From positions 20,292 through 84,291 of the forward strand of contig CANPYJ010000001.1 in NCBI GenBank assembly GCA_947588275.1: a stretch of 64,000 nt of DNA, written 5' to 3'. The notes below the pieces were generated by a model. It was not told the DNA's origin. It searched no databases and saw only the letters and a program-made list of their open reading frames with translations. Of this stretch, positions 1 through 64,000 are shown piece after piece (within the stretch, counting starts at the first letter, position 1; the number at the start of each line of letters is the position of its first letter). The translations under genes and the position numbers were made by a program. The DNA comes from an uncultured Alphaproteobacteria bacterium (GTDB lineage Bacteria > Pseudomonadota > Alphaproteobacteria > RF32 > CAG-239).

Positions 1-569
1 ACCTGACGCCGGACGATATCCGTCCGTGGGAAATGTATCAGCATGGCCGAATAACGCATTTTGAAGCCTTGCGTCGTATATTTGCCAAGATTCGCGTGCC
101 GGAAAAAGAGCTGCTTGCCTTCATTGACACCATAAACGTCGACAGGGCGTTCGGCCGTGCCGCCGCATACTGCCGACGCGCGCGGATTCCGGTTTATATA
201 GCGTCGGCCGGCTGCGATTATTATATTTGCCGCCTGATTGGCGACATAATTGCAAAAAATCGGATTAATTTGGTCACCAATATGGCGGACTATTCGGAAA
301 CCGGCGGGCTGAGACTGAAGGCTCCGGAAGACAGTCCGTTTTATGATGCCGAAGTCGGCGTTTCCAAAGTCGGGGTTGTGCGCTTGCTGCAACAGCAGGG
401 CTTCAAGGTGGTTTTTGCCGGCGACAGCCATGTTGATTTGCCGGCGGCCGAACTTGCCGACGCGGTGTTCGCCAAAGATTTTTTGCTGCGTGAGTGTCAA
501 CAGCGTAAAATTGCCGCTCGTCCGCTTATGTCTTTTGACGACATCATCAAATTTTTTGAGGAGCAATAA
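1..569 (+). CDS. HAD-IB family phosphatase (MtnX/PSP-like), 5' partial; reading frame is open back to the window edge
   Basis: C-terminal HAD motif III (VVFAGDSHVDLPAAELADAVFAKD) and overall MtnX-like layout. No stop upstream of the first Met at 33 in this frame. Stop at 567-569 overlaps the next gene's ATG (TAAAATG). Confidence 0.55.
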   Translation, partial: LTPDDIRPWEMYQHGRITHFEALRRIFAKIRVPEKELLAFIDTINVDRAFGRAAAYCRRARIPVYIASAGCDYYICRLIGDIIAKNRINLVTNMADYSETGGLRLKAPEDSPFYDAEVGVSKVGVVRLLQQQGFKVVFAGDSHVDLPAAELADAVFAKDFLLRECQQRKIAARPLMSFDDIIKFFEEQ

Positions 570-570
570 A

Positions 571-1650
571 ATGGCTTTTTGGTATCCGAACAAACAAATC
601 AATATTCCGTATCTGCTTAAAATCGGCGAGGGCAAACTGGCCAAGCTGGGCAAATATCTGGTTGACAAGGATTTGATGAATGTTGCCGTTTTTTGGGGCG
701 AGGGATTGTCTGCCGTTTATGGCGAGGTTTTCAATCAGAGCCTTGCGGCCTATCATATCAATGTGGTGCATCGGCAGGATGTGCGAGTTATAGATATTGA
801 AGAGATAACCAAAGTGGCATTTAATCTGCCGGCCGGTCTGGAAGCCGTTATCGGCATCGGCGGCGGGCGGGCGCTTGACTTTGGCAAATATTGTGCGCAC
901 TTGCTCAAAATTCCGTTTATTTCAATGCCGACCTCCACTTCCAACGACGGTTTTTGCAGTCCTAATTGTTCACTGTTGGTAGACGGCAAGCGCAAAAGCG
1001 TCAAATCAGGCGTTCCGTTCGGCGTTGTGATTGATTTGGACATCATCAAAAATTGTCCCGAAGCCTATATTTATTCAGGTTTGGGGGATATGATGTCCAA
1101 GGTGACCGCCTTGTGGGATTGGAAAAAAGCGGCGCAGAAAGGTTTGGACAGATACAATGATTTTGCCTCGCTGATGGCGTATAATTCTCTGGATTTGCTT
1201 TTCATAAAACACAGTTTTGACATTCATTCGCCGGAGTTTCAGCGCAGTTTGACCAACTCGCTTTTAATTTCGGGCATAGCGATGGAGATAGCCGGAACTT
1301 CGCGGCCGGCCAGCGGTTCGGAACATCTGATTTCACACGCTTTGGACGCGGTTTCGCGTTATCCCAAGATGCACGGTCTGCAAGTCGGCGTTGCTTCGTA
1401 TTTGTGCGCGCTGTTGCAAGAAAACAATTCGACTGACGGTATTCGAGAGGTCTTTTCCCGCACCGGCTTTTTTGATTATGTCGCGCAAAATCCGTTTGAA
1501 CGCGGCGAGTTTATAGAGGCCTTGCGATTGGCGCCGTCAATCAAAGACAACTACTACACCGTTTTGTCTGAACCGCACAGCTTTGAGCGCGCCGTCAGAT
1601 TTTTGGATAATGATGAAATTTTAAAAACCGTGGTTCATTCGCATATTTAA
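571..1650 (+). CDS. glycerol-1-phosphate dehydrogenase-like NAD(P)-dependent enzyme (EgsA/AraM family, iron-ADH/DHQS fold)
   Basis: GIGGGRALDFGKY glycine-rich loop, MPTSTSNDG, SGSEHLISHALD metal-binding motif. ATG at 571 immediately after the upstream stop. The 343-start ORF in the track is an out-of-context extension. Confidence 0.6.
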   Translation: MAFWYPNKQINIPYLLKIGEGKLAKLGKYLVDKDLMNVAVFWGEGLSAVYGEVFNQSLAAYHINVVHRQDVRVIDIEEITKVAFNLPAGLEAVIGIGGGRALDFGKYCAHLLKIPFISMPTSTSNDGFCSPNCSLLVDGKRKSVKSGVPFGVVIDLDIIKNCPEAYIYSGLGDMMSKVTALWDWKKAAQKGLDRYNDFASLMAYNSLDLLFIKHSFDIHSPEFQRSLTNSLLISGIAMEIAGTSRPASGSEHLISHALDAVSRYPKMHGLQVGVASYLCALLQENNSTDGIREVFSRTGFFDYVAQNPFERGEFIEALRLAPSIKDNYYTVLSEPHSFERAVRFLDNDEILKTVVHSHI

Positions 1651-1684
1651 ATCACTTTGGCAATGATTACATACACTCTGAATT

Positions 1685-3031
1685 TTGAACCCTATTCAGA
1701 GGAAACGTATCGTGCCGGAACAAATCAATCAACAAACTTTTTACAAACTCGGTGGCGGCTATAGCCTGACGCGTCTTAATTCGGCGGAATGCAGCCTGAT
1801 GTTTCGCAATTCCGACAGGCAGCTGTTGGCTGTTTTGAGCGGCTGCGGCAACAAAATCACGGCCATTGCGCCGTATCGGGACTATCAATTGAGCGCGGCA
1901 GAATATAAGCTTTTGCGCCGTTTTGTCTTAACCCGCGGTTTCGGTCTTAATGTCGAAACGGCGGCGGTTCTTGGTCTGTCGGTTTTGCGCTATGCCGACG
2001 GGCGGGAAGAGTTTGTGCCGCCCCGGCGTCTGCGCAAAAAAATTGCCGATGCCTCGGAGTTGGAGTATCTGCATGTCGGCGGGCTGAGGAGACATACGCT
2101 GGTTTTGCCGGACTTTTGCCGCATTAATCTTATAAATCTGAGTCGCGCCGAAATCAAAAAACTCATCATCGGTGTCAATTGCGGCGCCCAGGTGGATTTG
2201 CGCGACAATCAGCATATTGCGGCCGTGCGCGTCGGCAAAAGTTTCAACGGCAGTCTCAATTTGTCGCGCAGCACGGTCGAGAGCGTGGCCATTGCCGATA
2301 ATTGCCGCTGCGATTTGGCCGTGTTTGACAGCAAGCGCTGTTTTACGTTGAATATCGGCGACGTCTACAGCGGCAATCTGCACATCAAAAACTCATGTTT
2401 TCATAATATCGCGGTTGGCTACTACAGCTATGCTGCCCTGCGGTTGACAGACAATTGGGGACGACGCGACGTTGTTGTCGGCGATTCTTTCCGCGGCCAG
2501 ATTTATATGGATAACGTAAATGTCGGCTTGCTCAAAGTCGGCAAAGATTGTAAAGGCGCGGTCAACATTTTGGGCGGCAGCCGCAGGTGCTGCAAGATTG
2601 AACTCGGAAACGAATTTGCCGGCGTGTTGGATTTGCGCGGTCCCTCAAATGTGCAATTGTTGAACATCGGCTCTTATGCCCGCGGCAAATTCAATTTGTT
2701 GGGCGCAGAGTGGATTCGACAGGTAAAATTCGGCAGTTTTTACGCCGGTTATGCCGATTTTAGCGATTCCAAGGTCGAATATGTGAGTGCCGGCGAAGGT
2801 TGCGGCGGCGAAATGGTTTTTTCAGGCTGTGACGGTCTCAAGCTTCTGCAGTTGCCCCGCCATCGTAATTCGGTCTTGGTTCTTGACCATAAACCGTTGG
2901 AAATTCGATCTTCCGGCAATGTGCTATATTATTGTTTCGTACCCGGAGCGGCCGAGAATTTTGCCTATCCGCCACTCTATCAAAAAATTTTTCGCGGGAT
3001 TCGCGGAATTTTTGCCGCTCACAGCGGATAA
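1685..3031 (+). CDS. hypothetical repeat protein with about ten ~21-aa leucine/isoleucine-rich repeats (LRR or beta-solenoid-like). Start codon uncertain (TTG in ORF track).
   Basis: Long ORF with periodic xLxLxx...Ixx pattern (INLINLSRAEIKKLIIGVNC / NGSLNLSRSTVESVAIADNC / NLHIKNSCFHNIAVG ...). No signal peptide seen. Coding-like composition. Confidence 0.5.
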   Translation: MNPIQRKRIVPEQINQQTFYKLGGGYSLTRLNSAECSLMFRNSDRQLLAVLSGCGNKITAIAPYRDYQLSAAEYKLLRRFVLTRGFGLNVETAAVLGLSVLRYADGREEFVPPRRLRKKIADASELEYLHVGGLRRHTLVLPDFCRINLINLSRAEIKKLIIGVNCGAQVDLRDNQHIAAVRVGKSFNGSLNLSRSTVESVAIADNCRCDLAVFDSKRCFTLNIGDVYSGNLHIKNSCFHNIAVGYYSYAALRLTDNWGRRDVVVGDSFRGQIYMDNVNVGLLKVGKDCKGAVNILGGSRRCCKIELGNEFAGVLDLRGPSNVQLLNIGSYARGKFNLLGAEWIRQVKFGSFYAGYADFSDSKVEYVSAGEGCGGEMVFSGCDGLKLLQLPRHRNSVLVLDHKPLEIRSSGNVLYYCFVPGAAENFAYPPLYQKIFRGIRGIFAAHSG

Positions 3032-3124
3032 AAATGTTACGGTTTTGTTACAAAAACAGTTGTTTTAAAGCCGGAGCTGTGATATATTGAAAGTATAAGA
3101 AACCTTGTTAAAAGGGAGGCTATT

Positions 3125-3502
3125 ATGATGCAGGAAAAAGTTTTGAAAGGGCGCGAATTTCTGGAGAGAATTTCGGCTCCTGACGTTGGCAAAGACGAGT
3201 TGTTTAACGCTCTGTTTGACGCGCGCGGAAATGGCGACAATATCAATACCAAACACGTCTTTTTTCAAGATGTTATCATCAAGTTCAATGCCTCAAAAGC
3301 CGCTGACGTTATTAAACGCAATTTGCCCTATGAAACCGACAGCCATTATGTCGACGTCGTGCTTTATCGATACATGCAGATAGGAGGCAATATGAAAGAT
3401 TTTGATCGCGATTTGCAGGAGCACAAGCAGGCCTACGAACGCAGCAAAAGCTTTGTTCCGCCGCTGCGGACCTTCGCCGATCGAACCGGTATGCAGATAT
3501 AA
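3125..3502 (+). CDS. hypothetical protein (125 aa)
   Basis: RBS AAAGGGAGG 6 nt upstream of ATG. Followed by terminator hairpin. Confidence 0.5.
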   Translation: MMQEKVLKGREFLERISAPDVGKDELFNALFDARGNGDNINTKHVFFQDVIIKFNASKAADVIKRNLPYETDSHYVDVVLYRYMQIGGNMKDFDRDLQEHKQAYERSKSFVPPLRTFADRTGMQI

Positions 3503-3535
3503 AAAAACAAGCTCTATTGAGCTTGTTTTTTTTGC
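3501..3535. terminator. bidirectional rho-independent terminator (acaagctc-tatt-gagcttgt flanked by A and T runs)
   Basis: Perfect 8-bp inverted repeat with A7 upstream and T8 downstream. Overlaps the last codons of the EamA gene on the minus strand. Confidence 0.6.
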
Positions 3536-4398
3536 GCGAAACTGACCAGCGCGATTCCGCCGATAATCAAAATTCCGCCGACCAACTGCGAGGCATACAG
3601 TTTTTCGTGTAAGATAAAATAGGCTTCGGCGCCGGCAAACAAAGGCAGCAGATAATAAATAACGCCGGTTTTCAAACTCCCGATTTTGTTAAGTGCCGTA
3701 TTCCAAGACAAATATGAAATGACCGAGTTAAAAATTCCCAGATAGGCAAAAACCGCCCAATCCTGCCATTGCAATCGGCGCAGGCCGTCAATGCCGACCG
3801 TGGTAATCATAAACGGATAAATGATAATCAGTCCCACAATCACCGTGGCGGCCAGCAAAGTCGTTTGGCTGATTTGCTCCGGACGTCTGGCTTGCAGAAG
3901 CGAATAAACGGCAAAACAAAAAGTATTGGCCAGCATCAGCCAATCGCCGCGCACAAACTTGACTTGTGCCAGCCGGCTGAAATCGCCCTGCACAATAATC
4001 ACCATAACGCCCAAAACGGCGGTCAAAAGTCCGAGCATCTGTTTCCAGTCAATTTTCATCTTATAAAAAATCATGGAAAGCAAAACCATAAATATCGGGC
4101 CGGTAATGTCCAGCAGTCCCATATTGACGGCCGAGGCGGTGCGTCCGGCATAATAAATCAGCGTATTGTCCCACACAATGCCGGTGAGCGCCAGCGCCAC
4201 AATCAGCCAGCTGTGTTCCAAAAGCAGGCGGTAGTTGCGCTTGAGGCCGTTCCAAGCCAGCGGAATCAGGACAAACGCCGCCACAAACCAGCGGCCGAAA
4301 GCAATCTCAAAAGGCTGGAGCGAAGTTGCAAAATAACTTGCGATAATCAGGTTAAAACTCCAAAAAAACACGGCGGTCAAAGCCAACGCATATCCCAT
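3514..4398 (-). CDS. EamA/DMT-family drug/metabolite transporter (10 TMS)
   Basis: Two repeated ~140-aa hydrophobic halves typical of EamA. 294 aa. Confidence 0.75.
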   Translation of the reverse strand: MGYALALTAVFFWSFNLIIASYFATSLQPFEIAFGRWFVAAFVLIPLAWNGLKRNYRLLLEHSWLIVALALTGIVWDNTLIYYAGRTASAVNMGLLDITGPIFMVLLSMIFYKMKIDWKQMLGLLTAVLGVMVIIVQGDFSRLAQVKFVRGDWLMLANTFCFAVYSLLQARRPEQISQTTLLAATVIVGLIIIYPFMITTVGIDGLRRLQWQDWAVFAYLGIFNSVISYLSWNTALNKIGSLKTGVIYYLLPLFAGAEAYFILHEKLYASQLVGGILIIGGIALVSFAQKKQAQ

Positions 4399-4453
4399 AT
4401 CTCTTCTCCTTTGCGTAAGATATAGTCGTGCCGTCGCCGGTTTTACAGGGAGG

Positions 4454-5182
4454 TCAGGATTTAGGTTTGATCAAATGATTAATCACGCCGTAAAGCGTGT
4501 TGACTTCTTGTTCGGTCAGTTGGTTGCGGGTGAAGATGTTGCGCAGATTAATGACCATTTTTTCACGTTTTTCGCCGACGCGAAAATTGCCGCAGTCGTC
4601 AAGAAGATTTTCCAGATAAGCGCAAAATTTCAACACCAGAGATTTGTCGGCCGGCGTTGTGTTGTTGGTTACAAACTGTCGTCCGCCCATGTCGGCCTGC
4701 GTTTTGTAAAATTCGTATCCGACCAGCAACACGGCCTGAGACAAATTAAGCGAACAATGTTTGGGATTAAGCGGAATGTTGATAATGGCGTCTGCCAGAC
4801 AAATGTCGCGGTTGTTCAGACCGGTGCGCTCGGGGCCGAACATCAATCCGCAGGATATGCCGGACTGTATCTTGAGGGCGGCGTCTGCAGCCGCGGTTTC
4901 GGCGCTCAAGACGCTTTTGGTCTGATCACGATGCCGCGCCGTTGTTGCCGCCACCCAGCCGAGATCTCCGACAGCTTCTTCGGTAGAGGAAAAAACTTTG
5001 GCCTGATATAAAATTTCTTCAGCGTTGGAAGAAGCGGCAACGGCTTTGGCCGACAAATGATCTTCGCGCGGATTGACCAGCCGCAGTTCCGCAAGCCCGC
5101 AGTTCATCATGGCGCGTGCCGCCATACCGACATTTTCGGCCAGTTGCGGTTCAACCAAAATAACACAGGGAAGGGTGATCAT
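4454..5182 (-). CDS. trmJ: tRNA (cytidine/uridine-2'-O-)-methyltransferase TrmJ (SpoU/TrmH family)
   Basis: N-terminal VILVEPQLAENVGMAARAMMNCG... SPOUT motifs. Start codon overlaps the upstream gene's stop. Confidence 0.8.
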   Translation of the reverse strand: MITLPCVILVEPQLAENVGMAARAMMNCGLAELRLVNPREDHLSAKAVAASSNAEEILYQAKVFSSTEEAVGDLGWVAATTARHRDQTKSVLSAETAAADAALKIQSGISCGLMFGPERTGLNNRDICLADAIINIPLNPKHCSLNLSQAVLLVGYEFYKTQADMGGRQFVTNNTTPADKSLVLKFCAYLENLLDDCGNFRVGEKREKMVINLRNIFTRNQLTEQEVNTLYGVINHLIKPKS

Positions 5183-5712
5183 TGCAGCGGCGTCTCGGCA
5201 GTTGTTGCCTGCTCAGGTTCGACCGACGAAACGACTTCCGGCGGGTCAACGGTAAAAGTGGCATTCAGATATTTTTGAAAATCTTTGCGGTCATGCAGAT
5301 TAACGCTGGGCTGGGTGTAGACTTCCGGATTTTCGTCTTTTTGCAGGTCCAGATTATGCTGACGGACACGCATTTTTTGCATCGTTTCAATCGCGTTCAT
5401 CAGCCGCCGGCGTTCCCGCACATCCATGTGGACGGCTTTGTCCTGCAGGGTTCGTTTCAGGCTTTTTTGCGCGACGATAATCTGCTGCGGTGTAAATTCG
5501 GAAACCGGATATTCGATTTTTGGCGCGGCCTCGTCATCGGCTTTGTTTTTTGCAGCTGGAATTTCAGGTGCGGGTTCAAGCGTTTGGGGCAGAGCTTCGG
5601 CAATGGCCGGCGCAGTTTTTTGAGGTGCGGGTGCCGTCGCGGAAGACAACAATTGGGCATGAAGGCCGAAAGGGAATAACGCCGTTGCCAAAATCAGACC
5701 AAATTTGCGCAT
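5179..5712 (-). CDS. secreted hypothetical protein (signal peptide, Pro/Ala-rich N-terminus)
   Basis: MRKFGLILATALFPFGLHA signal peptide. In operon between cysE and trmJ. Confidence 0.5.
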   Translation of the reverse strand: MRKFGLILATALFPFGLHAQLLSSATAPAPQKTAPAIAEALPQTLEPAPEIPAAKNKADDEAAPKIEYPVSEFTPQQIIVAQKSLKRTLQDKAVHMDVRERRRLMNAIETMQKMRVRQHNLDLQKDENPEVYTQPSVNLHDRKDFQKYLNATFTVDPPEVVSSVEPEQATTAETPLQ

Positions 5713-5723
5713 TGTTTAAAGTC

Positions 5724-6299
5724 CTAATCAGTAGAAAGCAAATCTATACTGTTAAACAAGATATTTCCCATATCCAGTCCGGAGCTGTCTTCTACCACGT
5801 CCAAAATTCCGGAGAACATTGTATCAAAGGGGTTGCTCTGATGTCCGAGGCTGTTGTATGCATCATGCAGCTGCCGGGCATAAGCTTGCGGCATATCTTT
5901 GATTTTTTGATCATAGCTTTTCGGAATTTTATATCCCAAATCGCGCAGGTGTTGAGTGGCTACCAGCATATTGTGGCGGTTAACTTCCGGGGCAATCATT
6001 TCTTGTCCCTGAGCCTCGCCGAAAGTCGTGGCTTCGCCGATATAATTGAGCTTGCCGTGTTGTCCGCTGCCGCGCCAGGTCTTGATGCCGCTGTTGTCGC
6101 GGGCGCGCGCCCAAGGATCGACCGGTTGAATATCAGTGCCGTAAAGCGGAGCCTCGGTCACGTTTGTATTGGCGACTTTGTCACCTTTATAACCGTCGTT
6201 GGGCGTAATGTTCCACGGATTCGCCGGAAGCTGTGCCAGTGCGGTGGAACAAACCAGCAGCGCCGCCGCGGCACTCAGCATAACAAATTGTTTTTTCAT
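5724..6299 (-). CDS. secreted hypothetical protein (signal peptide)
   Basis: MKKQFVMLSAAAALLVCSTALAQ signal peptide. 191 aa. Confidence 0.5.
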   Translation of the reverse strand: MKKQFVMLSAAAALLVCSTALAQLPANPWNITPNDGYKGDKVANTNVTEAPLYGTDIQPVDPWARARDNSGIKTWRGSGQHGKLNYIGEATTFGEAQGQEMIAPEVNRHNMLVATQHLRDLGYKIPKSYDQKIKDMPQAYARQLHDAYNSLGHQSNPFDTMFSGILDVVEDSSGLDMGNILFNSIDLLSTD

Positions 6300-6379
6300 A
6301 ACACCCTCCTGCCAAAGACCCCTATAACGTTATCATACCATAAAAAATAGCATAATAATAGTTACAAAATTGTTAAATA

Positions 6380-7051
6380 TCAGCTCTTTGTGCGGGAAGA
6401 AGCTTTCTTGAGTTCGCGCAGTTCCGTTTCCAGAGCCTCCAGACGACACTCGATTGGGTCTTTGTCGGCAGCGCAAACGCCGTATGCGGCAAACTTTCGC
6501 GATGCGTCTGCACGGTGCTGGGTTTTATGCGCCGGCACGCCGACGACGGTTTGTCCGGCCGCCACGTCTTTCAGCACCACGGCATTGGCTCCGATTTTAG
6601 CGTCGTTGCCGATAACGATCGGTCCCAAAATTTGTGCGCCGGCGCCGACAACCACGTTGTCTCCGAGAGTAGGATGGCGTTTGGCGGTGATTTTTCCGTG
6701 TTTGTCAAAAGCGGCCACGCCGCCCAACGTCACGCCGTGATAAAGCGTGACGTTGTTGCCGATTTCGGTTGTTTCTCCGATAACCACGCCCATACCGTGG
6801 TCGATGAAGAAACCTTTGCCGATTCGCGCCGCCGGATGGATTTCGACTCCGGTCAAAAAACGCACCGCTTGCGCCAACACGCGTGCCAAAAGCCTGAAGT
6901 TGCGGTTCCACAGCCAATGACAGCCTCGATGCGCGATAATCGCCTGCAGTCCGGCCGAGCACAAAATCGCCTCAAAACGCGAATGCGTAGCCGGATCTCG
7001 GGCAATCACCGCGTCTATGTCTTGAAGAATCATCTTGAATTTTGAATTCAT
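6380..7051 (-). CDS. cysE: serine O-acetyltransferase
   Basis: SATase N-domain plus hexapeptide repeats ([24 protein letters not shown]). Start set at MNSKFKM. Has C-terminal coiled-coil-like extension. Confidence 0.85.
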
Positions 7052-7137
7052 TTTATGATACATTCCCAATCTGTTAATGATTTGTACAGTTTTTATAGAT
7101 ATAATACGCAAAAGTTCTAAATTTAGGTTAAAGGTTT

Positions 7138-7947
7138 ATGACTGAAGTTTTATTTAACGGCCACGCCGGCCGTCTGGAAGGACGCTATCATCAGAGCGAG
7201 ACGCCGGGGGCTCCGGTGGCGCTGATTTTGCATCCGCATCCGCAGTATGGTGGCACTATGAACAACAAAGTTGTCTACACGCTGTTCAGCTGTTTCCAAA
7301 ATCTCGGATTTTCGGTTTTACGGTTCAATTTCCGCAGTGTTGGGCGTTCGCAGGGCAATTTTGAAGACGGCCCCGGAGAGCTGGCCGACGCCACGGCGGC
7401 GTTGGATTGGCTGCAATCGGTCAACCCTGAGGCACGCCAATGCTGGATTGCCGGTTATTCGTTTGGAGCGTGGATCGGCCTGCAACTTTTAATGCGGCGG
7501 CCGGATATTGATAATTTTATTGCCGTTTCGCCGCCCGCCGACGAAAAAGATTTTTCGTTTTTGGCGCCGTGTCCGGCTTCCGGGCTCATTACCCAGGGCT
7601 GTGAAGATGAGATTGTATCGCCGGCCAGCGTTACCGCATTGGTCAAACGGCTCAATACGCAGCGCAATGTTTCGGTTGACTATGCCATGGTTGAAGGCGC
7701 CGACCACATGTATAACAATCATTTGGTCGATTTATACAAGATTGCCGGTCACTATGTGCTTGACGAGCTCAAAAAACGAGGTCCGTCGCGCAAACGCCGC
7801 GGTCGCCGCCGCAAGCTCGACATGCAGAACGGCGAGGGCGATGAGCCGTTGTTGCTTGAGGGCGCCGACAGCGCGGATGAAGATTTCGACGATGACTTTG
7901 ACGAGGCGGATGACGACAGCCTGCCGCCGGATGAAGACGAAGAATAG
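7138..7947 (+). CDS. alpha/beta-fold hydrolase (COG2945-like) with C-terminal basic patch KRGPSRKRRGRRRK followed by polyacidic tail
   Basis: GYSFGAW nucleophile elbow (GxSxG). Last 60 aa are highly charged. Confidence 0.7.
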   Translation: MTEVLFNGHAGRLEGRYHQSETPGAPVALILHPHPQYGGTMNNKVVYTLFSCFQNLGFSVLRFNFRSVGRSQGNFEDGPGELADATAALDWLQSVNPEARQCWIAGYSFGAWIGLQLLMRRPDIDNFIAVSPPADEKDFSFLAPCPASGLITQGCEDEIVSPASVTALVKRLNTQRNVSVDYAMVEGADHMYNNHLVDLYKIAGHYVLDELKKRGPSRKRRGRRRKLDMQNGEGDEPLLLEGADSADEDFDDDFDEADDDSLPPDEDEE

Positions 7948-7956
7948 TTCACAAAA

Positions 7957-7986
7957 ATCCCCGCCGTGTCGGCGGGGATTTTTGTG
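7957..7986 (+). terminator. rho-independent terminator (atccccgccg-tgtc-ggcggggat + TTTTTGTG)
   Basis: GC-rich 10-bp stem followed by T-run, 10 nt after stop. Confidence 0.65.
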
Positions 7987-8011
7987 TCGGCAGGACAAAC
8001 GGACGAAAGGG

Positions 8012-8221
8012 TTAAGGATTTTGTTGCAAACAGCGCAAAATATATACCCGAATGGCGCTTGAGAGATTGGCTTGCGAACGTTGGGCGTCAATTTCGGTAA
8101 TCAGGGCGTTCAGACTCATTTGCCGCGCCGCCGCAAGTTTTTTGAGCTCGTCATAAAACTCATCTTCCAGACAAATGCTGGTAGAGTGGCGATTGGCAAT
8201 AATGACCGAGATTTTACGCAT
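8012..8221 (-). CDS. ribbon-helix-helix (Arc/CopG/MetJ-like) DNA-binding protein, 69 aa from MRKISV
   Basis: N-terminal beta-strand KISVIIANRHSTSICLEDEFYDELKKLA typical of RHH. Overlaps sspB stop by 8 nt. Confidence 0.5.
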   Translation of the reverse strand: MRKISVIIANRHSTSICLEDEFYDELKKLAAARQMSLNALITEIDAQRSQANLSSAIRVYILRCLQQNP

Positions 8222-8681
8222 TTTTGTTGCGGTATTCGTCAATGGAGACAACCGTTGCCGCACCGGAGGCCTTCTTGAGCACTTCCGGTTCGCCAGTCAA
8301 GGATTCGTCGCGTGCCGGCATATTGTGGCTGTTGCTGAAACTTAGGGCAAATTTGGCGTAAGGATCGGCAAAATAGGTAATGGCATCATAGGGAATCCGC
8401 AGCGTTTGGGGGATGCCGCCAAAACTTAAATCGACTTCAAAATAAGTCGGGCTGACCATCAAGTTGGCAAATTGATGCTGCAAAACGATGGTCATTTCTT
8501 CCGGATATTGGTCTAAGAGCGGCGCCGAAATTCGAGCGTCGGGATGATTGGTCTTGAAAGTGATATAAAAATGGTGTTCGCCGGGCAGGCCGTCCTCGGC
8601 CACAATTTTGAGGGCGCCGATAACCACGTATTTCAGTGAGGCCTCCACCAGTTTGTCATAATTAATTTCAAGCGTTTTCAT
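8214..8681 (-). CDS. sspB: stringent starvation protein B, ClpXP adaptor for ssrA-tagged proteins
   Basis: MKTLEINYDKLVEASLKYVV... FYITFKTNHPDARISAPLLDQYPEEMTIVLQHQFANL matches SspB N-domain. RBS AAAAGG upstream. Start set at Met28 of the track ORF. Confidence 0.8.
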   Translation of the reverse strand: MKTLEINYDKLVEASLKYVVIGALKIVAEDGLPGEHHFYITFKTNHPDARISAPLLDQYPEEMTIVLQHQFANLMVSPTYFEVDLSFGGIPQTLRIPYDAITYFADPYAKFALSFSNSHNMPARDESLTGEPEVLKKASGAATVVSIDEYRNKNA

Positions 8682-8703
8682 GCATTTGCCTTTTATCAAA
8701 CCT

Positions 8704-9020
8704 AAAATAACGGGACTTTCCTGTTGCTGAGTAAGTCCCCAACTCCACTTCAGACTAACCAAAGTCCGAAGAATTTGATTTGTTGCGGGCTACACTAAGC
8801 AGCCAATGCAACCGGTGCTACGTTATTATCGTTAGCATTCGTTTTAAGTTGAACCGATAACGGTGGTGTCTCGCCGAACACGACAATCTGTCTTTACTAT
8901 ACCCTGTCAAACCTGTCTCACCCCCTGAAACTCTCGATTGGTGGAGGTGCCGGGTACTGCCCCCGGGTCCAGAATACCTATTTCACAGCGTCTCTGGTGT
9001 CACAGTCGGATTGCTCCGAC
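8704..9020 (-). ncRNA. ssrA: tmRNA (ssrA), circularly permuted two-piece type. Acceptor piece ends ...CACCUCCACCA at 8939. 13-nt intervening segment. Coding piece starts GGGGGUGAGACAGG at 8925. Tag ORF 8836..8795.
   Basis: Minus-strand read gives T-arm-like region + CACCTCC+ACCA, then GGGGGTG (G3:U70 pair) and tag frame GCT AAC GAT AAT AAC GTA GCA CCG GTT GCA TTG GCT GCT TAG = (A)ANDNNVAPVALAA*. Own promoter and terminator. Confidence 0.75.
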
Positions 9021-9027
9021 ACTATAG

Positions 9028-9055
9028 ATTATAAGCAAAATATAAAATTTTTCAA
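9028..9055 (-). promoter_or_regulatory. sigma70-like promoter for ssrA (TTGAAA-16nt-TATAAT on minus strand)
   Basis: Near-consensus hexamers with 16-nt spacer about 8 nt upstream of the acceptor-piece region. Confidence 0.5.
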
Positions 9056-9077
9056 GACATAAGATAACTTGATAATT

Positions 9078-9106
9078 TTTATTGTAATAAATTGCCGCGG
9101 CCGTAT
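9078..9106 (+). promoter_or_regulatory. candidate sigma70 promoter for DHFR-like/thyA/dut operon (TTGTAA-16nt-TATAAT)
   Basis: Hexamers 33 nt upstream of ATG 9139. Divergent from ssrA promoter. Confidence 0.4.
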
Positions 9107-9138
9107 AATCAGAACAGACTATACTAAAGGAGCCTAAA

Positions 9139-9708
9139 ATGACCAAGGTAGCCGTATGGTGCCGCCATCGCGGCGACAATATAATCGGCATCGGACCACG
9201 GATTCCGTGGCATGTCAGCTCGGATTTTAAGCGTTTTCGTCGTCTGACGGCCGGCCAAAACGTTGTTGCCGGCCAAACCACATACGAGACTTTTCCCAAC
9301 CGCACGCTGCCTGACCGCAGGATTTATGTCTTAACGCTCGACTCCGACTACGAGGTTGCGGATTCCGCCAATCATTTTGTCGTGAACGACGTCAACTTTT
9401 TTAAGAATTTTGCCGAGGATATCTATATTTCCGGCGGAGCGTCGGTTTATCGTCTGTTTATGACGACCGACTTGCTGCTTTTGCCCGATATTGTTGTTGA
9501 CTGCGAATATCAGCCTGATTTGCCGGTCGGTCTTGTCGGGACACCGGTAGACATCAGTTCGTGCATAGAGGTTTTGCACCGCCGCTATCGGCAGGTTTCG
9601 CCGGACTATGAGCAAGACGGCATTGTCACCAGAGTATATGTCAAAACCGGCGACTTTGTGGAGCAGTCGGTTCTGAAGCACGTTTTTACCGCTATAGAAA
9701 AGGAGTAG
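9139..9708 (+). CDS. dihydrofolate reductase-like protein (atypical: GQTT in place of GRKT, ~30 aa C-terminal extension)
   Basis: IIGIGPRIPWHVSSDFKRFRRLT..NVVAGQTTYETF..LPDRRIYVLT..ISGGASVY aligns with DHFR motifs IGxxxxxPW, D, F, GG..Y. Confidence 0.65.
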   Translation: MTKVAVWCRHRGDNIIGIGPRIPWHVSSDFKRFRRLTAGQNVVAGQTTYETFPNRTLPDRRIYVLTLDSDYEVADSANHFVVNDVNFFKNFAEDIYISGGASVYRLFMTTDLLLLPDIVVDCEYQPDLPVGLVGTPVDISSCIEVLHRRYRQVSPDYEQDGIVTRVYVKTGDFVEQSVLKHVFTAIEKE

Positions 9709-9711
9709 GAT

Positions 9712-10497
9712 ATGCAGCAATATTTGGATTTGTTGCGCGACATCATGGAAAACGGCGTTGACAAGATGGATCGTACCAGCGTCGGCACGCGCTCGGTGTT
9801 CGGCCGCCAGATGCGGTTTGACCTGAGCAAAGGTTTTCCGTTGGTTACCACCAAAAAAGTGCATCTGAAAAGCATTATTTACGAGCTTTTGTGGTTTATC
9901 AAGGGCGACACCAATATCAAATATCTGCAAGACAACGGCGTCCGCATTTGGAACGAGTGGGCGGACGAAAACGGCGACTTGGGACCGGTATACGGCTCCC
10001 AATGGCGCAACTGGAACGGCGAGGGCATTGACCAGTTGGCCGACGTGATTGCCAAACTCAAGACTAATCCGAACGATCGCCGATTGATTGTGTCGGCTTG
10101 GAATGTTGCCAAAATTCCGCAGATGAAACTGCCTCCGTGCCACATGATGTTTCAATTTTATGTTGCTGACGGCAAGTTGTCGTGCATGCTCTACCAACGC
10201 AGCTGTGATATGTTTTTGGGCGTGCCGTTCAACATTGCGTCGTATTCGCTGCTCACGATGATGATTGCGCAGGTTTGCGGCCTTAAACCGGGTGAGTTTA
10301 TTCACACGCTGGGCGACACGCACATTTATCACAATCATTTTGAGCAGGTGCGCGAGCAACTTTCACGGACGCCGTATCCGCTGCCGCAGATGAAAGTTAA
10401 TCCGGCGGTCAAAGACATCAATGACTTCAGATATGAGGACTTTGAGCTGGTCGGGTATCAATGCCACGACACTCTCAAAGCCAAGGTGGCAGTCTGA
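9712..10497 (+). CDS. thyA: thymidylate synthase
   Basis: Full-length ThyA with catalytic PPCH and RRLIVSAWN motifs. 261 aa. Confidence 0.95.
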
Positions 10498-10973
10498 TGG
10501 ATTACGTCAAAACCAAAGTTTTGTATACCAAGCTTCCGCATTATGTGGAAAATGCGGCTAATCTGACCTATGGTTCGGAGTTGGCGGCGTGTTTTGACAT
10601 TTGTGCCGCCATTGACAAACCGCTGGATATTCGTCCCGGAGAGCATGTCGGCGTGCCCACGGGCATAAAGGCCGCTGCCGAGTCGCCTTTGTGGTTTCGG
10701 GTCAATTCGCGCAGCGGACTGGCCATAAAGCACGGAATCATCACGATTGCCGGCATCATTGACAGCGACTATCGCGGCGAGTGGATTATCGGCCTGCTCA
10801 ATACAAATTCCGAGTCGAGCGGCAAAATTTATAGGATTGCGCCGGGAGACAGAATTGCGCAGGTGGAAATGCCGTTTCCGTATCGGGCGGAGTTTGAGTT
10901 GTGTTCCCGAGAGGAATTTGAACGCTTGTCCACCGCTCGCGGCGCCGGCGGATTCGGATCCAGCGGCCGCTGA
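10497..10973 (+). CDS. dut: dUTP diphosphatase
   Basis: Dut motifs (RSGLAIKHGI, GIIDSDYRGE, RIAQ). ATG overlaps thyA stop (TGATG). Confidence 0.85.
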   Translation: MDYVKTKVLYTKLPHYVENAANLTYGSELAACFDICAAIDKPLDIRPGEHVGVPTGIKAAAESPLWFRVNSRSGLAIKHGIITIAGIIDSDYRGEWIIGLLNTNSESSGKIYRIAPGDRIAQVEMPFPYRAEFELCSREEFERLSTARGAGGFGSSGR

Positions 10974-10983
10974 CCAGACAAGC

Positions 10984-11014
10984 AAAAAACCGCATATCTT
11001 GCGATATGCGGTTT
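10984..11014. terminator. bidirectional terminator (aaccgcatatc-ttgc-gatatgcggtt with A/T runs both sides)
   Basis: 11-bp perfect stem between convergent dut and the 11020..11304 gene. Confidence 0.65.
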
Positions 11015-11019
11015 AAGGC

Positions 11020-11304
11020 TCAGCTGCGGACAATCTTTTTGATGTCTTTCAGATGACCTTTATAAGGCCAGACATTGACCTCGGTTTCGGAATAAAATTT
11101 ACGCTGGCGGTGGTCATTACCCATATTGATAATCCAGCCTTTGATTCCGGCGTTTATGGCTCTGACGGCTTCATGCACCATTTTCTTGCCATTTTTTTCC
11201 ACGTTATAAATACCAAGAGTGTCTTCCATAACATCAATGTGTCTTGGTTTTGCATACAGCATCATTTTTTCGATACCGTTGCTGAGATTTTGTTTTTTGT
11301 TCAT
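11020..11304 (-). CDS. hypothetical protein (94 aa)
   Basis: Clean ORF with ATG. No recognisable motif. Confidence 0.45.
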   Translation of the reverse strand: MNKKQNLSNGIEKMMLYAKPRHIDVMEDTLGIYNVEKNGKKMVHEAVRAINAGIKGWIINMGNDHRQRKFYSETEVNVWPYKGHLKDIKKIVRS

Positions 11305-11391
11305 AATAAATTGTATTTAATAAATAACAAACATATTAAAACACAAAAAAACAAATTTGGCAAGTTTTTTTGTCAAAAAAATAAAAAAAAG

Positions 11392-11432
11392 CACCCGTGT
11401 CTCCCGACAGAGGTGCTTTCCCCTTTTGTTTC
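11392..11432. terminator. strong bidirectional hairpin (aaagcacc-cgtgtctcccgacaga-ggtgcttt) flanked by A-runs upstream and T-runs downstream in a 580-bp AT-rich intergenic region
   Basis: 8-bp stem, T/A runs on both strands. Not adjacent to any CDS end, suggesting an unannotated small transcript. Confidence 0.4.
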
Positions 11433-11885
11433 CAAAAGTTCATACTATGACAAAAGAAAAACAAACAAACCTACAAGGTTTGGCAGTCCTGCGCAAGCAG
11501 ATGACTGTTCTTTAAGCAAGCTATATGAGTAATCGGTCATCAAATGACGGATTGAAATAAAAAAGGCCAAACAACGTTCACGATGATCTGAAAAGACACA
11601 AAGGATTGTCGGATGGCCTATAGAAAGATCAGAAGCTGTTTTGACTCGAAAACATGATTTGGTTTTTGGCTAGGTGCGAAATTCCGACGTAAGGTGTAAA
11701 AACCGGGAATTACCAAAAAGCAAACCGCTTCTGATCATAACAAAATTCATACATAATCATAATAAAGTGGGAACACCATACAAAAATTTAATTTGTTTGT
11801 CAATAGGTATTCATCTGTTAATTGGTTGGGCAAAGCTCTTGCCAAGCCTGCAAAATTTGGATATGAGAAACAAGAGAGGAATTTG

Positions 11886-12443
11886 ATGAAGCCGAAGTTT
11901 TTATGGAAATTGTGTTTTTTGAGCGCGTTTGCCATGCCGGCGCAGGCGGCGGATTTTGATGTTGACGCGTATGTCGACCAAGTGCAGCAGGACATTGCGG
12001 CAACGTGGAATTCAGACGAATACGATGCCTATGTGCCGCTTTATGCATGGCATAATCGTCTGGCATATGACCAAAAGCACATTGATAAATACAACGAAAA
12101 TCCGTGGGGCTTTGGCATTGGCAAGTCGCGTTTTGACGCCGACGGCAACTGGCACGGGCTGTATGCAATGGCGTTTAAGGATTCCAACAGCTATGCCGAA
12201 ACGTTTTTCGGATATGCTTTTCTCAAAAACTGGTTTGTTGACTGCAATCCTGATTTTCGGGTGGGCGTCGGCTACACGCTTGGGCTGACTCAGCGCCATG
12301 AATACAAATATGTGCCGCTGCCGTTGCCATTGCCGATTGCAGGGGTGGAATACAAGCGAGCGGCGATTCAGGCGGCCTATGTTCCGGGCATAAAAAACGA
12401 CGGCAACGTTTTGTTTGTCTGGACCAGAATCGCCGTTAATTAG
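11886..12443 (+). CDS. pagP: lipid A palmitoyltransferase PagP-family outer-membrane enzyme
   Basis: Signal peptide MKPKFLWKLCFLSAFAMPAQA. WNSDEYDAYVPLYAWHNRLAYD...NENPWGFGIGKSRFD..GNWHGLYAMAFKDSN...GNVLFVWTRIAVN closely follows the E. coli PagP sequence pattern. RBS GAGAGGAA. Confidence 0.75.
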   Translation: MKPKFLWKLCFLSAFAMPAQAADFDVDAYVDQVQQDIAATWNSDEYDAYVPLYAWHNRLAYDQKHIDKYNENPWGFGIGKSRFDADGNWHGLYAMAFKDSNSYAETFFGYAFLKNWFVDCNPDFRVGVGYTLGLTQRHEYKYVPLPLPLPIAGVEYKRAAIQAAYVPGIKNDGNVLFVWTRIAVN

Positions 12444-12581
12444 TGCCTCTGTTAAAATAGAGATATTTTGACAAATTTTAAAAATTATACAAATACTTGA
12501 CTCGACCGATATTTCATTATATTTATGCAATAAATGTATTCGTTCAAACAAAGGGATGTTTACAAACAAAAAGGAGAAAAT

Positions 12582-13466
12582 ATGGATGATATTAAAGCAT
12601 ATTATCCGCAGAAGAGAATCAAGATTGCCGATTTTGAGATGGGCAATGAACTGCCGTTGTGTCTGCTGTGCGGGCCTTGCCAGATAGAGAGCCGCCAGCA
12701 TGCAATAGATATATGCGGCGCCATGCGCGAGACGACGGCCAAACTGGGGATGAACTATGTGTTCAAGGCTTCGTTTGACAAAGCCAATCGCACGTCCATC
12801 AACGGCGCGCGCGGTGTCGGGCTTGAGGAAGGAATGCGCACGTTTGACGAGATTAAGAAGCTCTATAACAATATTCCGATTGTGACCGATGTTCACGAGT
12901 CGTGGCAATGCGCCGAAGTAGCTCGGCATGTCGACATGTTGCAGATTCCGGCGTTTTTGTGCCGTCAGACCGACTTGGTGGTGGCGGCGGCCAAAACCGG
13001 CAAGATTGTTAATGTCAAAAAAGGCCAGTTTTTGGCGCCGTGGGATGTGCCGAACATTGTCAAAAAGGTGATTGACAGCGGCAATGAGAATGTTTGCATC
13101 ACCGAGCGCGGCAGCAGTTTCGGATATAACACGTTGGTGGTTGACATGCGCGGTTTTCCGCAAATGGCGCAAAGCACGGGATGTCCGGTGATATTTGATG
13201 CCACGCATTCGGTTCAGCAGCCCGGAGGCAACGGTGCATCAACCGGCGGTCAACGTGAGTTTGCGCCGGTGTTGGCGCGCGCGGCGGTGGCGGTCGGCGT
13301 GGCCGCGGTGTTTATGGAAACGCACGAAAACCCCGACAAAGCGTTGTCGGATGGTCCTAACACCATAGCGCTCAAAGATATGCCGGCGGTTTTGGCAAGT
13401 TTGCAAGAATATGACGCCATAACCAAGCGAACAAAGTTGCAGCAAACCGCGGTTCAAAATTTCTAA
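12582..13466 (+). CDS. kdsA: 3-deoxy-8-phosphooctulonate synthase (KDO8P synthase)
   Basis: Full KdsA. RBS AAAAGGAGAAAATATG. Long opposite-strand ORF 12012..13208 is antisense noise. Confidence 0.9.
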   Translation: MDDIKAYYPQKRIKIADFEMGNELPLCLLCGPCQIESRQHAIDICGAMRETTAKLGMNYVFKASFDKANRTSINGARGVGLEEGMRTFDEIKKLYNNIPIVTDVHESWQCAEVARHVDMLQIPAFLCRQTDLVVAAAKTGKIVNVKKGQFLAPWDVPNIVKKVIDSGNENVCITERGSSFGYNTLVVDMRGFPQMAQSTGCPVIFDATHSVQQPGGNGASTGGQREFAPVLARAAVAVGVAAVFMETHENPDKALSDGPNTIALKDMPAVLASLQEYDAITKRTKLQQTAVQNF

Positions 13467-13472
13467 AACCAC

Positions 13473-13502
13473 AGTGCCCCGGAAACGGGGCATTTTTTTT
13501 GC
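13473..13502 (+). terminator. rho-independent terminator after kdsA (tgccccg-gaaa-cggggca + T9)
   Basis: Hairpin then 9 T, immediately after the kdsA stop. Confidence 0.7.
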
Positions 13503-13610
13503 GCGGCATTTACACTGATTTAAAAACTGGTGATAAAAACGCATAACTATTTGTTTGCCATAAAAAAATAAACTATGGTCAATTAACTGTAGTTTACTTG
13601 GAGTGGCCAA

Positions 13611-16600
13611 ATGTTTTATCATTTGCAAAGATGCATCGCAATTTTGCTTTTGGCGGCATTTACGACGGTGTATGTGATAATGCCGGCACATGCGTGGTCA
13701 CACCGGCTGTCGCCCTACGATTTTTCGCAAATGTACAATATGGCTGCGCGCGGCGACAAACCGCGCTTGGCGGCGGCCATTGCCCGCGGTCTCAACATCA
13801 ACGCTGTCAACGAAAACGGCGACACCGGTTTGTGCGTTGCGGTGCGGCGGCGCGATGTTCGCGCCTATCACACGTTTAGAGCGGTCGGCGCCAATCCGCG
13901 GCCGGATTGTTCGTGGTCGATTCCCTATTTCAACAATTTTGTTAATGCCGATTATGTCCGCGCGGGCGCCGTCTATGAAACAGGCTCTTACTATGCTGCC
14001 GATGTTCCCAGCGATTATACCGGCCTGATGCAAGATTTGGTAGTCGGCGGCCTTATTGTCGGAGGCATAGTGGCGCTTTGGCCTCACGGTGGAAGTCACC
14101 ATAAGAATCCTTGCGCAGAAAACCCTTGTAGTGCAGGCTGTTTCGTCAATCTCCAATGTCTTGAAGACGAAGTTTGTACTCAAACCAACAGTTGCGGCGG
14201 TTGTGAGAAATGCGAGGCAAAATGTACGGTGGATCATTGTGCTGCGGGGTGTCCGGATACGGTGGAAGTGACCTGTAAAAGTGGCCAAGAATGCACACAC
14301 TACAACGAATGCGGCGTTTGTGACAGTTGTGACAGCACCTGCAAACTCAACCATTGTGCTGCGGGGTGTCCGGATACCCAGAGCATAGAGTGTCCGGCCG
14401 GTCGTCATTGTACTCAGTACAATGACTGTGGTGCATGCATTCAATGTTCCGGCGCTTTTGTCAAAGAAAACGTGCCTGGCCAGAATACTGAACCTCTTAC
14501 CAAAGACGGTTCGCAGGAAAAGGGAACTTGGGGCGGTATATACACTTCATCCTATAACGTGGATAACAAAGGCAGAATCACTCTTACCGGTGATGGCGGT
14601 TTTGGCATTATGTCTTGTTCCCAAGAAAGTGAACAAAATTGTCTTGATGGCGACGTTCGCGCCGGTCCAAATATCACCAACGGCGGTGAAATCAGCATCA
14701 CCGGCAAGAAAGGCACCGGCATTTTTGCCACCACACCGGGAAGCAACGGCAGCGGCACCTACAATTCCGGCACGTTGACCAACAGCGGCAATATCACCAT
14801 CACCGGCAACGACGGCAACGGTATGACCCTTTTAGGCCATGGCAATATTAACAACACCGGCAATATCACCATGACAGGGGAAATGACTCTGCGTGGCGAA
14901 GATACGTCCAATCCGCATCATCCCGATGCCGATGAAGGCTATCATCCCCGCCGCAACAGCGCCATTTATTGGGATAATACATCTTTGGTGAATTCTGACG
15001 GATCTGCCGGCAACCATATGAAGTATACAATTCCAAATGCCACAAAATACACCATTAAAAATCAAGGGGCGATAAATATAACCGCAGACGTTGATCATAG
15101 TCGGGAGGGACTTTCGTTCAAGTATCCCAGTGTCCGAGGAATCAGCGTGAGGTTTAATTCTTTGACTAGTGCAAACGATACGATAGAAGTTGATAATTAT
15201 AACAACATCACCATTCATGGGAAACTTAAGAATTCTGCCAGCTCGGCATCATCGGACGGCCGCTTCGGCGCCATTGGCATCGAGATTGAGTCATCGGTTG
15301 GTGAACTCCACAATCAAAATGGCAGCATCACCATCGACACCGACTATGGCGGCACGGGCGTATATGTGCGTCCTTCCGAAAATGTAGGCAAAACTTCGAC
15401 GTTTACAGCGGATTTCACCGGCGACATCACCATCGCCAACGGCGGTGCCGGTATCGTTTTTGAGGGACAGAAGCTGGACTATCAGGGCAAAATTTCTGTT
15501 GGCAAGGACAGTCAAAGTAAAGACTCAAGCGCCATAGAGGTTGCTTCCGGTGACGTTAATATCAAGACAAACAGTACCTTGGAAGCCAAAGGAAAGAACG
15601 CATACGGGATTAATGTGATCGAGAAGCTTGGCTCCGGCGAGGGAAATGATCCGAAAATAACCAATAACGGCGCCATTAATGTTTCCGGAGACAATGCCGT
15701 GGGAATTTCGTTAAGCGGCCAAGCTACAGGCACAAACGAAACCGGTGCTAAGATTGAAGTCTCCGGAACTACGAAAGCGTATGGCGTCTATGCAACTCAA
15801 ACCGGTGATGCGGGATTCGAAAACAAAGGCGACATAAACGTCAGCGGCGCCGGAGAAGTCGTCGGCATGTTCGGCGACGGCGAAAATGGAGAAAACGATG
15901 AAACCGTGGTTTTGAAAAACAGCGGAACCATCACGGTGAGCAGCAGTTCTTCAGATCAAGCCATAGGAATGAAAGGCCGCGGTTCCAAGACCACCTTGAC
16001 AAACACGGGTACAATTACGGTAACCGGCGGCAGCGAAGACAAAAAGATGGTGTGTGAAGATGATGCAAAGGGATGTAATGGCGCAATGGGTGCGAGCCTC
16101 GCCGCGTTTGAACTCACCGAGGGCGCCCGTTTGGTCAACAAAGGCACCATTATGAGCGACGGCAGCCTCAATTTTAGTCAAATGGGTGACGGCAGTGGCC
16201 ATGTGGTGGCCGGCAAGGGCAGCCGTTTTAAGGCTGAGTCGGTTTCCGGAAATTTGGAGGCCGGCGCAGATCTGACCACCGGTTCAAATGCCGACAATTA
16301 TGTCGAATCCGATGTTGTCGAGTCGCAGGATATTGATTTGCAACTTGATTCCGGTTCGGCAATGTTTGACGCTCGGCTGAGCCGCAAAGCGGGCGGATTT
16401 GCCGACATCGTCATGGCGCGACGCAACTTTAACGAAATCCTCCAACACAATGATTTGGCAAATTATTTGGAGCAAAACTATGTTCAAAATAAACGCATAG
16501 ATTTGTATGATCGCCTCAAAACCTATGTCTCTGCAGCCGATTTGGACGCTGCTGCCGAATCTTGGTTCGGGCGCAATTTCATTCCCTTGCTGGCGTGGCA

Positions 16601-17468
16601 GAATCAGCAGCGCATCCGGCACTTTAATCAAACCATGCAAAATCTGGCGCTGGCCGAAACCAACAAGCCCGAGCGCAGTGTCGCCACGTTTGACGGCTAT
16701 TACGCCGAATACGAAGCACGCAAAAACTTTCCCGGCTACGAAGACCGCCTCTCGGGCATCAGCACGCTGTTTGACAAAGATGTCGGCAACGGTCATCGCT
16801 ATGGATTCGGCATCGGCGTATATAATGCTTATGCCGATTTTGACGGCGACGGCAGCCGCCGCGACGTCTTAGTTCAGCTTTATCAGCCGCATGTGTTTGA
16901 AAACCGCGCGGCCGGCGCTGCTGTGATGCCTTATCTCGGCTATGACCGCGGGCGCTATAAGCGTTATTCCGATTGGGGTAAATTCGAACCGGATTTTGAT
17001 GTCTGGTATGGTGGACTCGCCAATCGCCTGTGGCTTAAATATCCGGTCGGCAGCATTCGGATAGAACCGACGGCAGAACTCAACCTGAATGTTGTTCATC
17101 AGGGCAAAATCACCGAAAAACAAGGTGTTGAAGTTGATGCCGACACCGATGTTTCGGTTGAAGCCGGTCTCGGCGCATTTGTCGAACATCGTTCGGATTT
17201 GGGCGAAAGCGGCAAACTCAAACTCCGCGCCGGCGCCATGTATTATCATGAACTCAACGACAACGTCTATGACCGCCGCCGCGCCAAAATGTCCGGCATG
17301 AACGGCAAATATAACATAGGAGGATACGAAACCGACAAAGATTCGGCCTTGTTCAGTGTTCAGTCCGATTATACGGTCGGTCGTTTCAGCGTCTATGGCG
17401 AAGTTCGGCAGTTTGTCGGACATAATGACAACGTGGTCTACAATCTCGGTCTGCGGGTGGCTTTTTAG
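13611..17468 (+). CDS. autotransporter (type Va) protein. Signal peptide, ankyrin-like segment, hydrophobic segment, cysteine-rich triple repeat (CAAGCPDT..C..YN.CG.C), Gly/Asn/Thr-rich beta-helical passenger, C-terminal beta-barrel translocator ending ...LGLRVAF.
   Basis: N-terminal MFYHLQRCIAILLLAAFTTVYVIMPAHA. ANK-like GLNINAVNENGDTGLCVAV. 26-nt exact DNA repeat at 14235-14260 / 14352-14377. GNITITG-type repeats. Last ~280 aa alternate hydrophobic residues and end in aromatic F. Confidence 0.8.
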   Translation: MFYHLQRCIAILLLAAFTTVYVIMPAHAWSHRLSPYDFSQMYNMAARGDKPRLAAAIARGLNINAVNENGDTGLCVAVRRRDVRAYHTFRAVGANPRPDCSWSIPYFNNFVNADYVRAGAVYETGSYYAADVPSDYTGLMQDLVVGGLIVGGIVALWPHGGSHHKNPCAENPCSAGCFVNLQCLEDEVCTQTNSCGGCEKCEAKCTVDHCAAGCPDTVEVTCKSGQECTHYNECGVCDSCDSTCKLNHCAAGCPDTQSIECPAGRHCTQYNDCGACIQCSGAFVKENVPGQNTEPLTKDGSQEKGTWGGIYTSSYNVDNKGRITLTGDGGFGIMSCSQESEQNCLDGDVRAGPNITNGGEISITGKKGTGIFATTPGSNGSGTYNSGTLTNSGNITITGNDGNGMTLLGHGNINNTGNITMTGEMTLRGEDTSNPHHPDADEGYHPRRNSAIYWDNTSLVNSDGSAGNHMKYTIPNATKYTIKNQGAINITADVDHSREGLSFKYPSVRGISVRFNSLTSANDTIEVDNYNNITIHGKLKNSASSASSDGRFGAIGIEIESSVGELHNQNGSITIDTDYGGTGVYVRPSENVGKTSTFTADFTGDITIANGGAGIVFEGQKLDYQGKISVGKDSQSKDSSAIEVASGDVNIKTNSTLEAKGKNAYGINVIEKLGSGEGNDPKITNNGAINVSGDNAVGISLSGQATGTNETGAKIEVSGTTKAYGVYATQTGDAGFENKGDINVSGAGEVVGMFGDGENGENDETVVLKNSGTITVSSSSSDQAIGMKGRGSKTTLTNTGTITVTGGSEDKKMVCEDDAKGCNGAMGASLAAFELTEGARLVNKGTIMSDGSLNFSQMGDGSGHVVAGKGSRFKAESVSGNLEAGADLTTGSNADNYVESDVVESQDIDLQLDSGSAMFDARLSRKAGGFADIVMARRNFNEILQHNDLANYLEQNYVQNKRIDLYDRLKTYVSAADLDAAAESWFGRNFIPLLAWQNQQRIRHFNQTMQNLALAETNKPERSVATFDGYYAEYEARKNFPGYEDRLSGISTLFDKDVGNGHRYGFGIGVYNAYADFDGDGSRRDVLVQLYQPHVFENRAAGAAVMPYLGYDRGRYKRYSDWGKFEPDFDVWYGGLANRLWLKYPVGSIRIEPTAELNLNVVHQGKITEKQGVEVDADTDVSVEAGLGAFVEHRSDLGESGKLKLRAGAMYYHELNDNVYDRRRAKMSGMNGKYNIGGYETDKDSALFSVQSDYTVGRFSVYGEVRQFVGHNDNVVYNLGLRVAF

Positions 17469-17523
17469 GGCAAAAAGGGAATGGACACTTGACGCGACGG
17501 CCGATTGGCGCTAGGCTGTCGAT

Positions 17524-18252
17524 ATGAATTTCAGCGACGAAGGATACATCATTAATTTGCGCAAACACGGTGAAAGATCTTTGATTCTCACCGTGTTGAC
17601 GCGCACGCACGGCAAAGTTGTCGGCTATGCCAAAAACTGCCTGTCCAAAAAGAATCTGGCGGCTTTTCAGCTGGGCAATCAGGTGCGTCTTGAAGTTTGG
17701 GCGCGGGTTGACGAGAATATGCCGGTATTCAAAACCGAGCTTGTAGCGCCGACGGTGGTCGGGTTTATCAATTCCGAGGCCAAATTGCGGGTTTTGTCGT
17801 CATTTTGCGCTTTGTGCAACGCCTGTATGCCGGAGCTGCAAAATCTGGAAAGTTTTTATGACAAAGCCGATGATTTTTTTAAACATATAAATGAAGATAA
17901 TTGGCTTGCATATTATTCTTACTTCGAATTTTATCTTCTTGATTTCTTGGGAATCGGCCTCGACCTGAACACCTGCGCCGTCACCGGCCGCACTGAAAAT
18001 CTGGCCTATGTGTCACCCAAATCCGGCCGCGCCGTCTGCGCCGATGCCGGCGCGCCATATCGCCAAAAGCTGTTTGGCTATCCGCAGTTTATCCGCACTC
18101 GAAACTATCGTCCGACCTCGCGCGAAGTGTCAGATTTGCTGCAAATGACGGAGTTTTTCCTCAACAAAAACTTTTTTGCCGCTCACGGCTTGAAATTTCC
18201 GCAATGCCGTGTTAGTTTGGGACAAAACCTTAAATTGACTGCCGAGAATTGA
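17524..18252 (+). CDS. recO: DNA repair protein RecO
   Basis: N-terminal OB-fold pattern (GYIINLRKHGERSLILTVLTRTHG) and Cys-rich zinc motif. 242 aa. Confidence 0.85.
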   Translation: MNFSDEGYIINLRKHGERSLILTVLTRTHGKVVGYAKNCLSKKNLAAFQLGNQVRLEVWARVDENMPVFKTELVAPTVVGFINSEAKLRVLSSFCALCNACMPELQNLESFYDKADDFFKHINEDNWLAYYSYFEFYLLDFLGIGLDLNTCAVTGRTENLAYVSPKSGRAVCADAGAPYRQKLFGYPQFIRTRNYRPTSREVSDLLQMTEFFLNKNFFAAHGLKFPQCRVSLGQNLKLTAEN

Positions 18253-18257
18253 AGATT

Positions 18258-20480
18258 ATGGCCGAACCGCAAGAAAGAATCAAAACTGTCGCCATGGCCG
18301 AGGAGCTGAGCTCCCGCTATTTGTCCTACGCGATGTCCACCATCGTTTCCCGCTCGCTGCCCGATGTCCGCGACGGCCTCAAACCGGTGCATCGCCGCCT
18401 GCTGTTTGCCATGCGCCAGCTTCATCTTGACCCTAAGTCCGGTTTCAAAAAATGCGCCCGCGTGGTCGGCGATGTCATCGGTAAATATCATCCTCACGGC
18501 GACAGCGCGGTTTATCAGGCAATGGCGCGTCTGGCGCAGGATTTTTCGGTGCGCTATCCGCTGGTGGACGGGCAGGGCAACTTTGGCAATATCGATGGCG
18601 ACGGTCCGGCGGCCATGCGTTATACCGAGGCGCGTCTGACCGAGTTTGCCATGGCTCTGATGGAAGGCCTCAACGATGACGCGGTCGATTTTCGCGATAC
18701 CTACGACGGCGAAGAATCTGAACCCGTGGTTATGCCGGCGGCAGTGCCGAATCTGTTGTGTAACGGCGCTTCGGGCATTGCTGTGGGCATGGCGACCAAT
18801 ATTCCGCCGCACAATTTGTCCGAAATCTGTGATGCGTTGCTGCTGCTGATTGAGAAACCCGATATCGAGATTGAACCGCTGGTGCGTAAACTGCGAGGTC
18901 CCGACTTTCCGACCGGCGGCATCATTGTCGATAAGTTTGCCACCATTTTAGACGCCTACAAACAAGGTCGCGGCAACTTCCGTATTCGCGCCAAATGGCA
19001 GAAAGAAGACCTCGGTATGGGGCAATATCAGATTGTGATAACCGAAATCCCGTATCAGGTCGTCAAGTCGAAGCTGATTGAAAAAATCGCTCAGCTCCTG
19101 CTGGAGAAAAAAGTGCCGCTTTTGGCCGATGTTCGTGACGAATCGGCGCACGACGTTCGTATCGTGCTGGAACCCAAAAACCGCAATGTCGATGCCAATA
19201 TGCTGATGGAACTTCTGTTCCGCCAGACCGAGCTGGAAAGCAAATTTCCGCTCAACATGAATGTGCTGGACTCCGACGGCGTGCCGCGGGTTATGAGTAT
19301 CAAAGAAGTCTTGGGCGAATATCTGCGGCATCGTCTGCGCGTGCTGGAGCGCCGTTCCGGATATCGGCTGCAAAAGATTTTGGCTCGGCTGGAGATATTG
19401 TCAGGCTATCTGATAGCGTATCTTAATCTGGACGAACTGATTAAGATTATTCGCGAAGACGATGAGCCCAAACCGCTGATGATGAAAAAATTCGCGCTTA
19501 CCGATACTCAGGCCGAGGCGATTTTAAATATGAAACTGCGCAGTCTGCGCAAGTTGGAAGAAAGCGAAATCCGCGCCGAATTTGATGAGCTGTCGGCGGA
19601 AAAAGAAGGGTTGGAGCGGCTTTTGGCCGATGAAAGCCTGCGTTGGCAAAAAGTGGCCGAAGAAGTACGTCAGGTACGTGACAAGTTTGGCAAAAAGACG
19701 GCGCTCGGCCGACGTCGCACCGAATTTGCAGAGGCGGCCGATGATGTCGAAATCAGCATTGAAGCTTTGGTCGAAAAAGAGCCCATTACCGTTATCTTGT
19801 CGCAAAAAGGCTGGATACGCTGCACCAAAGGTCACAATGACTTGAACGAAGAGTTCAAATTTAAGGACGATGACTCGTTGTTGATGGCGCTGCACGCCCA
19901 AACCACCGATAAGCTTGTGTTGTTGGACACGTCCGGCAAGTTCTTCAATATTGCCGCCTCTGAGATACCAAGCGGCCGCGGTTTCGGCCAGCCGCTGCGG
20001 CTGATGATAGATTTGGGCAATAACGACAACATTGTCGAAATGTTTGTTTTCAATCCTCAGAAACGTTATCTGATAGCTTCCGATCAGGGGCGGGGTTTTG
20101 CCGTGGACGAGAATCATATCATCGCCCAAACCCGCAATGGCCGCAAAATTATGAATGTGGCCGAGGACGAGAAATTGGCTTTTTGCAAGCCGCTTGACGG
20201 CGATATGACGGCAGTCGTCGGTGACAATCGCAAGCTCCTGATATTTAAGACGGAAGAAATCCCGACGATGGCGCGCGGCCGCGGCGTTTTGCTGCAAAAA
20301 TACAAGGAAGGCCGACTATCGGATGTTCAGATATTCAATGCGGCAGACGGTTTTGTATATACCCGCGCCGGCGGCACCAAGACGGAAACAGAGCTTCTGA
20401 CCTGGCTTGGCCACCGTGGGCAGGTAGGCAAGCTGGCGCCGTTTGGCTTCCCCAAAAACAATAAGTTTCTCAAAGAATAA
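18258..20480 (+). CDS. parC: DNA topoisomerase IV subunit A
   Basis: Type IIA topoisomerase A-subunit (active-site [16 protein letters not shown]). 741 aa without GyrA box/long CTD favours ParC. Confidence 0.8.
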
Positions 20481-20668
20481 TGTCCGAAATTTTGTTTGAA
20501 TACATCAGACAAGGTGCTTATGTTAAAGTAACGGCCATTGAGCCGGAAACCAAAATCGAAGCCAGTGTCGTGGTGCCTTCGGGTTTGAGCCGCGAACAAA
20601 TGAATCTCCAAGCGCTGCAAAAACTGAATTATGTTTTGAAAAAGAAAGCGGAAGAAACGACTCTTTGA
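20480..20668 (+). CDS. small hypothetical protein (62 aa) translationally coupled to parC (TAATG)
   Basis: ATG overlaps parC stop. Coding-like composition. Confidence 0.4.
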   Translation: MSEILFEYIRQGAYVKVTAIEPETKIEASVVVPSGLSREQMNLQALQKLNYVLKKKAEETTL

Positions 20669-20826
20669 ATTAAGCTTAAACTTTAAGAAAATTTATTAAT
20701 ATTTTGATATTTAATATTTAAATATAAAATTTTTGGCGCGTTCATAAATTTGTTGACTAAATAGAAAAAAGTGCCTATTTTTAACCTTAATCAACTCTTA
20801 TTATTAAAATTTTTTACAAATTAATT

Positions 20827-21990
20827 ATGAAAAAACAGGTGGCTTTTTACAGTGGTCTTTTTGATCCGTTTACGCGAGGACACTTGAACATTGTTGTGCG
20901 TATCCTGCGCGAATACGACCGAGTTATCATCGGCGTAGAAAACGATCGCCCGGACATTTGCCGCTATGACGCCGATGTCAGAGCCCAAATGGTTCGCCAA
21001 AGCATTGATGACTTGGTCAATCTGGGATGCGGAGCGGTGCAATTTCGCAAAGAGATTGTTTCCAGACTTCGCAACGATGCACAGATTGTGAAAGTCGTGC
21101 GCATTGACGGAGAAGTCGCCGATGCCGTTATCCAAAACAATGCAGATACGGTAATTCGCGGTATTCGCAATGAGTACGACCAACATATAGAAGAGGAACT
21201 TCGCGATCGGATTTTGCTTCAGCTTAAAATCCGCAACTATGAGCTGTACGGTTACGAGCTGATGCAAACCAACGGTGAGGTCATTCATATGTCTTCAACC
21301 GTGTGCAAAGATTTGTGTGACTGCGGCGAATATATTGCCGCATTGCATCATGTCACTCCCGGCGTGCATGCCATTATGATGCAAAAAGAACTTATGAAGC
21401 GCTTTGAAGTGGGGTTTGCAGATGAAGCCGACTCATTGACGAAAAAAAACGATTTTCTCGATGCTGTCTGCCGCGTCTACACCGTTCATCCGTACCGCAA
21501 CTTTACGCTGGTTTCCTATCTGCTTAACCGAATGGTGATTGAGAAAGGGTGGAACTTATTGGAGAAAAAAGCTTTGATGCGGTCGGGGTGGAACAACATT
21601 CATGCTCAGGCTTTGATTCTTAGCGCAATCAAAGAAACTCCGCTGGACAGCGCCGCTTGGGTTGGCGAACGGTTGAAAGATCGCCGCAAGGCAGAGAAGC
21701 TTCAAAAGCTGATTTTGGCGACTGGCATTATTCCCACTCTGATCGAAAAAAAGGATTTCGACGACGAGGATAGGCTTATGATGCGCTGTGTATCGCTGAT
21801 TTTGACAGACGAAGAGAACTATCCGTTGTATCTGCGGCTTATCCGTGCTGAAAATCATCAGCGCCTGCCGCGGGAGTTCTTTGAACGCCAAACGGCAATC
21901 GTCAATATGCTTGAAAGTCGAAAAGTCTTTACGGACGTGGAGGCCGATAAAGCCAAAAGAAACATCCGTGAATTTGCCGAAATCGGATAG
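20827..21990 (+). CDS. two-domain protein: N-terminal CoaD-like cytidylyl/adenylyltransferase (~150 aa) fused to ~230-aa domain of unknown function
   Basis: FYSGLFDPFTRGHLNIV resembles the GTFDPITNGH HxGH nucleotidyltransferase motif of PPAT. Total length 387 aa versus ~160 for PPAT. Confidence 0.55.
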   Translation: MKKQVAFYSGLFDPFTRGHLNIVVRILREYDRVIIGVENDRPDICRYDADVRAQMVRQSIDDLVNLGCGAVQFRKEIVSRLRNDAQIVKVVRIDGEVADAVIQNNADTVIRGIRNEYDQHIEEELRDRILLQLKIRNYELYGYELMQTNGEVIHMSSTVCKDLCDCGEYIAALHHVTPGVHAIMMQKELMKRFEVGFADEADSLTKKNDFLDAVCRVYTVHPYRNFTLVSYLLNRMVIEKGWNLLEKKALMRSGWNNIHAQALILSAIKETPLDSAAWVGERLKDRRKAEKLQKLILATGIIPTLIEKKDFDDEDRLMMRCVSLILTDEENYPLYLRLIRAENHQRLPREFFERQTAIVNMLESRKVFTDVEADKAKRNIREFAEIG

Positions 21991-22002
21991 GCTAGGCTGC
22001 TG

Positions 22003-22039
22003 AAAACTGTCGGAACTTGGTTTCCGACAGTTTTTTTTT
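22003..22039 (+). terminator. rho-independent terminator (aaaactgtcggaa-cttgg-tttccgacagtt + T9)
   Basis: 12-bp stem followed by T-run after stop at 21990. Confidence 0.7.
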
Positions 22040-22106
22040 GCGGGCTTTTGCCGGCAAATTGTTGCAATCGGACAAGACGATACTATTTTTTTGCCGGAGG
22101 TGGCTG

Positions 22107-22499
22107 ATGAAGAAAATATGGCTTGTGTTATTAGCGGGGGTTTGCAGTGCTTGTCAAAGCGTTCGTCCGTACGCCGAGACTTTACAGCCTTGGGTAGGGC
22201 AGACGGAAAGGAGCTTGGAGCAAAGCTGGGGCTATCCTGATAATGTTTTTTATATTACGCCGGACGAAAAAGTGGTGACCTATGTCCGTTCAAGCACGCA
22301 TCGTTATAATTTCGACCCTTATCAGGACGAAGTTGCGTATTCGGCCATTTCCTCTCCTGTCTACGGGTTTCCGCCGCAGCCGGCCGAAACGACATATTAC
22401 TGCAAGACGTCGTTTACGCTTCAAAACGGCATTGTGCGCAACTATAGTTTCAACGGCGATGGCTGTACCGGTGCCGTTGAGCGCGGATATATCTTCTGA
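22107..22499 (+). CDS. putative lipoprotein (MKKIWLVLLAGVCSAC...)
   Basis: Signal peptide with lipobox-like LAGVC. RBS GGAGGTGG. Confidence 0.5.
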   Translation: MKKIWLVLLAGVCSACQSVRPYAETLQPWVGQTERSLEQSWGYPDNVFYITPDEKVVTYVRSSTHRYNFDPYQDEVAYSAISSPVYGFPPQPAETTYYCKTSFTLQNGIVRNYSFNGDGCTGAVERGYIF

Positions 22500-22559
22500 A
22501 AAAAGAAAAGCCCTAATTGAACAATAGGTTCAAATTAGGGCAAAAGGTCATCAAAAACC

Positions 22560-22748
22560 TCATTCGGCTTTAACAAAATCGCCGGTTAAAGAAACCGTGT
22601 ATTTCCGCCTGCCGTCGGAAAAGTTCCATAAGATTTCGCGGCTGTGAGGGATAGTGACGGCTTTAATCGTTTGACGCAGGATGTCGCATCCGGCACCATG
22701 AAAGAAAGCGTAGACGGCTTCTTCCGTTAAAAGTTGTTTTTCGTTCAT
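22560..22748 (-). CDS. small hypothetical protein (62 aa)
   Basis: ORF with downstream minus-strand terminator hairpin (22509..22540 + T-run on minus strand). Confidence 0.35.
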   Translation of the reverse strand: MNEKQLLTEEAVYAFFHGAGCDILRQTIKAVTIPHSREILWNFSDGRRKYTVSLTGDFVKAE

Positions 22749-22868
22749 AATTTAAGATGTATAAATTGATAGACTTAATATCTCATATATTGTCAATTTT
22801 GTCAATATTTTTTTGTAAACCGTTGCGAAAAATTTAAAATAAAAAAGCACCGGAATGATGCTGAAAAT

Positions 22869-22959
22869 TGGCGGAGAGGCAGAGATTCGAACTCTGGGTG
22901 GGGTCGCCCCCCACGACGGTTTTCAAGACCGCTGCATTAAACCACTCTGCCACCTCTCC
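22869..22959 (-). tRNA. tRNA-Ser (anticodon UGA), class II, 91 nt including CCA
   Basis: Minus strand GGAGAGGTGGCAGAGTGGTTTAATGCAGCGGTCTTGAAAACCGTCGTGGGGGGCGACCCCACCCAGAGTTCGAATCTCTGCCTCTCCGCCA. 7-bp acceptor, long variable arm, TTCGAAT T-loop. Confidence 0.85.
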
Positions 22960-23013
22960 GAAATGTACAACCACACAATAATTTCAGAAAAACCGTCAGC
23001 AACTTCGTTGCTT

Positions 23014-23090
23014 CACGACGGTTTGGAGCTGCGCTCATCTACGATTCCAAGACCGCTGCATTAAACCACTCTGCCACCTCTCCGAAATGT
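23014..23090 (-). pseudogene. partial tandem copy of tRNA-Ser (5' half through anticodon stem plus 7-nt 5' flank) carrying a 22-23 nt insertion in the anticodon loop, followed by a terminator-like hairpin (22986..23020)
   Basis: 43-nt identity with the full gene (aagaccgctgcattaaaccactctgccacctctccgaaatgt) plus cacgacggttt. No T-arm or acceptor 3' strand. Confidence 0.5.
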
Positions 23091-23212
23091 GCCGCATTTA
23101 TTCGGCACAACCGTTATTTAGCTGAAAGTTTAGTAAGCGTCAAGCGTTTTTTTATCATTTATTTACAAGTTCAATGTAATAATGTCAAATAAACCGGTTT
23201 CAAGGATGAACA

Positions 23213-24487
23213 ATGAATTTTCGTTATGGTCTTTATTGCGGCGTAGTTGCGCTTGGTATGTCCGCTTCGGCATGTGCCAATGTCACGACTTTGGCACCGC
23301 CGGAATATATTAGCTGGCTTGACGAGCTTAAAAACGATATGCAAAACCGCGGTATCTCGCCGCAGACGATTGAGACTGTTTTTGCGCAGGATTACTATCA
23401 TCCGGCGCCGGAAGTCGTTAAGATTGATCGAAAACAAATTGAATTTGCCCTCACGTCTACCGATTATTTGAATCGTGTGGTTAACAAACGTCGAGTGGAG
23501 CGGGGCCGAAAACACTATCAGGCGCTGCAGCCGCTTTTGCAACGGCTGGAACAAAAATACGGCGTTCCGGGGCAGTATTTGATTGCGTTCTGGGGCATTG
23601 AAACCAATTTCGGCCAAAATTTCGGCGGATACAATACCATTGCGGCGTTGACAATGCTGAGTTATGACACCCGCCGTCCGGTTTTCTTCCGCAATCAGCT
23701 TTATGAAGCGCTTAAAATCATTGATACATGGCATATTGACTACACGCGCATGCAGGGCTCATGGGCCGGAGCGATGGGGCATTTTCAATTTATGCCTTCG
23801 ACATTCAATGCCTATGCGGTTGATTTCAATCAAGACGGGCAGATTGACATTTGGCATTCGTTTGAAGATGCGGCGGCCTCGGCCGCCAACTATCTGGCGT
23901 CTATCGGCTGGAACAAGGACCAGCCTTGGGGAATAGAAGTCAGCCTGCCGTGGAATTTTGACTTTGCGCAAAGCGGCCGCAATCATTTTCAAACCGTCAA
24001 ACAATGGAAAAAACTCGGTCTAAAAACCAAAGACAACCGCGAGATAAAGCTTGACCGTCACTGGCGCGCCGCCGTCATAACGCCGGAGGGCAAAAAAGGG
24101 CGGGCTTATCTGGTGCTGGACAATTTTCGAAAGATTATGCAGTGGAATCGCTCCGAAAACTATGCTTTGGCAGTCGGCACGTTGGCCGATTATATTGTCA
24201 CGGGGCAAAACTGGCGACCGGCGGCACAAAATCCGGCAACCCGTCTCAAAACAGACGATATTTTGCAGATTCAATCATTTATCAATAAGTTAGGGTGGTT
24301 TAAGCTTAACGAGGACGGACAACTCGGCAGTCAAACTCGCGAAGCCGTCAAACAAGTGCAAAAAGCGGCTAAACTTCCGGCCGACGGATATCCGGACTAT
24401 CAGCTGCTGCAAAAAATCCGCCGTTATAATCCGGAAATCGGCTTTGCCGTGCCGGTGCCGGAAAGAAAATTACACAAGCCCAATTAA
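23213..24487 (+). CDS. mltB: lytic murein transglycosylase (MltB/Slt35 family) with C-terminal peptidoglycan-binding domain
   Basis: Signal peptide. Transglycosylase core motifs (GIETNFG, AGAMGHFQFMPSTF). C-terminal PG_binding_1-like LGSQTREAVKQVQKAAKLPADGY. Confidence 0.8.
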   Translation: MNFRYGLYCGVVALGMSASACANVTTLAPPEYISWLDELKNDMQNRGISPQTIETVFAQDYYHPAPEVVKIDRKQIEFALTSTDYLNRVVNKRRVERGRKHYQALQPLLQRLEQKYGVPGQYLIAFWGIETNFGQNFGGYNTIAALTMLSYDTRRPVFFRNQLYEALKIIDTWHIDYTRMQGSWAGAMGHFQFMPSTFNAYAVDFNQDGQIDIWHSFEDAAASAANYLASIGWNKDQPWGIEVSLPWNFDFAQSGRNHFQTVKQWKKLGLKTKDNREIKLDRHWRAAVITPEGKKGRAYLVLDNFRKIMQWNRSENYALAVGTLADYIVTGQNWRPAAQNPATRLKTDDILQIQSFINKLGWFKLNEDGQLGSQTREAVKQVQKAAKLPADGYPDYQLLQKIRRYNPEIGFAVPVPERKLHKPN

Positions 24488-24551
24488 TCGCTTTACGAAG
24501 CTGGAAAAACAGTATAGCTTATTGTCAGAAATTGAGAATGCGGAAACTTAA

Positions 24552-25436
24552 ATGAAACTTACAAAAACAAGACTTGTGATACTGTCGCTTTGTTTGGGGA
24601 TCGGCGGCTGTACATACGGGCGTATTAATCCCGGCGCCAACAGCTATTCGCAGGCCGAAGCCATCAAGGGACAGGGAGGCGTTTACAAAATCGGCAACCC
24701 GTACCAGATTATGGGAACTTGGTATTATCCCAAAGAAGATTACAGTTATTCCGAAGTTGGCACAGCCTCATGGTATGGCGAGGATTTTCATGCCCGTCGG
24801 ACGGCCAACAACGAAAAATACGATATGCATGCTCTCACGGCCGCCCACCGCACTCTTCCGTTGCCGAGCATCGTCAAAGTTACCAACCTCGACAACGGCC
24901 GTTCGTTGGTTTTGCGGGTCAATGACCGCGGTCCTTATGCCAAAAACCGAATTATTGATATTTCCAAGCGCGGCGCTCAGCTTTTGGGATTCCAGACACA
25001 GGGGACGGCCAAAGTCAGGGTGGAAATTATGGCGGAAGAAAGCAAACAGTTGAAAGCGGCGCTGTTGGGGCAGGAGTGCAAGCCGGTCAAAACTTCGGCT
25101 TCGACTGTGATTCATTCTTCCAATCCGGCGCCGGCGGCCGAAGTGTCGCGCAATCCGCTGCAGTTGACAGGTGCCGAACAGAAGTCTCAGGTTCAGTCTG
25201 CGGCGGCCAAAGGCTGGTATGTCCAGACCGGCTCTTACACGCAAGAGAGCGCGGCGCAGGCACAAAGCGGACAATTGACGGCATACGGTGCGGCAGCGGT
25301 TTATCCGGCGCGGGTTGACGGACAAACCTATTATCGGGTTAGAATCGGTCCCTACGCCTATCGTCAGGAGGCCGAAGTCGCTTTGGCAAAAGTCAAGCAT
25401 TTTGGCGTTTACAACGCAAGAGTCGTACAGGAATAA
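24552..25436 (+). CDS. rlpA: septal ring lytic transglycosylase RlpA (DPBB domain + C-terminal SPOR domain)
   Basis: TASWYGEDFHARRTANNEKYD...VTNLDNGRSLVLRVNDRGPY DPBB motif. SPOR-like C-terminus. Lipoprotein signal LCLGIGGC. Confidence 0.85.
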   Translation: MKLTKTRLVILSLCLGIGGCTYGRINPGANSYSQAEAIKGQGGVYKIGNPYQIMGTWYYPKEDYSYSEVGTASWYGEDFHARRTANNEKYDMHALTAAHRTLPLPSIVKVTNLDNGRSLVLRVNDRGPYAKNRIIDISKRGAQLLGFQTQGTAKVRVEIMAEESKQLKAALLGQECKPVKTSASTVIHSSNPAPAAEVSRNPLQLTGAEQKSQVQSAAAKGWYVQTGSYTQESAAQAQSGQLTAYGAAAVYPARVDGQTYYRVRIGPYAYRQEAEVALAKVKHFGVYNARVVQE

Positions 25437-25439
25437 CAA

Positions 25440-26591
25440 ATGAGGCGGAAAATGTTAAATTCAAAATTTATTTTGGCGGCGTTTTTGCTGCTGGGAATAT
25501 CCGAAGCTGCGGCCATTGAAACCAAGGCGCGTAATGTAATTCTGATGGATTATGACACCGGACAATATTTGTATGCCAAAGAAGCCAACAAAATGATTCC
25601 GCCGGCCTCAATGAGCAAGCTGATGACGGTTTACATTATCTTGCGCAAACTCAATGACGGAAGTTTGTCTTTGGACGACACGTTTACGGTCAGCGAAAAT
25701 GCTTGGCGCAAGGGCGGCGCGGCTTCCGGGGGGTCGACGATGTTTCTGGCCATCGGCGACAAAGTACGGGTGGAAGATTTGCTCAAAGGCATCATCATTC
25801 AGTCCGGCAACGATGCGTGCATCGTGGCAGCGGAAAATTTGGCCGGCAGCGAAGAAGATTTTGCCGCCGACATGAACAAAATGGCGGAACAAATCGGGCT
25901 CAAAAACTCGCATTTTGCCAACTCTACCGGCTTGCCGCATCCGGATCATCGGATGTCTGCTGAAGATTTGGCCAAGCTGGCGCGTCTGATAATCAGCCAA
26001 TACCCGCAATATTATCATCTGTTTTCTCAAAAAGAATTTGTTTATCACAACATTCGTCAGGGCAACCGCAATCCTCTGTTGTACAGTATGCCGACGGCTG
26101 ACGGGCTCAAAACCGGCCATACCGAAGAGGCCGGCTATTGTCTGACGGCTTCGGCCAAGAAAGACAATCGCCGTCTGATTGGCGTTTTCACCGGTCTAAA
26201 GTCAATCAAAGAGCGTTCGGAAGAACCCGAAAAGATTATGAATTGGGGCTTTCGCGAGTTTGATAATTATACGTTGCTCAAAAAAGGCGCGCAAGTCGCT
26301 GAGATGCCTGTTTGGTACGGCACCGACAAAACCGTGCCGATGGTTGTGGCGGAAGACGTGGTGCGGACGGTCAAAAAGAGCCGATATTCCAAAATCCGCA
26401 TAACCGCAGTTTATGACAAACCGGTCAAAGCGCCGGTGGAAGTCGGGCAGCAGCTTGGCGTGGCAAGGATTGAAGTTCCCGGTGACGCGCCGGTGGAAAT
26501 TCCGTTGGTTGCCGCCAAGGCCGTCAAAGAAGTCGGATTGTGGGGGCGCGTTCGCAAAAATCTGCAATATTTGCTCACGGGAGCTGAATAA
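25440..26591 (+). CDS. D-alanyl-D-alanine carboxypeptidase (PBP5/6 family)
   Basis: SMSK (SxxK), SGN, KTG motifs. Signal peptide. C-terminal beta-sandwich domain. Confidence 0.85.
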   Translation: MRRKMLNSKFILAAFLLLGISEAAAIETKARNVILMDYDTGQYLYAKEANKMIPPASMSKLMTVYIILRKLNDGSLSLDDTFTVSENAWRKGGAASGGSTMFLAIGDKVRVEDLLKGIIIQSGNDACIVAAENLAGSEEDFAADMNKMAEQIGLKNSHFANSTGLPHPDHRMSAEDLAKLARLIISQYPQYYHLFSQKEFVYHNIRQGNRNPLLYSMPTADGLKTGHTEEAGYCLTASAKKDNRRLIGVFTGLKSIKERSEEPEKIMNWGFREFDNYTLLKKGAQVAEMPVWYGTDKTVPMVVAEDVVRTVKKSRYSKIRITAVYDKPVKAPVEVGQQLGVARIEVPGDAPVEIPLVAAKAVKEVGLWGRVRKNLQYLLTGAE

Positions 26592-27235
26592 TGTCTGGCA
26601 GGTTCATCACGTTTGAAGGCGGGGAAGGTTCAGGAAAATCTACTCAAATCAAACTGTTGTCAGAATATCTTAAAGCAAAAAACAAAACCGTGGTGCTCAC
26701 CCGTGAACCAGGCGGCACCCCCGTCGGACAAGAATTGCGCCGCCTGCTGGTAACCGGTGCCGCCGACAAGTTTGACGCCACAGCGGAGGCCTTGCTGTAC
26801 TACGCAGACCGCCGAATTCACCTGCAACAAAAAATTTGGCCGGCCTTGGCCGAAGGCGCTTGGGTTTTGAGTGATCGTTTTGCCGATTCGACGATGGCTT
26901 ATCAAGCCTATGGGCATAACAACCGCGTTACTCCGCAAATGCTCAACGAACTCTATCGGCTGGTTGCGGGAGACTTTAGGCCGGACTTGACACTGATATT
27001 TGACTTGAATCCCGAAATCGGGCTGAAACGTTCGCTGGCGCGCGCGGCGGTCGAAACCGTCAAGGAAGTTCGCTTTGAGAATATTGACATTGAGTTTCAT
27101 CATCGTCTGCGCCGCGGTTTTTTGGAAATTGCCGGGCAAGACCCCGAGCGCTGCGTCGTCCTCAATGCCGATCAGCCGATTGACAAGCTTCATCAGGATG
27201 TAATCAAGGTTGTAACGGAAAGGTTGAAAATCTAA
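26591..27235 (+). CDS. tmk: thymidylate kinase
   Basis: ITFEGGEGSGKST P-loop, DRF/DR motifs. Start overlaps the upstream DD-carboxypeptidase stop. Confidence 0.9.
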   Translation: MSGRFITFEGGEGSGKSTQIKLLSEYLKAKNKTVVLTREPGGTPVGQELRRLLVTGAADKFDATAEALLYYADRRIHLQQKIWPALAEGAWVLSDRFADSTMAYQAYGHNNRVTPQMLNELYRLVAGDFRPDLTLIFDLNPEIGLKRSLARAAVETVKEVRFENIDIEFHHRLRRGFLEIAGQDPERCVVLNADQPIDKLHQDVIKVVTERLKI

Positions 27236-27237
27236 CT

Positions 27238-28293
27238 ATGCCGGAAACCGCAGCGTCATTTGAACCGCAGTCGAACAGCTTTTTGATTGGTCATGAAAAA
27301 GCGGCGGATTTGTTTTTGCATTGCTGGCAGAATAATTCATTGCATAATTCTTGGCTGATAACCGGTATCAAAGGCATCGGCAAGGCTACGTTTGCATACC
27401 GGTTGGCGCGCTTTGTGCTGAGTGCCGATGAGAGCCGACGGCAAGACTGCAAAACGCTTGACGTTTCGCCGGACAGTCAGACGTTTAAGCTGGTGGCGGC
27501 CAATGTGCATCCGGATTTTAAGGTTTTGCAGCGCGATTACACCGATGCCGAGCGCAAAAAAATCCTCAAGGCGATAAAAGACGGCGAATATATGAGCGCC
27601 GATGAATTGAAAGATTTGAAAAAATCGGCTTTTATTCGTGTGGATGACGTGCGTCAGATAAACGATTTTTTGTCGCGGCGGTCTTCAAGCGACGGCTGGC
27701 GTGTCGTGCTGATAGACAGTGTCGATGACATGAATTCCGCTGCCGCCAATGCGGTGCTCAAGATTTTGGAGGAACCGCCTTATAAGACGCTGATGCTGCT
27801 GATAAGCCACAATCCGGGGCGTCTGCTGCCGACCATACGTTCTCGGTGCGCACGGCTGGAGCTTTCGCCGTTAACCGAGGCTCAGGTATCCACGCTGTTG
27901 CGCCGCTATCGTCCGGAGTTGAGCGAGACAGAAGTCAAAAAAGTGGCGCAGATAGCGTCCGGCAGCATCGGGCGCGCGTTGACGTATGCGGACAATGACG
28001 CAGCGGCGCGCTATGATGCTTTGTGTGCTTTGGCCGCCGCCGGAAGTCGTTTTCAAACCGCGGACTTGCTTGATTTTTGCACCGGTGCGGTTGCCGATGA
28101 GGAAACTTATGCTTTGGTTCAGGAGCTGATTTTAAAGTTTTTGTCGGTTCATGTCAAAGACGGTGCCCATGTCGCCGAGACGGCCGATTGTTGGAGCAGC
28201 ACGTTGAAAGTGTTTGCCGAAACAGATAATCTGAACTTAGATAAAAAACAGGCATTGATAACCGTCATTGCCAATATATGTAAACAAATATAA
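27238..28293 (+). CDS. holB: DNA polymerase III subunit delta'
   Basis: AAA+ clamp-loader fold with degenerate Walker A (GIKGIGKAT). Usual position downstream of tmk. Confidence 0.8.
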   Translation: MPETAASFEPQSNSFLIGHEKAADLFLHCWQNNSLHNSWLITGIKGIGKATFAYRLARFVLSADESRRQDCKTLDVSPDSQTFKLVAANVHPDFKVLQRDYTDAERKKILKAIKDGEYMSADELKDLKKSAFIRVDDVRQINDFLSRRSSSDGWRVVLIDSVDDMNSAAANAVLKILEEPPYKTLMLLISHNPGRLLPTIRSRCARLELSPLTEAQVSTLLRRYRPELSETEVKKVAQIASGSIGRALTYADNDAAARYDALCALAAAGSRFQTADLLDFCTGAVADEETYALVQELILKFLSVHVKDGAHVAETADCWSSTLKVFAETDNLNLDKKQALITVIANICKQI

Positions 28294-28303
28294 GAGGAAA
28301 CCG

Positions 28304-29101
28304 ATGTTAGTTGACAGCCACTGCCATTTGGACTTTGACGACTATGAAAACGAGATCGACGACGTAATTGCCCGCGCCCGCGAGCAGGGGGTGAGCATAA
28401 TGCTGAATGCCGGTAACAATCTCAATGATTTGTCCGGTCAGTTGGCGTTGTCAGAAAAATATCCGTTTATTTATGCCGCGGTTGGTGTGCATCCGCACAA
28501 TGCCGCCGAATTTCCTGACGTAAAGGCGGAAGATTTGATTGCTTGGACCAAACACAAAAAAGTCATCGGCATCGGTGAGGCCGGGTTGGATTATTATTAT
28601 GACTACGCTCCGCGCGATGCCCAAATCAGGCTTCTGCGCGAGCATATCAAAGCCGCACAGGAGAGCGGATTGCCGCTGATTATTCATAATCGTGATTCGG
28701 AGGCCGATATGATGCAGGTGTTGTCCGACGGCTATCGGCACAAACCGTTTTGCGGAATGATTCATTGCTTTAACGCTTCCAAAGAATTTGCCGATTTTGC
28801 ACTGTCGATAGGTTTTTATCTGTCGGCTTCGGGAATGATAACATTCAACAAATGCGGACAGTTGCGCGACATTTTTGCCGAAGTGCCTCTGGACAGGCTT
28901 TTGGTCGAGACCGACGCGCCGTTTTTGGCACCGGTGCCGGAGCGCGGCCATCGCAATGAACCGGCCTTTGTTCGTCACACGGTTGAAAAGTTGGCGCAAA
29001 TACGCGATTTGCCGTTTGAAAAAATAGCCCAAATAACCTCGGATAATTTCTGTAATCTGTTTCGCAAAGCCAGCGACAAGGGGCGCGGCAAGTACCAATG
29101 A
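28304..29101 (+). CDS. tatD: TatD-family metal-dependent DNase/hydrolase
   Basis: MLVDSHCHLDF, GEAGLDYYY, IHNRDSE, ETDAPFL motifs. RBS GAGGAAACC. Conserved tmk-holB-tatD order. Confidence 0.85.
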   Translation: MLVDSHCHLDFDDYENEIDDVIARAREQGVSIMLNAGNNLNDLSGQLALSEKYPFIYAAVGVHPHNAAEFPDVKAEDLIAWTKHKKVIGIGEAGLDYYYDYAPRDAQIRLLREHIKAAQESGLPLIIHNRDSEADMMQVLSDGYRHKPFCGMIHCFNASKEFADFALSIGFYLSASGMITFNKCGQLRDIFAEVPLDRLLVETDAPFLAPVPERGHRNEPAFVRHTVEKLAQIRDLPFEKIAQITSDNFCNLFRKASDKGRGKYQ

Positions 29102-29889
29102 GCCACCATATGATCATATTGGGCGCGGGAGCGGCTCCCGGCGTGCCGTCGCTGAGCAGCGGCTGGGGAAACTGCGATTCTTCAAATCCGCGGAATCGAC
29201 GCCGCCGTACAGGCACTTATTTCAATTTTGACGGCGTCGAAATTTTGCTTGACACGTCGCCAGATTTGCGGCAGCAGCTTTTAGATGCCCAAATTCGCCG
29301 TCTGGATGGGGTGTTGTACACGCATGCCCATGCCGACCACTTGCACGGAATAGACGATTTGCGCGAGATAAATCGGATTAATGCCACCAATTTGGATTGC
29401 TATGCCGCCGATGACGTCATAAAAATCATAAAACATCGTTTTCCTTATTTGGTTTCTTCGCAAAAAAGCGTCAAAAACGTCCTTTCTTCGCCTAGCTTGG
29501 TGCTGCATCGGGTTAAATGCGGACACGAGTTTGAAATCGGCGGGGTGCGGATTATGCCGCTCAAGCAGTGCGGACACAATATTCCTTCTGTCGGCTATAT
29601 GTTCAATGACGGTGAAGCAGTGTATGTTTCCGATTTCAAATGGCTGCCGTCATCAACTCTGAAGATTTTGCAAAATCGGCGGATTCAAACGTTGATTATG
29701 CCGCTGACCACGCCTTTCGGGCAAAAATATCATGCCGGATGGGATGAAATCAGAGCATATATAGAAAAAATTAACCCCGCCCGCGTTATCATTAATCACA
29801 TGGCCAGCGAGGTTGATTATCAGACCTTGGTCGACAGTTCGCCGGAAAATCTGCTGCCGGCTTTTGACACGATGAGGATTGATTTGTAA
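29098..29889 (+). CDS. MBL-fold metallo-hydrolase (PhnP/cyclic-phosphate phosphodiesterase-like)
   Basis: THAHADHLHGIDDL (HxHxDH) motif. Start overlaps tatD stop. Confidence 0.75.
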   Translation: MSHHMIILGAGAAPGVPSLSSGWGNCDSSNPRNRRRRTGTYFNFDGVEILLDTSPDLRQQLLDAQIRRLDGVLYTHAHADHLHGIDDLREINRINATNLDCYAADDVIKIIKHRFPYLVSSQKSVKNVLSSPSLVLHRVKCGHEFEIGGVRIMPLKQCGHNIPSVGYMFNDGEAVYVSDFKWLPSSTLKILQNRRIQTLIMPLTTPFGQKYHAGWDEIRAYIEKINPARVIINHMASEVDYQTLVDSSPENLLPAFDTMRIDL

Positions 29890-30758
29890 TGACTGTTAAA
29901 ACCTTAAGCATATATCATATTGCCGATCATGACGGCAAGGCTTCGGCAGCCGTTGTGCGGCGCGCATTTCCGCAGACAGAACTGCTGGGGCTTAATCACG
30001 ATATGGAAATACCGTTTGACGAAATCCGCAGCTATGACAAAATTGTCATCTGTGATATTGCGCTGCCGTTGGATTTTATGTATGAGCTGTCGGCAACCAA
30101 GGAGTTTATATGGATTGATCACCACGCGTCGGTAATAAACGAATATAACGCCGCCGTTCAACAAGGCGCGCCGGAGCTCAAAGGGCTGCGCCGTATTGGC
30201 ACGGCGGCCTGCTGCCTGACTTGGGAGTATTTCAATCCCGGAAAACCGCTGCCGGAAGGTTTGCGTCTGCTTGGCCTGAATGACATATACGACTTGCGCG
30301 ATCCCAAAGTGCGGCCGTTTGAATATGCGTTTCAGTCAATAGGGGTCAATCGCCCGAGCGACGCCGTTTGGGACGATTTGCTGGACAATAAGCTCGACAT
30401 TGACGACATGGTAGCCAAAGGGCAGGTGGTTTTGTCATGGATACGCAACCGCAATATCCGCCTTTCGCACAGCATGGCTTTTGCCAGCGAATATATGGGG
30501 TACAAATGTATTTGCGCCAATATGCCGCAAGGATATTCGGAATTTTTTGACACCGTCCCCGATCTTGATAGCTATGATTTTATGTGCAACTTTTACATGA
30601 ACAAAAACAATACTTGGAATTTGTCTTTTTATACGTCCAAAGACGGGATAGACGTTTCTAAGATAGCTGCATCTTTCGGCGGCGGCGGGCATGTGAAGGC
30701 TGCCGGTGCTTCCAAGCTGAAAAAACTTCCGGAGTTTTTGCGCAACTTGAAGTCGTAG
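29889..30758 (+). CDS. DHH-family phosphoesterase (NrnA-like oligoribonuclease/pAp phosphatase) with DHHA1 domain
   Basis: HIADHDGKASAAV, DHH, and C-terminal GGGGHVKAAGA (DHHA1 GGGH) motifs. Confidence 0.75.
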   Translation: MTVKTLSIYHIADHDGKASAAVVRRAFPQTELLGLNHDMEIPFDEIRSYDKIVICDIALPLDFMYELSATKEFIWIDHHASVINEYNAAVQQGAPELKGLRRIGTAACCLTWEYFNPGKPLPEGLRLLGLNDIYDLRDPKVRPFEYAFQSIGVNRPSDAVWDDLLDNKLDIDDMVAKGQVVLSWIRNRNIRLSHSMAFASEYMGYKCICANMPQGYSEFFDTVPDLDSYDFMCNFYMNKNNTWNLSFYTSKDGIDVSKIAASFGGGGHVKAAGASKLKKLPEFLRNLKS

Positions 30759-30815
30759 ATAAACTTCTTATATTTCAAGCGCGATGTTAATTGCTGCTTG
30801 AAGGAGAGGTTTGTC

Positions 30816-31991
30816 ATGCATTTTGATTCTTATATTCCGACCCGCATAATATTCGGCCGCGGCCGGCTGGAAGAATTGGCCGCGCTGCCGCTGCCGGGCA
30901 AAAAAGCGTTGATTGTCATTACCAACGGCAAGTCAATGCGCAATTTGGGCTATCTGGATCGCGTCATTCGCCTTTTGGAACAAAATGGCGCGGCGGTGGT
31001 TGTCTTTGATAAGATTCTGCCAAATCCCGTGGTCGCCCATGTTATGGAGGCGGCGGAATTGGCGCGCAATGAAAATTGCGACTTTATCATCGGCTTGGGT
31101 GGCGGCAGCGCCATCGATTCAGCCAAGTCGATTGCCTTGATGATAAAAAATTCGGGCACTTATTGGGACTATGTTAAACGTGTCAAAAAGATTACGGAGC
31201 CGGTTTTGCCGATTATTGCCATTCCCACCACCGCCGGCACCGGAACCGAGGTTGACCCGTGGACGGTCATCACCAATCCGGACACGGGTGAAAAAATCGG
31301 CTTTGGCGATGATGTTCTGTTTCCCAAATTGGCGATTGTCGATTCGGAACTGATGACGTCGGTGCCGCAGCGCCTGACTGCCTATCAGGGAATGGACGCT
31401 TTTTTCCATGCCGTTGAGGGATATTTGGCCTGTGTGGCTCAGCCGTTGAGCGACATATTGGCCATTGAAACCATACGTCTGGTTGCCGAATTTTTGCCGC
31501 AAGCGGTCAAAGACGGCAATAATTTGCAAGCGCGCGAACAAATGGCGTGGGCTGCCACCGCAGCCGGATTGGTCGAAAGCACTTCAAGCTGTATTTCGGA
31601 ACATTCCATGGAGCATGCGTTGTCGGCTTTTTATCCGGAATTGCCGCACGGTGCCGGATTGGTGGCGCTTTCGGTGCCGTATTTTACGCATTTGCTGAAA
31701 AAAGAGCCCGAAAAAGTTTCCGTTCGTTATTTGGAAATGGGGCGCGCCATGGGCGAGGAAGGAAATTCGCCGGAGATTTTTATAGCGGCGCTGAAAAAAC
31801 TTATTGATAAAGTCGGTCTGAGCGACTTGCGCCTGTCGGACTGGGGAATCAAACCCGACGAAGCCGAGCGTTTGGCGGCCAATTCGTACGAAGCCATGGG
31901 CGCCTTGTACGAGCTTGATCCTGTGCGCCTGCAAGATGATGACACGGTTCAGATTTTTCGCGAAGCCATCATGCGCCGCTCCGGCGAATAA
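30816..31991 (+). CDS. iron-containing alcohol dehydrogenase
   Basis: GGGSAIDSAKSIA and Fe-ADH signature regions. RBS GAAGGAGAGG. Confidence 0.85.
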   Translation: MHFDSYIPTRIIFGRGRLEELAALPLPGKKALIVITNGKSMRNLGYLDRVIRLLEQNGAAVVVFDKILPNPVVAHVMEAAELARNENCDFIIGLGGGSAIDSAKSIALMIKNSGTYWDYVKRVKKITEPVLPIIAIPTTAGTGTEVDPWTVITNPDTGEKIGFGDDVLFPKLAIVDSELMTSVPQRLTAYQGMDAFFHAVEGYLACVAQPLSDILAIETIRLVAEFLPQAVKDGNNLQAREQMAWAATAAGLVESTSSCISEHSMEHALSAFYPELPHGAGLVALSVPYFTHLLKKEPEKVSVRYLEMGRAMGEEGNSPEIFIAALKKLIDKVGLSDLRLSDWGIKPDEAERLAANSYEAMGALYELDPVRLQDDDTVQIFREAIMRRSGE

Positions 31992-31994
31992 TTG

Positions 31995-32027
31995 CAAAAC
32001 ACCGGTTTTAAGACCGGTGTTTTTTTA
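31995..32027 (+). terminator. rho-independent terminator (aaaacaccggtttt-aag-accggtgttttttt)
   Basis: Perfect hairpin + T7 right after stop. Confidence 0.75.
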
Positions 32028-32195
32028 TTTGGCCGGCAAATTTCTTATGTCAGCCGTAAATCAGCCGCAAAAGTGAAAATAGTTGCAATTTGTCGGCCCA
32101 TATTTTGTTTTTATGCTTGAGATATTTGCAGAATGTTGTAAAATCAGGTTCGCAAAACTGATTACAATCAATAAAAATCCGGAGAATTTGATACA

Positions 32196-33893
32196 ATGTC
32201 TAAAATCTTAATTACTTCCGCATTGCCGTATATCAACGGAGTGCCGCACTTGGGGCACATCGTCGGCTGCCTGCTGCCGTCAGACATTTATGCACGGTAT
32301 ATGCGACTGAAGGGTGAAGAAGTTTTATACATTGCCGGTACCGATGAGCACGGCACCACATCCGAGGTCGGCGCTCTCAAGGAGGAAATGGATATTCAGG
32401 CCTATTGCGACATGTACCATCAGCGTCATGCCAAGACCTATAAGGATTTTAATCTGTCGTTTGACTATTTTGGCCGAACCTCAAGCGAGCAAAACAAAGA
32501 AATTACTTATCATATTTTTGAACGGCTGGATAAAAACGGCTTTATTGAGGAACGTACGGTCAAACAGGTATACAGCGTCGACGACAAAATGTTTTTGGCC
32601 GACCGCTACATTACCGGAACTTGCCCGCACTGCGGATATGAAAAAGCTCGCGGCGACCAGTGCGAAAACTGCACAAAAGTTCTGGAACCGACCGAACTCA
32701 TCAATCCGCGCAGCTCGATTTCGGGTTCGGCAAACTTGGAAGTGCGGGAAACAAAGCATCTGTTTTTGAATCTGCCCAAGCTCGAAAAACGTTTGGCCCA
32801 ATGGATAAAGACCAAAGAGCCGTTCTGGCCGGAAGTGGCCTATACCATTGCGCAAAAATGGCTTAAAGAAGGTTTGCAGTCTCGCTGCATTACCCGCGAT
32901 CTCAAATGGGGTTTTCCGGTCAACAAAGCCGGCTATGAAGACAAAGTCTTTTATGTGTGGTTTGACGCGCCTATCGGCTATATCGGCATTACCAAACAAT
33001 GGGCCGACGCCAAACCGTCCGAACGCGATTGGCGTGATTGGTGGCTCAATGCCAAAGACGTCCGCCATGTTGAATTTATGGGCAAAGACAATGTGCCGTA
33101 CCACTCCATAACGTTTCCGGCCACACTTTTGGGTACCGGAGAAAACTGGACACAAGTAGACTATCTGAAAGGCATGAGCTATCTGACTTATGAGGGAGGC
33201 AAGTTTTCCAAATCGGAAAAACGCGGCATCTTTGCCGAAGACGCAATCAAAGAATTTCCGGCCGACTATTGGCGCTATTGGCTGATGAGCAATGCTCCGG
33301 AAGGTTCTGATGCCTCATTTGGCTTTGACTTGTTCGCCGCCGTGGTCAACAAAGATTTGAACAGCGTTCTCGGCAATTTTGTGTCGCGCGTGCTCAAAAT
33401 GACGGCTTCAAAAATCGATTCCGAAGTTCCGGCCGGCGGCAATTTGGAACAACCGGAGAAAGAGTTGATAAATACCCTGCAGATCCGCGTCAAAGATTAT
33501 CTGAAATATATGGATGAAATGGAATTTCGCAAAGCTCTCAACGAATTGCGCGCCATATGGGTCGAGGGCAACAACTACATCTCGGTGACCGAACCATGGA
33601 CCGTCATCAAAACCGACGAGGCAAGGGCAGCCGCCATTTTGCGCGTGTGCATCAATCTGATTCGGATTTTTGCTGTTTTGAGCGCGCCGATAATGCCTAC
33701 AATCAGCGCATCCATGCTGCAAAGACTGGGACTGACGCCGGCCGATATGCCGAGCCTCAAAGACTTTGACGTCAGCCGTGAAATCGAGGCCCTCAAACCC
33801 GGCACGCCGTTTACCGTGGGCGAAACCCTGTTTGAACGCATTACGCCGGAAAAGATTGAAGAATTAAAACAAAAATATGGGAGTAGCAAATAA
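32196..33893 (+). CDS. metG: methionine--tRNA ligase (short form without C-terminal tRNA-binding domain)
   Basis: HIGH (PYINGVPHLGHIVG) and KFSKS (KMSKS) motifs. Zinc knuckle CPHCGY...CENC. Confidence 0.95.
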   Translation: MSKILITSALPYINGVPHLGHIVGCLLPSDIYARYMRLKGEEVLYIAGTDEHGTTSEVGALKEEMDIQAYCDMYHQRHAKTYKDFNLSFDYFGRTSSEQNKEITYHIFERLDKNGFIEERTVKQVYSVDDKMFLADRYITGTCPHCGYEKARGDQCENCTKVLEPTELINPRSSISGSANLEVRETKHLFLNLPKLEKRLAQWIKTKEPFWPEVAYTIAQKWLKEGLQSRCITRDLKWGFPVNKAGYEDKVFYVWFDAPIGYIGITKQWADAKPSERDWRDWWLNAKDVRHVEFMGKDNVPYHSITFPATLLGTGENWTQVDYLKGMSYLTYEGGKFSKSEKRGIFAEDAIKEFPADYWRYWLMSNAPEGSDASFGFDLFAAVVNKDLNSVLGNFVSRVLKMTASKIDSEVPAGGNLEQPEKELINTLQIRVKDYLKYMDEMEFRKALNELRAIWVEGNNYISVTEPWTVIKTDEARAAAILRVCINLIRIFAVLSAPIMPTISASMLQRLGLTPADMPSLKDFDVSREIEALKPGTPFTVGETLFERITPEKIEELKQKYGSSK

Positions 33894-34684
33894 TGGGCAA
33901 AAATAATCGCAAAGACGCCTTTATCGGTCCCTTAAAAGGCTGGGCAAAGTTTTTTCACCGGTTGTTTTTGTTTATCACCTATCCGGTGCGCAAACCCAAA
34001 ATTTGGTTGCTGATAGTGCCGGTTTTGGCCATTTTGTATTTGGCGCCGACATTCCGCGGAATCAAACCGGCAGAAGTCCATCTTTGGTATTGGGGAATGA
34101 TTCAACAAAATATATCGAAGATAAGTGCCGCGTTTAATGAGCAGACACAAAAAATTCTGCCGCAAATTCAACCGGCGCCCAAAGCGCCTCAGATGATTGA
34201 TTTGCCGGTCAAAGAGAGTCGCCGCAAAGTGTTTGAACGCGCCAAGTCGGCACCGGTGGTCGTGGTTGAAGCGGCGCCGGCGGAAGTAAACCTTGCTCCG
34301 CGTCCGGCTCCTCGGCGCCAGGTGTCGGAAGAGGTCGAACAACCCAAGCTGCAACCGGCAGCCCAAAAAACAAATAAGCTTGATTTGAATTATCTGGACG
34401 AACCCAAAACGGTCAGCGGCGTTGCCCGATTCCTTAATGCCAACGAACTCCAAATCGACAACACTTATATGTTTTTGTACGGAATCTATGTCGATCCGAA
34501 GTCTGACAAAGGTTTCTATGCTCTGAATTTTTTGGACAAGCTGGTAAAGGGGAAAACGGTCGTCTGCACAATCAACGCCTACACGCATCAATCAATAGCC
34601 ACTGCCGTCTGCACGGTAAACGGCGAAAACATCAATCGTCTGTTGGTTGACAAAGGATATTCCCGTAACGTCGCTTTGGATTGA
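33893..34684 (+). CDS. membrane-anchored protein with Pro/Ala-rich linker and C-terminal thermonuclease (SNase)-fold-like domain. Translationally coupled to metG (TAATG).
   Basis: N-terminal TM helix (IWLLIVPVLAILYLAP). C-terminal ...IDNTYMFLYGIYVDPKSD...AVCTVNGENINRLLVDKGYSRNVAL resembles the SNase core pattern. Confidence 0.45.
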   Translation: MGKNNRKDAFIGPLKGWAKFFHRLFLFITYPVRKPKIWLLIVPVLAILYLAPTFRGIKPAEVHLWYWGMIQQNISKISAAFNEQTQKILPQIQPAPKAPQMIDLPVKESRRKVFERAKSAPVVVVEAAPAEVNLAPRPAPRRQVSEEVEQPKLQPAAQKTNKLDLNYLDEPKTVSGVARFLNANELQIDNTYMFLYGIYVDPKSDKGFYALNFLDKLVKGKTVVCTINAYTHQSIATAVCTVNGENINRLLVDKGYSRNVALD

Positions 34685-34691
34685 GGACACG

Positions 34692-36125
34692 ATGTGGCAG
34701 CCGGTTTTAATGATAAGCGGATATTTTATCAGCGTTCTCGGATTGGCAATGCTGCTGCCGGCGGCGGTTGATATATATTATGCGCACACAAACTGGTCAT
34801 ATTTTATAACATCGTCCATTGTTTCTTTGTTTATAGGACTGTCATTGTTTTTGGCCAACAAGGGCAGGGTCAACAACATATCGCTGCGACAGGGCTATCT
34901 GCTGACGTCGTGCAGTTGGTTTTTGGCGGCGTTGCTGGCGGCGGTGCCGTTTGTTTTTTACGGCGTGTCGGTTGCCGATTCGATTTTCGAGGCTTCTTCC
35001 GGCATCAGCACCACCGGCGCCACCATTTTTGCCGATGTCGAGAGTTTGCCGCGTTCGATTTTATTGTGGCGCTCGCTGCTCACCGGTCTTGGTGGCGTGG
35101 GGATTGTGATATTTGCAATTGCGCTTCTGCCGTTTTTGGGAATTGGAGGTATGCAGATTTTTCAACGCGAAAATTCCGACGTAAATGAAAAATTTATGCC
35201 TAAAATCAGCTACATTGCCAAACGAATTATTTTGGTATATGTCGTTTTGATGGCAGCTTGTCTGGTTTCGCTTCATTTCGGCGGAATGGGGTGGTTTGAC
35301 GCGGTTTGTCATGCCATGACCACCACTGCGACCGGCGGCATGACGACCAAAAATGCTTCTATCGGTGCCTTTCACAGTCCGACTATCGAATGGATAATGG
35401 TTGTATTTATGTTTTTGGGCGCCATTCCGCTGACATTTTATCACAGCCTGCTGGCTACCAAAAATATTCACTCTCTGCGCTCCTCGCAGGTTGTCGCTTT
35501 TATAAAGATTCTGCTGCTCTACATCGGCGGCGTAACGCTGTGGCTGTGGGGCAGCGAAATCTATGATTTTCCGACGGCTCTGCGACAGGCATCGTTTAAT
35601 GTGGTGTCCATTGTCACCAGTTCCGGTTTCAATTCCGCCGATTATCTGCAATGGGGAACTTTTGCCGGAACATTGTTTTTGGCCTTTGCCTTGACCGGCG
35701 GTTGCACCGGATCGACTTCCGGTTCAATCAAAATTTTCCGTTGGCAGGTTGTTTTGGCACGGCTGAAAAGGGCTTTTATAAATACGATTGAGCCCAACCG
35801 GATGGTGCCGCTCAAAATCGGTCAGAGTATCATTACCAATGAAGTCGCCAATTCCATTTTTATGTTTTTGGCCGTCTATGTCTTAAGCGTCGGCGTGCTG
35901 ACGATTATTATATCCATCTGCGGCTTTGACTTTACCACGTCTTTCAGCGCGGTTGTTGCCTGCATGACCAACAGCGGCCCCGGAATAGGGAGCATTATCG
36001 GTCCGTCCGGAAACTACGGCTCGCTCAACGATGCCGCCAAATACGTTTTGGCATTTACAATGATTGTCGGCCGTCTGGAAGTTATGACCGTCTTGGTGAT
36101 ATTCAGCAAAAATTTCTGGCGCTAA
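34692..36125 (+). CDS. trkH: TrkH/KtrB-family potassium uptake permease
   Basis: Multiple TM segments with repeated pore-loop GxG motifs (TTGATIF, TGGMTTK, SGF). 478 aa. Confidence 0.85.
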   Translation: MWQPVLMISGYFISVLGLAMLLPAAVDIYYAHTNWSYFITSSIVSLFIGLSLFLANKGRVNNISLRQGYLLTSCSWFLAALLAAVPFVFYGVSVADSIFEASSGISTTGATIFADVESLPRSILLWRSLLTGLGGVGIVIFAIALLPFLGIGGMQIFQRENSDVNEKFMPKISYIAKRIILVYVVLMAACLVSLHFGGMGWFDAVCHAMTTTATGGMTTKNASIGAFHSPTIEWIMVVFMFLGAIPLTFYHSLLATKNIHSLRSSQVVAFIKILLLYIGGVTLWLWGSEIYDFPTALRQASFNVVSIVTSSGFNSADYLQWGTFAGTLFLAFALTGGCTGSTSGSIKIFRWQVVLARLKRAFINTIEPNRMVPLKIGQSIITNEVANSIFMFLAVYVLSVGVLTIIISICGFDFTTSFSAVVACMTNSGPGIGSIIGPSGNYGSLNDAAKYVLAFTMIVGRLEVMTVLVIFSKNFWR

Positions 36126-36943
36126 ATTTGGCTTGCCGGTTGTTCTTCCGCAGGGGCTGATTCTTCAGCAACAGATTCGTCTTGCGGCGCGGTTTTGGCA
36201 ACAGTGCCGGATTCGGCATTATCGTCTTCAAATTGAATAAAACCGTCTTCCTCAATAACTTCGCTGCCGACGGGCATTTCCTGTTCCTGAATTTGGAGCA
36301 GGGCACGAGGTTCGTCGTCATTTTGCTCTGCCGGCGCTGTCACCACCACCGAAACGGTTTCGGATTGAGCGGTTTCAGGTTGGTCGACGGTTGTCGTGGC
36401 GGTCACCGTATCGGATGCCGGCGCTGTTTCAGCCGGCGCGGCAGAAGGCTGACGAGACATCGTCGACGAAACGCCGGCCTCTTCATCCCGTTTCATGGGC
36501 AATTCGTCACGAGCGGCCAATTCGGCTTCGGTCAAGATTTTTTTGCCTTGAGTGTTACCGTCAATACAGCGCAGCAGCCAAACGTCATAAATCGGATGTT
36601 CCACCGCGTTGAGTGCTGGCGATGAAGACATCATCCAGCCTTTAAAGATATTGACCGGATGATCGGTGTCATAATTATCGACGACATCGACAAAAGCCGT
36701 GTTTTCAGGAGTTTCTTCGGGCGGTGTGGTTGTACAGCGGCGCACGACAATGGAAAAACTTCCGAATACGGCTTCTCCGTTGACAGGAACATCAATTTCG
36801 CTGACCCGTCCGACAATCTTATCCATGGCCCGCATATGCGCCATATTGGTATCAATCGCTGCCGCAGTTGCCGCGTTTGCGCCGCCCAATACGGCCGCTG
36901 CCGAAACCATAGACAGCAGGCTAATTTTCTTTAGAGCCATCAT
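36122..36943 (-). CDS. secreted hypothetical protein (DUF2155-like, often encoded beside mlaD in Alphaproteobacteria) with acidic low-complexity C-terminus
   Basis: Signal peptide MMALKKISLLSMVSAAAVLGGANA. C-terminal E/A/P/T-rich tail. Start overlaps the mlaD stop. Confidence 0.5.
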   Translation of the reverse strand: MMALKKISLLSMVSAAAVLGGANAATAAAIDTNMAHMRAMDKIVGRVSEIDVPVNGEAVFGSFSIVVRRCTTTPPEETPENTAFVDVVDNYDTDHPVNIFKGWMMSSSPALNAVEHPIYDVWLLRCIDGNTQGKKILTEAELAARDELPMKRDEEAGVSSTMSRQPSAAPAETAPASDTVTATTTVDQPETAQSETVSVVVTAPAEQNDDEPRALLQIQEQEMPVGSEVIEEDGFIQFEDDNAESGTVAKTAPQDESVAEESAPAEEQPASQI

Positions 36944-37382
36944 CGGTTACCATAAAGATAATTTCGCCGACCATATCTTCCAAAGTCTTAAAATCTTTGG
37001 TATTAGCCATAACATCGCCGTCTTTCAAAAATTCGGTGCCGTTTCCCGGCTGGATTTTGATAAATTTGTCACCGATTAAACCGTCGCTGACAATAGCCAC
37101 TTCGCTGTCTGTCGGAAGTTTGATGTCTGAAGTCAGGCTCATTTTGACTTCCGCGGTATAATCTTCATTGTCCAGCGACTGTCCGATGACCGTGCCGACC
37201 TTAATACCGTTGATACGCACGTCCGAACCGACGTTCAGCCCGCCGACTTTGAGGAATTTGGCGGTAACGGTGTAGCCTTTGACCACCTGCAAATCCGATA
37301 CATTATATGCAAAATAAGCAAAAAATGCGGCAACGGCCAAAACCAAAATGCCCATAATTGTTTCTACCGGTCTCTTATTCAT
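36921..37382 (-). CDS. mlaD: MlaD-like MCE-domain protein (outer membrane lipid asymmetry maintenance)
   Basis: N-terminal TM anchor + MCE domain (KFLKVGGLNVGSDVRINGIKVGTV). RBS AGGAGAAAATTT. Start set at MNKRPVET. Confidence 0.7.
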   Translation of the reverse strand: MNKRPVETIMGILVLAVAAFFAYFAYNVSDLQVVKGYTVTAKFLKVGGLNVGSDVRINGIKVGTVIGQSLDNEDYTAEVKMSLTSDIKLPTDSEVAIVSDGLIGDKFIKIQPGNGTEFLKDGDVMANTKDFKTLEDMVGEIIFMVTDDGSKEN

Positions 37383-37398
37383 AAATTTTCTCCTGTTT

Positions 37399-37896
37399 TT
37401 ATTTGTTCGGCTGTTTGTTTCGATTGGCTTTGCCGATGTTGACAATGCGGTCAAGCAGTTCTTCAATCACCATAGCGTCTTGCGTATAGGCAAATTCGCC
37501 GCCGGGTTCAATCATATCTTCGGATCCGCCCGGTTCAATTTCGATATATTTGGCGCCCATCAGTCCCGAACTGACAATAGAAGCGCTGCTGTCGTCGGGC
37601 AGCCTGACCGAATCTTTAACTTCCAGAGTCAAAACGGCCTTAAAGTCATCGTCAAGCTTGGCATCGACCACCCGACCGACATTCATTCCGGCCAGCCGCA
37701 CCATGTCACCGACGAGCAGACCGTCCGTGCGGTTAAACCGCGCCTGAACGGCATAGTAGCTTCCGGCTTCCTTGTGGCTGACACGATTGCCGGCCAGCCG
37801 CCAGCAAGCCACAATTGCCAAGATTCCGAGAGCGACGCTGAATCCTATTTTGAGATATTTGGCTTCTTCGCGATTATAAAACTCTTTAACCAACAT
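37399..37896 (-). CDS. second MCE-domain (MlaD-like) paralog
   Basis: TM anchor + MCE core (ARFNRTDGLLVGDMVRLAGMNVGRV). Tandem with mlaD. Confidence 0.7.
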   Translation of the reverse strand: MLVKEFYNREEAKYLKIGFSVALGILAIVACWRLAGNRVSHKEAGSYYAVQARFNRTDGLLVGDMVRLAGMNVGRVVDAKLDDDFKAVLTLEVKDSVRLPDDSSASIVSSGLMGAKYIEIEPGGSEDMIEPGGEFAYTQDAMVIEELLDRIVNIGKANRNKQPNK

Positions 37897-38042
37897 TATT
37901 AAAATCCTTTTTGAACACTACTTATATACATATCGCAAAATAAATATTTTGTCACCAATATTTTGAAAAATGAAAATAATTGTTAAAATTTAAAATTAAT
38001 TTGTTAAAATATGCATAATTTATAAAAATTTCGGTGGTAAAA

Positions 38043-38759
38043 ATGCTGGTCGTCAAAAATATTTCCAAATCATTCGGCACGGTCAAAGCAGTTGATAAGG
38101 TCAATTTTTGCCTGAGCAACGGTGAAGTAACGGCGCTTTTGGGGCCGAACGGCGCCGGCAAGACGACGCTTTTGCGCCTTTTGAGCGGATATTATTATCC
38201 AGACTTCGGGGAAGTGCTGATTAATAACCATAATGTTTCGTCAGACCGTCTGCAGGCTTTAAAAAACTTTGCCTATGTTCCCGAAAACGGTGCGCTTTAT
38301 CCTGAAATGAGCGTTGTCGAATACATTCGTTTCATGGCTTCGCTGTACCAGCTTTCCAAACAGAATTTTGAGGACAATCTGGCTTCTTTGAGCAGGGAAT
38401 TGGGGCTGGCGGAGGTTATCAACCGTCAATGCGAAACCTTGTCCAAAGGATACAAACGCCGAGTGGCTTTGGCTGGCGCGCTGATTCATCGTCCGGATAT
38501 ACTTCTGCTTGACGAACCGACAGAAGGCCTTGATCCTAATCAAAAATACATGATTCGCGATTTTTTGCGGGATTACGGGCGCCGGCATACGGTTTTGATT
38601 TCCACGCATATAATGGAAGAAGTGGAAGCCTGCGCCGGCAGAGTTTTGCTGCTGAACAAGGGAAAGCTCATCTGTGACACCACACCTGACGGACTAAAAA
38701 GCCTGACCCCGGCCAATGACATTGAATCGGCCTTTCGCTCAATGACTTTTGATAAGTGA
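38043..38759 (+). CDS. ABC transporter ATP-binding protein (ABC-2/GldA-like)
   Basis: Walker A GPNGAGKTT, signature LSKGYKRR, Walker B LLLDEPT. Confidence 0.85.
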   Translation: MLVVKNISKSFGTVKAVDKVNFCLSNGEVTALLGPNGAGKTTLLRLLSGYYYPDFGEVLINNHNVSSDRLQALKNFAYVPENGALYPEMSVVEYIRFMASLYQLSKQNFEDNLASLSRELGLAEVINRQCETLSKGYKRRVALAGALIHRPDILLLDEPTEGLDPNQKYMIRDFLRDYGRRHTVLISTHIMEEVEACAGRVLLLNKGKLICDTTPDGLKSLTPANDIESAFRSMTFDK

Positions 38760-38766
38760 GATAAAC

Positions 38767-39498
38767 ATGTTTGATAATCTGCTGCCCGTTTATTTAAAAG
38801 AACTGCGCTCGTATTTTCAAAGCCGGATGTTCTGGTTTGTCTTTGCGGTCTATATCCTGATTTTGATGACGGCCGTTTTTGTTCGCACCGGCTTTTTGCT
38901 TGAAACCGATTCTGAACTGACATCGGTATTTGAAATGCAGATAAACGTATTCGTCCTGATTGTTCCGGCGCTCACCATAAAGTTGTGGGCCGACGAAAAA
39001 CGTTTTGGCACCATGGAATTGACCCTAAGCCTGCCGGTGAGCGGAACCGCGTTGGTTTTAGGCAAATTTTTGGCGGTATGGAGCTTGTGCGGCCTGCTGA
39101 TTATCTCAACTTTCGGCTTGTGCCTGACGACGGCGGCTTTGACTTATGTCGATTTGGCCGAAATCTTGTTGAATTATCTGGTGCTGATTTCGGCTTGCGG
39201 GTCGTTGTGCGCGGTGAGCATGGCGGCCTCAAGCTTTACGACTCAGCCGGTAAGCGCCTTTGTGTTGTCATTGGCATTTTGTCTGCTGGTGTCATTGCTG
39301 AATTTGACAATCTTTATTCCTGAAGACAGCTTGTCGCTTGAAATTTGGCTGCGCGCCGGCAACAGCCTGCACTTTGTGCAGCAATATTCGCAGCTTTTAA
39401 GCGGTCGTTTCTCAATGAGCGCCGTTTACTATTTCGTCAGTATGATTGTGTTTCCGCTATGGCTCAACGTAATGTCGGTTGAATGGAGGAAAAATTAA
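38767..39498 (+). CDS. ABC-2 type permease (GldF-like)
   Basis: Six predicted TM segments. Immediately downstream of the ATPase. Confidence 0.75.
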   Translation: MFDNLLPVYLKELRSYFQSRMFWFVFAVYILILMTAVFVRTGFLLETDSELTSVFEMQINVFVLIVPALTIKLWADEKRFGTMELTLSLPVSGTALVLGKFLAVWSLCGLLIISTFGLCLTTAALTYVDLAEILLNYLVLISACGSLCAVSMAASSFTTQPVSAFVLSLAFCLLVSLLNLTIFIPEDSLSLEIWLRAGNSLHFVQQYSQLLSGRFSMSAVYYFVSMIVFPLWLNVMSVEWRKN

Positions 39499-41208
39499 AT
39501 GCTAAAACGAATTGGCTTTGCATTTTGCGTCCTTTGCGTGCTGATTGCTTTTGGCAGCACCAACATTGCCGTTTCGCTGTTGGGCAGCTCTGCCGTTTGG
39601 GATTTGAGCCGCGGCGGCCGCTACAGTCTGAGCTCGGATACCGAACACTGGCTAGCAAACAATCAGGCAGATATCTTTATGCGTTTGTACATTTCTCCGG
39701 AAGACAAACAAAGTTCTGCCGTTCGCAACTATATTCAAGACGTTGTCCGCTTGCTGGAACAATATCAGCTTTTGTCTGCCGGCAAAATCAGCGTGCGCAC
39801 CATCACGGTCGAACAACCGTCACCAGCGTCGGCTGAAGCCAAAAAGCAAGGCATCAAGACTGATTCCGATCCAATTCTCGGCTTGGTCATTTCTGATGAA
39901 AACGGCAATTTTGAAAGCATTTCACGTCTCAATCCGGACAATCGCGCTTATTTGGAGCACGATATCAGCCGTCTGCTCGGAAGACTGGGTGGATACAAAA
40001 AGCCTAAAGTCGGCATTGTGGCGCCCGACCTGACGGTTATGCCGACGAAAGATGCTTTGGACTATACGGCAGACTGGCCGTTTATCGACGCTCTGCGGCA
40101 AGATTATGACCTTGAGCTTCTGTCAGCGCAAAACTTGCGTATTCCTGAAGATTTGCGGGCAGTTTTGCTGATTAATCCGCGGGGCTTGGCTCAAAACGCC
40201 GTGTACGCCGTTGACCAATATCTGCTGCACGGCGGCAGGCTGCTGATATTTGACGACCCTTATCCGGCCATGAAACCGGATTCCAATCGCGGCAACGAAG
40301 CGATATTTGAAAAACTGTTGGCAAACTGGGGCATTCGGATAATCGACCATAATTCTGCCGCATTGCGGCAAACTCCCGACACTTTAGCGGCACTGGGGGC
40401 AGACGGTCTGTTTGAGGGTATTTGGCCGCTGGATTTGCACTCGGCCGGTTCAATAGATTATCAACCGCGGCCGGAAACGGATTTTGAGCCGCTGTTAATC
40501 AGCGATGACGGTCAGGAACCTCAGATTGCAGCCGCCAAACTTGAGGGAAATTTTATGTCCCTGTTTCCGGAACAGGTGGGCGGCAATGCTGCCCTCAGAG
40601 CCGGTGCGGATCCGTTTATAAGCATCTCGCTCAGCCCCGGAAAAATCATTTTGGTTGCCGACAGCGATTTGCTCAACTCCTCTTGGTGGAATGCCAACCG
40701 GACGCCCGCTCAATCACCGGAAGATTTTGTCTTAAAACGCGGCAATCTCGACTTTATAAAACGCAGTCTTGATTATCTGACCGACAACAAAAAAGCGCTG
40801 AATGCCGCGCCCAAGCAACGCTCTGGCCAAACGATGCCGATCAGCGAGGTGTTTTTGAATTTGGCCGAGCAGGCGGCCGCACCGGCTTTGATTCAAAACC
40901 AAAAGGAATATGATGCCGCCCTCAATCAAAAAGCCCGCATCATCCGGCAAATTCGCGCCAAAGAAATTATGCCGTCAATCAAAACGGCCAAACAAACCGA
41001 GGCGCTGAACCGCCGCATTTTGGAATTGGAGCAACAAAAAGCCGCCATAACTGCCGGTATCAACAATTCATACCTGACATGGCTGTATTCCTATATTGTG
41101 CTGAACGGCATAATTCCGTTTGTATTTTTGGGTATTTACATATTTATCAGATGGCGCGGAAGCAAAAAACTTGCCACGGCAGCCGTAAGGATGGTGAAAA
41201 ATGCGTAG
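39499..41208 (+). CDS. GldG-like ABC-transport auxiliary component (N- and C-terminal TM anchors, large periplasmic domain)
   Basis: 569 aa. N-term TM, C-term TM (IIPFVFLGIYIFIRW). ATG overlaps permease stop (TAAATG). Confidence 0.7.
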   Translation: MLKRIGFAFCVLCVLIAFGSTNIAVSLLGSSAVWDLSRGGRYSLSSDTEHWLANNQADIFMRLYISPEDKQSSAVRNYIQDVVRLLEQYQLLSAGKISVRTITVEQPSPASAEAKKQGIKTDSDPILGLVISDENGNFESISRLNPDNRAYLEHDISRLLGRLGGYKKPKVGIVAPDLTVMPTKDALDYTADWPFIDALRQDYDLELLSAQNLRIPEDLRAVLLINPRGLAQNAVYAVDQYLLHGGRLLIFDDPYPAMKPDSNRGNEAIFEKLLANWGIRIIDHNSAALRQTPDTLAALGADGLFEGIWPLDLHSAGSIDYQPRPETDFEPLLISDDGQEPQIAAAKLEGNFMSLFPEQVGGNAALRAGADPFISISLSPGKIILVADSDLLNSSWWNANRTPAQSPEDFVLKRGNLDFIKRSLDYLTDNKKALNAAPKQRSGQTMPISEVFLNLAEQAAAPALIQNQKEYDAALNQKARIIRQIRAKEIMPSIKTAKQTEALNRRILELEQQKAAITAGINNSYLTWLYSYIVLNGIIPFVFLGIYIFIRWRGSKKLATAAVRMVKNA

Positions 41209-42151
41209 ACGTCTTATTATCCGCTCGGCTGCGGTGGCGCTGCTCTCGGTTCTCTTGGCCATGGCGGCCGTCATCGCCGTCAATCGCAAATTTCCCGTGC
41301 AAACCAGCGGCAGGCTGGTTTTTGCCAATACTTACGCCAACGGCCTTAAAATTGATAAAATTGTATTGGATTCTTCATCAGGAACCACCACTCTGAAATC
41401 CCTGAACGATTTTTGGGTTGTTGCCGAGGCCGATGACTATTATGCCGACCTGAAACTGGTTGGCGAACTGATCGGTGATTTTAATAATTCCACCTACTAC
41501 AGCCGCAAGGCTTATTCTGCCAAAGCACTGAAAATTACCGGACTGAACGAAGAAGGGCTGCGCATTCGCACCTATGCCGGAGATGTGTTGCAAGATGACA
41601 TTTTTCTGGGATATGATGCCGGCAATCCGGATTATCATTTTGTGCAGCCTGCCGACCGCAAACAAATTTGGCTGGCCGACGGCAGCTATGCAATTCCGGA
41701 AGACTATGTTTCATGGATAACCGATCCGGTTTTGCATTTGCCGCAGGAATTGATTGAGATTATTGAAACCGAAGACGGAATCTTGTCGAGGTTTAGCGCA
41801 CGGCAGCCGTTTCGTGACCGTGAAAACAGAGTAGCCGTTGATGCGCCGATAATCACCCGTGAAGCCGAATATATCAGCGTCGATGATGTCAAGTCTGCCG
41901 CCAACTTTGACCAAACGCGTTTTCCCGAGCGCCGGCGAATAAGTTTTTACACCTTTCAGGGGTTGATTGTGACCTACAATATTTATTCGGACGGCAGGGA
42001 ATATTGGGTTAACGTTTCTTTGTCGGCCACCCCTCTACCAAAACAAAGCGTCAATGCTTATATCAGAGACAACAAAATGTTCTATGACGGCTGGTATTTT
42101 CGGATTCCGGCCGAGCAGGGAGCGGTATTGTTGTCACAAAAACCGATATAA
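41201..42151 (+). CDS. DUF4340-like periplasmic protein commonly following GldG-like genes
   Basis: N-terminal TM/signal (LLSVLLAMAAVIAV). Overlaps GldG-like stop by 8 nt. Confidence 0.55.
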   Translation: MRRRLIIRSAAVALLSVLLAMAAVIAVNRKFPVQTSGRLVFANTYANGLKIDKIVLDSSSGTTTLKSLNDFWVVAEADDYYADLKLVGELIGDFNNSTYYSRKAYSAKALKITGLNEEGLRIRTYAGDVLQDDIFLGYDAGNPDYHFVQPADRKQIWLADGSYAIPEDYVSWITDPVLHLPQELIEIIETEDGILSRFSARQPFRDRENRVAVDAPIITREAEYISVDDVKSAANFDQTRFPERRRISFYTFQGLIVTYNIYSDGREYWVNVSLSATPLPKQSVNAYIRDNKMFYDGWYFRIPAEQGAVLLSQKPI

Positions 42152-42161
42152 GTATTGAGGG

Positions 42162-43574
42162 ATGGAAGTTTCGCAACAACTGGCGTCATTTCTGCTGAAT
42201 GTCTCCACAAATATTTTTATGGAGCTGTCGTCGCACGGGCAGATTTTATATGCCAGCGACAATGCCGATGATGTTTTTGCCGTTGACAATCGGATGGGCG
42301 CATATTTGCCGCAGCTGCTGCCGGCCGAAACGCGCGGACTTGTGATCTCGGCGCTGCAAGAGGTTGTGCGGCGCCGGCGGCCGGAATCTTTGCACTTGGA
42401 ATATCAAAATCGTCAGTACAATCTTTTTTTCTATCCGTTTGCCGATCGGATTGCGGCGTGTTTTGAAGATATTTCCGAACGCCGGCGATTGGCGCATTTG
42501 TTGAGCCGTGCGCGTCAACGGCTGGATTTTGCGGAACGTACGGCACATTTGGGATATTGGGAACTTGATTTGCAAACGCGGCGTTTTTATTGGTCGGCCG
42601 AAATGTATCGGATATTCGGCCAGACGGCGGAGCGGGTGTCGCGTCGGCGCAATTTGATTCGCGACGGTGTTTTGCCGCAGGATTTGCCGATTTACAAACA
42701 ACAGCTCAAAAAACTTTTGGGCAGCGGCCAACCGGTTGAGGGCAGGGTTCGCTTGCGGCGGCCGCCGAACCGGATTGTTCATTGTCTGTTTCGCGCCGGA
42801 TTTTTAAATTTGGAAAATCGTCGCCTGATTGCCGGAACGTTTCAAGATATCAGCGCGCAGATAAAACAGCAGGAAACATTGGAAAAAGCGCGGCGCAAAG
42901 CGGAAGCCGCCGATCAGGCCAAGTCGCAGTTTTTGGCGCAGGCCAGTCATGATTTGCGGCAGCCGGCACAGGCTTTGCAGTTGTTTGTGGATGCTTTGGC
43001 CGATGAAAAACTCACTGCCGGCCAGCGGCATTTGGTAAGCAGCATAACCGAAGCCGTCAATGGTCTGAAAAATCTTTTGAATAATTTGCTGGATATTTCC
43101 AAGCTTGATTCCGGAGGTTTTTGTCCGCAGCCGCAGGAATTTGACCTGCGCGAAATATTTTGCGGCTTGTGCCGCGAGTACGTTTGTTATCCGCAGATAA
43201 AGTTCATCTGCCGGACACAGTCCATAAATTTGTGCGCCGACAAAATATGGCTTGAACGTTTGTTGCGCAATCTGCTGGGCAATGCGCTCAAATACACCAA
43301 AGACAAGATTCTTCTGAGCTGCAGCCGTCGCGGCAATCGGGTTTATATCCGCGTGGCCGACAACGGCATCGGCATCAAACCGGACGAACTCAAACTGATT
43401 TTTGAAGAGTTTTACCAAAGCGCCAATATTGAAAACAATCGATGCAGCGGAGCCGGACTGGGACTAAGCATTGTCAGCCGCATTGTCCACCTGCTTGACG
43501 GCCGTATCAGGGTTCGTTCTCAATTCGGCCGCTACAGCGTTTTTGAGGTTTCTTTTCCGCTTCGCCCTTGCTAA
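42162..43574 (+). CDS. cytoplasmic PAS-domain sensor histidine kinase (HisKA + HATPase_c), no adjacent response regulator
   Basis: H-box ASHDLRQPAQAL, N/G1/G2 boxes (LGNALKYT, DNGIGI, GAGLGLSIV). No TM segments. Confidence 0.8.
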   Translation: MEVSQQLASFLLNVSTNIFMELSSHGQILYASDNADDVFAVDNRMGAYLPQLLPAETRGLVISALQEVVRRRRPESLHLEYQNRQYNLFFYPFADRIAACFEDISERRRLAHLLSRARQRLDFAERTAHLGYWELDLQTRRFYWSAEMYRIFGQTAERVSRRRNLIRDGVLPQDLPIYKQQLKKLLGSGQPVEGRVRLRRPPNRIVHCLFRAGFLNLENRRLIAGTFQDISAQIKQQETLEKARRKAEAADQAKSQFLAQASHDLRQPAQALQLFVDALADEKLTAGQRHLVSSITEAVNGLKNLLNNLLDISKLDSGGFCPQPQEFDLREIFCGLCREYVCYPQIKFICRTQSINLCADKIWLERLLRNLLGNALKYTKDKILLSCSRRGNRVYIRVADNGIGIKPDELKLIFEEFYQSANIENNRCSGAGLGLSIVSRIVHLLDGRIRVRSQFGRYSVFEVSFPLRPC

Positions 43575-43690
43575 AGAAGTTTATGCACCCTCAAGTCGGT
43601 TTTTCAAGTAACCGCGGCGAGTCGGCGTTGTGCGAAGCAGCCTTGAGAGCCGGACCGAACGAAGTTCAAATCCCGTGCAAGCTTAAACAA

Positions 43691-43721
43691 AAAACTCCTC
43701 TGCGAAAGAGGAGCTTTTTTG
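43691..43721. terminator. bidirectional terminator (aaaaactcctc-tgcgaaag-aggagtttttt) between HK and tRNA-Lys
   Basis: 8-bp stem with A-run upstream and T-run downstream. Confidence 0.65.
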
Positions 43722-43722
43722 T

Positions 43723-43798
43723 TGGTACGCGCGCAGGGATTCGAACCCTGGACCCACTGATTAAGAGTCAGTTGCTCTACCAGCTGAGCTACGCACGC
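43723..43798 (-). tRNA. tRNA-Lys (anticodon CUU)
   Basis: Minus strand GCGTGCGTAGCTCAGCTGGTAGAGCAACTGACTCTTAATCAGTGGGTCCAGGGTTCGAATCCCTGCGCGCGTACCA. Cloverleaf with CTCTTAA anticodon loop. CCA encoded. Confidence 0.85.
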
Positions 43799-43933
43799 AT
43801 TATTTGCAACTGGAGGGACTATAGACTTTATTTTTTTTAATTGCAACAATTTTTTTCAGATAATAAAAATTACCTTGCCAAACCGAATAATTTATATAAA
43901 ATCATAAGCAGTTTTAATTTGAGGGAGACGACA

Positions 43934-44698
43934 ATGAAAAAAGTTATTTTAGGCGTTTTGGCCGTTATCGTAATTGCGTTGGCTGTGGTTTGGTGCTCGC
44001 TGGAAAGCATCGTTAAGAAAGCGGTCAACAAATTCGGCTCTGAGGTTACCGGAACCGAAGTCAAGCTTGAAGGATTTCAGTTTTCTCCGTTTGCCGGCAC
44101 GGCTGCCATTCAGGGGCTGACCGTTGCTAATCCGGAGAACTACAAGAGTCCGTATCTGCTTTCGCTGGGCGGAGTTTCGGTTAAGGTTAATGTCAAGAGC
44201 CTGTTTACCGACACGATTATTGTTGACGACATAACTATCAACAAGCCTGAAATCACGTATGAGATGCTGTCGTTGACACAAAACAACATCAAACAGCTTC
44301 AGGAAAACATTGCCAAGAACACGGCTTCGACGAGCAAAGCCGAACCGGTTGCCGAGGAAAAGCCGGCCGAGCCGCAAAAAGCTTCCAAAAATGTCATTAT
44401 CAAGAAAGTGACAGTTTCGGAAGGCGGGCTCAAAGCCGTGACGGCCATTCCGGGAGACAAAGGGCTGCTTAATGTAACCCTGCCGGAAATCACTCTGACC
44501 GACATTGGTGCTGACAAGAAGAAAGAGAGTATTGTCAGCTCGGTAACCAAGATTTTGAACAAAGTTTTGTCGGTGGCTTCCGAAACTGTTGTCAAAAATG
44601 GCATGAACAACCTTAAAAACGTCGCTGAAGAGAGCCTCAACAATGTGGTCGGCGACGTCAAAGACAAGGTCAAGAGTCTGGGTATCTTTGGCAAATAA
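43934..44698 (+). CDS. hypothetical membrane-anchored protein (N-terminal TM, Lys/Val-rich, AsmA-like N-terminus)
   Basis: RBS GAGGGAGACGACAATG. TM MKKVILGVLAVIVIALAVVW. Terminator follows. Confidence 0.5.
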   Translation: MKKVILGVLAVIVIALAVVWCSLESIVKKAVNKFGSEVTGTEVKLEGFQFSPFAGTAAIQGLTVANPENYKSPYLLSLGGVSVKVNVKSLFTDTIIVDDITINKPEITYEMLSLTQNNIKQLQENIAKNTASTSKAEPVAEEKPAEPQKASKNVIIKKVTVSEGGLKAVTAIPGDKGLLNVTLPEITLTDIGADKKKESIVSSVTKILNKVLSVASETVVKNGMNNLKNVAEESLNNVVGDVKDKVKSLGIFGK

Positions 44699-44710
44699 GT
44701 CAAAATCTCA

Positions 44711-44746
44711 AAATTTCCCCGCCGAATGAGGCGGGGATTTTTTTTG
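44711..44746 (+). terminator. rho-independent terminator (tttccccgcc-gaatga-ggcggggattttttttg)
   Basis: GC-rich stem + T8. Confidence 0.7.
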
Positions 44747-44824
44747 TCCGTCGCGTGAAATAATATATTGACACACAATGGCGTTCTTGCTAAAATAAAA
44801 GAAAAGTCTTTTATGGAGGCAGGA

Positions 44825-45856
44825 ATGAAAAAGCTATCGTTTGCAGCGGCGTTAGGCATTGGAACAATGCTCGCAACTTCGGCTTTGGCGGCAGACTGTG
44901 TCAAGGCCGACTGCGCAAGTTTAGGCTACACTCTTTCTCTTCCCGCCAATTGTCTTGAATCGATTAATTGTCCGTTTGACACGGCTTATAAAGCTTGCAC
45001 CCATTTAGAGAACGACTTGTTGGATGCCTGTCCTGCCGGCAAAACCTGCGAAACCAAATATAAGGTTACCGGTACTAAGCCGGATATACAAGTAGGTATG
45101 ATTGCGTTGTCCGACGGCCAATTTGTCAAGCCGGACGAATTGCGGTATTATGTGACGCCAGCGACACCAGATCGCTTTCCGATAGGGATTGTTGCTTGGG
45201 TGGACGCCAACGGACACGGTGCAATTGTCGGCTTGCGCGATACAAATCCGCACGGAGACGACATTGGTGACGATCATTACGAAAAAGCCCCGTGGCGTTA
45301 TTATACAAACGGATATACCGTCGACGGTCCGGAAATTACCGGCAACCTTTATTATGATCCTTATTACGGCAACGGCGAAGCCAAAGACGATATGAACGGG
45401 CTGGAGCATATGCAGACCATTATTAAAAATTGGCGATATTCGCTCTCAAATTGTCACGAAAACGGTAATGGAAATGTCGGTGGAACTTGTGATGACGCCG
45501 GCATGGCGATGAGCTCATGCTTTTGCTACAAACCCACATTTACGTTTGAAGGTCCTCAGCTCACTGTTGCTAAGCGTATCAATCCGTTTGGCACAACAAC
45601 CGGCTGGTGGTATATGCCGTCTTACGGTGAGCTTCTAAAACTGGCGAATGCGGCCGATAAGATCAACGCTTCAATGAGTGCTTTTGATGAAGAGGTGTTT
45701 GGCAGCTCAAATTATCGAAAACTTGATTTTGATTCCAAATGTTATTGGAGCTCGACGGAACATGCAAGCCGCATTGTTTATGCATGGGGTCAATGCCAAT
45801 ATGGAACCTTTGAAAAAACCGAATGGAATACCGTACGCTGTCTTTTGCCGTTTTAG
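44825..45856 (+). CDS. secreted cysteine-rich hypothetical protein with C-terminal DUF1566-like (Lcl-type) domain
   Basis: Signal peptide MKKLSFAAALGIGTMLATSALA. Many Cys. GWWYMPSYGELLKL resembles the DUF1566 W(R/Y)LPT..EL motif. RBS GGAGGCAGGAATG. Confidence 0.5.
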   Translation: MKKLSFAAALGIGTMLATSALAADCVKADCASLGYTLSLPANCLESINCPFDTAYKACTHLENDLLDACPAGKTCETKYKVTGTKPDIQVGMIALSDGQFVKPDELRYYVTPATPDRFPIGIVAWVDANGHGAIVGLRDTNPHGDDIGDDHYEKAPWRYYTNGYTVDGPEITGNLYYDPYYGNGEAKDDMNGLEHMQTIIKNWRYSLSNCHENGNGNVGGTCDDAGMAMSSCFCYKPTFTFEGPQLTVAKRINPFGTTTGWWYMPSYGELLKLANAADKINASMSAFDEEVFGSSNYRKLDFDSKCYWSSTEHASRIVYAWGQCQYGTFEKTEWNTVRCLLPF

Positions 45857-45926
45857 TTTTGCCGCTGCAAATCAAAGTTGACCGGTCAAGATAAAAAGAC
45901 GTTTGGTCATTCTGCTTTAACTTTGC

Positions 45927-47522
45927 TTATGGTTTCGTCAGATAATTTTTGACGATGTTCAATGTCAGCAACGGCGGCAAAATCCGATAATCCTGGTTTT
46001 TGCCGTCATAATAAACATAAAGCGGCACCGAACTGCGGCCAAAGCTCTCAAGCGCCATGGATATTTCGGCGTCGTTGTTGGTCCAGTCAGCGCGAAACAG
46101 ATGGATTCCGCGCTCTTTGGCCAAGGTTTCAAATTCCGATGTTCCCAGCGTGCTGCGCTTGTTTAAGATGCAGGTCAGGCACCATTTGGCCGTAAAGTCC
46201 ACAAACACCGGCTTACCGGATTGAACCAATTGTTCGATTTGAGCTGCGTTATAAGGCTGCCACAACTGATTTTGCACCGGCTGCGGCGCCACCTGATGAT
46301 ACCATATCCAACTCAGCCATCCGAAGGTCAAAATCAGCGGAATGGCCAAAATTTGTTTGAAAATTCTCATCCATTTTCCCGGGCGCGGCAGCCATCTGCC
46401 GATTTTTTGCGGATAAAGCTCCGCCGCCGCAAAGGGCAGGGCATAACCCAGCCCGAGGCTGACAAAAACCCATATGCCGACGCTTGGAGCGGCGTTCAGA
46501 GCATAACCGACGGCAGCTCCCATAAACGGTGCCGTGCACGGAGTGGCAACCAGCACGGCCAAAAATCCGGTGGCAAACGCATTAACAACCGATTGCCGCC
46601 TGGATATCTTGGCGGCCGTTGCGCCTCCCACGGCCGGCAGAGAAATGAAATCAAGCATGGCCAAAGACAATAGCAAAAACAGCACTGCCATTGCCCCGAC
46701 AAACCACGGCGACTGCATTTGAAAGCCCCAGCCGATTAGGCTTCCGCCTTTGCGCAAGACCGTCAACAAAAACGCAATCAGCAAAAAAGAGGCTGTTACT
46801 CCCGCGGTATAAGACAAAGCTTTGGCCAATTTTTGATTGTTCTTGCCTGCCGTTTGGCTCAAAGACACGACTTTTAAGGCCAAAATCGGAAACACGCAGG
46901 GCATGGCGTTCATAATGATTCCGCCGACAAATGCGGCCAAAAGAATCCACTGCAAACGCGCCGGAACGTCTTCCCCGGAACCGGCGGCCGCGGATGAAAA
47001 ACCGGCCTCTTTCAGCAGCATGTCCCAATCCGGCGCGGGTGCGGCTTGAGCAGCCGTCGGCAACGTCAGCCGGAGCGTCTGCTGTTCGGGAAAACACTCT
47101 TCTCCGCAGGCCAACCATCGCACGGTGGCTTCAAGCGGCAGGGTTTGCCCAAGTTCCGGCGGCAAGGCTATTTGTGTGCGATAATAAGCCGTATCGGCAT
47201 AACCATGTTGAATGATTTCCTCATAGTTAAATTCGCTGTCCTGACTCCATTGGACGCCGACAACCCGTGCGCCTATCGGCAACGACCAGTCAACCGTCGT
47301 CGGCATAGCGATTTCACCGGCGTTTTCGCTGAAAATATGCCATCCGGGTTGCATTTTGAATTTGAGCATAATTTCAATCTGCCGCCCGCCCGCTGCGGTA
47401 TCTGCCGAAGTATGCATTTCTACCGTCACATGGTCGGTTTTTTGCTCCGTCTGCATGGCCAAAGCCGCGCCGCTTTTCAAAAGTGTCGCCGCAATCAGCC
47501 AAAAATATGCCAATCTCAACAC
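45927..47522 (-). CDS. dsbD: thiol:disulfide interchange protein DsbD
   Basis: N-terminal DsbD-alpha domain, central 8-TM domain with two Cys, C-terminal thioredoxin fold (CLTC, a CxxC motif). Confidence 0.85.
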   Translation of the reverse strand: MLRLAYFWLIAATLLKSGAALAMQTEQKTDHVTVEMHTSADTAAGGRQIEIMLKFKMQPGWHIFSENAGEIAMPTTVDWSLPIGARVVGVQWSQDSEFNYEEIIQHGYADTAYYRTQIALPPELGQTLPLEATVRWLACGEECFPEQQTLRLTLPTAAQAAPAPDWDMLLKEAGFSSAAAGSGEDVPARLQWILLAAFVGGIIMNAMPCVFPILALKVVSLSQTAGKNNQKLAKALSYTAGVTASFLLIAFLLTVLRKGGSLIGWGFQMQSPWFVGAMAVLFLLLSLAMLDFISLPAVGGATAAKISRRQSVVNAFATGFLAVLVATPCTAPFMGAAVGYALNAAPSVGIWVFVSLGLGYALPFAAAELYPQKIGRWLPRPGKWMRIFKQILAIPLILTFGWLSWIWYHQVAPQPVQNQLWQPYNAAQIEQLVQSGKPVFVDFTAKWCLTCILNKRSTLGTSEFETLAKERGIHLFRADWTNNDAEISMALESFGRSSVPLYVYYDGKNQDYRILPPLLTLNIVKNYLTKP

Positions 47523-48203
47523 TTATTTGCTGCCTTTGTTCAAAACCACAAACCGATAGTAAGCCGTGGAAATTATCACCAGCGTTTTAATCAGGCACCA
47601 GCAACCCAAGACAATCGCCGCCGGCACAAACCACCCCGGCACCACGCACAAAACGACCAGCACAATCAGGGTTTCGGCGCCTTGCGCCCAGCCGCCCAGA
47701 TAAAACGGAGATTCGTTCAAAACCGTCTCAATTCCGCCGTTACGTGAATAAGCCACCACCCCGTAGGCCAGCATGGCGCAGGCCGAGGCCGCAAAACCAA
47801 ACAGCAAAAACGCGGCAGCCGCGGCATTTTGCGCCGTGTCGGCCAAAGCGAACCCGAATATGACCGCGGCATAAAACGTGTAGTCGAGCGCTGCGTCCAA
47901 AAACACGCCGAACGGCGTTTTGCCCTCAATTTTGGCCACAACGCCGTCAAGCGCGTCGCCAAGCCGATTAAGCAAAATGCAGATTAACGCCCAACCATAC
48001 ATTTCCAGGGCCAAAAAGTTGAGGGCCAGCATGCCGACGACAAATCCGCCGATGCTGACGGCGTTGGCCGAAACTCCTTTCTTGGCGAGCCAATGTCCGA
48101 GACGGTGCACGTTTTCGTCCACACAGTCGACGCCGGAGCACAAATTAGTGCGATTATATTGTGTGCGGATATAATTAATGATTGCGTTCAGTTTGTCTTG
48201 CAT
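47523..48203 (-). CDS. CDP-alcohol phosphatidyltransferase family protein
   Basis: DG..AR..G....G..D motif region (NRLGDALDGVVAK...GVFLDAALD). Multiple TM. Start set at MQDKLNAI. Confidence 0.6.
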   Translation of the reverse strand: MQDKLNAIINYIRTQYNRTNLCSGVDCVDENVHRLGHWLAKKGVSANAVSIGGFVVGMLALNFLALEMYGWALICILLNRLGDALDGVVAKIEGKTPFGVFLDAALDYTFYAAVIFGFALADTAQNAAAAAFLLFGFAASACAMLAYGVVAYSRNGGIETVLNESPFYLGGWAQGAETLIVLVVLCVVPGWFVPAAIVLGCWCLIKTLVIISTAYYRFVVLNKGSK

Positions 48204-48297
48204 CGTATAATCCTTTTGCCGGAAGATAAATAATGCGAACATTATAATTCCATTTTTAAACAATGTAAAAACCAACTTTAAGGTTATAAAGAATAAT

Positions 48298-49329
48298 ATG
48301 CGTGCTTTAAGATACATTTCAATAATTTCGGCTCTGATTATTTTGGCCATCTGCTTGTTTGTCCGCCGGCCGACTTATCAGGAATTCGGCGGGCAGATAT
48401 TTCATACTTACTACAAGGTCAAGATTCGCACGACGGCTCCTGACAAAACGCTGCCGGACAAAGTTTTGGCGGCTCTGCGGGAAGTCGACGCGCAAATGTC
48501 GGTCTTTCGAGATGATTCGGAACTAAGCAGGCTCAATCGGGCCGGGCAGGGGAAGACTGTCGCATTGTCAAAACCTTTGGCCGAAGTCCTGAAAACCGCC
48601 GCGCGGATAAATCGGGAAAGCAACGGCGCCTTTGATCCGACGGCGGCCCCGCTGATAGATCTTTGGGGATTCGGCCCGAGTGCGCGTCAAACGCCTCCGT
48701 CCGCACAAGAAATTGCGGATGTTTTGTCTTACAGCCGATTTGACAGCCTGCAATTCAACGCCGATTTTTCGGAAGTCGTCAAACTTGACCGCCGTGTCAA
48801 GCTGGATTTGTCGGCCATCGCCAAAGGATACGCCGTCGACAAAATCGCTTCGCTTATAGAAGCCGCCGGATTCAAGGATTATATTGTCGACATCGGGGGT
48901 GAACTGCGCCTTGCCGGAACCCGCACGACCGACGGCGAACTTTGGCGTGCCGGAATAGGCGTGCCCGAGCAGGACAGTTATGCCAATGCAATGGTGATTG
49001 AGCTTTCGGACATAGCTTTGGCCACCTCGGGAGACTATCGTAATTTTGTGGAACAAGGCGGGCACCGCTGGTCGCACACCATTTCGCCCCAAACCGGTCG
49101 GCCGGCGGCCAATGCATTGGCCTCGGCCACGGTTTTGGCGGCATCGTGCATGGAAGCCGACGCCTATGCCACCGCTCTGATGAGTTTGGGTGAAAAAGAC
49201 GGTCAGGCTTTGGCCGTGCGGCTTAATCTGCCGGTCATATTTTTTGTTCATGACCACGCCGGCGGTTTCCAAAGGCTGACTTCACCGGCAGCTCGCCGTT
49301 TGTTGGGATTCGAAAATGAAACAGATTAG
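48298..49329 (+). CDS. apbE: FAD:protein FMN transferase ApbE
   Basis: ApbE family motifs (DLSAIAKGYAVD, TSGDYRNF). Signal/TM N-terminus. Just upstream of rnf operon. Confidence 0.8.
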   Translation: MRALRYISIISALIILAICLFVRRPTYQEFGGQIFHTYYKVKIRTTAPDKTLPDKVLAALREVDAQMSVFRDDSELSRLNRAGQGKTVALSKPLAEVLKTAARINRESNGAFDPTAAPLIDLWGFGPSARQTPPSAQEIADVLSYSRFDSLQFNADFSEVVKLDRRVKLDLSAIAKGYAVDKIASLIEAAGFKDYIVDIGGELRLAGTRTTDGELWRAGIGVPEQDSYANAMVIELSDIALATSGDYRNFVEQGGHRWSHTISPQTGRPAANALASATVLAASCMEADAYATALMSLGEKDGQALAVRLNLPVIFFVHDHAGGFQRLTSPAARRLLGFENETD

Positions 49330-49735
49330 TCATTATGCCACCATAACCGAAGTTTTGTCCGGCCGTCTGAAAGTCAAATTTCGCCGCTATTCGGCCTGTC
49401 ACAATTGCGACATGCGGCACGGCTGCGGACTGATGGCTTGTCAGGACAAAATCATAGAAATTGCCACGCCTCATGCCGCTCAATTCCGCGTCGGCGAAGA
49501 AGTCGCCGTCAGCATGGCGCAAAATACGGGATTTTGGGCGGTGTTTTTAAGTTATGTTTTGCCGCTCATATTGATGCTCGCTGCCCTCACGGCGGCGCAA
49601 ATCCTCTGGAACAATGAATTAATCAGCGGTATATCTGCTATAATTATCTTGATTCCTTATTATTTCGGGCTATTCTTACGACATAAAAGTCTGGCCGAAA
49701 AATTTCGGTTCACTGTTTCAAAAATCTCTGACTAA
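49316..49735 (+). CDS. rseC: RseC/MucC-family (SoxR-reducing system) membrane protein
   Basis: N-terminal Cys cluster (CHNCDMRHGCG) and two C-terminal TM helices. Commonly linked to rsx/rnf genes. Confidence 0.6.
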   Translation: MKQISHYATITEVLSGRLKVKFRRYSACHNCDMRHGCGLMACQDKIIEIATPHAAQFRVGEEVAVSMAQNTGFWAVFLSYVLPLILMLAALTAAQILWNNELISGISAIIILIPYYFGLFLRHKSLAEKFRFTVSKISD

Positions 49736-49743
49736 GGGACGCC

Positions 49744-50574
49744 ATGGACGACACTGTATTGCTGAGCATCTTGGTTTTAGGCGGAATTGCCGCTGTTTCT
49801 GCCATTGTTTTATTTTGGACTTCGCGTCGTTTTGCCGTGACTGAAGACCTCAAAATTCTGCAAATCGATTCGGTTTTGCCTCAGGGCAACTGCGGCGGTT
49901 GTTCGTATGCCGGTTGTCATGAGTTTGCCCGCGCCTGCGCCGCTGTTGAAGAAAGCGGATTTGCCGCGCTCAACTGTCCGGTCGGCGGGCAGACGGTGAT
50001 GGACAAGATTGCCGAAATCCGCGGTTTTGCCAAGATTGAGAAGAAACCGACCGTCGCTGTTCTGCGCTGTAACGGCACATGCCAAAACGCTCCGCTGAAA
50101 GTACAATATGAGGGCATTTCCAGCTGTCGAATTGCAGCGCGCATTTCCAGCGGTCAGACCGGATGTCCGACCGGTTGTCTGCGCCTTGGAGATTGCGTCA
50201 AAAACTGCCGTTTCGGAGCTTTGAGCATCAATCCGGAAACCAATATTCCGACAGTCGATTATGACAAATGCACTGCCTGCGGCGCCTGTGTCCGCACTTG
50301 TCCGCGCGGTTTGTTTGAACTGCGTTTCCGCGCTCCCGACAAACAAATGCTTTATGTCGCCTGCCGCAATACGCAAAAAGGTGCCGTCGCCCGCAAAAAC
50401 TGCAAGGCCGCCTGCATTGCTTGCCTCAAATGCACCAAACTTAATCCGGAAATCAAAGTCGAAAACAATCTGTCGTATATTCCCGACACAATCTCTGCCG
50501 CCGCTTGCGGTGCCGAATTGCAGGCTGCTTGTCCGACCGGTGCCATTGTTTATAAGGGAGCACAAAAAGCATGA
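49744..50574 (+). CDS. rnfB: Rnf electron transport complex subunit B (polyferredoxin)
   Basis: N-terminal TM + multiple CxxCxxCxxxCP 4Fe-4S motifs. Confidence 0.85.
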   Translation: MDDTVLLSILVLGGIAAVSAIVLFWTSRRFAVTEDLKILQIDSVLPQGNCGGCSYAGCHEFARACAAVEESGFAALNCPVGGQTVMDKIAEIRGFAKIEKKPTVAVLRCNGTCQNAPLKVQYEGISSCRIAARISSGQTGCPTGCLRLGDCVKNCRFGALSINPETNIPTVDYDKCTACGACVRTCPRGLFELRFRAPDKQMLYVACRNTQKGAVARKNCKAACIACLKCTKLNPEIKVENNLSYIPDTISAAACGAELQAACPTGAIVYKGAQKA

Positions 50575-51893
50575 GCAAGATTAAAACTTTCCCCATAGGC
50601 GGCATTCATCCGGACAAACACAAAATTACCACGGATTCGCCTGTCGTTTTTGCCGGATTGCCCGAAGTCGTGACCATTCCGGTCAAGCAGCATATCGGCG
50701 CGCCGGCCAAAATTCTGGTCAAACCGGGCGATAAGGTCAAAGTCGGAACGCTGATTGCCGATGCCGACGGCATTGTTTCTTCAGACGTGCATTCTTCCGT
50801 CAGCGGCGAAGTTGTCAAAGTCGAAGCTGTCGAAGGAGGGGTCGGCTATGTTGAAGATATGATTACCGTCAAAGTCGAAGGCGATGAATTTGAACCTTCC
50901 ATAGATCGCTCGCCGAACATTTCACGCGAGATTCCGTTCAGCGCCGACCAAATTGTGGCCAAAATACGCGAGGGCGGCATTGTCGGTATGGGCGGCGCCG
51001 GTTATCCGACGCCTGTCAAAACCACGGTGCCGGAAGGCAAAAAAATCGACACCCTCATTCTCAACGGAATTGAATGCGAACCCTTTTTGACCGCTGATGA
51101 CCGCTTGATGACAGAAAAAAGCGAACAACTGGTTATCGGAGCCAAGCTCTTAAACAAAGCGCTCGGCATACAAAACGCAATTATCGCCGTTGACGAGAAC
51201 AAACCGCAGGCAATCGCCGCACTAGAAGCCGTTACCAAAACATATGTCGGAGTCAATGTTCAGGTTTGTGCCACCAAATATCCGCAAGGCGGCGAAAAGC
51301 AGCTTATCACGGCCATCACCGGCCGCGAGGTGCCTTCCGGACGCCTGCCTGCCGACGCCGGCTGTTTGGTGCAAAATGTCGGCACGGTGTTTGCCATTTA
51401 TGAAATGGTGATGAAAAACAAACCGTTGTTTGAACGGATTGTCACCGTCAGCGGTGATGCCTGTCTGCATCCGGCCAACTATCTGGTGCGCATTGGTACA
51501 CCGGTTTCGTGGCTGATTGAACAGGCCGGCGGTCTGACGCCCGAGACCTCGCAAGTGGTGTTGGGTGGTCCGATGATGGGAACAGCGGCGTTTAACATCA
51601 ATGCGCCGATTACCAAACTGACCTCAGGCGTGCTGTTGCTTTCCGACAACCTTGTCGCGCGCCGGCCGGAAGCCGAGTGCATCCGCTGCGGCAAATGTGT
51701 GGCCGCGTGCCCGATGGGGCTTCAGCCTTATCTTATTGGCTGGCTGATGCACGATCACCGGATTGACGAGCTCAAAAACACCCACGTCCTCGACTGCATT
51801 GAATGCGGCTGCTGCGCTTATACATGTCCGGCGCACATTCCGCTGTTGGATTACTGCAAATTATCCAAAATGGAACTAAGAAAGAAGAACTGA
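50571..51893 (+). CDS. rnfC: Rnf complex subunit C (NADH-binding, 2x4Fe-4S)
   Basis: RnfC/NqrA-like N-domain. GGAGYPT. Two C-terminal ferredoxin motifs CIRCGKCVAACP / CIECGCCAYTCP. Confidence 0.9.
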   Translation: MSKIKTFPIGGIHPDKHKITTDSPVVFAGLPEVVTIPVKQHIGAPAKILVKPGDKVKVGTLIADADGIVSSDVHSSVSGEVVKVEAVEGGVGYVEDMITVKVEGDEFEPSIDRSPNISREIPFSADQIVAKIREGGIVGMGGAGYPTPVKTTVPEGKKIDTLILNGIECEPFLTADDRLMTEKSEQLVIGAKLLNKALGIQNAIIAVDENKPQAIAALEAVTKTYVGVNVQVCATKYPQGGEKQLITAITGREVPSGRLPADAGCLVQNVGTVFAIYEMVMKNKPLFERIVTVSGDACLHPANYLVRIGTPVSWLIEQAGGLTPETSQVVLGGPMMGTAAFNINAPITKLTSGVLLLSDNLVARRPEAECIRCGKCVAACPMGLQPYLIGWLMHDHRIDELKNTHVLDCIECGCCAYTCPAHIPLLDYCKLSKMELRKKN

Positions 51894-51895
51894 CG

Positions 51896-52861
51896 ATGCT
51901 CAAAATTACGACTGCGCCTCATTTGCAAACTTCTCAAGACATCCGCGGCATTATGCGTGATGTGCTCATCGCGTTACTGCCGGCTGCTGCGGCGGGAGTT
52001 CTGGTTTTTGGAATCAACGCCTTAGTGGTTGTCTTGACTTCGGTTGCCGCCTGCGCCGCCGTTGAATACGCCGCCAACCGCTGGTGGTTCAAAAAAGGCA
52101 ATACCGTTACCGATTTGTCAGCCCTCGTTACGGGTATGCTTCTGGGGTTTAATCTGCCGAGTTCCATGCCGTTGTGGATGATTCTGATTGGCGCGTTTGC
52201 CGCCATTGTTCCGGCCAAGCTTTGTTATGGCGGTTTGGGCAAAAACATTTTCAATCCGGCTCTGGTGGGCCGTGTCTTCCTGTTTATATCGTTTCCGGTA
52301 CAAATGACGCATTGGCCGATACCGCAATTTATGCACATTTTTAACTTTGACGCTCAGACGGCAGCCACGCCGCTCAACATCCTTAAACATTTGAAGCAGG
52401 GCAGTCAGGCGGTTTTGCCGTCAATAAGCGATATGTTTTTGGGCAATACGGGCGGCTGCATCGGAGAGGTCTCGGTCTTGGCGCTGTTGTTCGGCTTTGG
52501 TTGGCTGCTGTGGCGGCGGATTATAAGCTGGCGGATTCCGATATTTTATGTCGGCACGGTGTTTGCCGTCACCGGTGTTTTATGGCTCATCACCGGCGAC
52601 ATCCGTTATCATCCGGTTATTCATGTTTTTTCAGGCGGCTTGATGCTGGGCGCAATTTTTATGGCCACTGATTACGCGACTTCGCCGATGACCATGCGCG
52701 GTCAACTGATTTTTGCCGTTGGTTGCGGCATTTTGACCGCCGTCATCAGACTCTGCGGCACTTATCCCGAAGGCGTATCGTTTGCCATTTTAATTATGAA
52801 TGCCTTTGTGCCGCTGATAGATAAATTTGTCGAACCTCGTTACTACGGGCAGAGGAGGTAG
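51896..52861 (+). CDS. rnfD: Rnf complex subunit D (NqrB-like, FMN-binding membrane subunit)
   Basis: MLKITTAPHLQT start 2 nt after rnfC stop. Polytopic. Confidence 0.85.
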   Translation: MLKITTAPHLQTSQDIRGIMRDVLIALLPAAAAGVLVFGINALVVVLTSVAACAAVEYAANRWWFKKGNTVTDLSALVTGMLLGFNLPSSMPLWMILIGAFAAIVPAKLCYGGLGKNIFNPALVGRVFLFISFPVQMTHWPIPQFMHIFNFDAQTAATPLNILKHLKQGSQAVLPSISDMFLGNTGGCIGEVSVLALLFGFGWLLWRRIISWRIPIFYVGTVFAVTGVLWLITGDIRYHPVIHVFSGGLMLGAIFMATDYATSPMTMRGQLIFAVGCGILTAVIRLCGTYPEGVSFAILIMNAFVPLIDKFVEPRYYGQRR

Positions 52862-52863
52862 TC

Positions 52864-53445
52864 ATGAAAAGCTCATATAAAACCTTTGCCCAAATGCTGT
52901 CGTCCTTGATGATTATTGCTGTGGTCGCGGCCTTTGTTTTGTCATCGGTTTATAAACTCACCGAAAAACCTATTGCCGCCGCCAAAGACAAACGCGAGTT
53001 GGAAGCCATCAAAGAAGTTGTCGGCACGTTTAACAACGATCCGTTTGCCGAGCAAATGACCATTATGACGCCGGATCAAAAACACAAACTGCAATTTTAT
53101 CCTGCGCGGCAAGACGGCGTAATCAATTCTTTTGCCATCAAAACCTTCTCAGACAACGGGTTTGGTGGCCGCCTCGAAATGATTGTCGGCTTCTACATCA
53201 ACGGCGCGATTAAGAACTTCAAAATAACCAATCATCACGAAACTCCGGGGCTTGGTTCAAAAGCCGATGAACCTAAGTTTAAGGAACAGTTTGACGGGTT
53301 CAATCCGCAAAAACGCAAATTTAAAGTCCGACAAGACGGCGGCGAGATTGACGCCGTTACCGCTGCCACCATAACGTCGCGCGCCGTCATTGATGCCATT
53401 CAGCGCGCTTTGGACGCCTACAACAATTTTTATGCTGGAGATTAA
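52864..53445 (+). CDS. rnfG: Rnf complex subunit G (covalent FMN-binding)
   Basis: TM anchor + FMN_bind domain with SGAT-type motif (DAVTAATITSRAV). Confidence 0.85.
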   Translation: MKSSYKTFAQMLSSLMIIAVVAAFVLSSVYKLTEKPIAAAKDKRELEAIKEVVGTFNNDPFAEQMTIMTPDQKHKLQFYPARQDGVINSFAIKTFSDNGFGGRLEMIVGFYINGAIKNFKITNHHETPGLGSKADEPKFKEQFDGFNPQKRKFKVRQDGGEIDAVTAATITSRAVIDAIQRALDAYNNFYAGD

Positions 53446-53446
53446 G

Positions 53447-54043
53447 ATGAATAAAACCTCATATGAGAATTTGACTCGAGGCATCATCAAGGAAAATCCG
53501 ACTTTTGTGATGTTGCTTGGCATGTGTCCGACGCTCGGCGTAACCACCTCGGCTCTCAACGGCCTGGGAATGGGGATTGCCACGCTGTTTGTCCTGATAC
53601 TTTCCAATTGCGCCATTTCGCTCATCAAAAATCTGGTACCGGCACAAGTGCGGATTCCTGCCTATATTGTGGTAATAGCCTCCTTTGTCACCGTCATCGA
53701 TTTGTTGATGGCCGCTTATTTGCCGGCATTGCATGGTGCTTTAGGCATATTTATTCCGCTGATTGTGGTCAACTGCATCATCCTTGGGCGCGCCGAAGCT
53801 TTTGCCTCCAAGCACAATGTGTGGCAATCAATATTAGACGCGGTCGGCATGGGTTTAGGGTTTACAATCGGTCTGACATCTTTGGGAATCGTGCGCGAAG
53901 TTTTGGGCAACGGTTCGCTGTTCAACTATAGTTTTCTGAGCGGCGAAGCAACCCCGCTGCTGCTTTTTGTGATGCCGCCCGGAGCATTTTTGGCGCTGGC
54001 CGCGTTGATTGTCATTTTTAACCGCGTAATGAGGAGAAATTAA
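53447..54043 (+). CDS. rnfE: Rnf complex subunit E
   Basis: NqrD/RnfE family polytopic protein. ATG 1 nt after rnfG stop. Confidence 0.85.
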   Translation: MNKTSYENLTRGIIKENPTFVMLLGMCPTLGVTTSALNGLGMGIATLFVLILSNCAISLIKNLVPAQVRIPAYIVVIASFVTVIDLLMAAYLPALHGALGIFIPLIVVNCIILGRAEAFASKHNVWQSILDAVGMGLGFTIGLTSLGIVREVLGNGSLFNYSFLSGEATPLLLFVMPPGAFLALAALIVIFNRVMRRN

Positions 54044-54045
54044 CA

Positions 54046-54621
54046 ATGTCCTATTTGTTTATATTTATCAGCGCGGTTTTTGTCAACAACATAATTCTTT
54101 CACAGTTTTTGGGAATTTGCCCGTTTTTGGGCGTTTCCAAAAAAATTTCCACTGCCGCCGGCATGGGATTTGCCGTTATGTTTGTAATGACCTTGGCCAC
54201 CATTGTGACTTATCTGGTCTACTACACTTTTTTGCAGCCGTTTAATCTGACTTTTATGATGACGGTTACCTTTATTCTGGTGATTGCGGCGTTGGTGCAA
54301 ATGGTTGAAATCATCATAAAAAAAGTCTCGCCGCCGCTTTATGAGGCTTTGGGCATCTTTCTGCCGCTGATTACCACAAATTGCGCGGTTCTTGGCATTG
54401 CCATTCTGACCGTGCAAAAAAACTACACGCTGGTGGCCGGCGTATGCTACGCCTTGTCCAGTGCCATCGGTTTCACGCTGGCCATCGTCATTTTTGCCGG
54501 CATCCGCGAGCGCTTGGCTTTCAGCCGTATTCCGCCGGCTTTGCAGGGAACACCGATTGCCCTCATAACGGCGGGGTTGCTTTCAATGGCATTTATGGGA
54601 TTCGCCGGAATAGGCAATTGA
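54046..54621 (+). CDS. rnfA: Rnf complex subunit A
   Basis: NqrE/RnfA family, 191 aa polytopic. Confidence 0.85.
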   Translation: MSYLFIFISAVFVNNIILSQFLGICPFLGVSKKISTAAGMGFAVMFVMTLATIVTYLVYYTFLQPFNLTFMMTVTFILVIAALVQMVEIIIKKVSPPLYEALGIFLPLITTNCAVLGIAILTVQKNYTLVAGVCYALSSAIGFTLAIVIFAGIRERLAFSRIPPALQGTPIALITAGLLSMAFMGFAGIGN

Positions 54622-54627
54622 TTCGGA

Positions 54628-55257
54628 CTATAAAAGATTGCGTATCTGACGCACCACGTTTTCAAACATCTGATAAGTCAAAACGCCGGTATTAATGTTA
54701 TAACGCGACGTATGATAAGAATCGGCCAGCCATATTCCTGACGGAAGCTTGTGCATAACGCCGTGGCTGAATTTGTAAGCGCTTTTGCGGCAGCCCAAAC
54801 CGGCCAAAACCGCACCATGTGCCACCGTTCCCAACGCCAAAATAACTTTAAGATGCGGCATCGCCGCCAATTCCTGACGTAAATAAACGCCGCAATTTTT
54901 CACCTCGTCTCCGCTGACTTTGTTTTGCGGCGGCACGCAACGCACAGCATTGGTAACCCGTACGCCGACCAATTCAAAACCGTCGTCTTTGCGCCGATCA
55001 TATGTTCCGCGGGCAAAACCGCAGTTTTTGAGCGCCGGATACAAGACATCGCCGGCATAGTCATTGGTAAAAGGGCGGGCGGTCTGATTGGCGCCGTTCA
55101 GTCCGGGAGCCAGCCCGACGACCAAAACCGAAGCCTCCAAGCTTCCGAAAGACGGCACCGGCCCGTTGTAATAGGTCGGATACTTAATTTGATTTTCGGC
55201 GCGGAAAGCCAGCAGACGGGGACACTGATGACAAGTTTTGTCGGGACATTCAAACAT
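54628..55257 (-). CDS. uracil-DNA glycosylase family 4/5 (Fe-S containing)
   Basis: N-terminal Cys (CPDKTCHQC), GLAPG motif, C-terminal HTSRYN (HPS-like). RBS AAGGAGCAAAAATATG before MFECPDK. Confidence 0.7.
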   Translation of the reverse strand: MFECPDKTCHQCPRLLAFRAENQIKYPTYYNGPVPSFGSLEASVLVVGLAPGLNGANQTARPFTNDYAGDVLYPALKNCGFARGTYDRRKDDGFELVGVRVTNAVRCVPPQNKVSGDEVKNCGVYLRQELAAMPHLKVILALGTVAHGAVLAGLGCRKSAYKFSHGVMHKLPSGIWLADSYHTSRYNINTGVLTYQMFENVVRQIRNLL

Positions 55258-55475
55258 ATTTTTGCTCCTTATGGCTTGTAATTTAAGCATTTTCGTGTAA
55301 ATAAACTCTTAAAAAATAAAAATTAATCCAAAATATCTATATTTTTTTTGCCATTCCCCTTTAAAACCATTCCGGCAAGATTATTTAGTTCTCATAAACT
55401 GCTGAAATATGCGGTTTACGAGTGGACGTCTGAAATCTAACTGTAAAATCTATTTATAAATGGAGTTTTGAAACA

Positions 55476-56036
55476 ATGAAAAAAACATTATTACTTGCAA
55501 GTGTTGCCTGCTTGATTTCGGTTTCGGCCAATGCTCAGCAGTCATTCAGAGACGAATTCAAGCCTTATGTCGGCGTAGACTATGTTTATGACCGTCTGGA
55601 TTTGAAAAATCAGGCCAAATTCCTTAAGAAAAATTACAACTCAGCCATGATTAACGCTGGTGTCGAAATGACCGAATATGCCAGCTTGGAAGCCTTTTAT
55701 CAGCTGAGCGGAACCCGCAAGTCAAACCTTGACAACGGCCGTAAGAAGAAATTTAAATTTGATGCTTATGGTTTGGATTTGTATAGTTATCTGCCGATGG
55801 GCTGCACTCAGAAATTCAGCCTTTTGGCCACGGCCGGCGCCGCGGTTTACGGCACCGAGCTTAAATATGACGGCAAAGACACCAAGAGCCGCGTCGGATA
55901 TCGTGTCGGCGGCGGTGCACAGTATAAGTTCACCGACAACATTTCGGCTCGTGTCGTAGGCCGCTATGGTTATATCGGAACCCGTGATTTGAATCATGTG
56001 GCCGAAGTTACCGCCGGTTTAAGATATGCATTTTAA
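55476..56036 (+). CDS. outer-membrane beta-barrel protein (OmpA-like/OmpW/opacity family)
   Basis: Signal peptide MKKTLLLASVACLISVSANA. Alternating hydrophobic strands. C-terminal GLRYAF. Confidence 0.7.
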   Translation: MKKTLLLASVACLISVSANAQQSFRDEFKPYVGVDYVYDRLDLKNQAKFLKKNYNSAMINAGVEMTEYASLEAFYQLSGTRKSNLDNGRKKKFKFDAYGLDLYSYLPMGCTQKFSLLATAGAAVYGTELKYDGKDTKSRVGYRVGGGAQYKFTDNISARVVGRYGYIGTRDLNHVAEVTAGLRYAF

Positions 56037-56050
56037 GGCAAAAACCAAAT

Positions 56051-56087
56051 AAAAAAACCGCCTCAGTCCGACTGGGGCGGTTTTGTC
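56051..56087. terminator. bidirectional terminator (aaaaaaaccgcctcagtc-cgac-tggggcggttttgtc)
   Basis: Hairpin with A-run/T-run between convergent OMP and Nudix genes. Confidence 0.7.
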
Positions 56088-56101
56088 ATGCATGCCGGCA
56101 T

Positions 56102-56710
56102 TTAGTCGATCAGCCGATCCAGCATCGCAAAAACTTTAAGATAATAATTGGCGCTGTGCGGCACAAAGTCTTTAATCGATACATTTTGCCGGACCGGCTT
56201 GTTTGAACCGCGGCAATACCCGCTTATCTCAATGGTTTTGACATCGCCGCCGAACAAATTCGTCAGCTCGTCAAGCGAGGCCGCAAAAACGCCGTCGATT
56301 TCATCGGAAGACATCAAAACATCACTTAATTTCCAGCGGCTTTTCAGTGCGTAGACCGGATTAAACTCTCGCACCAATATGCCTTTGACATCATCGACAG
56401 TTCGGCAGGTAAAAAGTTTTTCGAGTTCGTTTTCATTGACTTCCAGTCCCAATTTTTCTTCCAAACCGCGAACGGCGGCTTGTTTGGCGTTTTCGCCGGC
56501 CATAGGATGCTCGGTACACGACGCATCAAACAATGACGGCGACAAAAACTTGGTTGCGGAGCGTTTTTGAAACCAGATATTTCCCTTGTCGTAAATCCAG
56601 CAACGAACGTTTTTCAGCCACAAACCTTCATGATAAGCCTGAAATCTCATGGCTGTTCCGAGCAGATTCATATCGCTGTCATAAATATCTATCAATTCGT
56701 CAGCCATCAT
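56102..56710 (-). CDS. NUDIX hydrolase
   Basis: Nudix box GENAKQAAVRGLEEKLGLEV. RBS AAGGAGAAC before MMADEL. Start overlaps upstream TPR gene stop. Confidence 0.7.
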   Translation of the reverse strand: MMADELIDIYDSDMNLLGTAMRFQAYHEGLWLKNVRCWIYDKGNIWFQKRSATKFLSPSLFDASCTEHPMAGENAKQAAVRGLEEKLGLEVNENELEKLFTCRTVDDVKGILVREFNPVYALKSRWKLSDVLMSSDEIDGVFAASLDELTNLFGGDVKTIEISGYCRGSNKPVRQNVSIKDFVPHSANYYLKVFAMLDRLID

Positions 56711-58490
56711 GTTCTCCTTTAAAGACAATGCCGTTTACCGGTTCTCCGTTTTCAAACCGCATAACAAACCTTTCTTGAGTTATAGCCGAAAAACCGTTTT
56801 GACGCAAGAGTTTTTCAACATATTCCGGACGATGCTGGTAACGCCCGTTCAGATTCAAAGCATAGTCCGCTGCTTTATCTGAAACTTCAACAGAAATGAT
56901 TATGTTCTTGTTTCGAATTGATTTTATAAGTTCGTCCAATGCGCCGATATAGCCGGCCACATCGCCTGCGACAACCCAGTCAAAATTCTGATTGCGGCGC
57001 AGATAATCAAGCGCATCGCTCTTTACCAATTGCGCATATACCTTTTTTTGTGCCGCCACATCAAGCATTTTTTGGCTGAGGTCTACTCCGATGATTTGAT
57101 TCCGAGGAGTTTTAAGAGCCGCACCGACAAGCCCCGTGCCACATCCCAAATCCACAATGGTACCTTCAAGAGATCCTGCAATTCTTCCCATAACCAGCGG
57201 CACTGCATAGCCCAAAGTCTGGACAACATGTTCATAATTATCAGCAAAATGGTCAAACAGCTTTTCGCTATAAATCTGATGATTTCCAATATTTTCTCCT
57301 TTCAGTGCGGCGGCCGTATGTTTGGCAAAAGCGTTTTCCGGATAACTTTTCAGCCAGTTGTCGGCAATTTTTTGTGCTTCCGGCAAATTTTGGCGCGCAA
57401 ACATTATCAGAGTTTCACTCAAATTGACCGATATTTCCTCCATGTCGGTCTGATGCGCCAAAGCGTTGAAGAGCAGGCCCAAAGCTTCTTCATATTCGCC
57501 GAGTCCGCGCAAAATAAGGGCCAGATTATTGCTTGGTTCGGCGGCTTGCGGACTAATCAAAACCGCGGCGCGATATTCTTCCAAAGCTTCGCTGAGCCGG
57601 CCGGCACGCTGCAGCATCTCGGCATAATTATGATGAAATTCAAAATTTTTGGGTTGCAGTTCAAGCAGGCGGCGATAACGTTTTTCGGCCTCGTCAAAAT
57701 TGCCTTCGCGGCTGTAAATGTCGGCCAAACCGGACAAAGCGGCCAAATTGCGCGGGTTCAGCAATTCGGCTTTGGCATAATAAATTTTGGCATTGTCGAA
57801 TTGCTTTTCGTGACAACAGAGCAGGGCGAGCTGTACGCGCACTTCATCGGAGGTCGGCGCCAGTTCTTTGGCTTTGGCGGCGCTGCTCCATGCTTCTTGC
57901 CAAAGACCCCGCTGCATGTATACATCGGTCAGATAATAAAAGACACGTCCTTCGGCTGGAAAGGCAGCGGCAAGAGTTTCGAGGTCTTCCTGCGCTTTGG
58001 CAATGTTTTCACCGCCATAACTCATGGCCAGATTGGCTTTGGCCTCGGCATAAGAAGCGTCCAGTTGGGCGGCATATTCCCAGTTGAGCCGTGCCTCGGC
58101 CATATTTCCGAGCTGTTGCAACAGCAGGCCGATTTCATTATATGTTTCTTTAATCTGCGGATTAATTTGAGCGGCTTTCCGAAAATTTTCTAGAGCTTCG
58201 GACAAGTGACCATTCAGTTTATAAGAAAAAGCCAGATTATAATAATAAACGGCATTGTCAGGCCGTACCTTAAGCGCCCGCATAAAAAGGCGACAAGCCT
58301 CATCTTGAGCGCCCTTGGCCTGTGCCACCAGTCCCAGCAGGTTCAAAACATCCGGCTGATCGGCCGTTGTCTGCAATATCTGCCGATAAACAGCCTCTGC
58401 TTCGTCCAGACGGCCGCTTTCGTGCAGATGAAGTGCATTTTGAAATAAGGTTTCGTAAGACATTTTCAATTTTTTCCGCAAATTTTTCAT
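56700..58490 (-). CDS. TPR-repeat protein fused to C-terminal class I SAM-dependent methyltransferase. Start uncertain (58490 or 58463).
   Basis: About 10 TPR units (AEAVYRQILQ..., ALENFRKAAQINP...). MTase motif I VDLGCGTGL. Confidence 0.7.
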   Translation of the reverse strand: MKNLRKKLKMSYETLFQNALHLHESGRLDEAEAVYRQILQTTADQPDVLNLLGLVAQAKGAQDEACRLFMRALKVRPDNAVYYYNLAFSYKLNGHLSEALENFRKAAQINPQIKETYNEIGLLLQQLGNMAEARLNWEYAAQLDASYAEAKANLAMSYGGENIAKAQEDLETLAAAFPAEGRVFYYLTDVYMQRGLWQEAWSSAAKAKELAPTSDEVRVQLALLCCHEKQFDNAKIYYAKAELLNPRNLAALSGLADIYSREGNFDEAEKRYRRLLELQPKNFEFHHNYAEMLQRAGRLSEALEEYRAAVLISPQAAEPSNNLALILRGLGEYEEALGLLFNALAHQTDMEEISVNLSETLIMFARQNLPEAQKIADNWLKSYPENAFAKHTAAALKGENIGNHQIYSEKLFDHFADNYEHVVQTLGYAVPLVMGRIAGSLEGTIVDLGCGTGLVGAALKTPRNQIIGVDLSQKMLDVAAQKKVYAQLVKSDALDYLRRNQNFDWVVAGDVAGYIGALDELIKSIRNKNIIISVEVSDKAADYALNLNGRYQHRPEYVEKLLRQNGFSAITQERFVMRFENGEPVNGIVFKGEHDG

Positions 58491-58672
58491 ATTGTAACGC
58501 CGCAAAAAACAAAAATCCACAAAATTATATAAAAAATGCTTGATTTTCACCAGAAACCATTATACAGTACCACCACTTCCGGGAATGAAGACGAGCCAAA
58601 TCGCCTCGTTTGGCGGCATAAGCCAAAACTACCGGGACAATAACCCAAACAATAATTTAAGGATTGAAATTT

Positions 58673-59284
58673 ATGAAAAGTATCATTACGACCAAGAAAA
58701 AGAAAGAGCGTCAGTACGGCACCATCTGGGGCGCGCCGAACAGCTCGGTTGCCAAGCGCGAATACGCTCCCGGACAACACGGCCAGCGTCACAAAAAGCC
58801 CACTGATTACGGCACTCAGTTGTATGCCAAGCAGAAACTGAAAACCTATTACGGCAACGTTTCTGAAAAACAGTTTCACAAATACTATGTCGAAGCCATC
58901 CGTCGTTCCGGCGACGCGGCCGAAAACCTTATCGGCCTGTTAGAATCCCGTCTGGACAATCTGGTCTACAAAGCCAAATTCGCGCCGACGATTTTTGCTT
59001 CGCGCCAATTTGTAAATCATGGTCACGTCACGGTCAACGGCAAAAAGGTCAATATCCCGTCTTATATGGTAAAACCGGGTGATATCATTGAACTTAACGC
59101 CAAAGCCAAACAGCTGCCGATCGTTATCAGCGCCATGGAATCTTCCAGCCGCGATTTTCCGGCTTATCTGGAAGTCGACAACAAGAAATTTACGGCCAAA
59201 TACGCTTATGTGCCCAAGTTTGATGATGTTCCTTATGCGTCGCTGATGGAACCCAACTTGGTCATCGAGTTCTACTCCAGATAA
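58673..59284 (+). CDS. rpsD: 30S ribosomal protein S4 (solitary, not in an alpha operon)
   Basis: Full-length S4 with S4 RNA-binding domain ([41 protein letters not shown]). Confidence 0.9.
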
Positions 59285-59307
59285 CATTTGGACCAAGCTC
59301 TTGTTTC

Positions 59308-59349
59308 AAATCCTCGGAAGTTGTGCAACCTCCGAGGATTTGTGCTTTA
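59308..59349 (+). terminator. rho-independent terminator after rpsD (aaatcctcggaag-ttgtgcaac-ctccgaggattt + GTGCTTT)
   Basis: 13-bp stem. T-rich tail. Confidence 0.65.
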
Positions 59350-59409
59350 AAATTAATCAAAACTGTGGTTATATAAAAAACGACTTGATTTTATAACGAG
59401 AGAAAACCC

Positions 59410-61800
59410 ATGCAGGATATCTTTATAAACGATCCCCGACAGACTTCTGCCAAAGAAATTGCTCAGCGCCAAACCATCATAAAGAAAACCGGCCGCCGCT
59501 GGTATCAATTTTTGGCCGATTTGTTTATAAAGAGTATGCTGGTGGCTGTTTTGCTGGCGGTCGATTTCACGTTGTTCGCGCGCGCCGGCAGTTACAATTT
59601 GTTTTCGGCCTCGCATGCAATCGCCTTAGAAGCGGTTTACATCTATGCCATAATTGCCGCCGTATCGTTTGCCTTGATATTAGTCACGTCTTTTTCCGTA
59701 TACTTGCAAAATGTTGTCGTTTCGGCCGTTGCCGCTATACTGTTGTGGGCTGTTTTCAACCAGTTTGCCTTATTTGACTATCGCTCGATACTTTCTGCTT
59801 ATCTAGGCATTCTGCAAGGAACTTTTGCCTTTGTAATTAATGATTATTCGCATTTTATTCTCATGTTGCTGGTCTTCTTGTTGACCTATATGTTTATGGG
59901 AGTTGCCAGCCGTGCCACTCAGGCTTGGACCTTGGGCACCGGCGCGCTGATTCTGCTGGCGCTGCTCAGCGACGCCTACTTCGCGCCGCAAAAACAGCCC
60001 CTTAAAGACATGCCGGCGATAGAGAATCTTTTTGCTCCGACAGAGCAGGATCGCAATTTGGTCTTTATCGCTTTGACACAGGCACCGTCTTACAATCAGC
60101 TCAAAGCATTGGGGAAAATTTCTGCCTCTGTCGAAATTCAGCATGCCGCTGCTAATATGCTCGGCTTTTATCAACAAAATAACTTCACTTATTATCCGCA
60201 GAGCTATATTCCTTATCCCAATATGTCATTTTATCAAGTCAGCAATGATAATATGCATTTTTATAATATGGCGGAAATTCTTAATCCCGAACAGGATAAA
60301 GGGGTGCGCGATTTGCTCATGAGCAACATCTACACAACCCAATATTGGGACTTTGATCAAATCGGGCTGGGAAAACTTTATCTGTCGCGCAACAAGATTT
60401 TTGACACTTTTCATAACAACAAATACAACATTTATGTTTATGAAGGGCGAGGCATTGAGTTATGCTCCTCCGACAACATTCTGAGCGTCAACCGGTGCAT
60501 AGGACAGCGCAGTCTGCCCATAGACTTGGAAAACAAACGGTTTACTCTGCCGCAAAAGGTTTCTTTATTGATGGCCGAGTGGCTGGAAAGCACGCAGCTT
60601 GTTCCGCATGTTGATACGCTCTTCAATATGGCCGCCGCCGTTAATCCGAATGTCTCAAAGCTTAATTTTTCGGCTTCGGGACTGTATTCTCTGGACAGCT
60701 TTGCACAGCTCGACCGGCTGACCCAAGACATCAGCCGCGACAAAGGCAGCGGACTTTATGTCCTGTTGATGGAAATGCCTTCGGATTCATTTATGTATGA
60801 CAGCAATTGCCGTCTCAAACCTTTGACCGAATGGGTGAAGGCTGACAACAACAGCATCAACATCAAGACACGTCAGATTGCTCTGGCCGAACAAACCAAC
60901 TGCTTGTATGGCCAGCTTGAAAAGTTTATTCAGGAACTGCGGCGACAAAAAATTCTTGACCATACGGCAATCGTCATTGCCAGCCTCAACACGCCGATTG
61001 CCGACACTTGGATTAACGGAAACGATATTTTCCGCACCTTGCATCTTGGCATTCGCACCAATTTGGCCATTTATGATCCGCTCAAGGAACAAGAGGATAT
61101 TGACTATAGTTTCTGCTCGACTTCGCAGCTGCTTTACAAATATTTGTATCATGGCGTCGATTGCAACGATATCCATACGCTGAACGTGCCACAACGGGTC
61201 AAAGAGCAAATCCAGCAAAAAGTCATATCTTCTCAAATTCCCCCGGCCGAAAGCGAACAAGCTTTGCAATATTTCAAAAGCTGGTATGCTTCTTGGGCCA
61301 AAGCCAACAATGTGGAAAACGACATTGACGACGAGGTTATTCCGTTGGAAACGCACGATGAGGTTATTCAGACTGTGCCGGTGGCCGTGGCCGAAGAATT
61401 GCCGCCGGAAGCGCCTGCCGTGCCCTTAAGCGAAGTTTCTGCCGCTGCCGCAACCGAAGACGACGCTGCGGCAGAGCAGAGCAAAACCTCGGAGGAATCT
61501 GCCGCTCCGACAGAAACCAAACCGTCAGACGCATCGGCAGAAACTTTGGCAGAAGTTCAGACCGCACCTGAACAAGACACGACGGCAGCTGCACAAGAAA
61601 CTGCAGAATCTCAGCCGACAAAATCTCAGTCTGAGACGCCGGCTGCCGAACCGTCTGAGACGCCGGCTGAACCGCAGATTAACATGGAAGTCAAAGTTAT
61701 TGAGCAGACCGAGTCCGTAAACGACGTTATTCCGCCGTTCTTATTTGGAGAAGATGAGACAAATCCGATTGAAGAAACGGGTGTAAACGGTGAGGAATAA
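59410..61800 (+). CDS. large inner-membrane protein (796 aa): N-terminal ~5 TM domain, ~450-aa periplasmic domain (possibly sulfatase/phosphotransferase-superfamily-like), Pro/Glu/Ala/Thr-rich acidic C-terminal tail
   Basis: Hydrophobic N-terminus. Low-complexity C-terminus (ELPPEAPAVPLSEVSAAAATEDDAAAEQSKTSEE...). Overlaps yejE start by 11 nt. Confidence 0.55.
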   Translation: MQDIFINDPRQTSAKEIAQRQTIIKKTGRRWYQFLADLFIKSMLVAVLLAVDFTLFARAGSYNLFSASHAIALEAVYIYAIIAAVSFALILVTSFSVYLQNVVVSAVAAILLWAVFNQFALFDYRSILSAYLGILQGTFAFVINDYSHFILMLLVFLLTYMFMGVASRATQAWTLGTGALILLALLSDAYFAPQKQPLKDMPAIENLFAPTEQDRNLVFIALTQAPSYNQLKALGKISASVEIQHAAANMLGFYQQNNFTYYPQSYIPYPNMSFYQVSNDNMHFYNMAEILNPEQDKGVRDLLMSNIYTTQYWDFDQIGLGKLYLSRNKIFDTFHNNKYNIYVYEGRGIELCSSDNILSVNRCIGQRSLPIDLENKRFTLPQKVSLLMAEWLESTQLVPHVDTLFNMAAAVNPNVSKLNFSASGLYSLDSFAQLDRLTQDISRDKGSGLYVLLMEMPSDSFMYDSNCRLKPLTEWVKADNNSINIKTRQIALAEQTNCLYGQLEKFIQELRRQKILDHTAIVIASLNTPIADTWINGNDIFRTLHLGIRTNLAIYDPLKEQEDIDYSFCSTSQLLYKYLYHGVDCNDIHTLNVPQRVKEQIQQKVISSQIPPAESEQALQYFKSWYASWAKANNVENDIDDEVIPLETHDEVIQTVPVAVAEELPPEAPAVPLSEVSAAAATEDDAAAEQSKTSEESAAPTETKPSDASAETLAEVQTAPEQDTTAAAQETAESQPTKSQSETPAAEPSETPAEPQINMEVKVIEQTESVNDVIPPFLFGEDETNPIEETGVNGEE

Positions 61801-62833
61801 CAAAACTGCGGCAGGAGGAGCTTTTCATCGGCATTGGCGAGCATTTTGCCGCAACCGCCGCGCCTTTTGGTCTTTGCTGATTTTGTCCGGCATATTCGCG
61901 CTGACTTTGCTGGCTGAAACTTTGGCCAATGATCAACCGTATTTGGTCAAATACCAAAACAATTATTACTTTCCGCTGTTTAAGACTTACAATGAAACGG
62001 CCTTTGGCGGCGATTTCCCGACTCCCGCCGATTATCGCGATCCGTATATTCGTGGCCAAATAGCGCAAAGCGGCGGCTTCATGGTGTTTCCGCCGCTGCC
62101 GTTTTCTTTCAATACGGTTGACTATGAGCTTGACAAACCGACGCCGGCAGCACCGTCTTGGACTCATTGGCTCGGCACAGACGACGAAGGGCGCGATATT
62201 TTGGCGCGCATTATCTATGGTTTGCGTTTATCAATCGTTTTTGCCGCACTTCTGACCGCCGCCAGCTCGGTCTTGGGAATTGCGGCCGGCGCAGTTCAAG
62301 GATATTTCGGCGGCAAAACGGATTTGATTATGCAGCGTCTGCTGGAAATTTGGGACTCTTTGCCGCAGTTGTTTGTTTTGATTATTATTGCCAGTATTTT
62401 CAAACCGACGTTTTGGAGTTTGTTTCTGATTATGCTGGCTTTCACTTGGATGAGCCTGACCGGAGTGGTGCGTGCCGAGTTTCTGCGCGCTCGTAATTTT
62501 GAATTTGTAAAAGCCGCGCACGCCCTTGGCGTGAGCAATCTGCGCATCATCTTTCGCCACATTTTGCCCAATGCCGTTGTGGCCGGGTTAACCTATATCC
62601 CGTTTATTATGGCCGAAGCGGTAGTTGCGCTCACGGCTTTGGATTTCTTGGGCTTTGGCCTGCCGCAAGACTACCCGTCGCTGGGCGATCTGGTACGCCA
62701 GGGCAAAGACAATTTGCAGGCGCCGTGGATAGGTATTTCGATTTTCTCGGTCTTGTCAGGTTTTCTCACCATGCTGATTTTTATCGGCGAGGGCGTGCGC
62801 GATGCTTTTGATACGCGGAGAATGCAAAAATGA
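61790..62833 (+). CDS. yejE: oligopeptide/microcin-type ABC transporter permease (YejE/OppC-like)
   Basis: Long periplasmic N-loop then ABC TM domain with EAA-like motif region (AAHALGVSNLRIIFRHILPN). Confidence 0.8.
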   Translation: MRNNKTAAGGAFHRHWRAFCRNRRAFWSLLILSGIFALTLLAETLANDQPYLVKYQNNYYFPLFKTYNETAFGGDFPTPADYRDPYIRGQIAQSGGFMVFPPLPFSFNTVDYELDKPTPAAPSWTHWLGTDDEGRDILARIIYGLRLSIVFAALLTAASSVLGIAAGAVQGYFGGKTDLIMQRLLEIWDSLPQLFVLIIIASIFKPTFWSLFLIMLAFTWMSLTGVVRAEFLRARNFEFVKAAHALGVSNLRIIFRHILPNAVVAGLTYIPFIMAEAVVALTALDFLGFGLPQDYPSLGDLVRQGKDNLQAPWIGISIFSVLSGFLTMLIFIGEGVRDAFDTRRMQK

Positions 62834-64000
62834 GCCTGCTTGAAGTAAAAAATTTGAGCGTTTGCTTTCGGCAGGAAGACGGCCAAGACTTTTGTCCGGT
62901 CAAAGAAGTTTCGTTTAAGCTGGAAAAGGGCGAAATTCTCGGCATTGTCGGCGAATCCGGTTCCGGAAAATCATTGACTGCGTTGTCGATTTTAGGCCTA
63001 TTGCCTTATCCGCGCGCTTTTCATCCTCAGGCTTCCTCAATCAAATTCGACAACATAGAATTGATAGCCAACCCTGATTTGCGGCAATACCGCGGCGGCC
63101 GCATCGGATTTATTTTTCAAGAACCTATGTCATCGTTGAATCCGTTGCATACCATTGAGCGTCAAATTGCCGAAACTCTGATGATACATCAAAATTTCTC
63201 AGCCGGAAAAGCGCACGCACAGGTTTTGGAACTCTTGCGACAGACCGGCATCAAGAACGCCAAAGCACGGCTAAAATCTTATCCGCACGAGCTTTCCGGC
63301 GGTCAACGGCAACGAGTTATGATTGCAATGGCCATTGCCAATCATCCGGATATTTTGATAGCCGACGAGCCGACCACGGCACTGGATGTTACGGTACAGG
63401 AACAAATTTTGAAGTTGATTATGGATTTGCGTCGTCAAATGGGAATGGCTGTCATTTTCATCAGTCACGATTTGCGTTTAATCAGCCGCATTGCCGACCG
63501 GGTTGCCGTCATGAAAAACGGTCTAATAATCGAGCAGGGGACGGCCAAACAAATATTTGAACACCCGCGTCATAATTATACAAAAACTTTAATTAATTCT
63601 TCAAACATACTGAAAAATAAATATATCTATTCGGACAAAACAGTCTTGGAAACACGCGGTATATGCGTTAATTATCCGCTCTATAAAAACTTCTGGGGAA
63701 CGCCGCGCACTTTTCTAAAAGCTGCCGATCATATTTCGCTCAAGCTCAAACAAGGCCAAACTTTGGGCATTGTCGGCGAATCCGGGTCCGGAAAGACCAC
63801 TCTTGGCCAAGCTTTGTGTCGCCTCATACCTTTTGACGGCGACCTCTTTTTATATGGTCGTGAAGCCGGCCGCATCGCTCCGCGCGATTGGCACAAGCAA
63901 GTTCAAATCGTTTTCCAGGATCCATACAATTCTCTTAATCCGCGAATGAATGTCGCGCAAATTGTCGGCGAGGGTCTGACCGTACACTTTCCCAAACTTT
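62830..64000 (+). CDS. yejF: dual-ATPase ABC transporter ATP-binding protein (YejF-like), 3' partial at window edge
   Basis: ATG overlaps yejE stop (ATGA). Two Walker A motifs (GESGSGKS at 62950 and 63780). LSGGQRQR signature. DEPTTALD Walker B. Confidence 0.8.
   Translation, partial: MSLLEVKNLSVCFRQEDGQDFCPVKEVSFKLEKGEILGIVGESGSGKSLTALSILGLLPYPRAFHPQASSIKFDNIELIANPDLRQYRGGRIGFIFQEPMSSLNPLHTIERQIAETLMIHQNFSAGKAHAQVLELLRQTGIKNAKARLKSYPHELSGGQRQRVMIAMAIANHPDILIADEPTTALDVTVQEQILKLIMDLRRQMGMAVIFISHDLRLISRIADRVAVMKNGLIIEQGTAKQIFEHPRHNYTKTLINSSNILKNKYIYSDKTVLETRGICVNYPLYKNFWGTPRTFLKAADHISLKLKQGQTLGIVGESGSGKTTLGQALCRLIPFDGDLFLYGREAGRIAPRDWHKQVQIVFQDPYNSLNPRMNVAQIVGEGLTVHFPKL

Follow-up and report, generated by a model that had tools for sequence, protein, structure and literature searches.

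The minus strand of the window, the 64,000-nt stretch of DNA analysed here, carries an ssrA gene in circularly permuted form, and we put at about 95% the probability that it is the functional ssrA of an uncultured alphaproteobacterium, probably a gut-associated one. It is an intact and ordinary alphaproteobacterial two-piece tmRNA gene in which every structural element is conserved. In Alphaproteobacteria the two-piece tmRNA rescues stalled ribosomes and tags unfinished proteins for destruction. The observations that directly support this identification are the sequence itself and its reproducibility, the covariance-model matches, a structure that is conserved and covaries among relatives, and the synteny of the locus.

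Architecture of the permuted gene

According to an Rfam scan of the whole window, the alpha_tmRNA model (RF01849) matches at 9059..8709 on the minus strand with 181.1 bits (E 1.3e-50, gathering score 50) over model positions 1-355 of 355, and the tmRNA_permuted model (RF04321) matches at 9001..8795 on the same strand with 131.8 bits. The clan-best model at the locus is alpha_tmRNA. Its score ranges from 156 to 288 bits in 14 of 14 sampled related loci, and the 181 bits of the window lie at the low end of this range. The only other RNA matches of the scan in the window are two tRNAs, and a second tmRNA was not detected in the 64 kb. The initial annotation, made from the sequence alone, had proposed a circularly permuted two-piece tmRNA and had named covariance models as a check; the full-length match to the permuted alpha model bears this out, with all the listed elements lying where they had been placed.

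On the minus strand the promoter is followed by the acceptor piece with its CCA, a 13-nt spacer and the coding piece, which starts with GGGGGUG (Table 1). This is the permuted order, with CCA (8941..8939) first, then GGGGGUG (8925..8919) and then the tag (8836..8795). A one-piece gene as described by RF00023 would have the acceptor 5' strand first and CCA last, whereas here CCA lies 13 nt upstream of GGGG. The acceptor 3' end at 8949..8939 reads CACCTCCACCA, the intervening segment at 8938..8926 reads ATCGAGAGTTTCA and the 5' end of the coding piece, GGGGGTGAGACAGG, begins at 8925, all on the minus strand and all as initially annotated. The CCA end and the GGGG end form the predicted 7-bp acceptor stem, in which GGGGGUG pairs with CACCUCC and the third pair is the G:U expected for G3:U70. 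No non-canonical pair occurs in this stem in the model alignments, and neither a one-piece fold nor a failure to form the acceptor stem, the two outcomes that had been named as speaking against the gene, was seen.

Table 1. Features of the ssrA locus and of the adjacent sspB gene, in positions of the window
Feature	Position	Strand	Sequence and remarks
Sigma-70-type promoter	9028..9055	-	TTGAAA 9055..9050, 16 nt, TATAAT 9033..9028
Acceptor piece	8939..9021	-	about 83 nt; 5' end placed from the promoter
5' hairpin	9020..9005	-	GUCGGA-GCAA-UCCGAC; GCAA tetraloop in the window gene
P2 5' strands	9001..8997; 8992..8985; 8977..8970	-	GACAC; GACGCUGU; GUAUUCUG; from the Rfam alignment
T-arm	8966..8950	-	CCGGG-GGCAGUA-CCCGG; from the Rfam alignment
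Acceptor 3' strand	8949..8943	-	CACCUCC; whole 3' end including CCA reads CACCUCCACCA (8949..8939)
Discriminator and encoded CCA	A8942; 8941..8939	-	read from the sequence
Spacer (intervening segment)	8926..8938	-	13 nt, AUCGAGAGUUUCA
Coding piece	8703..8925	-	about 223 nt; 3' end placed from the hairpin and U-rich tail
Acceptor 5' strand	8925..8919	-	GGGGGUG; piece opens with GGGGGUGAGACAGG
P2 3' strands	8906..8899; 8891..8888; 8885..8882; 8881..8877	-	CAGGGUAU; ACAG; UGUC; GUGUU
Pseudoknot 1 (PK1)	8851..8876	-	precedes the resume codon
PK1 S1	8876..8873 with 8864..8861	-	CGGC with ACCG; closing pair C8873.A8864 is a mismatch
PK1 S2	8870, 8869, 8867..8865 with 8855..8851	-	GA-ACC with GGUUC
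Tag frame	8795..8836	-	resume codon GCU 8836..8834; stop TAG 8797..8795
Post-tag hairpin	8748..8771	-	CUUCGGACU 8771..8763, loop UUGGUU, AGUCUGAAG 8756..8748
3'-terminal hairpin	8703..8740	-	GGGACUU 8739..8733 / AAGUCCC 8718..8712; tail GUUAUUUUA 8711..8703
sspB, 155 aa	8214..8681	-	Pfam PF04386 SspB, E 2e-36; outside the RNA gene

The ssrA promoter scores 11/12 in the promoter scan and is the best site in 8100..9300. The promoter region lies inside the Rfam alpha_tmRNA model, and transcription would be expected to start near 9021. Among the matches listed, 67 of 110 relatives have a promoter-like site scoring at least 9/12, the -10 hexamer ending 54-58 nt before the T-arm in 60 of these 67, and the commonest -35 element is TTGAAA. 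Both the score and the conserved position uphold the near-consensus promoter TTGAAA-16-TATAAT (9055..9028) that had been annotated. Back-to-back with it, in the same AT-rich gap of 110 nt, lies another promoter-like site, TTGTAA-16-TATAAT at 9082..9109 on the plus strand (10/12), which faces folA-thyA-dut.

In the related loci among the matches listed, the spacer is 3 to 235 nt long and lacks any conserved sequence, as one would expect of a segment that is discarded; by analogy with known permuted tmRNAs, we infer that it is removed when the precursor is cut in two. At the extremes it reads TTT in L053, measures 5 nt in L010, L014, L054, L064, L081 and L091, and reaches 235 nt in L089. With a spacer of 3 nt, CCA nearly touches the first G of the coding piece, and the action of RNase P and of 3' trimming on such a linker is puzzling.

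Conservation of structure and tag

Relatives were collected by exact match to the 32 nt of the T-arm and acceptor strand. At least 119 species-representative genomes contain this 32-mer, nearly all of them with an alphaproteobacterial label. Among the matches listed, the hosts comprise many gut and rumen MAGs, and also SAR116, Anderseniella, Aestuariivirgaceae, Acidocella, Pelagibacterales and Rickettsiales; the nearest are L083 and L033, at about 84% identity over the gene, and the flanks of the window are collinear with those genomes at 70-76% DNA identity. The use of the gene as a taxonomic marker for Alphaproteobacteria, suggested at the outset, is sustained by the clan-best alpha model, by the hosts of the 32-mer and by the collinear flanking genes. 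Several alphaproteobacterial tmRNA contigs sit in foreign bins, namely L001, L061, L111 (Bacteroidaceae), L107 ([Ruminococcus] gnavus), L047 (Eubacteriales) and L076 (Desulfobacterales); these conflicts probably reflect misbinned contigs or mislabelled bins.

For the analysis of covariation, the spacer-excised sequences of 107 distinct relatives among the matches listed were aligned with MAFFT. The T-arm and the acceptor stem are invariant by construction of this set and therefore give no covariation information, which the Rfam model supplies. Across the 107 relatives, 98-100% of the pairs at each position of the outer P2 helix (9001..8997 with 8881..8877) are canonical, with 2-4 pair types per position. 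In the inner P2 helix (8977..8970 with 8906..8899) the outermost of the eight pairs is canonical in 70% and the other seven in 82-100%, and up to six types occur. Controls in a register slid by one column gave much lower values at most positions. Since MAFFT shifts the register of the terminal hairpins between subgroups, these were assessed by a stem search in each sequence against shuffled controls. The 5' hairpin is kept in nearly every relative (57 distinct stems, modal length 5-6 bp versus 4 in the shuffles), as is the 3' hairpin (35 distinct stems, modal length 6 bp versus 3).

A blind search for helices in the coding piece was too noisy, because the relatives, picked by an exact T-arm, are too conserved in PK1, which was judged by targeted pair tables instead. 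We assigned the PK1 stems ourselves, guided by RF04321. In the window gene, S1 has three canonical pairs and the C.A, which the RF04321 alignment flags, and S2 has five pairs with one bulge. At the closing pair of S1, 43 sequences have U-A, 39 have C-G and 13, the window gene among them, have C.A. Covariation is perfect at the S2 pair 8869-8852, where 58 sequences have G-C, 49 have A-U and none has a broken pair; the PK1 pairs that covary among the relatives are those numbered 137-146 and 141-158. For the post-tag hairpin, RNAalifold predicted nine pairs from 35 sequences, eight of them with compensatory double changes. A pairing of its loop UUGGUU with an upstream AAUCAAA was considered and dropped, as inspection of the alignment by eye showed that it is not kept in relatives. 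The joining helices, PK1, the post-tag hairpin and both terminal hairpins are maintained, most of them with compensatory changes.

The codons of the tag (GCT AAC GAT AAT AAC GTA GCA CCG GTT GCA TTG GCT GCT TAG) translate from the resume codon to ANDNNVAPVALAA followed by a stop, and the added tag would therefore be (A)ANDNNVAPVALAA. This agrees with the tag frame first annotated at 8836..8795, with its TAG stop and its ...LAA ending. Seven related species genomes among the matches listed have the identical tag (L015, L033, L037, L040, L078, L083 and L110), and ARAGORN reads it in five of the seven.

The hairpin at the 3' end had initially been annotated as a terminator at 8740..8704. Its 7-bp stem and its tail, with 6 U in 9 nt, are present as described, which leaves that label half standing, for the hairpin is structural, the terminator scan did not call it and the tail is not kept in relatives, in which 0 to 8 of the nine bases behind the hairpin are T (6 in the window gene). 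Its loop of 14 nt holds an invariant GCAACAG. RNAalifold suggests a pseudoknot, without compensatory change, in which upstream UGGAG (8747..8743) may pair with CUCA (8731..8728) of the loop; the conserved GUGGGG upstream of the hairpin appears as GUGGAG in the window gene. The hairpin is a conserved structural part of the RNA family and more than a terminator, and it may double as one in this lineage. Two copies of the motif GCAACA are present in the coding piece on the minus strand, at 8782..8776 right behind the stop codon (GCAACAAA) and at 8728..8722 as the GCAACAG of the 3' hairpin loop, and both copies are conserved in relatives.

Detection by ARAGORN and genomic setting

ARAGORN with permuted tmRNA detection had been proposed as a check, and here the expectation was disappointed even at relaxed thresholds. 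Version 1.2.41 reports only the two tRNAs in the window and misses the tmRNA, and on 8501..9300 it reports nothing even at -ps80. The length of the spacer was rejected as the cause: ARAGORN finds relatives whose spacer is also 13 nt long, and most whose spacer measures as little as 3 to 7 nt, and it overlooks variants of the window gene to which 2 to 40 nt had been added. Chimeras made with L083, a relative that it does find, narrowed the fault to two 20-nt blocks, and in all 32 combinations of the five block differences detection returned only when both C8873 and C8841 were changed to U. The former base makes the C.A at the closing pair of PK1 S1, and the latter is situated five nucleotides ahead of the resume codon. 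The two variants occur naturally, the C.A being found in 12 other species and the C8841 base also in L040, which is likewise missed. In all, six relatives with a complete gene escape ARAGORN: L010, L091, L026, L040, L016 and L037. As two bases account for the miss and both variants are natural, we regard it as a false negative of the heuristic and not as evidence against the gene. Annotation pipelines that use ARAGORN only would list this genome and a few relatives as lacking ssrA, and covariance models detect the gene easily.

The 459-nt intergenic region between folA and sspB is 100% identical in three independent metagenome assemblies (DRR848763, DRR848829 and ERZ27060014), which also contain the exact SspB protein; the deviant bases are therefore real. 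We considered whether the locus is a decaying or non-functional permuted tmRNA pseudogene, with a working copy elsewhere in the genome, as the ARAGORN miss, the PK1 mismatch together with the deviation 5 nt before the resume codon, and an Rfam score below that of most relatives might suggest. This is very improbable, as the helices of the tRNA-like domain are all intact, the tag frame is intact and the same as in seven related species, the promoter is near consensus, and the two deviations recur, the C.A in 12 other species and the C at -5 in L040. Moreover, the gene keeps a conserved syntenic position, is identical in three samples, and is the only tmRNA detected in the window. We therefore retain the reading of a functional ssrA.

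Upstream of ssrA, and divergent from it, lie folA, thyA and dut; downstream follow sspB on the same strand and, further out, genes for a hydrolase and an acetyltransferase, trmJ, genes for a transporter and an autotransporter, parC and mltB. These flanks consist of chromosomal housekeeping genes and are syntenic with uncultured Alphaproteobacteria, mostly from gut samples. In the same window, an ORF of 1285 aa (13611..17468, plus strand) carries an autotransporter beta-domain at its C-terminus (PF03797, E 8e-22), along with a weak BigA-like domain. We did not find smpB in the 64-kb window with an approximate E. coli query, a weak test that has little bearing on the genome outside the window.

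Because tmRNA genes are frequent integration sites (PMC11915505), the locus could in principle belong to a phage or a genomic island that carries a tmRNA gene or part of one, or could be a duplicated attachment site that an integration into ssrA left behind. A 78% identical ssrA copy is indeed found in L123, the record MT836065.1 (1..13291), an unannotated sequence from human faeces labelled 'UNVERIFIED: Bacteriophage sp.'. This record, however, is collinear with the window over thyA (82% amino-acid identity)-folA-ssrA-sspB-hydrolase, which identifies it as a fragment of a bacterial chromosome, apparently that of a related alphaproteobacterium, and not of a phage. Housekeeping genes stand in conserved order on both flanks of the window gene, the locus has no plasmid match, and the longest repeat of an ssrA segment in the window is a 15-nt chance match. 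Neither an integrase nor a direct repeat of the 3' part of ssrA bounds an island beside the gene. A mobile origin is thus exceedingly unlikely, and a chromosomal ssrA is the reading that we keep.

The start codon of sspB lies 31 nt behind the 3' hairpin of the tmRNA on the same strand. The closest solved structures to the 155-aa SspB include 2NYS (AGR_C_3712p) and 2QAS/2QAZ ('SspB Protein' / 'Hypothetical protein', E about 1e-27 over residues 7-135). The latter pair we take to be the Caulobacter SspB-alpha of Chien et al. 2007. SspB tethers ssrA-tagged proteins to ClpXP (PMC3985003).

Among the matches listed, 93 of 119 related loci have an sspB homologue downstream of ssrA in the same orientation, and in 84 of the 93 it starts at most 900 nt from CCA (median 303 nt). 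In 12 of the 26 loci without an sspB match there is too little downstream sequence to tell. The linkage extends across most tag groups, but neither the Acidocella-type nor the Rickettsiales loci show it. Where it is present, sspB starts a median of about 62 nt from the loop motif. The promoter scan found no promoter-like site on the same strand between the ssrA promoter and sspB in the window. While the linkage itself is observed, co-transcription by read-through would be our reading of the sequence: we tentatively suggest, with more doubt than confidence, that ssrA and sspB form one transcription unit in most Alphaproteobacteria, in which the 3' hairpin would be a leaky terminator and read-through would supply the sspB mRNA. 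A precedent may exist in Streptococcus pyogenes M1UK, where read-through of the ssrA terminator into the downstream gene is reportedly the topic of a preprint. If the suggestion is true, the tag-specific adaptor would be supplied in step with tmRNA synthesis, and the arrangement is a small lead on the co-expression of the tagging RNA and the proteolysis adaptor. A text search of the open literature, which does not include the likeliest papers (Lessner et al. 2007, Keiler et al. 2000), returned no description of the alphaproteobacterial ssrA-sspB adjacency.

Proposed mechanism and comparison with known systems

We propose that the strong sigma-70 promoter would give rise to a single precursor comprising the acceptor piece, the 13-nt spacer and the coding piece. 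Enzymes of tRNA processing would cut this precursor, RNase P acting 5' of G8925 and a 3' activity trimming to the encoded CCA at 8939, which would release the spacer and leave two RNAs, one of about 83 nt and one of about 223 nt, joined through the P2 helices and the acceptor stem of 7 bp. The tRNA-like domain, in which the A73 discriminator is present, would be charged with alanine via the G3:U70 pair. Together with SmpB, the charged tmRNA would enter the empty A site of a stalled ribosome, and translation would restart on GCU 8836, appending (A)ANDNNVAPVALAA. ClpX would then read the C-terminal LAA of the tag and SspB, from the gene directly downstream, its N-terminal ANDN, so that tagged proteins would be degraded by ClpXP with the aid of the neighbouring SspB. 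The cleavage into two pieces, the alanylation, the dependence on SmpB and the proteolysis of tagged proteins would be expected here by analogy with the family.

Could the transcript instead remain in one piece, with its acceptor stem closed, and serve a role other than trans-translation? A spacer of only 13 nt, and of down to 3 nt in relatives, would suit such an RNA. Without a free CCA 3' end, however, there would be no charging, and the alanine identity pair, the discriminator, CCA, the context of the resume codon and the LAA-ending tag are all conserved. The spacer, unconstrained in length (3 to 235 nt) and in sequence, also fits a segment that is discarded. We give an uncut transcript hardly any credence and prefer the two-piece tmRNA.

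For this genome, the presence of ssrA indicates a trans-translation system. The gene is also a dependable marker that places the contig in Alphaproteobacteria, within a group of uncultured lineages, most of them from the gut, with the tag ANDNNVAPVALAA in common. The known view of tmRNA is unchanged by our analysis; of mild interest are the false negative of ARAGORN and the tight, widespread ssrA-sspB arrangement.

The permuted form and its processing by tRNA enzymes are well documented, and the form is confined to Alphaproteobacteria, a betaproteobacterial group and cyanobacteria (PMC11915505; PMC3985003), the same three lineages to which the initial annotation had confined permuted ssrA. The tmRNA database of 2025 from the Williams group contains 11,946 permuted sequences (PMC11915505).

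The window gene resembles RF01849 and Caulobacter in its permuted order, in the joining of the pieces by the acceptor stem and P2, and in having PK1 before the tag, and it shares with RF01849 the terminal hairpins and a promoter inside the family model. The ssrA of Caulobacter crescentus, reportedly described by Keiler, Shapiro and Williams in 2000, is the prototype of the two-piece tmRNA. Its tag, AANDNFAEEFAVAA, and that of the window, ANDNNVAPVALAA, are both of the ANDN...AA type. In contrast to RF01849, with a consensus spacer of about 32 nt, the window spacer is short at 13 nt, S1 of PK1 contains the C.A mismatch, and the score is among the lower ones of the family. RF04321 matches the tRNA-like domain and the tag region over its full length, and nothing of substance differs; this model itself deliberately omits the lineage-specific terminal regions. 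SspB-alpha is reportedly the alphaproteobacterial adaptor that delivers tmRNA-tagged proteins to ClpXP (Lessner et al. 2007), and the 155-aa protein of the window, which like it matches PF04386 and 2QAS/2QAZ, is the predicted adaptor for this tag. With the one-piece RF00023 and with the permuted forms of the betaproteobacterial (RF01850) and cyanobacterial (RF01851) type the window gene has in common the function, the tRNA-like domain, the resume codon and the logic of the tag; a one-piece gene of RF00023 places GGGG first and CCA last, while in the window CCA comes 13 nt before GGGG.

Follow-up and report, generated by a model that had tools for sequence, protein, structure and literature searches.

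The window analysed here is a stretch of 64,000 nucleotides from an uncultured gut alphaproteobacterium. Positions 13611..17468 (+) form a complete ORF (1285 aa, stop codon included) with neither frameshift nor internal stop; its product is predicted to be a self-exporting surface protein of the outer membrane. The ORF immediately upstream (12534-13463) encodes a DAHP_synth_1/KdsA protein and is followed by an intrinsic terminator, so that the autotransporter gene begins a separate transcription unit. On its two sides the gene has kdsA and recO/parC as neighbors. The flanking genes of relatives at loci L001 and L004 differ and are unrelated to kdsA/recO, and no conserved partner gene was found in the three neighborhoods compared (window, L001 and L004). 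A full-length DsbD is encoded within the same 64-kb window. In the public collection, the protein is identical to P0001, which forms a singleton cluster. The features of the locus are the following:

13473..13504, +, intrinsic terminator of the upstream kdsA gene (9-bp G+C stem, then a T-run)
13600..13603, +, ribosome-binding site GGAG, 7 nt 5' of the ATG, read from the sequence
13611..13694, +, Sec signal peptide, aa 1-28 (basic n-region with R7, hydrophobic core, cleavage site between AHA and W)
13707..13970, +, ankyrin head, aa 33-120 (about two repeats with a core at aa 37-97, and capping helices)
14022..14081, +, hydrophobic Gly-zipper segment, aa 138-157, core LVVGGLIVGGIVALW (L143-W157)
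14112..14222, +, Cys-rich module 1, aa 168-204, 8 Cys
14223..14339, +, Cys-rich module 2, aa 205-243, 8 Cys, CAAGCPDT variant
14235..14260, +, 26-nt exact repeat, copy 1, encoding HCAAGCPDT
14340..14456, +, Cys-rich module 3, aa 244-282, 8 Cys, CAAGCPDT variant
14352..14377, +, 26-nt exact repeat, copy 2
14508..16610, +, repetitive passenger region, aa ~300-1000 (repeats of G-N-I-T-I-T-G type)
16227..16424, +, weak BigA beta-sandwich-like stretch, aa 873-938 (PF25783, E 3.7e-4)
16695..17465, +, autotransporter beta-barrel translocator, aa 1029-1285 (PF03797)

Type Va autotransporters are single polypeptides that, unlike two-partner secretion systems, have no dedicated transporter gene; they are recognized by a Sec signal peptide, a 12-stranded C-terminal barrel and a C-terminal aromatic beta-signal for BAM. 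Here, barrel and passenger are encoded in one ORF. The signal peptide, assigned by sequence inspection, has a core of 17-19 residues that is the most hydrophobic stretch of the whole protein (Kyte-Doolittle 2.3-2.5), and its AxA-type cleavage site aligns across 30 family members. The Pfam Autotransporter family PF03797 matches aa 1029-1265 with an E value of 8.3e-22 (78.6 bits; cut-off 26), the C-terminal family profile matches PDB 9oqa_A, an "Autotransporter domain-containing protein" (E 5.7e-6), and the chain ends in ...YNLGLRVAF, with an aromatic last residue, F. The typical type Va barrel ending in F reported in the preliminary description is thus borne out, and the GNITITG-type passenger repeats listed there were recovered as direct-repeat families D1, D2 and D4. 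The passenger, to which the full-length homologue P0004 aligns over aa ~300-1000, presumably folds as a beta-helix, as its periodic repeats and the weak BigA matches suggest; in two places, C336/C344 and C815/C822, a pair of Cys lies close together. The BigA_beta match (PF25783) scores 20.7 bits in the window protein, under the 24.3-bit cut-off, and precomputed BigA_3rd/BigA_4th matches in relatives P0169 and P0161 were not reproduced at E<=0.01. Judged by its sequence, the protein is a classical type Va autotransporter.

An exhaustive search returned 290 relatives at E<=1e-3, including 141 at E<=1e-10. The species genomes contributed 106 loci, almost all of them in MAGs with a gut or rumen Alphaproteobacteria label, and as far as sampled the family is confined to uncultured gut and rumen Alphaproteobacteria. 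What the relatives share is a signal peptide, an ankyrin domain, a W-flanked Gly-zipper segment and, usually, a poly-Gly stretch. This N-terminal module heads autotransporters of 1100-4300 aa, and the passengers behind it are only ~22% identical. The hydrophobic segment lies at aa ~137-152 in nearly all long ORFs and is directly followed by poly-Gly in 50 of 64 ORFs; the C-terminus is homologous in 79 of 92 long relatives, and F is the last residue in 57 of the 59 complete long ORFs. Median identity is 44% for the ankyrin head versus 28% for the barrel, with the head scoring higher in 385 of 400 pairs, a comparison that is biased by the family having been collected via its N-terminus. Two homologues, P0208 and P0213, stand alone: each runs from a signal peptide through an ankyrin domain to a strongly hydrophobic anchor at the C-terminus. 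They adjoin an OMP_b-brl gene and are found in more than 1100 assembly blocks. The layout of P0208 suggests an ancestral module in the form of a periplasmic protein tethered to a membrane. The N-terminal 300 aa fall outside every curated family, Pfam and NCBIfam giving nothing there apart from a weak Ank match, and our literature search found no paper describing this architecture. The family is large and previously undescribed; the architecture that the preliminary description could not recognize is without curated family or descriptive paper, but with 290 relatives it is not a one-off.

The ankyrin-like segment noted earlier behind the signal peptide is a real two-repeat ankyrin domain. Alone, the window protein stays under the Ank_4 threshold (15.6-18.6 bits versus 22.7), and the TPLH motif of the ankyrin repeat is replaced by TGLC. 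However, 22 of 30 family members match Ank_4 (best 1.3e-5), so that both domains named in advance for the domain search, Autotransporter and Ank, were found. A profile built from the 30 members matches solved ankyrins in the PDB over aa 37-95 (E 1.4e-11), and also AnkB, an "Ankyrin-like protein" (9iq8), including its N-terminal region; the chain of Acinetobacter ABAYE2397 (5d66) matches the ankyrin-head family profile as well. AF2 models aa 31-120 with pLDDT 90-96, placing helices at 35-46, 50-58, 73-79 and 83-91, and the top 50 Foldseek matches of the head are all DARPins or ankyrin proteins (best E 2.5e-3; ~61 aligned columns, rmsd ~3 A, probability 1.0). Thirteen positions are invariant in the 30-member alignment. 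Two of them are Cys (C75 and C100, present in 30 of 30 sequences), and their invariance fits a putative disulfide made outside the cytoplasm.

Downstream of the head, the 17-residue hydrophobic stretch of the preliminary description was located at aa 138-157. It is flanked by W, displays a (small)xxx(small) pattern and has a Kyte-Doolittle value of 1.88, exceeded only by the signal peptide. The residues that follow it in the window protein are PHGGSHH, in place of the poly-Gly of most relatives. AF2 predicts no helix over the segment (pLDDT <50). On a crude Hessa-scale sum, which takes no account of residue position or segment length, the median for the best 19-mer is +1.95 kcal/mol, and values below 0 occur in only 6% of 152 members, as compared with -1.49 for the anchor of the stand-alone P0208. 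Net charge is about +1 upstream and about -1 downstream of the segment, the reverse of a stop-transfer anchor. The family passengers contain no further TM-like segments, and neither the Gly-zipper Pfam families nor Rick_17kDa_Anti matched the protein at E<=1 or 30 N-terminal sequences at E<=0.1. The hydrophobicity sums, the flanking charges and the lack of further TM-like segments are compatible with export.

Residues 168-279 contain 24 Cys, arranged in three tandem 8-Cys modules with the spacing C-x4-C-x3-C-x5/7-C-x5-C-x5-C-x2-C-x2-C, in agreement with the three consecutive Cys-rich modules described initially. Module 1 is the copy nearest to the family consensus, C-x2-N-x-C-A-x-G-C-Y/F-x-N-L-x-C...N-x-C-G-G-C-E-x-C. 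In AF2 the modules form confident beta-hairpin units (pLDDT 86-93, mean 89). They have no match in Pfam, among PDB sequences or in a fold search; in particular, by sequence or fold they match none of EGF, laminin-EGF, the TNFR CRD, granulin and 4Fe-4S ferredoxin, and the possibility, raised beforehand, that they represent a common annotated domain was not borne out by any match. The only structures in their Foldseek list are small disulfide-rich modules of the TNFR CRD, EGF, laminin-EGF or LDL-receptor type. TNF-receptor CRDs, EGF and laminin-EGF domains and LDL-receptor repeats are similarly units of ~35-40 aa with 6-8 Cys and a beta-hairpin, joined head to tail in a rod, and some relatives of the window protein have true EGF_laminin matches where the modules sit. 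The 8-Cys modules are confined to one subfamily, in which one relative reaches 98 Cys over the whole protein; the passenger in the window has 29. The 26-nt repeat is exact and lies at both positions originally given for it; 200 shuffles of the gene produced none longer than 14 nt. The recent module duplication deduced from it goes too far: modules 2 and 3 are just 59% identical in DNA (51% in protein), which makes the 26-nt identity a local patch.

Pertactin, the SPATEs and Salmonella BigA, monomeric type Va autotransporters whose passenger is a beta-helix, likewise combine a signal peptide, a long repetitive passenger and a PF03797 barrel ending in F, have their functional domain at the N-terminus and require no accessory gene. 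The window protein and its family add a conserved ankyrin head, an internal TM-like segment, a poly-Gly hinge and Cys-rich modules; typical type Va passengers are poor in Cys and devoid of hydrophobic helices, in contrast to the 29 Cys found here and up to 98 in relatives. AnkB (9iq8) and ABAYE2397 (5d66) are also signal-peptide-bearing ankyrin domains of the Gram-negative envelope. These proteins, however, are small, stand alone and have more repeats, whereas the window family has about two, with an invariant Cys pair, TGLC and a fusion to an autotransporter. The likeness to Helicobacter pylori VacA, a pore-forming toxin secreted by the type Va route, is limited to an N-proximal hydrophobic segment of GXXXG type. 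The VacA segment occupies the very N-terminus of the mature toxin; in the present family the corresponding segment comes after a 100-aa ankyrin domain and ahead of poly-Gly. PDB sequence searches with the protein or the family profiles returned no VacA chain. The N-terminal hydrophobic region of VacA has three tandem GXXXG motifs that are required for channel formation, and this stretch drives oligomerization as well as formation of the membrane channel (PMC4926140).

In the reading we favor, to which we assign a probability of roughly 0.5, the product is a surface protein with an ankyrin tip, a VacA-like glycine zipper and a disulfide-rich stalk. The precursor would pass the inner membrane via Sec, with the signal peptide cut between AHA and W. 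The second hydrophobic segment would let transfer continue, since its hydrophobicity is marginal (4-5 Gly) and no positive charges lie on its C-terminal side. The barrel would then insert in the outer membrane and the passenger would be threaded outward from C to N; with this polarity, the ankyrin head would be the last part to emerge and would end up at the distal tip. A flexible Gly hinge would support it there, joined in this subfamily by a stalk of small disulfide-rich modules, and the head would bind a conserved protein partner. By analogy with VacA, the glycine-zipper segment may serve self-association or membrane insertion.

The tips of adhesins are usually their variable part. Conservation of the head would fit a role in biogenesis or in the envelope at least as well as a surface tip, and such a conserved role is a live alternative to the host interaction that the preliminary description suggested from the eukaryote-like ankyrin segment, because the head is the most conserved part, a stand-alone homologue exists and a bacterial AnkB matches the profile. 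Along these lines, the N-terminal module could be a biogenesis or anchoring device that is never displayed, its ankyrin domain folded and disulfide-locked in the periplasm. The hydrophobic segment would be membrane-associated, and the module may either tether a very long passenger transiently or stay behind as a plug or anchor; in the latter case poly-Gly, as the thinnest chain a polypeptide can form, would lie in the barrel pore or close to it. Transient tethering is the supposed function of the extended signal peptide region (ESPR) in other large autotransporters, which is likewise an extra conserved N-terminal element specific to long type V passengers; slowing or tethering of release from the inner membrane as by an ESPR is a plausible analogy. 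The ESPR, however, lengthens the signal peptide itself by ~25 aa, whereas here a folded 100-aa domain and a second hydrophobic segment lie past a normal cleavage site; the window protein has no ESPR Pfam match. Pseudomonas AnkB is periplasmic, and its match to the profile speaks for this alternative, as do the lead of the ankyrin core over the barrel (385 of 400 pairs, 13 invariant positions), the use of one module ahead of passengers otherwise ~22% identical, the genuine anchor of P0208 and P0213 beside an OMP_b-brl gene, and poly-Gly placed right behind the segment in 50 of 64 ORFs. Against this alternative, solved type Va barrels contain the linker helix in their lumen, so that the finished barrel could hardly accommodate a second strand. 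A true inner-membrane anchor is topologically impossible, for an N-out/C-in segment would leave passenger and barrel in the cytoplasm. Moreover, the window protein lacks poly-Gly (PHGGSHH) yet retains all other parts, and the conservation measure is biased by the N-terminal search. Autotransporter passengers are normally Cys-poor, and type Va translocation is stalled by folded or disulfide-looped elements, large disulfide loops blocking it (PMC9769942); a disulfide-stapled ankyrin domain and four-disulfide modules should thus hinder export if oxidized in the periplasm. The stalling by such elements counts for the undisplayed device and against the surface reading, and the latter is also weakened by the lack of a predicted helix over the hydrophobic segment and by the crudeness of the hydrophobicity estimate. 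On balance we regard an undisplayed device as a serious but rather doubtful explanation.

It is unlikely that ankyrin domain, zipper and poly-Gly make up a new type V device, either as a membrane-inserting tip, whose zipper may oligomerize in a host or neighbor membrane as VacA does and carry the ankyrin domain across or onto it, or as a periplasmic lock, in which the passenger may be displayed as a loop fixed at its two ends, poly-Gly lying within the pore. Binding of metal by the 8-Cys modules (zinc or iron-sulfur-like) in place of disulfide bonding would suit the anaerobic gut habitat, but seems quite improbable. The region follows a signal peptide in a Sec-exported passenger, whereas Fe-S cluster assembly takes place in the cytoplasm. 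Even at E<=10 neither a Fer4 nor a zinc-finger Pfam family matches, conserved His or Asp residues are absent from the module, and a DsbD is present in the window. The even number of 8 Cys, the conserved Gly, Asn and Tyr and the hairpin-plus-turn AF2 model are typical of extracellular disulfide modules. We give very little credence to the hydrophobic segment being a stop-transfer helix, with the protein resident in the inner membrane, its ankyrin domain periplasmic and its autotransporter part either without function or an artefact of fusion or assembly. A Kyte-Doolittle value of 1.88 over 19 residues is within the range of TM helices, and in the stand-alone homologues the corresponding segment serves as the terminal anchor. 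However, the fused segments are systematically less hydrophobic than that anchor, with flanking charges reversed, and neither a frameshift nor an internal stop interrupts the window gene. At least 57 complete ORFs, drawn from the genomes of different species, retain the order of parts with an open frame, homologous barrel and final F, which means that selection has kept the barrel in frame behind the segment.

If the unlikely reading of ankyrin domain, zipper and poly-Gly as a new type V device were true, the Cys-rich subfamily, with up to 98 Cys, would in addition imply that the type Va pathway either exports heavily disulfide-bonded modules or delays their oxidation. Either outcome would contradict the accepted rule of the low-cysteine, unfolded passenger.

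The reading of this gene as an autotransporter gene was supported by a Pfam match of its product to the Autotransporter beta-domain (PF03797) at residues 1029-1265 (E 8.3e-22; 78.6 bits, cut-off 26), and the GNITITG-type periodicity described for the passenger was likewise found. The C-terminal profile of the family matches a solved "Autotransporter domain-containing protein" (9oqa_A, E 5.7e-6). The signal peptide (residues 8-26) is one of the two most hydrophobic 19-mers in the protein. Having such a barrel, a signal peptide and a terminal Phe in a single polypeptide, the protein belongs, on sequence-level criteria, to the type Va autotransporters, with display of the passenger as the predicted outcome. 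An NCBIfam search with the protein gave no match. The setting of the gene is as follows.

Features of the window (coordinates, strand where assigned, description)
343-1647, Fe-ADH gene
8709-9059, reverse, two-piece (permuted) alphaproteobacterial tmRNA (RF01849, 181 bits)
11793-12440, forward, PagP lipid A palmitoyltransferase homologue (E 1e-59), directly 5' of kdsA and two genes before the autotransporter gene
13473-13504, intrinsic terminator of kdsA, upstream of the autotransporter gene
13611-17468, forward, autotransporter ORF (1285 aa), with GGAG 7 nt 5' of its ATG
30798-31988, Fe-ADH gene
45930-47522, reverse, full-length DsbD (DsbD_N, DsbD_TM and Thioredoxin_7)
49744-54040, forward, Rnf electron-transport operon (RnfB/C/D/.../A-E)
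54631-55290, reverse, uracil-DNA glycosylase (UDG), after the Rnf operon

As the kdsA terminator is clean and lies directly before the autotransporter gene, the latter has its own transcription start. The other genes of the window are housekeeping or envelope genes (thyA, pagP, kdsA, recO, parC, SLT, PBP5, tmk, holB, metG, trkH, the Rnf operon, DsbD) and GC content is even at about 49%; the autotransporter gene is therefore core chromosomal, and a mobile-element or island setting was rejected. No second copy or paralogue occurs within the window. The two-piece tmRNA served to place the organism, and the Rnf operon together with the two Fe-ADH genes points to an anaerobic lifestyle. Several ORFs of 263-796 aa had no Pfam match at E<=1e-5 (59410-61797 on the forward strand; 1685-3028, 5520-6347, 33893-34681, 44768-45853 and 47526-48350 on the reverse strand); the 796-aa ORF adjoins a BPD_transp_1 permease gene.

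When 1.84 billion representative sequences were searched exhaustively with phmmer, 290 proteins matched at E<=1e-3, 141 of them at E<=1e-10. Apart from P0001, the identical protein in the public collection, the relatives are mostly 1200-4300 aa long, match residues ~5-165 of the window protein with their own N-termini and share one arrangement: a signal peptide, then an ankyrin-like stretch, a Gly-rich hydrophobic segment (residues ~130-165) and a C-terminal Phe. They are named only "hypothetical protein" or "ankyrin repeat domain-containing protein", and the conserved ankyrin/hydrophobic module at the N-terminus is without annotation. A word-indexed homologue search with residues 1-330 found nothing, which reflects a limit of the index rather than a real absence since phmmer gave 290 proteins; the same limit applies to the empty result obtained there with the profile of the Cys-rich modules, and the profile of the 30-sequence family alignment retrieved mostly short fragments. 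An empty result from the indexed search was thus misleading for this long, repetitive, Cys- and Gly-rich protein, whose family was missed or seen in fragments only. A genome-contig search with the whole window protein yielded no close relative.

When one genome per GTDB species was scanned with a 12-sequence alignment of the ankyrin part, 106 loci were confirmed, nearly all of them, by label, in MAGs of uncultured Alphaproteobacteria from the guts of humans, mice, ruminants and other hosts. The few labelled Firmicutes or Bacteroidetes, on "cleanbin" MAGs, are probably binning errors. ORF architecture was counted at 80 of these loci: the terminal Phe is present in 57 of 59 complete long ORFs, the hydrophobic segment in nearly all ORFs, and a run of at least four Gly follows that segment in 50/64; 12 members are Cys-rich. 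A chimeric assembly or gene-fusion artefact was rejected, the architecture recurring in at least 57 complete ORFs. Gene neighbourhoods vary among members, so that no partner gene is implied. An iterative search started from the window beta-domain recovered the C-terminus in 79 of the 92 long relatives, the most Cys-rich among them; P0022, a relative with 98 Cys, nonetheless has a homologous autotransporter barrel.

Conservation is highest in the ankyrin core. Among 400 random pairs drawn from 75 full-length representatives, median identity was 44% in the ankyrin core, 28% in the barrel, 28% in the junction and 22% in the passenger; the ankyrin core exceeded the barrel in 385 pairs, a contrast inflated by the gathering of the set through N-terminal similarity. 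The relative P0004 is homologous to the window protein over its full length (36-44% identity), whereas P0169 is 38% identical over residues 1-155 and then shows almost nothing recognisable. Despite this bias, the conservation is unlike that of the usual variable adhesin tip and keeps open a role in binding a conserved partner or in biogenesis.

The window protein alone gave a sub-threshold Pfam match to Ank_4 (residues 45-85), but 22 of the 30 family members match Ank_4, and the family profile matches solved ankyrin proteins over residues 37-95 (E 1.4e-11), in agreement with the ankyrin-like segment of the preliminary description. AlphaFold2 (AF2) modelling from a 15-sequence alignment gave the expected helix pairs at pLDDT 90-96 over residues 31-120, and DARPins or natural ankyrin proteins made up all 50 best Foldseek matches in the PDB (~61 columns aligned, rmsd ~3 Å). 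Profile and modelled fold both place this head (residues 33-120) in the ankyrin repeat superfamily, as a domain of two repeats and capping helices. The canonical TPLH reads TGLC in it. C75 and C100, among the 13 invariant positions of the 30-sequence alignment, lie at sites from which a putative disulfide could tie repeat 2 to the C-cap.

The hydrophobic stretch noticed earlier corresponds to residues 138-157 (core LVVGGLIVGGIVALW), which rank with the signal peptide as the two most hydrophobic 19-mers of the protein. Anchored on the poly-Gly, the family consensus is S/T-W-W-(W/I)-L-G-G-x-A-x-G-G-G-x-A-A-L-A-S, then 4-10 Gly (mode 7) and a Ser/Asp-rich stretch. The spacing is that of a (small)xxx(small) glycine zipper, retained in the window protein as GG-x3-GG; there, PHGGSHH stands in place of the poly-Gly. 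In the Cys-poor subfamily (e.g. P0026, P0035, P0044) a short conserved motif, [E/D]-x-Y-x-S-L-G, is found ~15-25 residues past the poly-Gly, after an acidic/Ser-rich linker, and probably marks the start of the folded passenger.

A stop-transfer helix following a cleaved signal peptide would leave passenger and barrel in the cytoplasm. Across 152 members, the Hessa-scale sum over the best 19-mer of the segment, a crude and position-independent measure, has its median at +1.95 kcal/mol and drops below 0 in only 6%. Net charge falls from about +1 on the upstream side of the segment to about -1 on the downstream side, opposite to the order around a stop-transfer anchor, and no further hydrophobic segment able to re-initiate export exists. 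From these three properties we argue that the zipper is built to be exported. AF2 predicted no helix in this region (pLDDT <50). A cleaved internal signal peptide or an internal start was also considered and rejected, the orientation being wrong after a cleaved first signal peptide and no upstream Met being conserved; small residues occupy position -1 of the putative cleavage site in about 70% of members.

The closest precedent for the zipper is VacA, secreted by the type Va route, whose mature N-terminus is an uncharged stretch of 32 residues; the three GXXXG motifs that it carries in tandem are essential to oligomeric channel formation (PMC4926140). PDB searches with the protein and the family profile found no sequence homology to VacA. 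The window protein falls outside the VacA, ESPR, glycine-zipper Pfam and known Cys-rich domain families, and its Pfam match to the BigA beta-sandwich is sub-threshold.

The three consecutive Cys-rich modules reported earlier are real: 24 of the 31 Cys lie within residues 168-279, as three 8-Cys units spaced C-x4-C-x3-C-x5/7-C-x5-C-x5-C-x2-C-x2-C. The passenger has 29 Cys; those outside the modules are two short-spaced pairs, C336/C344 and C815/C822. In 22 family proteins, 39 distinct copies yield the consensus C-x2-N-x-C-A-x-G-C-Y/F-x-N-L-x-C-x2-G-x2-C-x3-N-x-C-G-G-C-E-x-C, every copy lying after the Gly hinge and before the repetitive passenger begins. AF2 modelled each module of the window protein as a beta-hairpin plus short helix (pLDDT 86-93 within residues 1-335; average 89 for the region alone). 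The module did not prove to be a common annotated domain: neither Pfam nor PDB sequences gave a match at E<=10, and Foldseek gave only insignificant matches to TNFR, LDLR and EGF-type modules (best E 0.69). Other relatives carry different Cys-rich modules at the same position, including laminin-EGF-like and "...ANYPL...RYKI..." types. A unit of the latter kind, "...C..ANYPL..CP...C..C....RYKI..C..GY...", is repeated up to ~15 times in a passenger; relatives with these other module types are P0009, P0010, P0012, P0014, P0018, P0022, P0027 and P0058 (residues ~280-900) and in P0064, P0070 and P0198.

The modules deserve attention because most autotransporter passengers are low in Cys and because large disulfide loops, if they form ahead of translocation, block export (PMC9769942). 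The full-length DsbD gene implies a periplasmic thiol-reducing or isomerisation pathway, of relevance to a passenger so rich in Cys. Metal binding is a minority alternative for the modules, favoured by the CxxCxxCxxxC formed where one module ends and another begins.

The 26-nt exact repeat (14235-14260 and 14352-14377), which encodes HCAAGCPDT in modules 2 and 3 (14223-14456), exceeds the longest exact repeat in 200 shuffles of the gene (14 nt). Its interpretation as a recent module duplication did not hold: modules 2 and 3 are just 59% identical in DNA (70/118 aligned nt) and agree at 20/39 aa, and module 1 is 48-55% identical to either in DNA. The patch is thus an island of identity between otherwise diverged modules, better fitted by a short gene-conversion tract or very local constraint; its perfect match takes in synonymous sites, which suggests gene conversion between the repeats.

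Two 150-aa homologues, P0208 and P0213, consist of a signal peptide, the ankyrin domain and a C-terminal hydrophobic tail that is much more hydrophobic than the fused zippers (Hessa-scale values of -1.49 and 0.0, respectively). Such stand-alone homologues were found in more than 1100 assembly blocks, adjoining an OMP_b-brl gene. The P0208 gene (6001-6453 in loci L086-L089; also in L076) has the OMP_b-brl gene before it and two small unannotated ORFs after it. It lies downstream of Rnf-UDG, in the gene order also seen at window positions 49744-55290, but the window has no copy.

Our preferred mechanism, to which we assign a probability of about 0.5 as a whole, is that the precursor would be exported by Sec and cut at AHA|W, the marginally hydrophobic zipper crossing the inner membrane. 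Once the barrel had inserted, the passenger would be threaded out from C to N, so that the ankyrin head, carried by the Gly hinge and a disulfide-rich stalk, would come to lie at the distal end and bind a conserved protein partner there; the zipper would self-associate or enter a membrane, as in VacA. The N-terminal module might instead never leave the periplasm, acting as a transient tether, for which ESPR is the analogue, or else plugging or anchoring passengers of great length. The anchored stand-alone homologue, the high conservation of the ankyrin module, the poly-Gly and the known poor tolerance of the pathway for folded, disulfide-locked elements all speak for such retention; the barrel lumen is already occupied, however, and the poly-Gly is missing from the window protein, and we consider retention rather unlikely, though still a serious competitor of the distal-head mechanism. 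With at least 57 intact ORFs from different species, it is very improbable that the segment is a genuine anchor in the inner membrane or that the architecture is an artefact.

Type V secretion is a model for outer-membrane translocation as well as a display platform, and its working rules hold that passengers cross unfolded, have few cysteines and lack membrane-spanning helices. Judged by its sequence features, the family runs against all three. The family, widespread and unannotated in a poorly known group of gut bacteria, does not amount to a new secretion system, and a literature search found no paper describing the ankyrin-autotransporter architecture. Establishing the final location of the N-terminal module, and whether and how the Cys-rich modules exit, would probe the size and redox limits of the type V pathway. 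To our knowledge, these gut Alphaproteobacteria have almost no cultured members or characterised surface proteins. With more than 100 species-level representatives in the human, mouse and ruminant gut, the family may be their main surface protein family.
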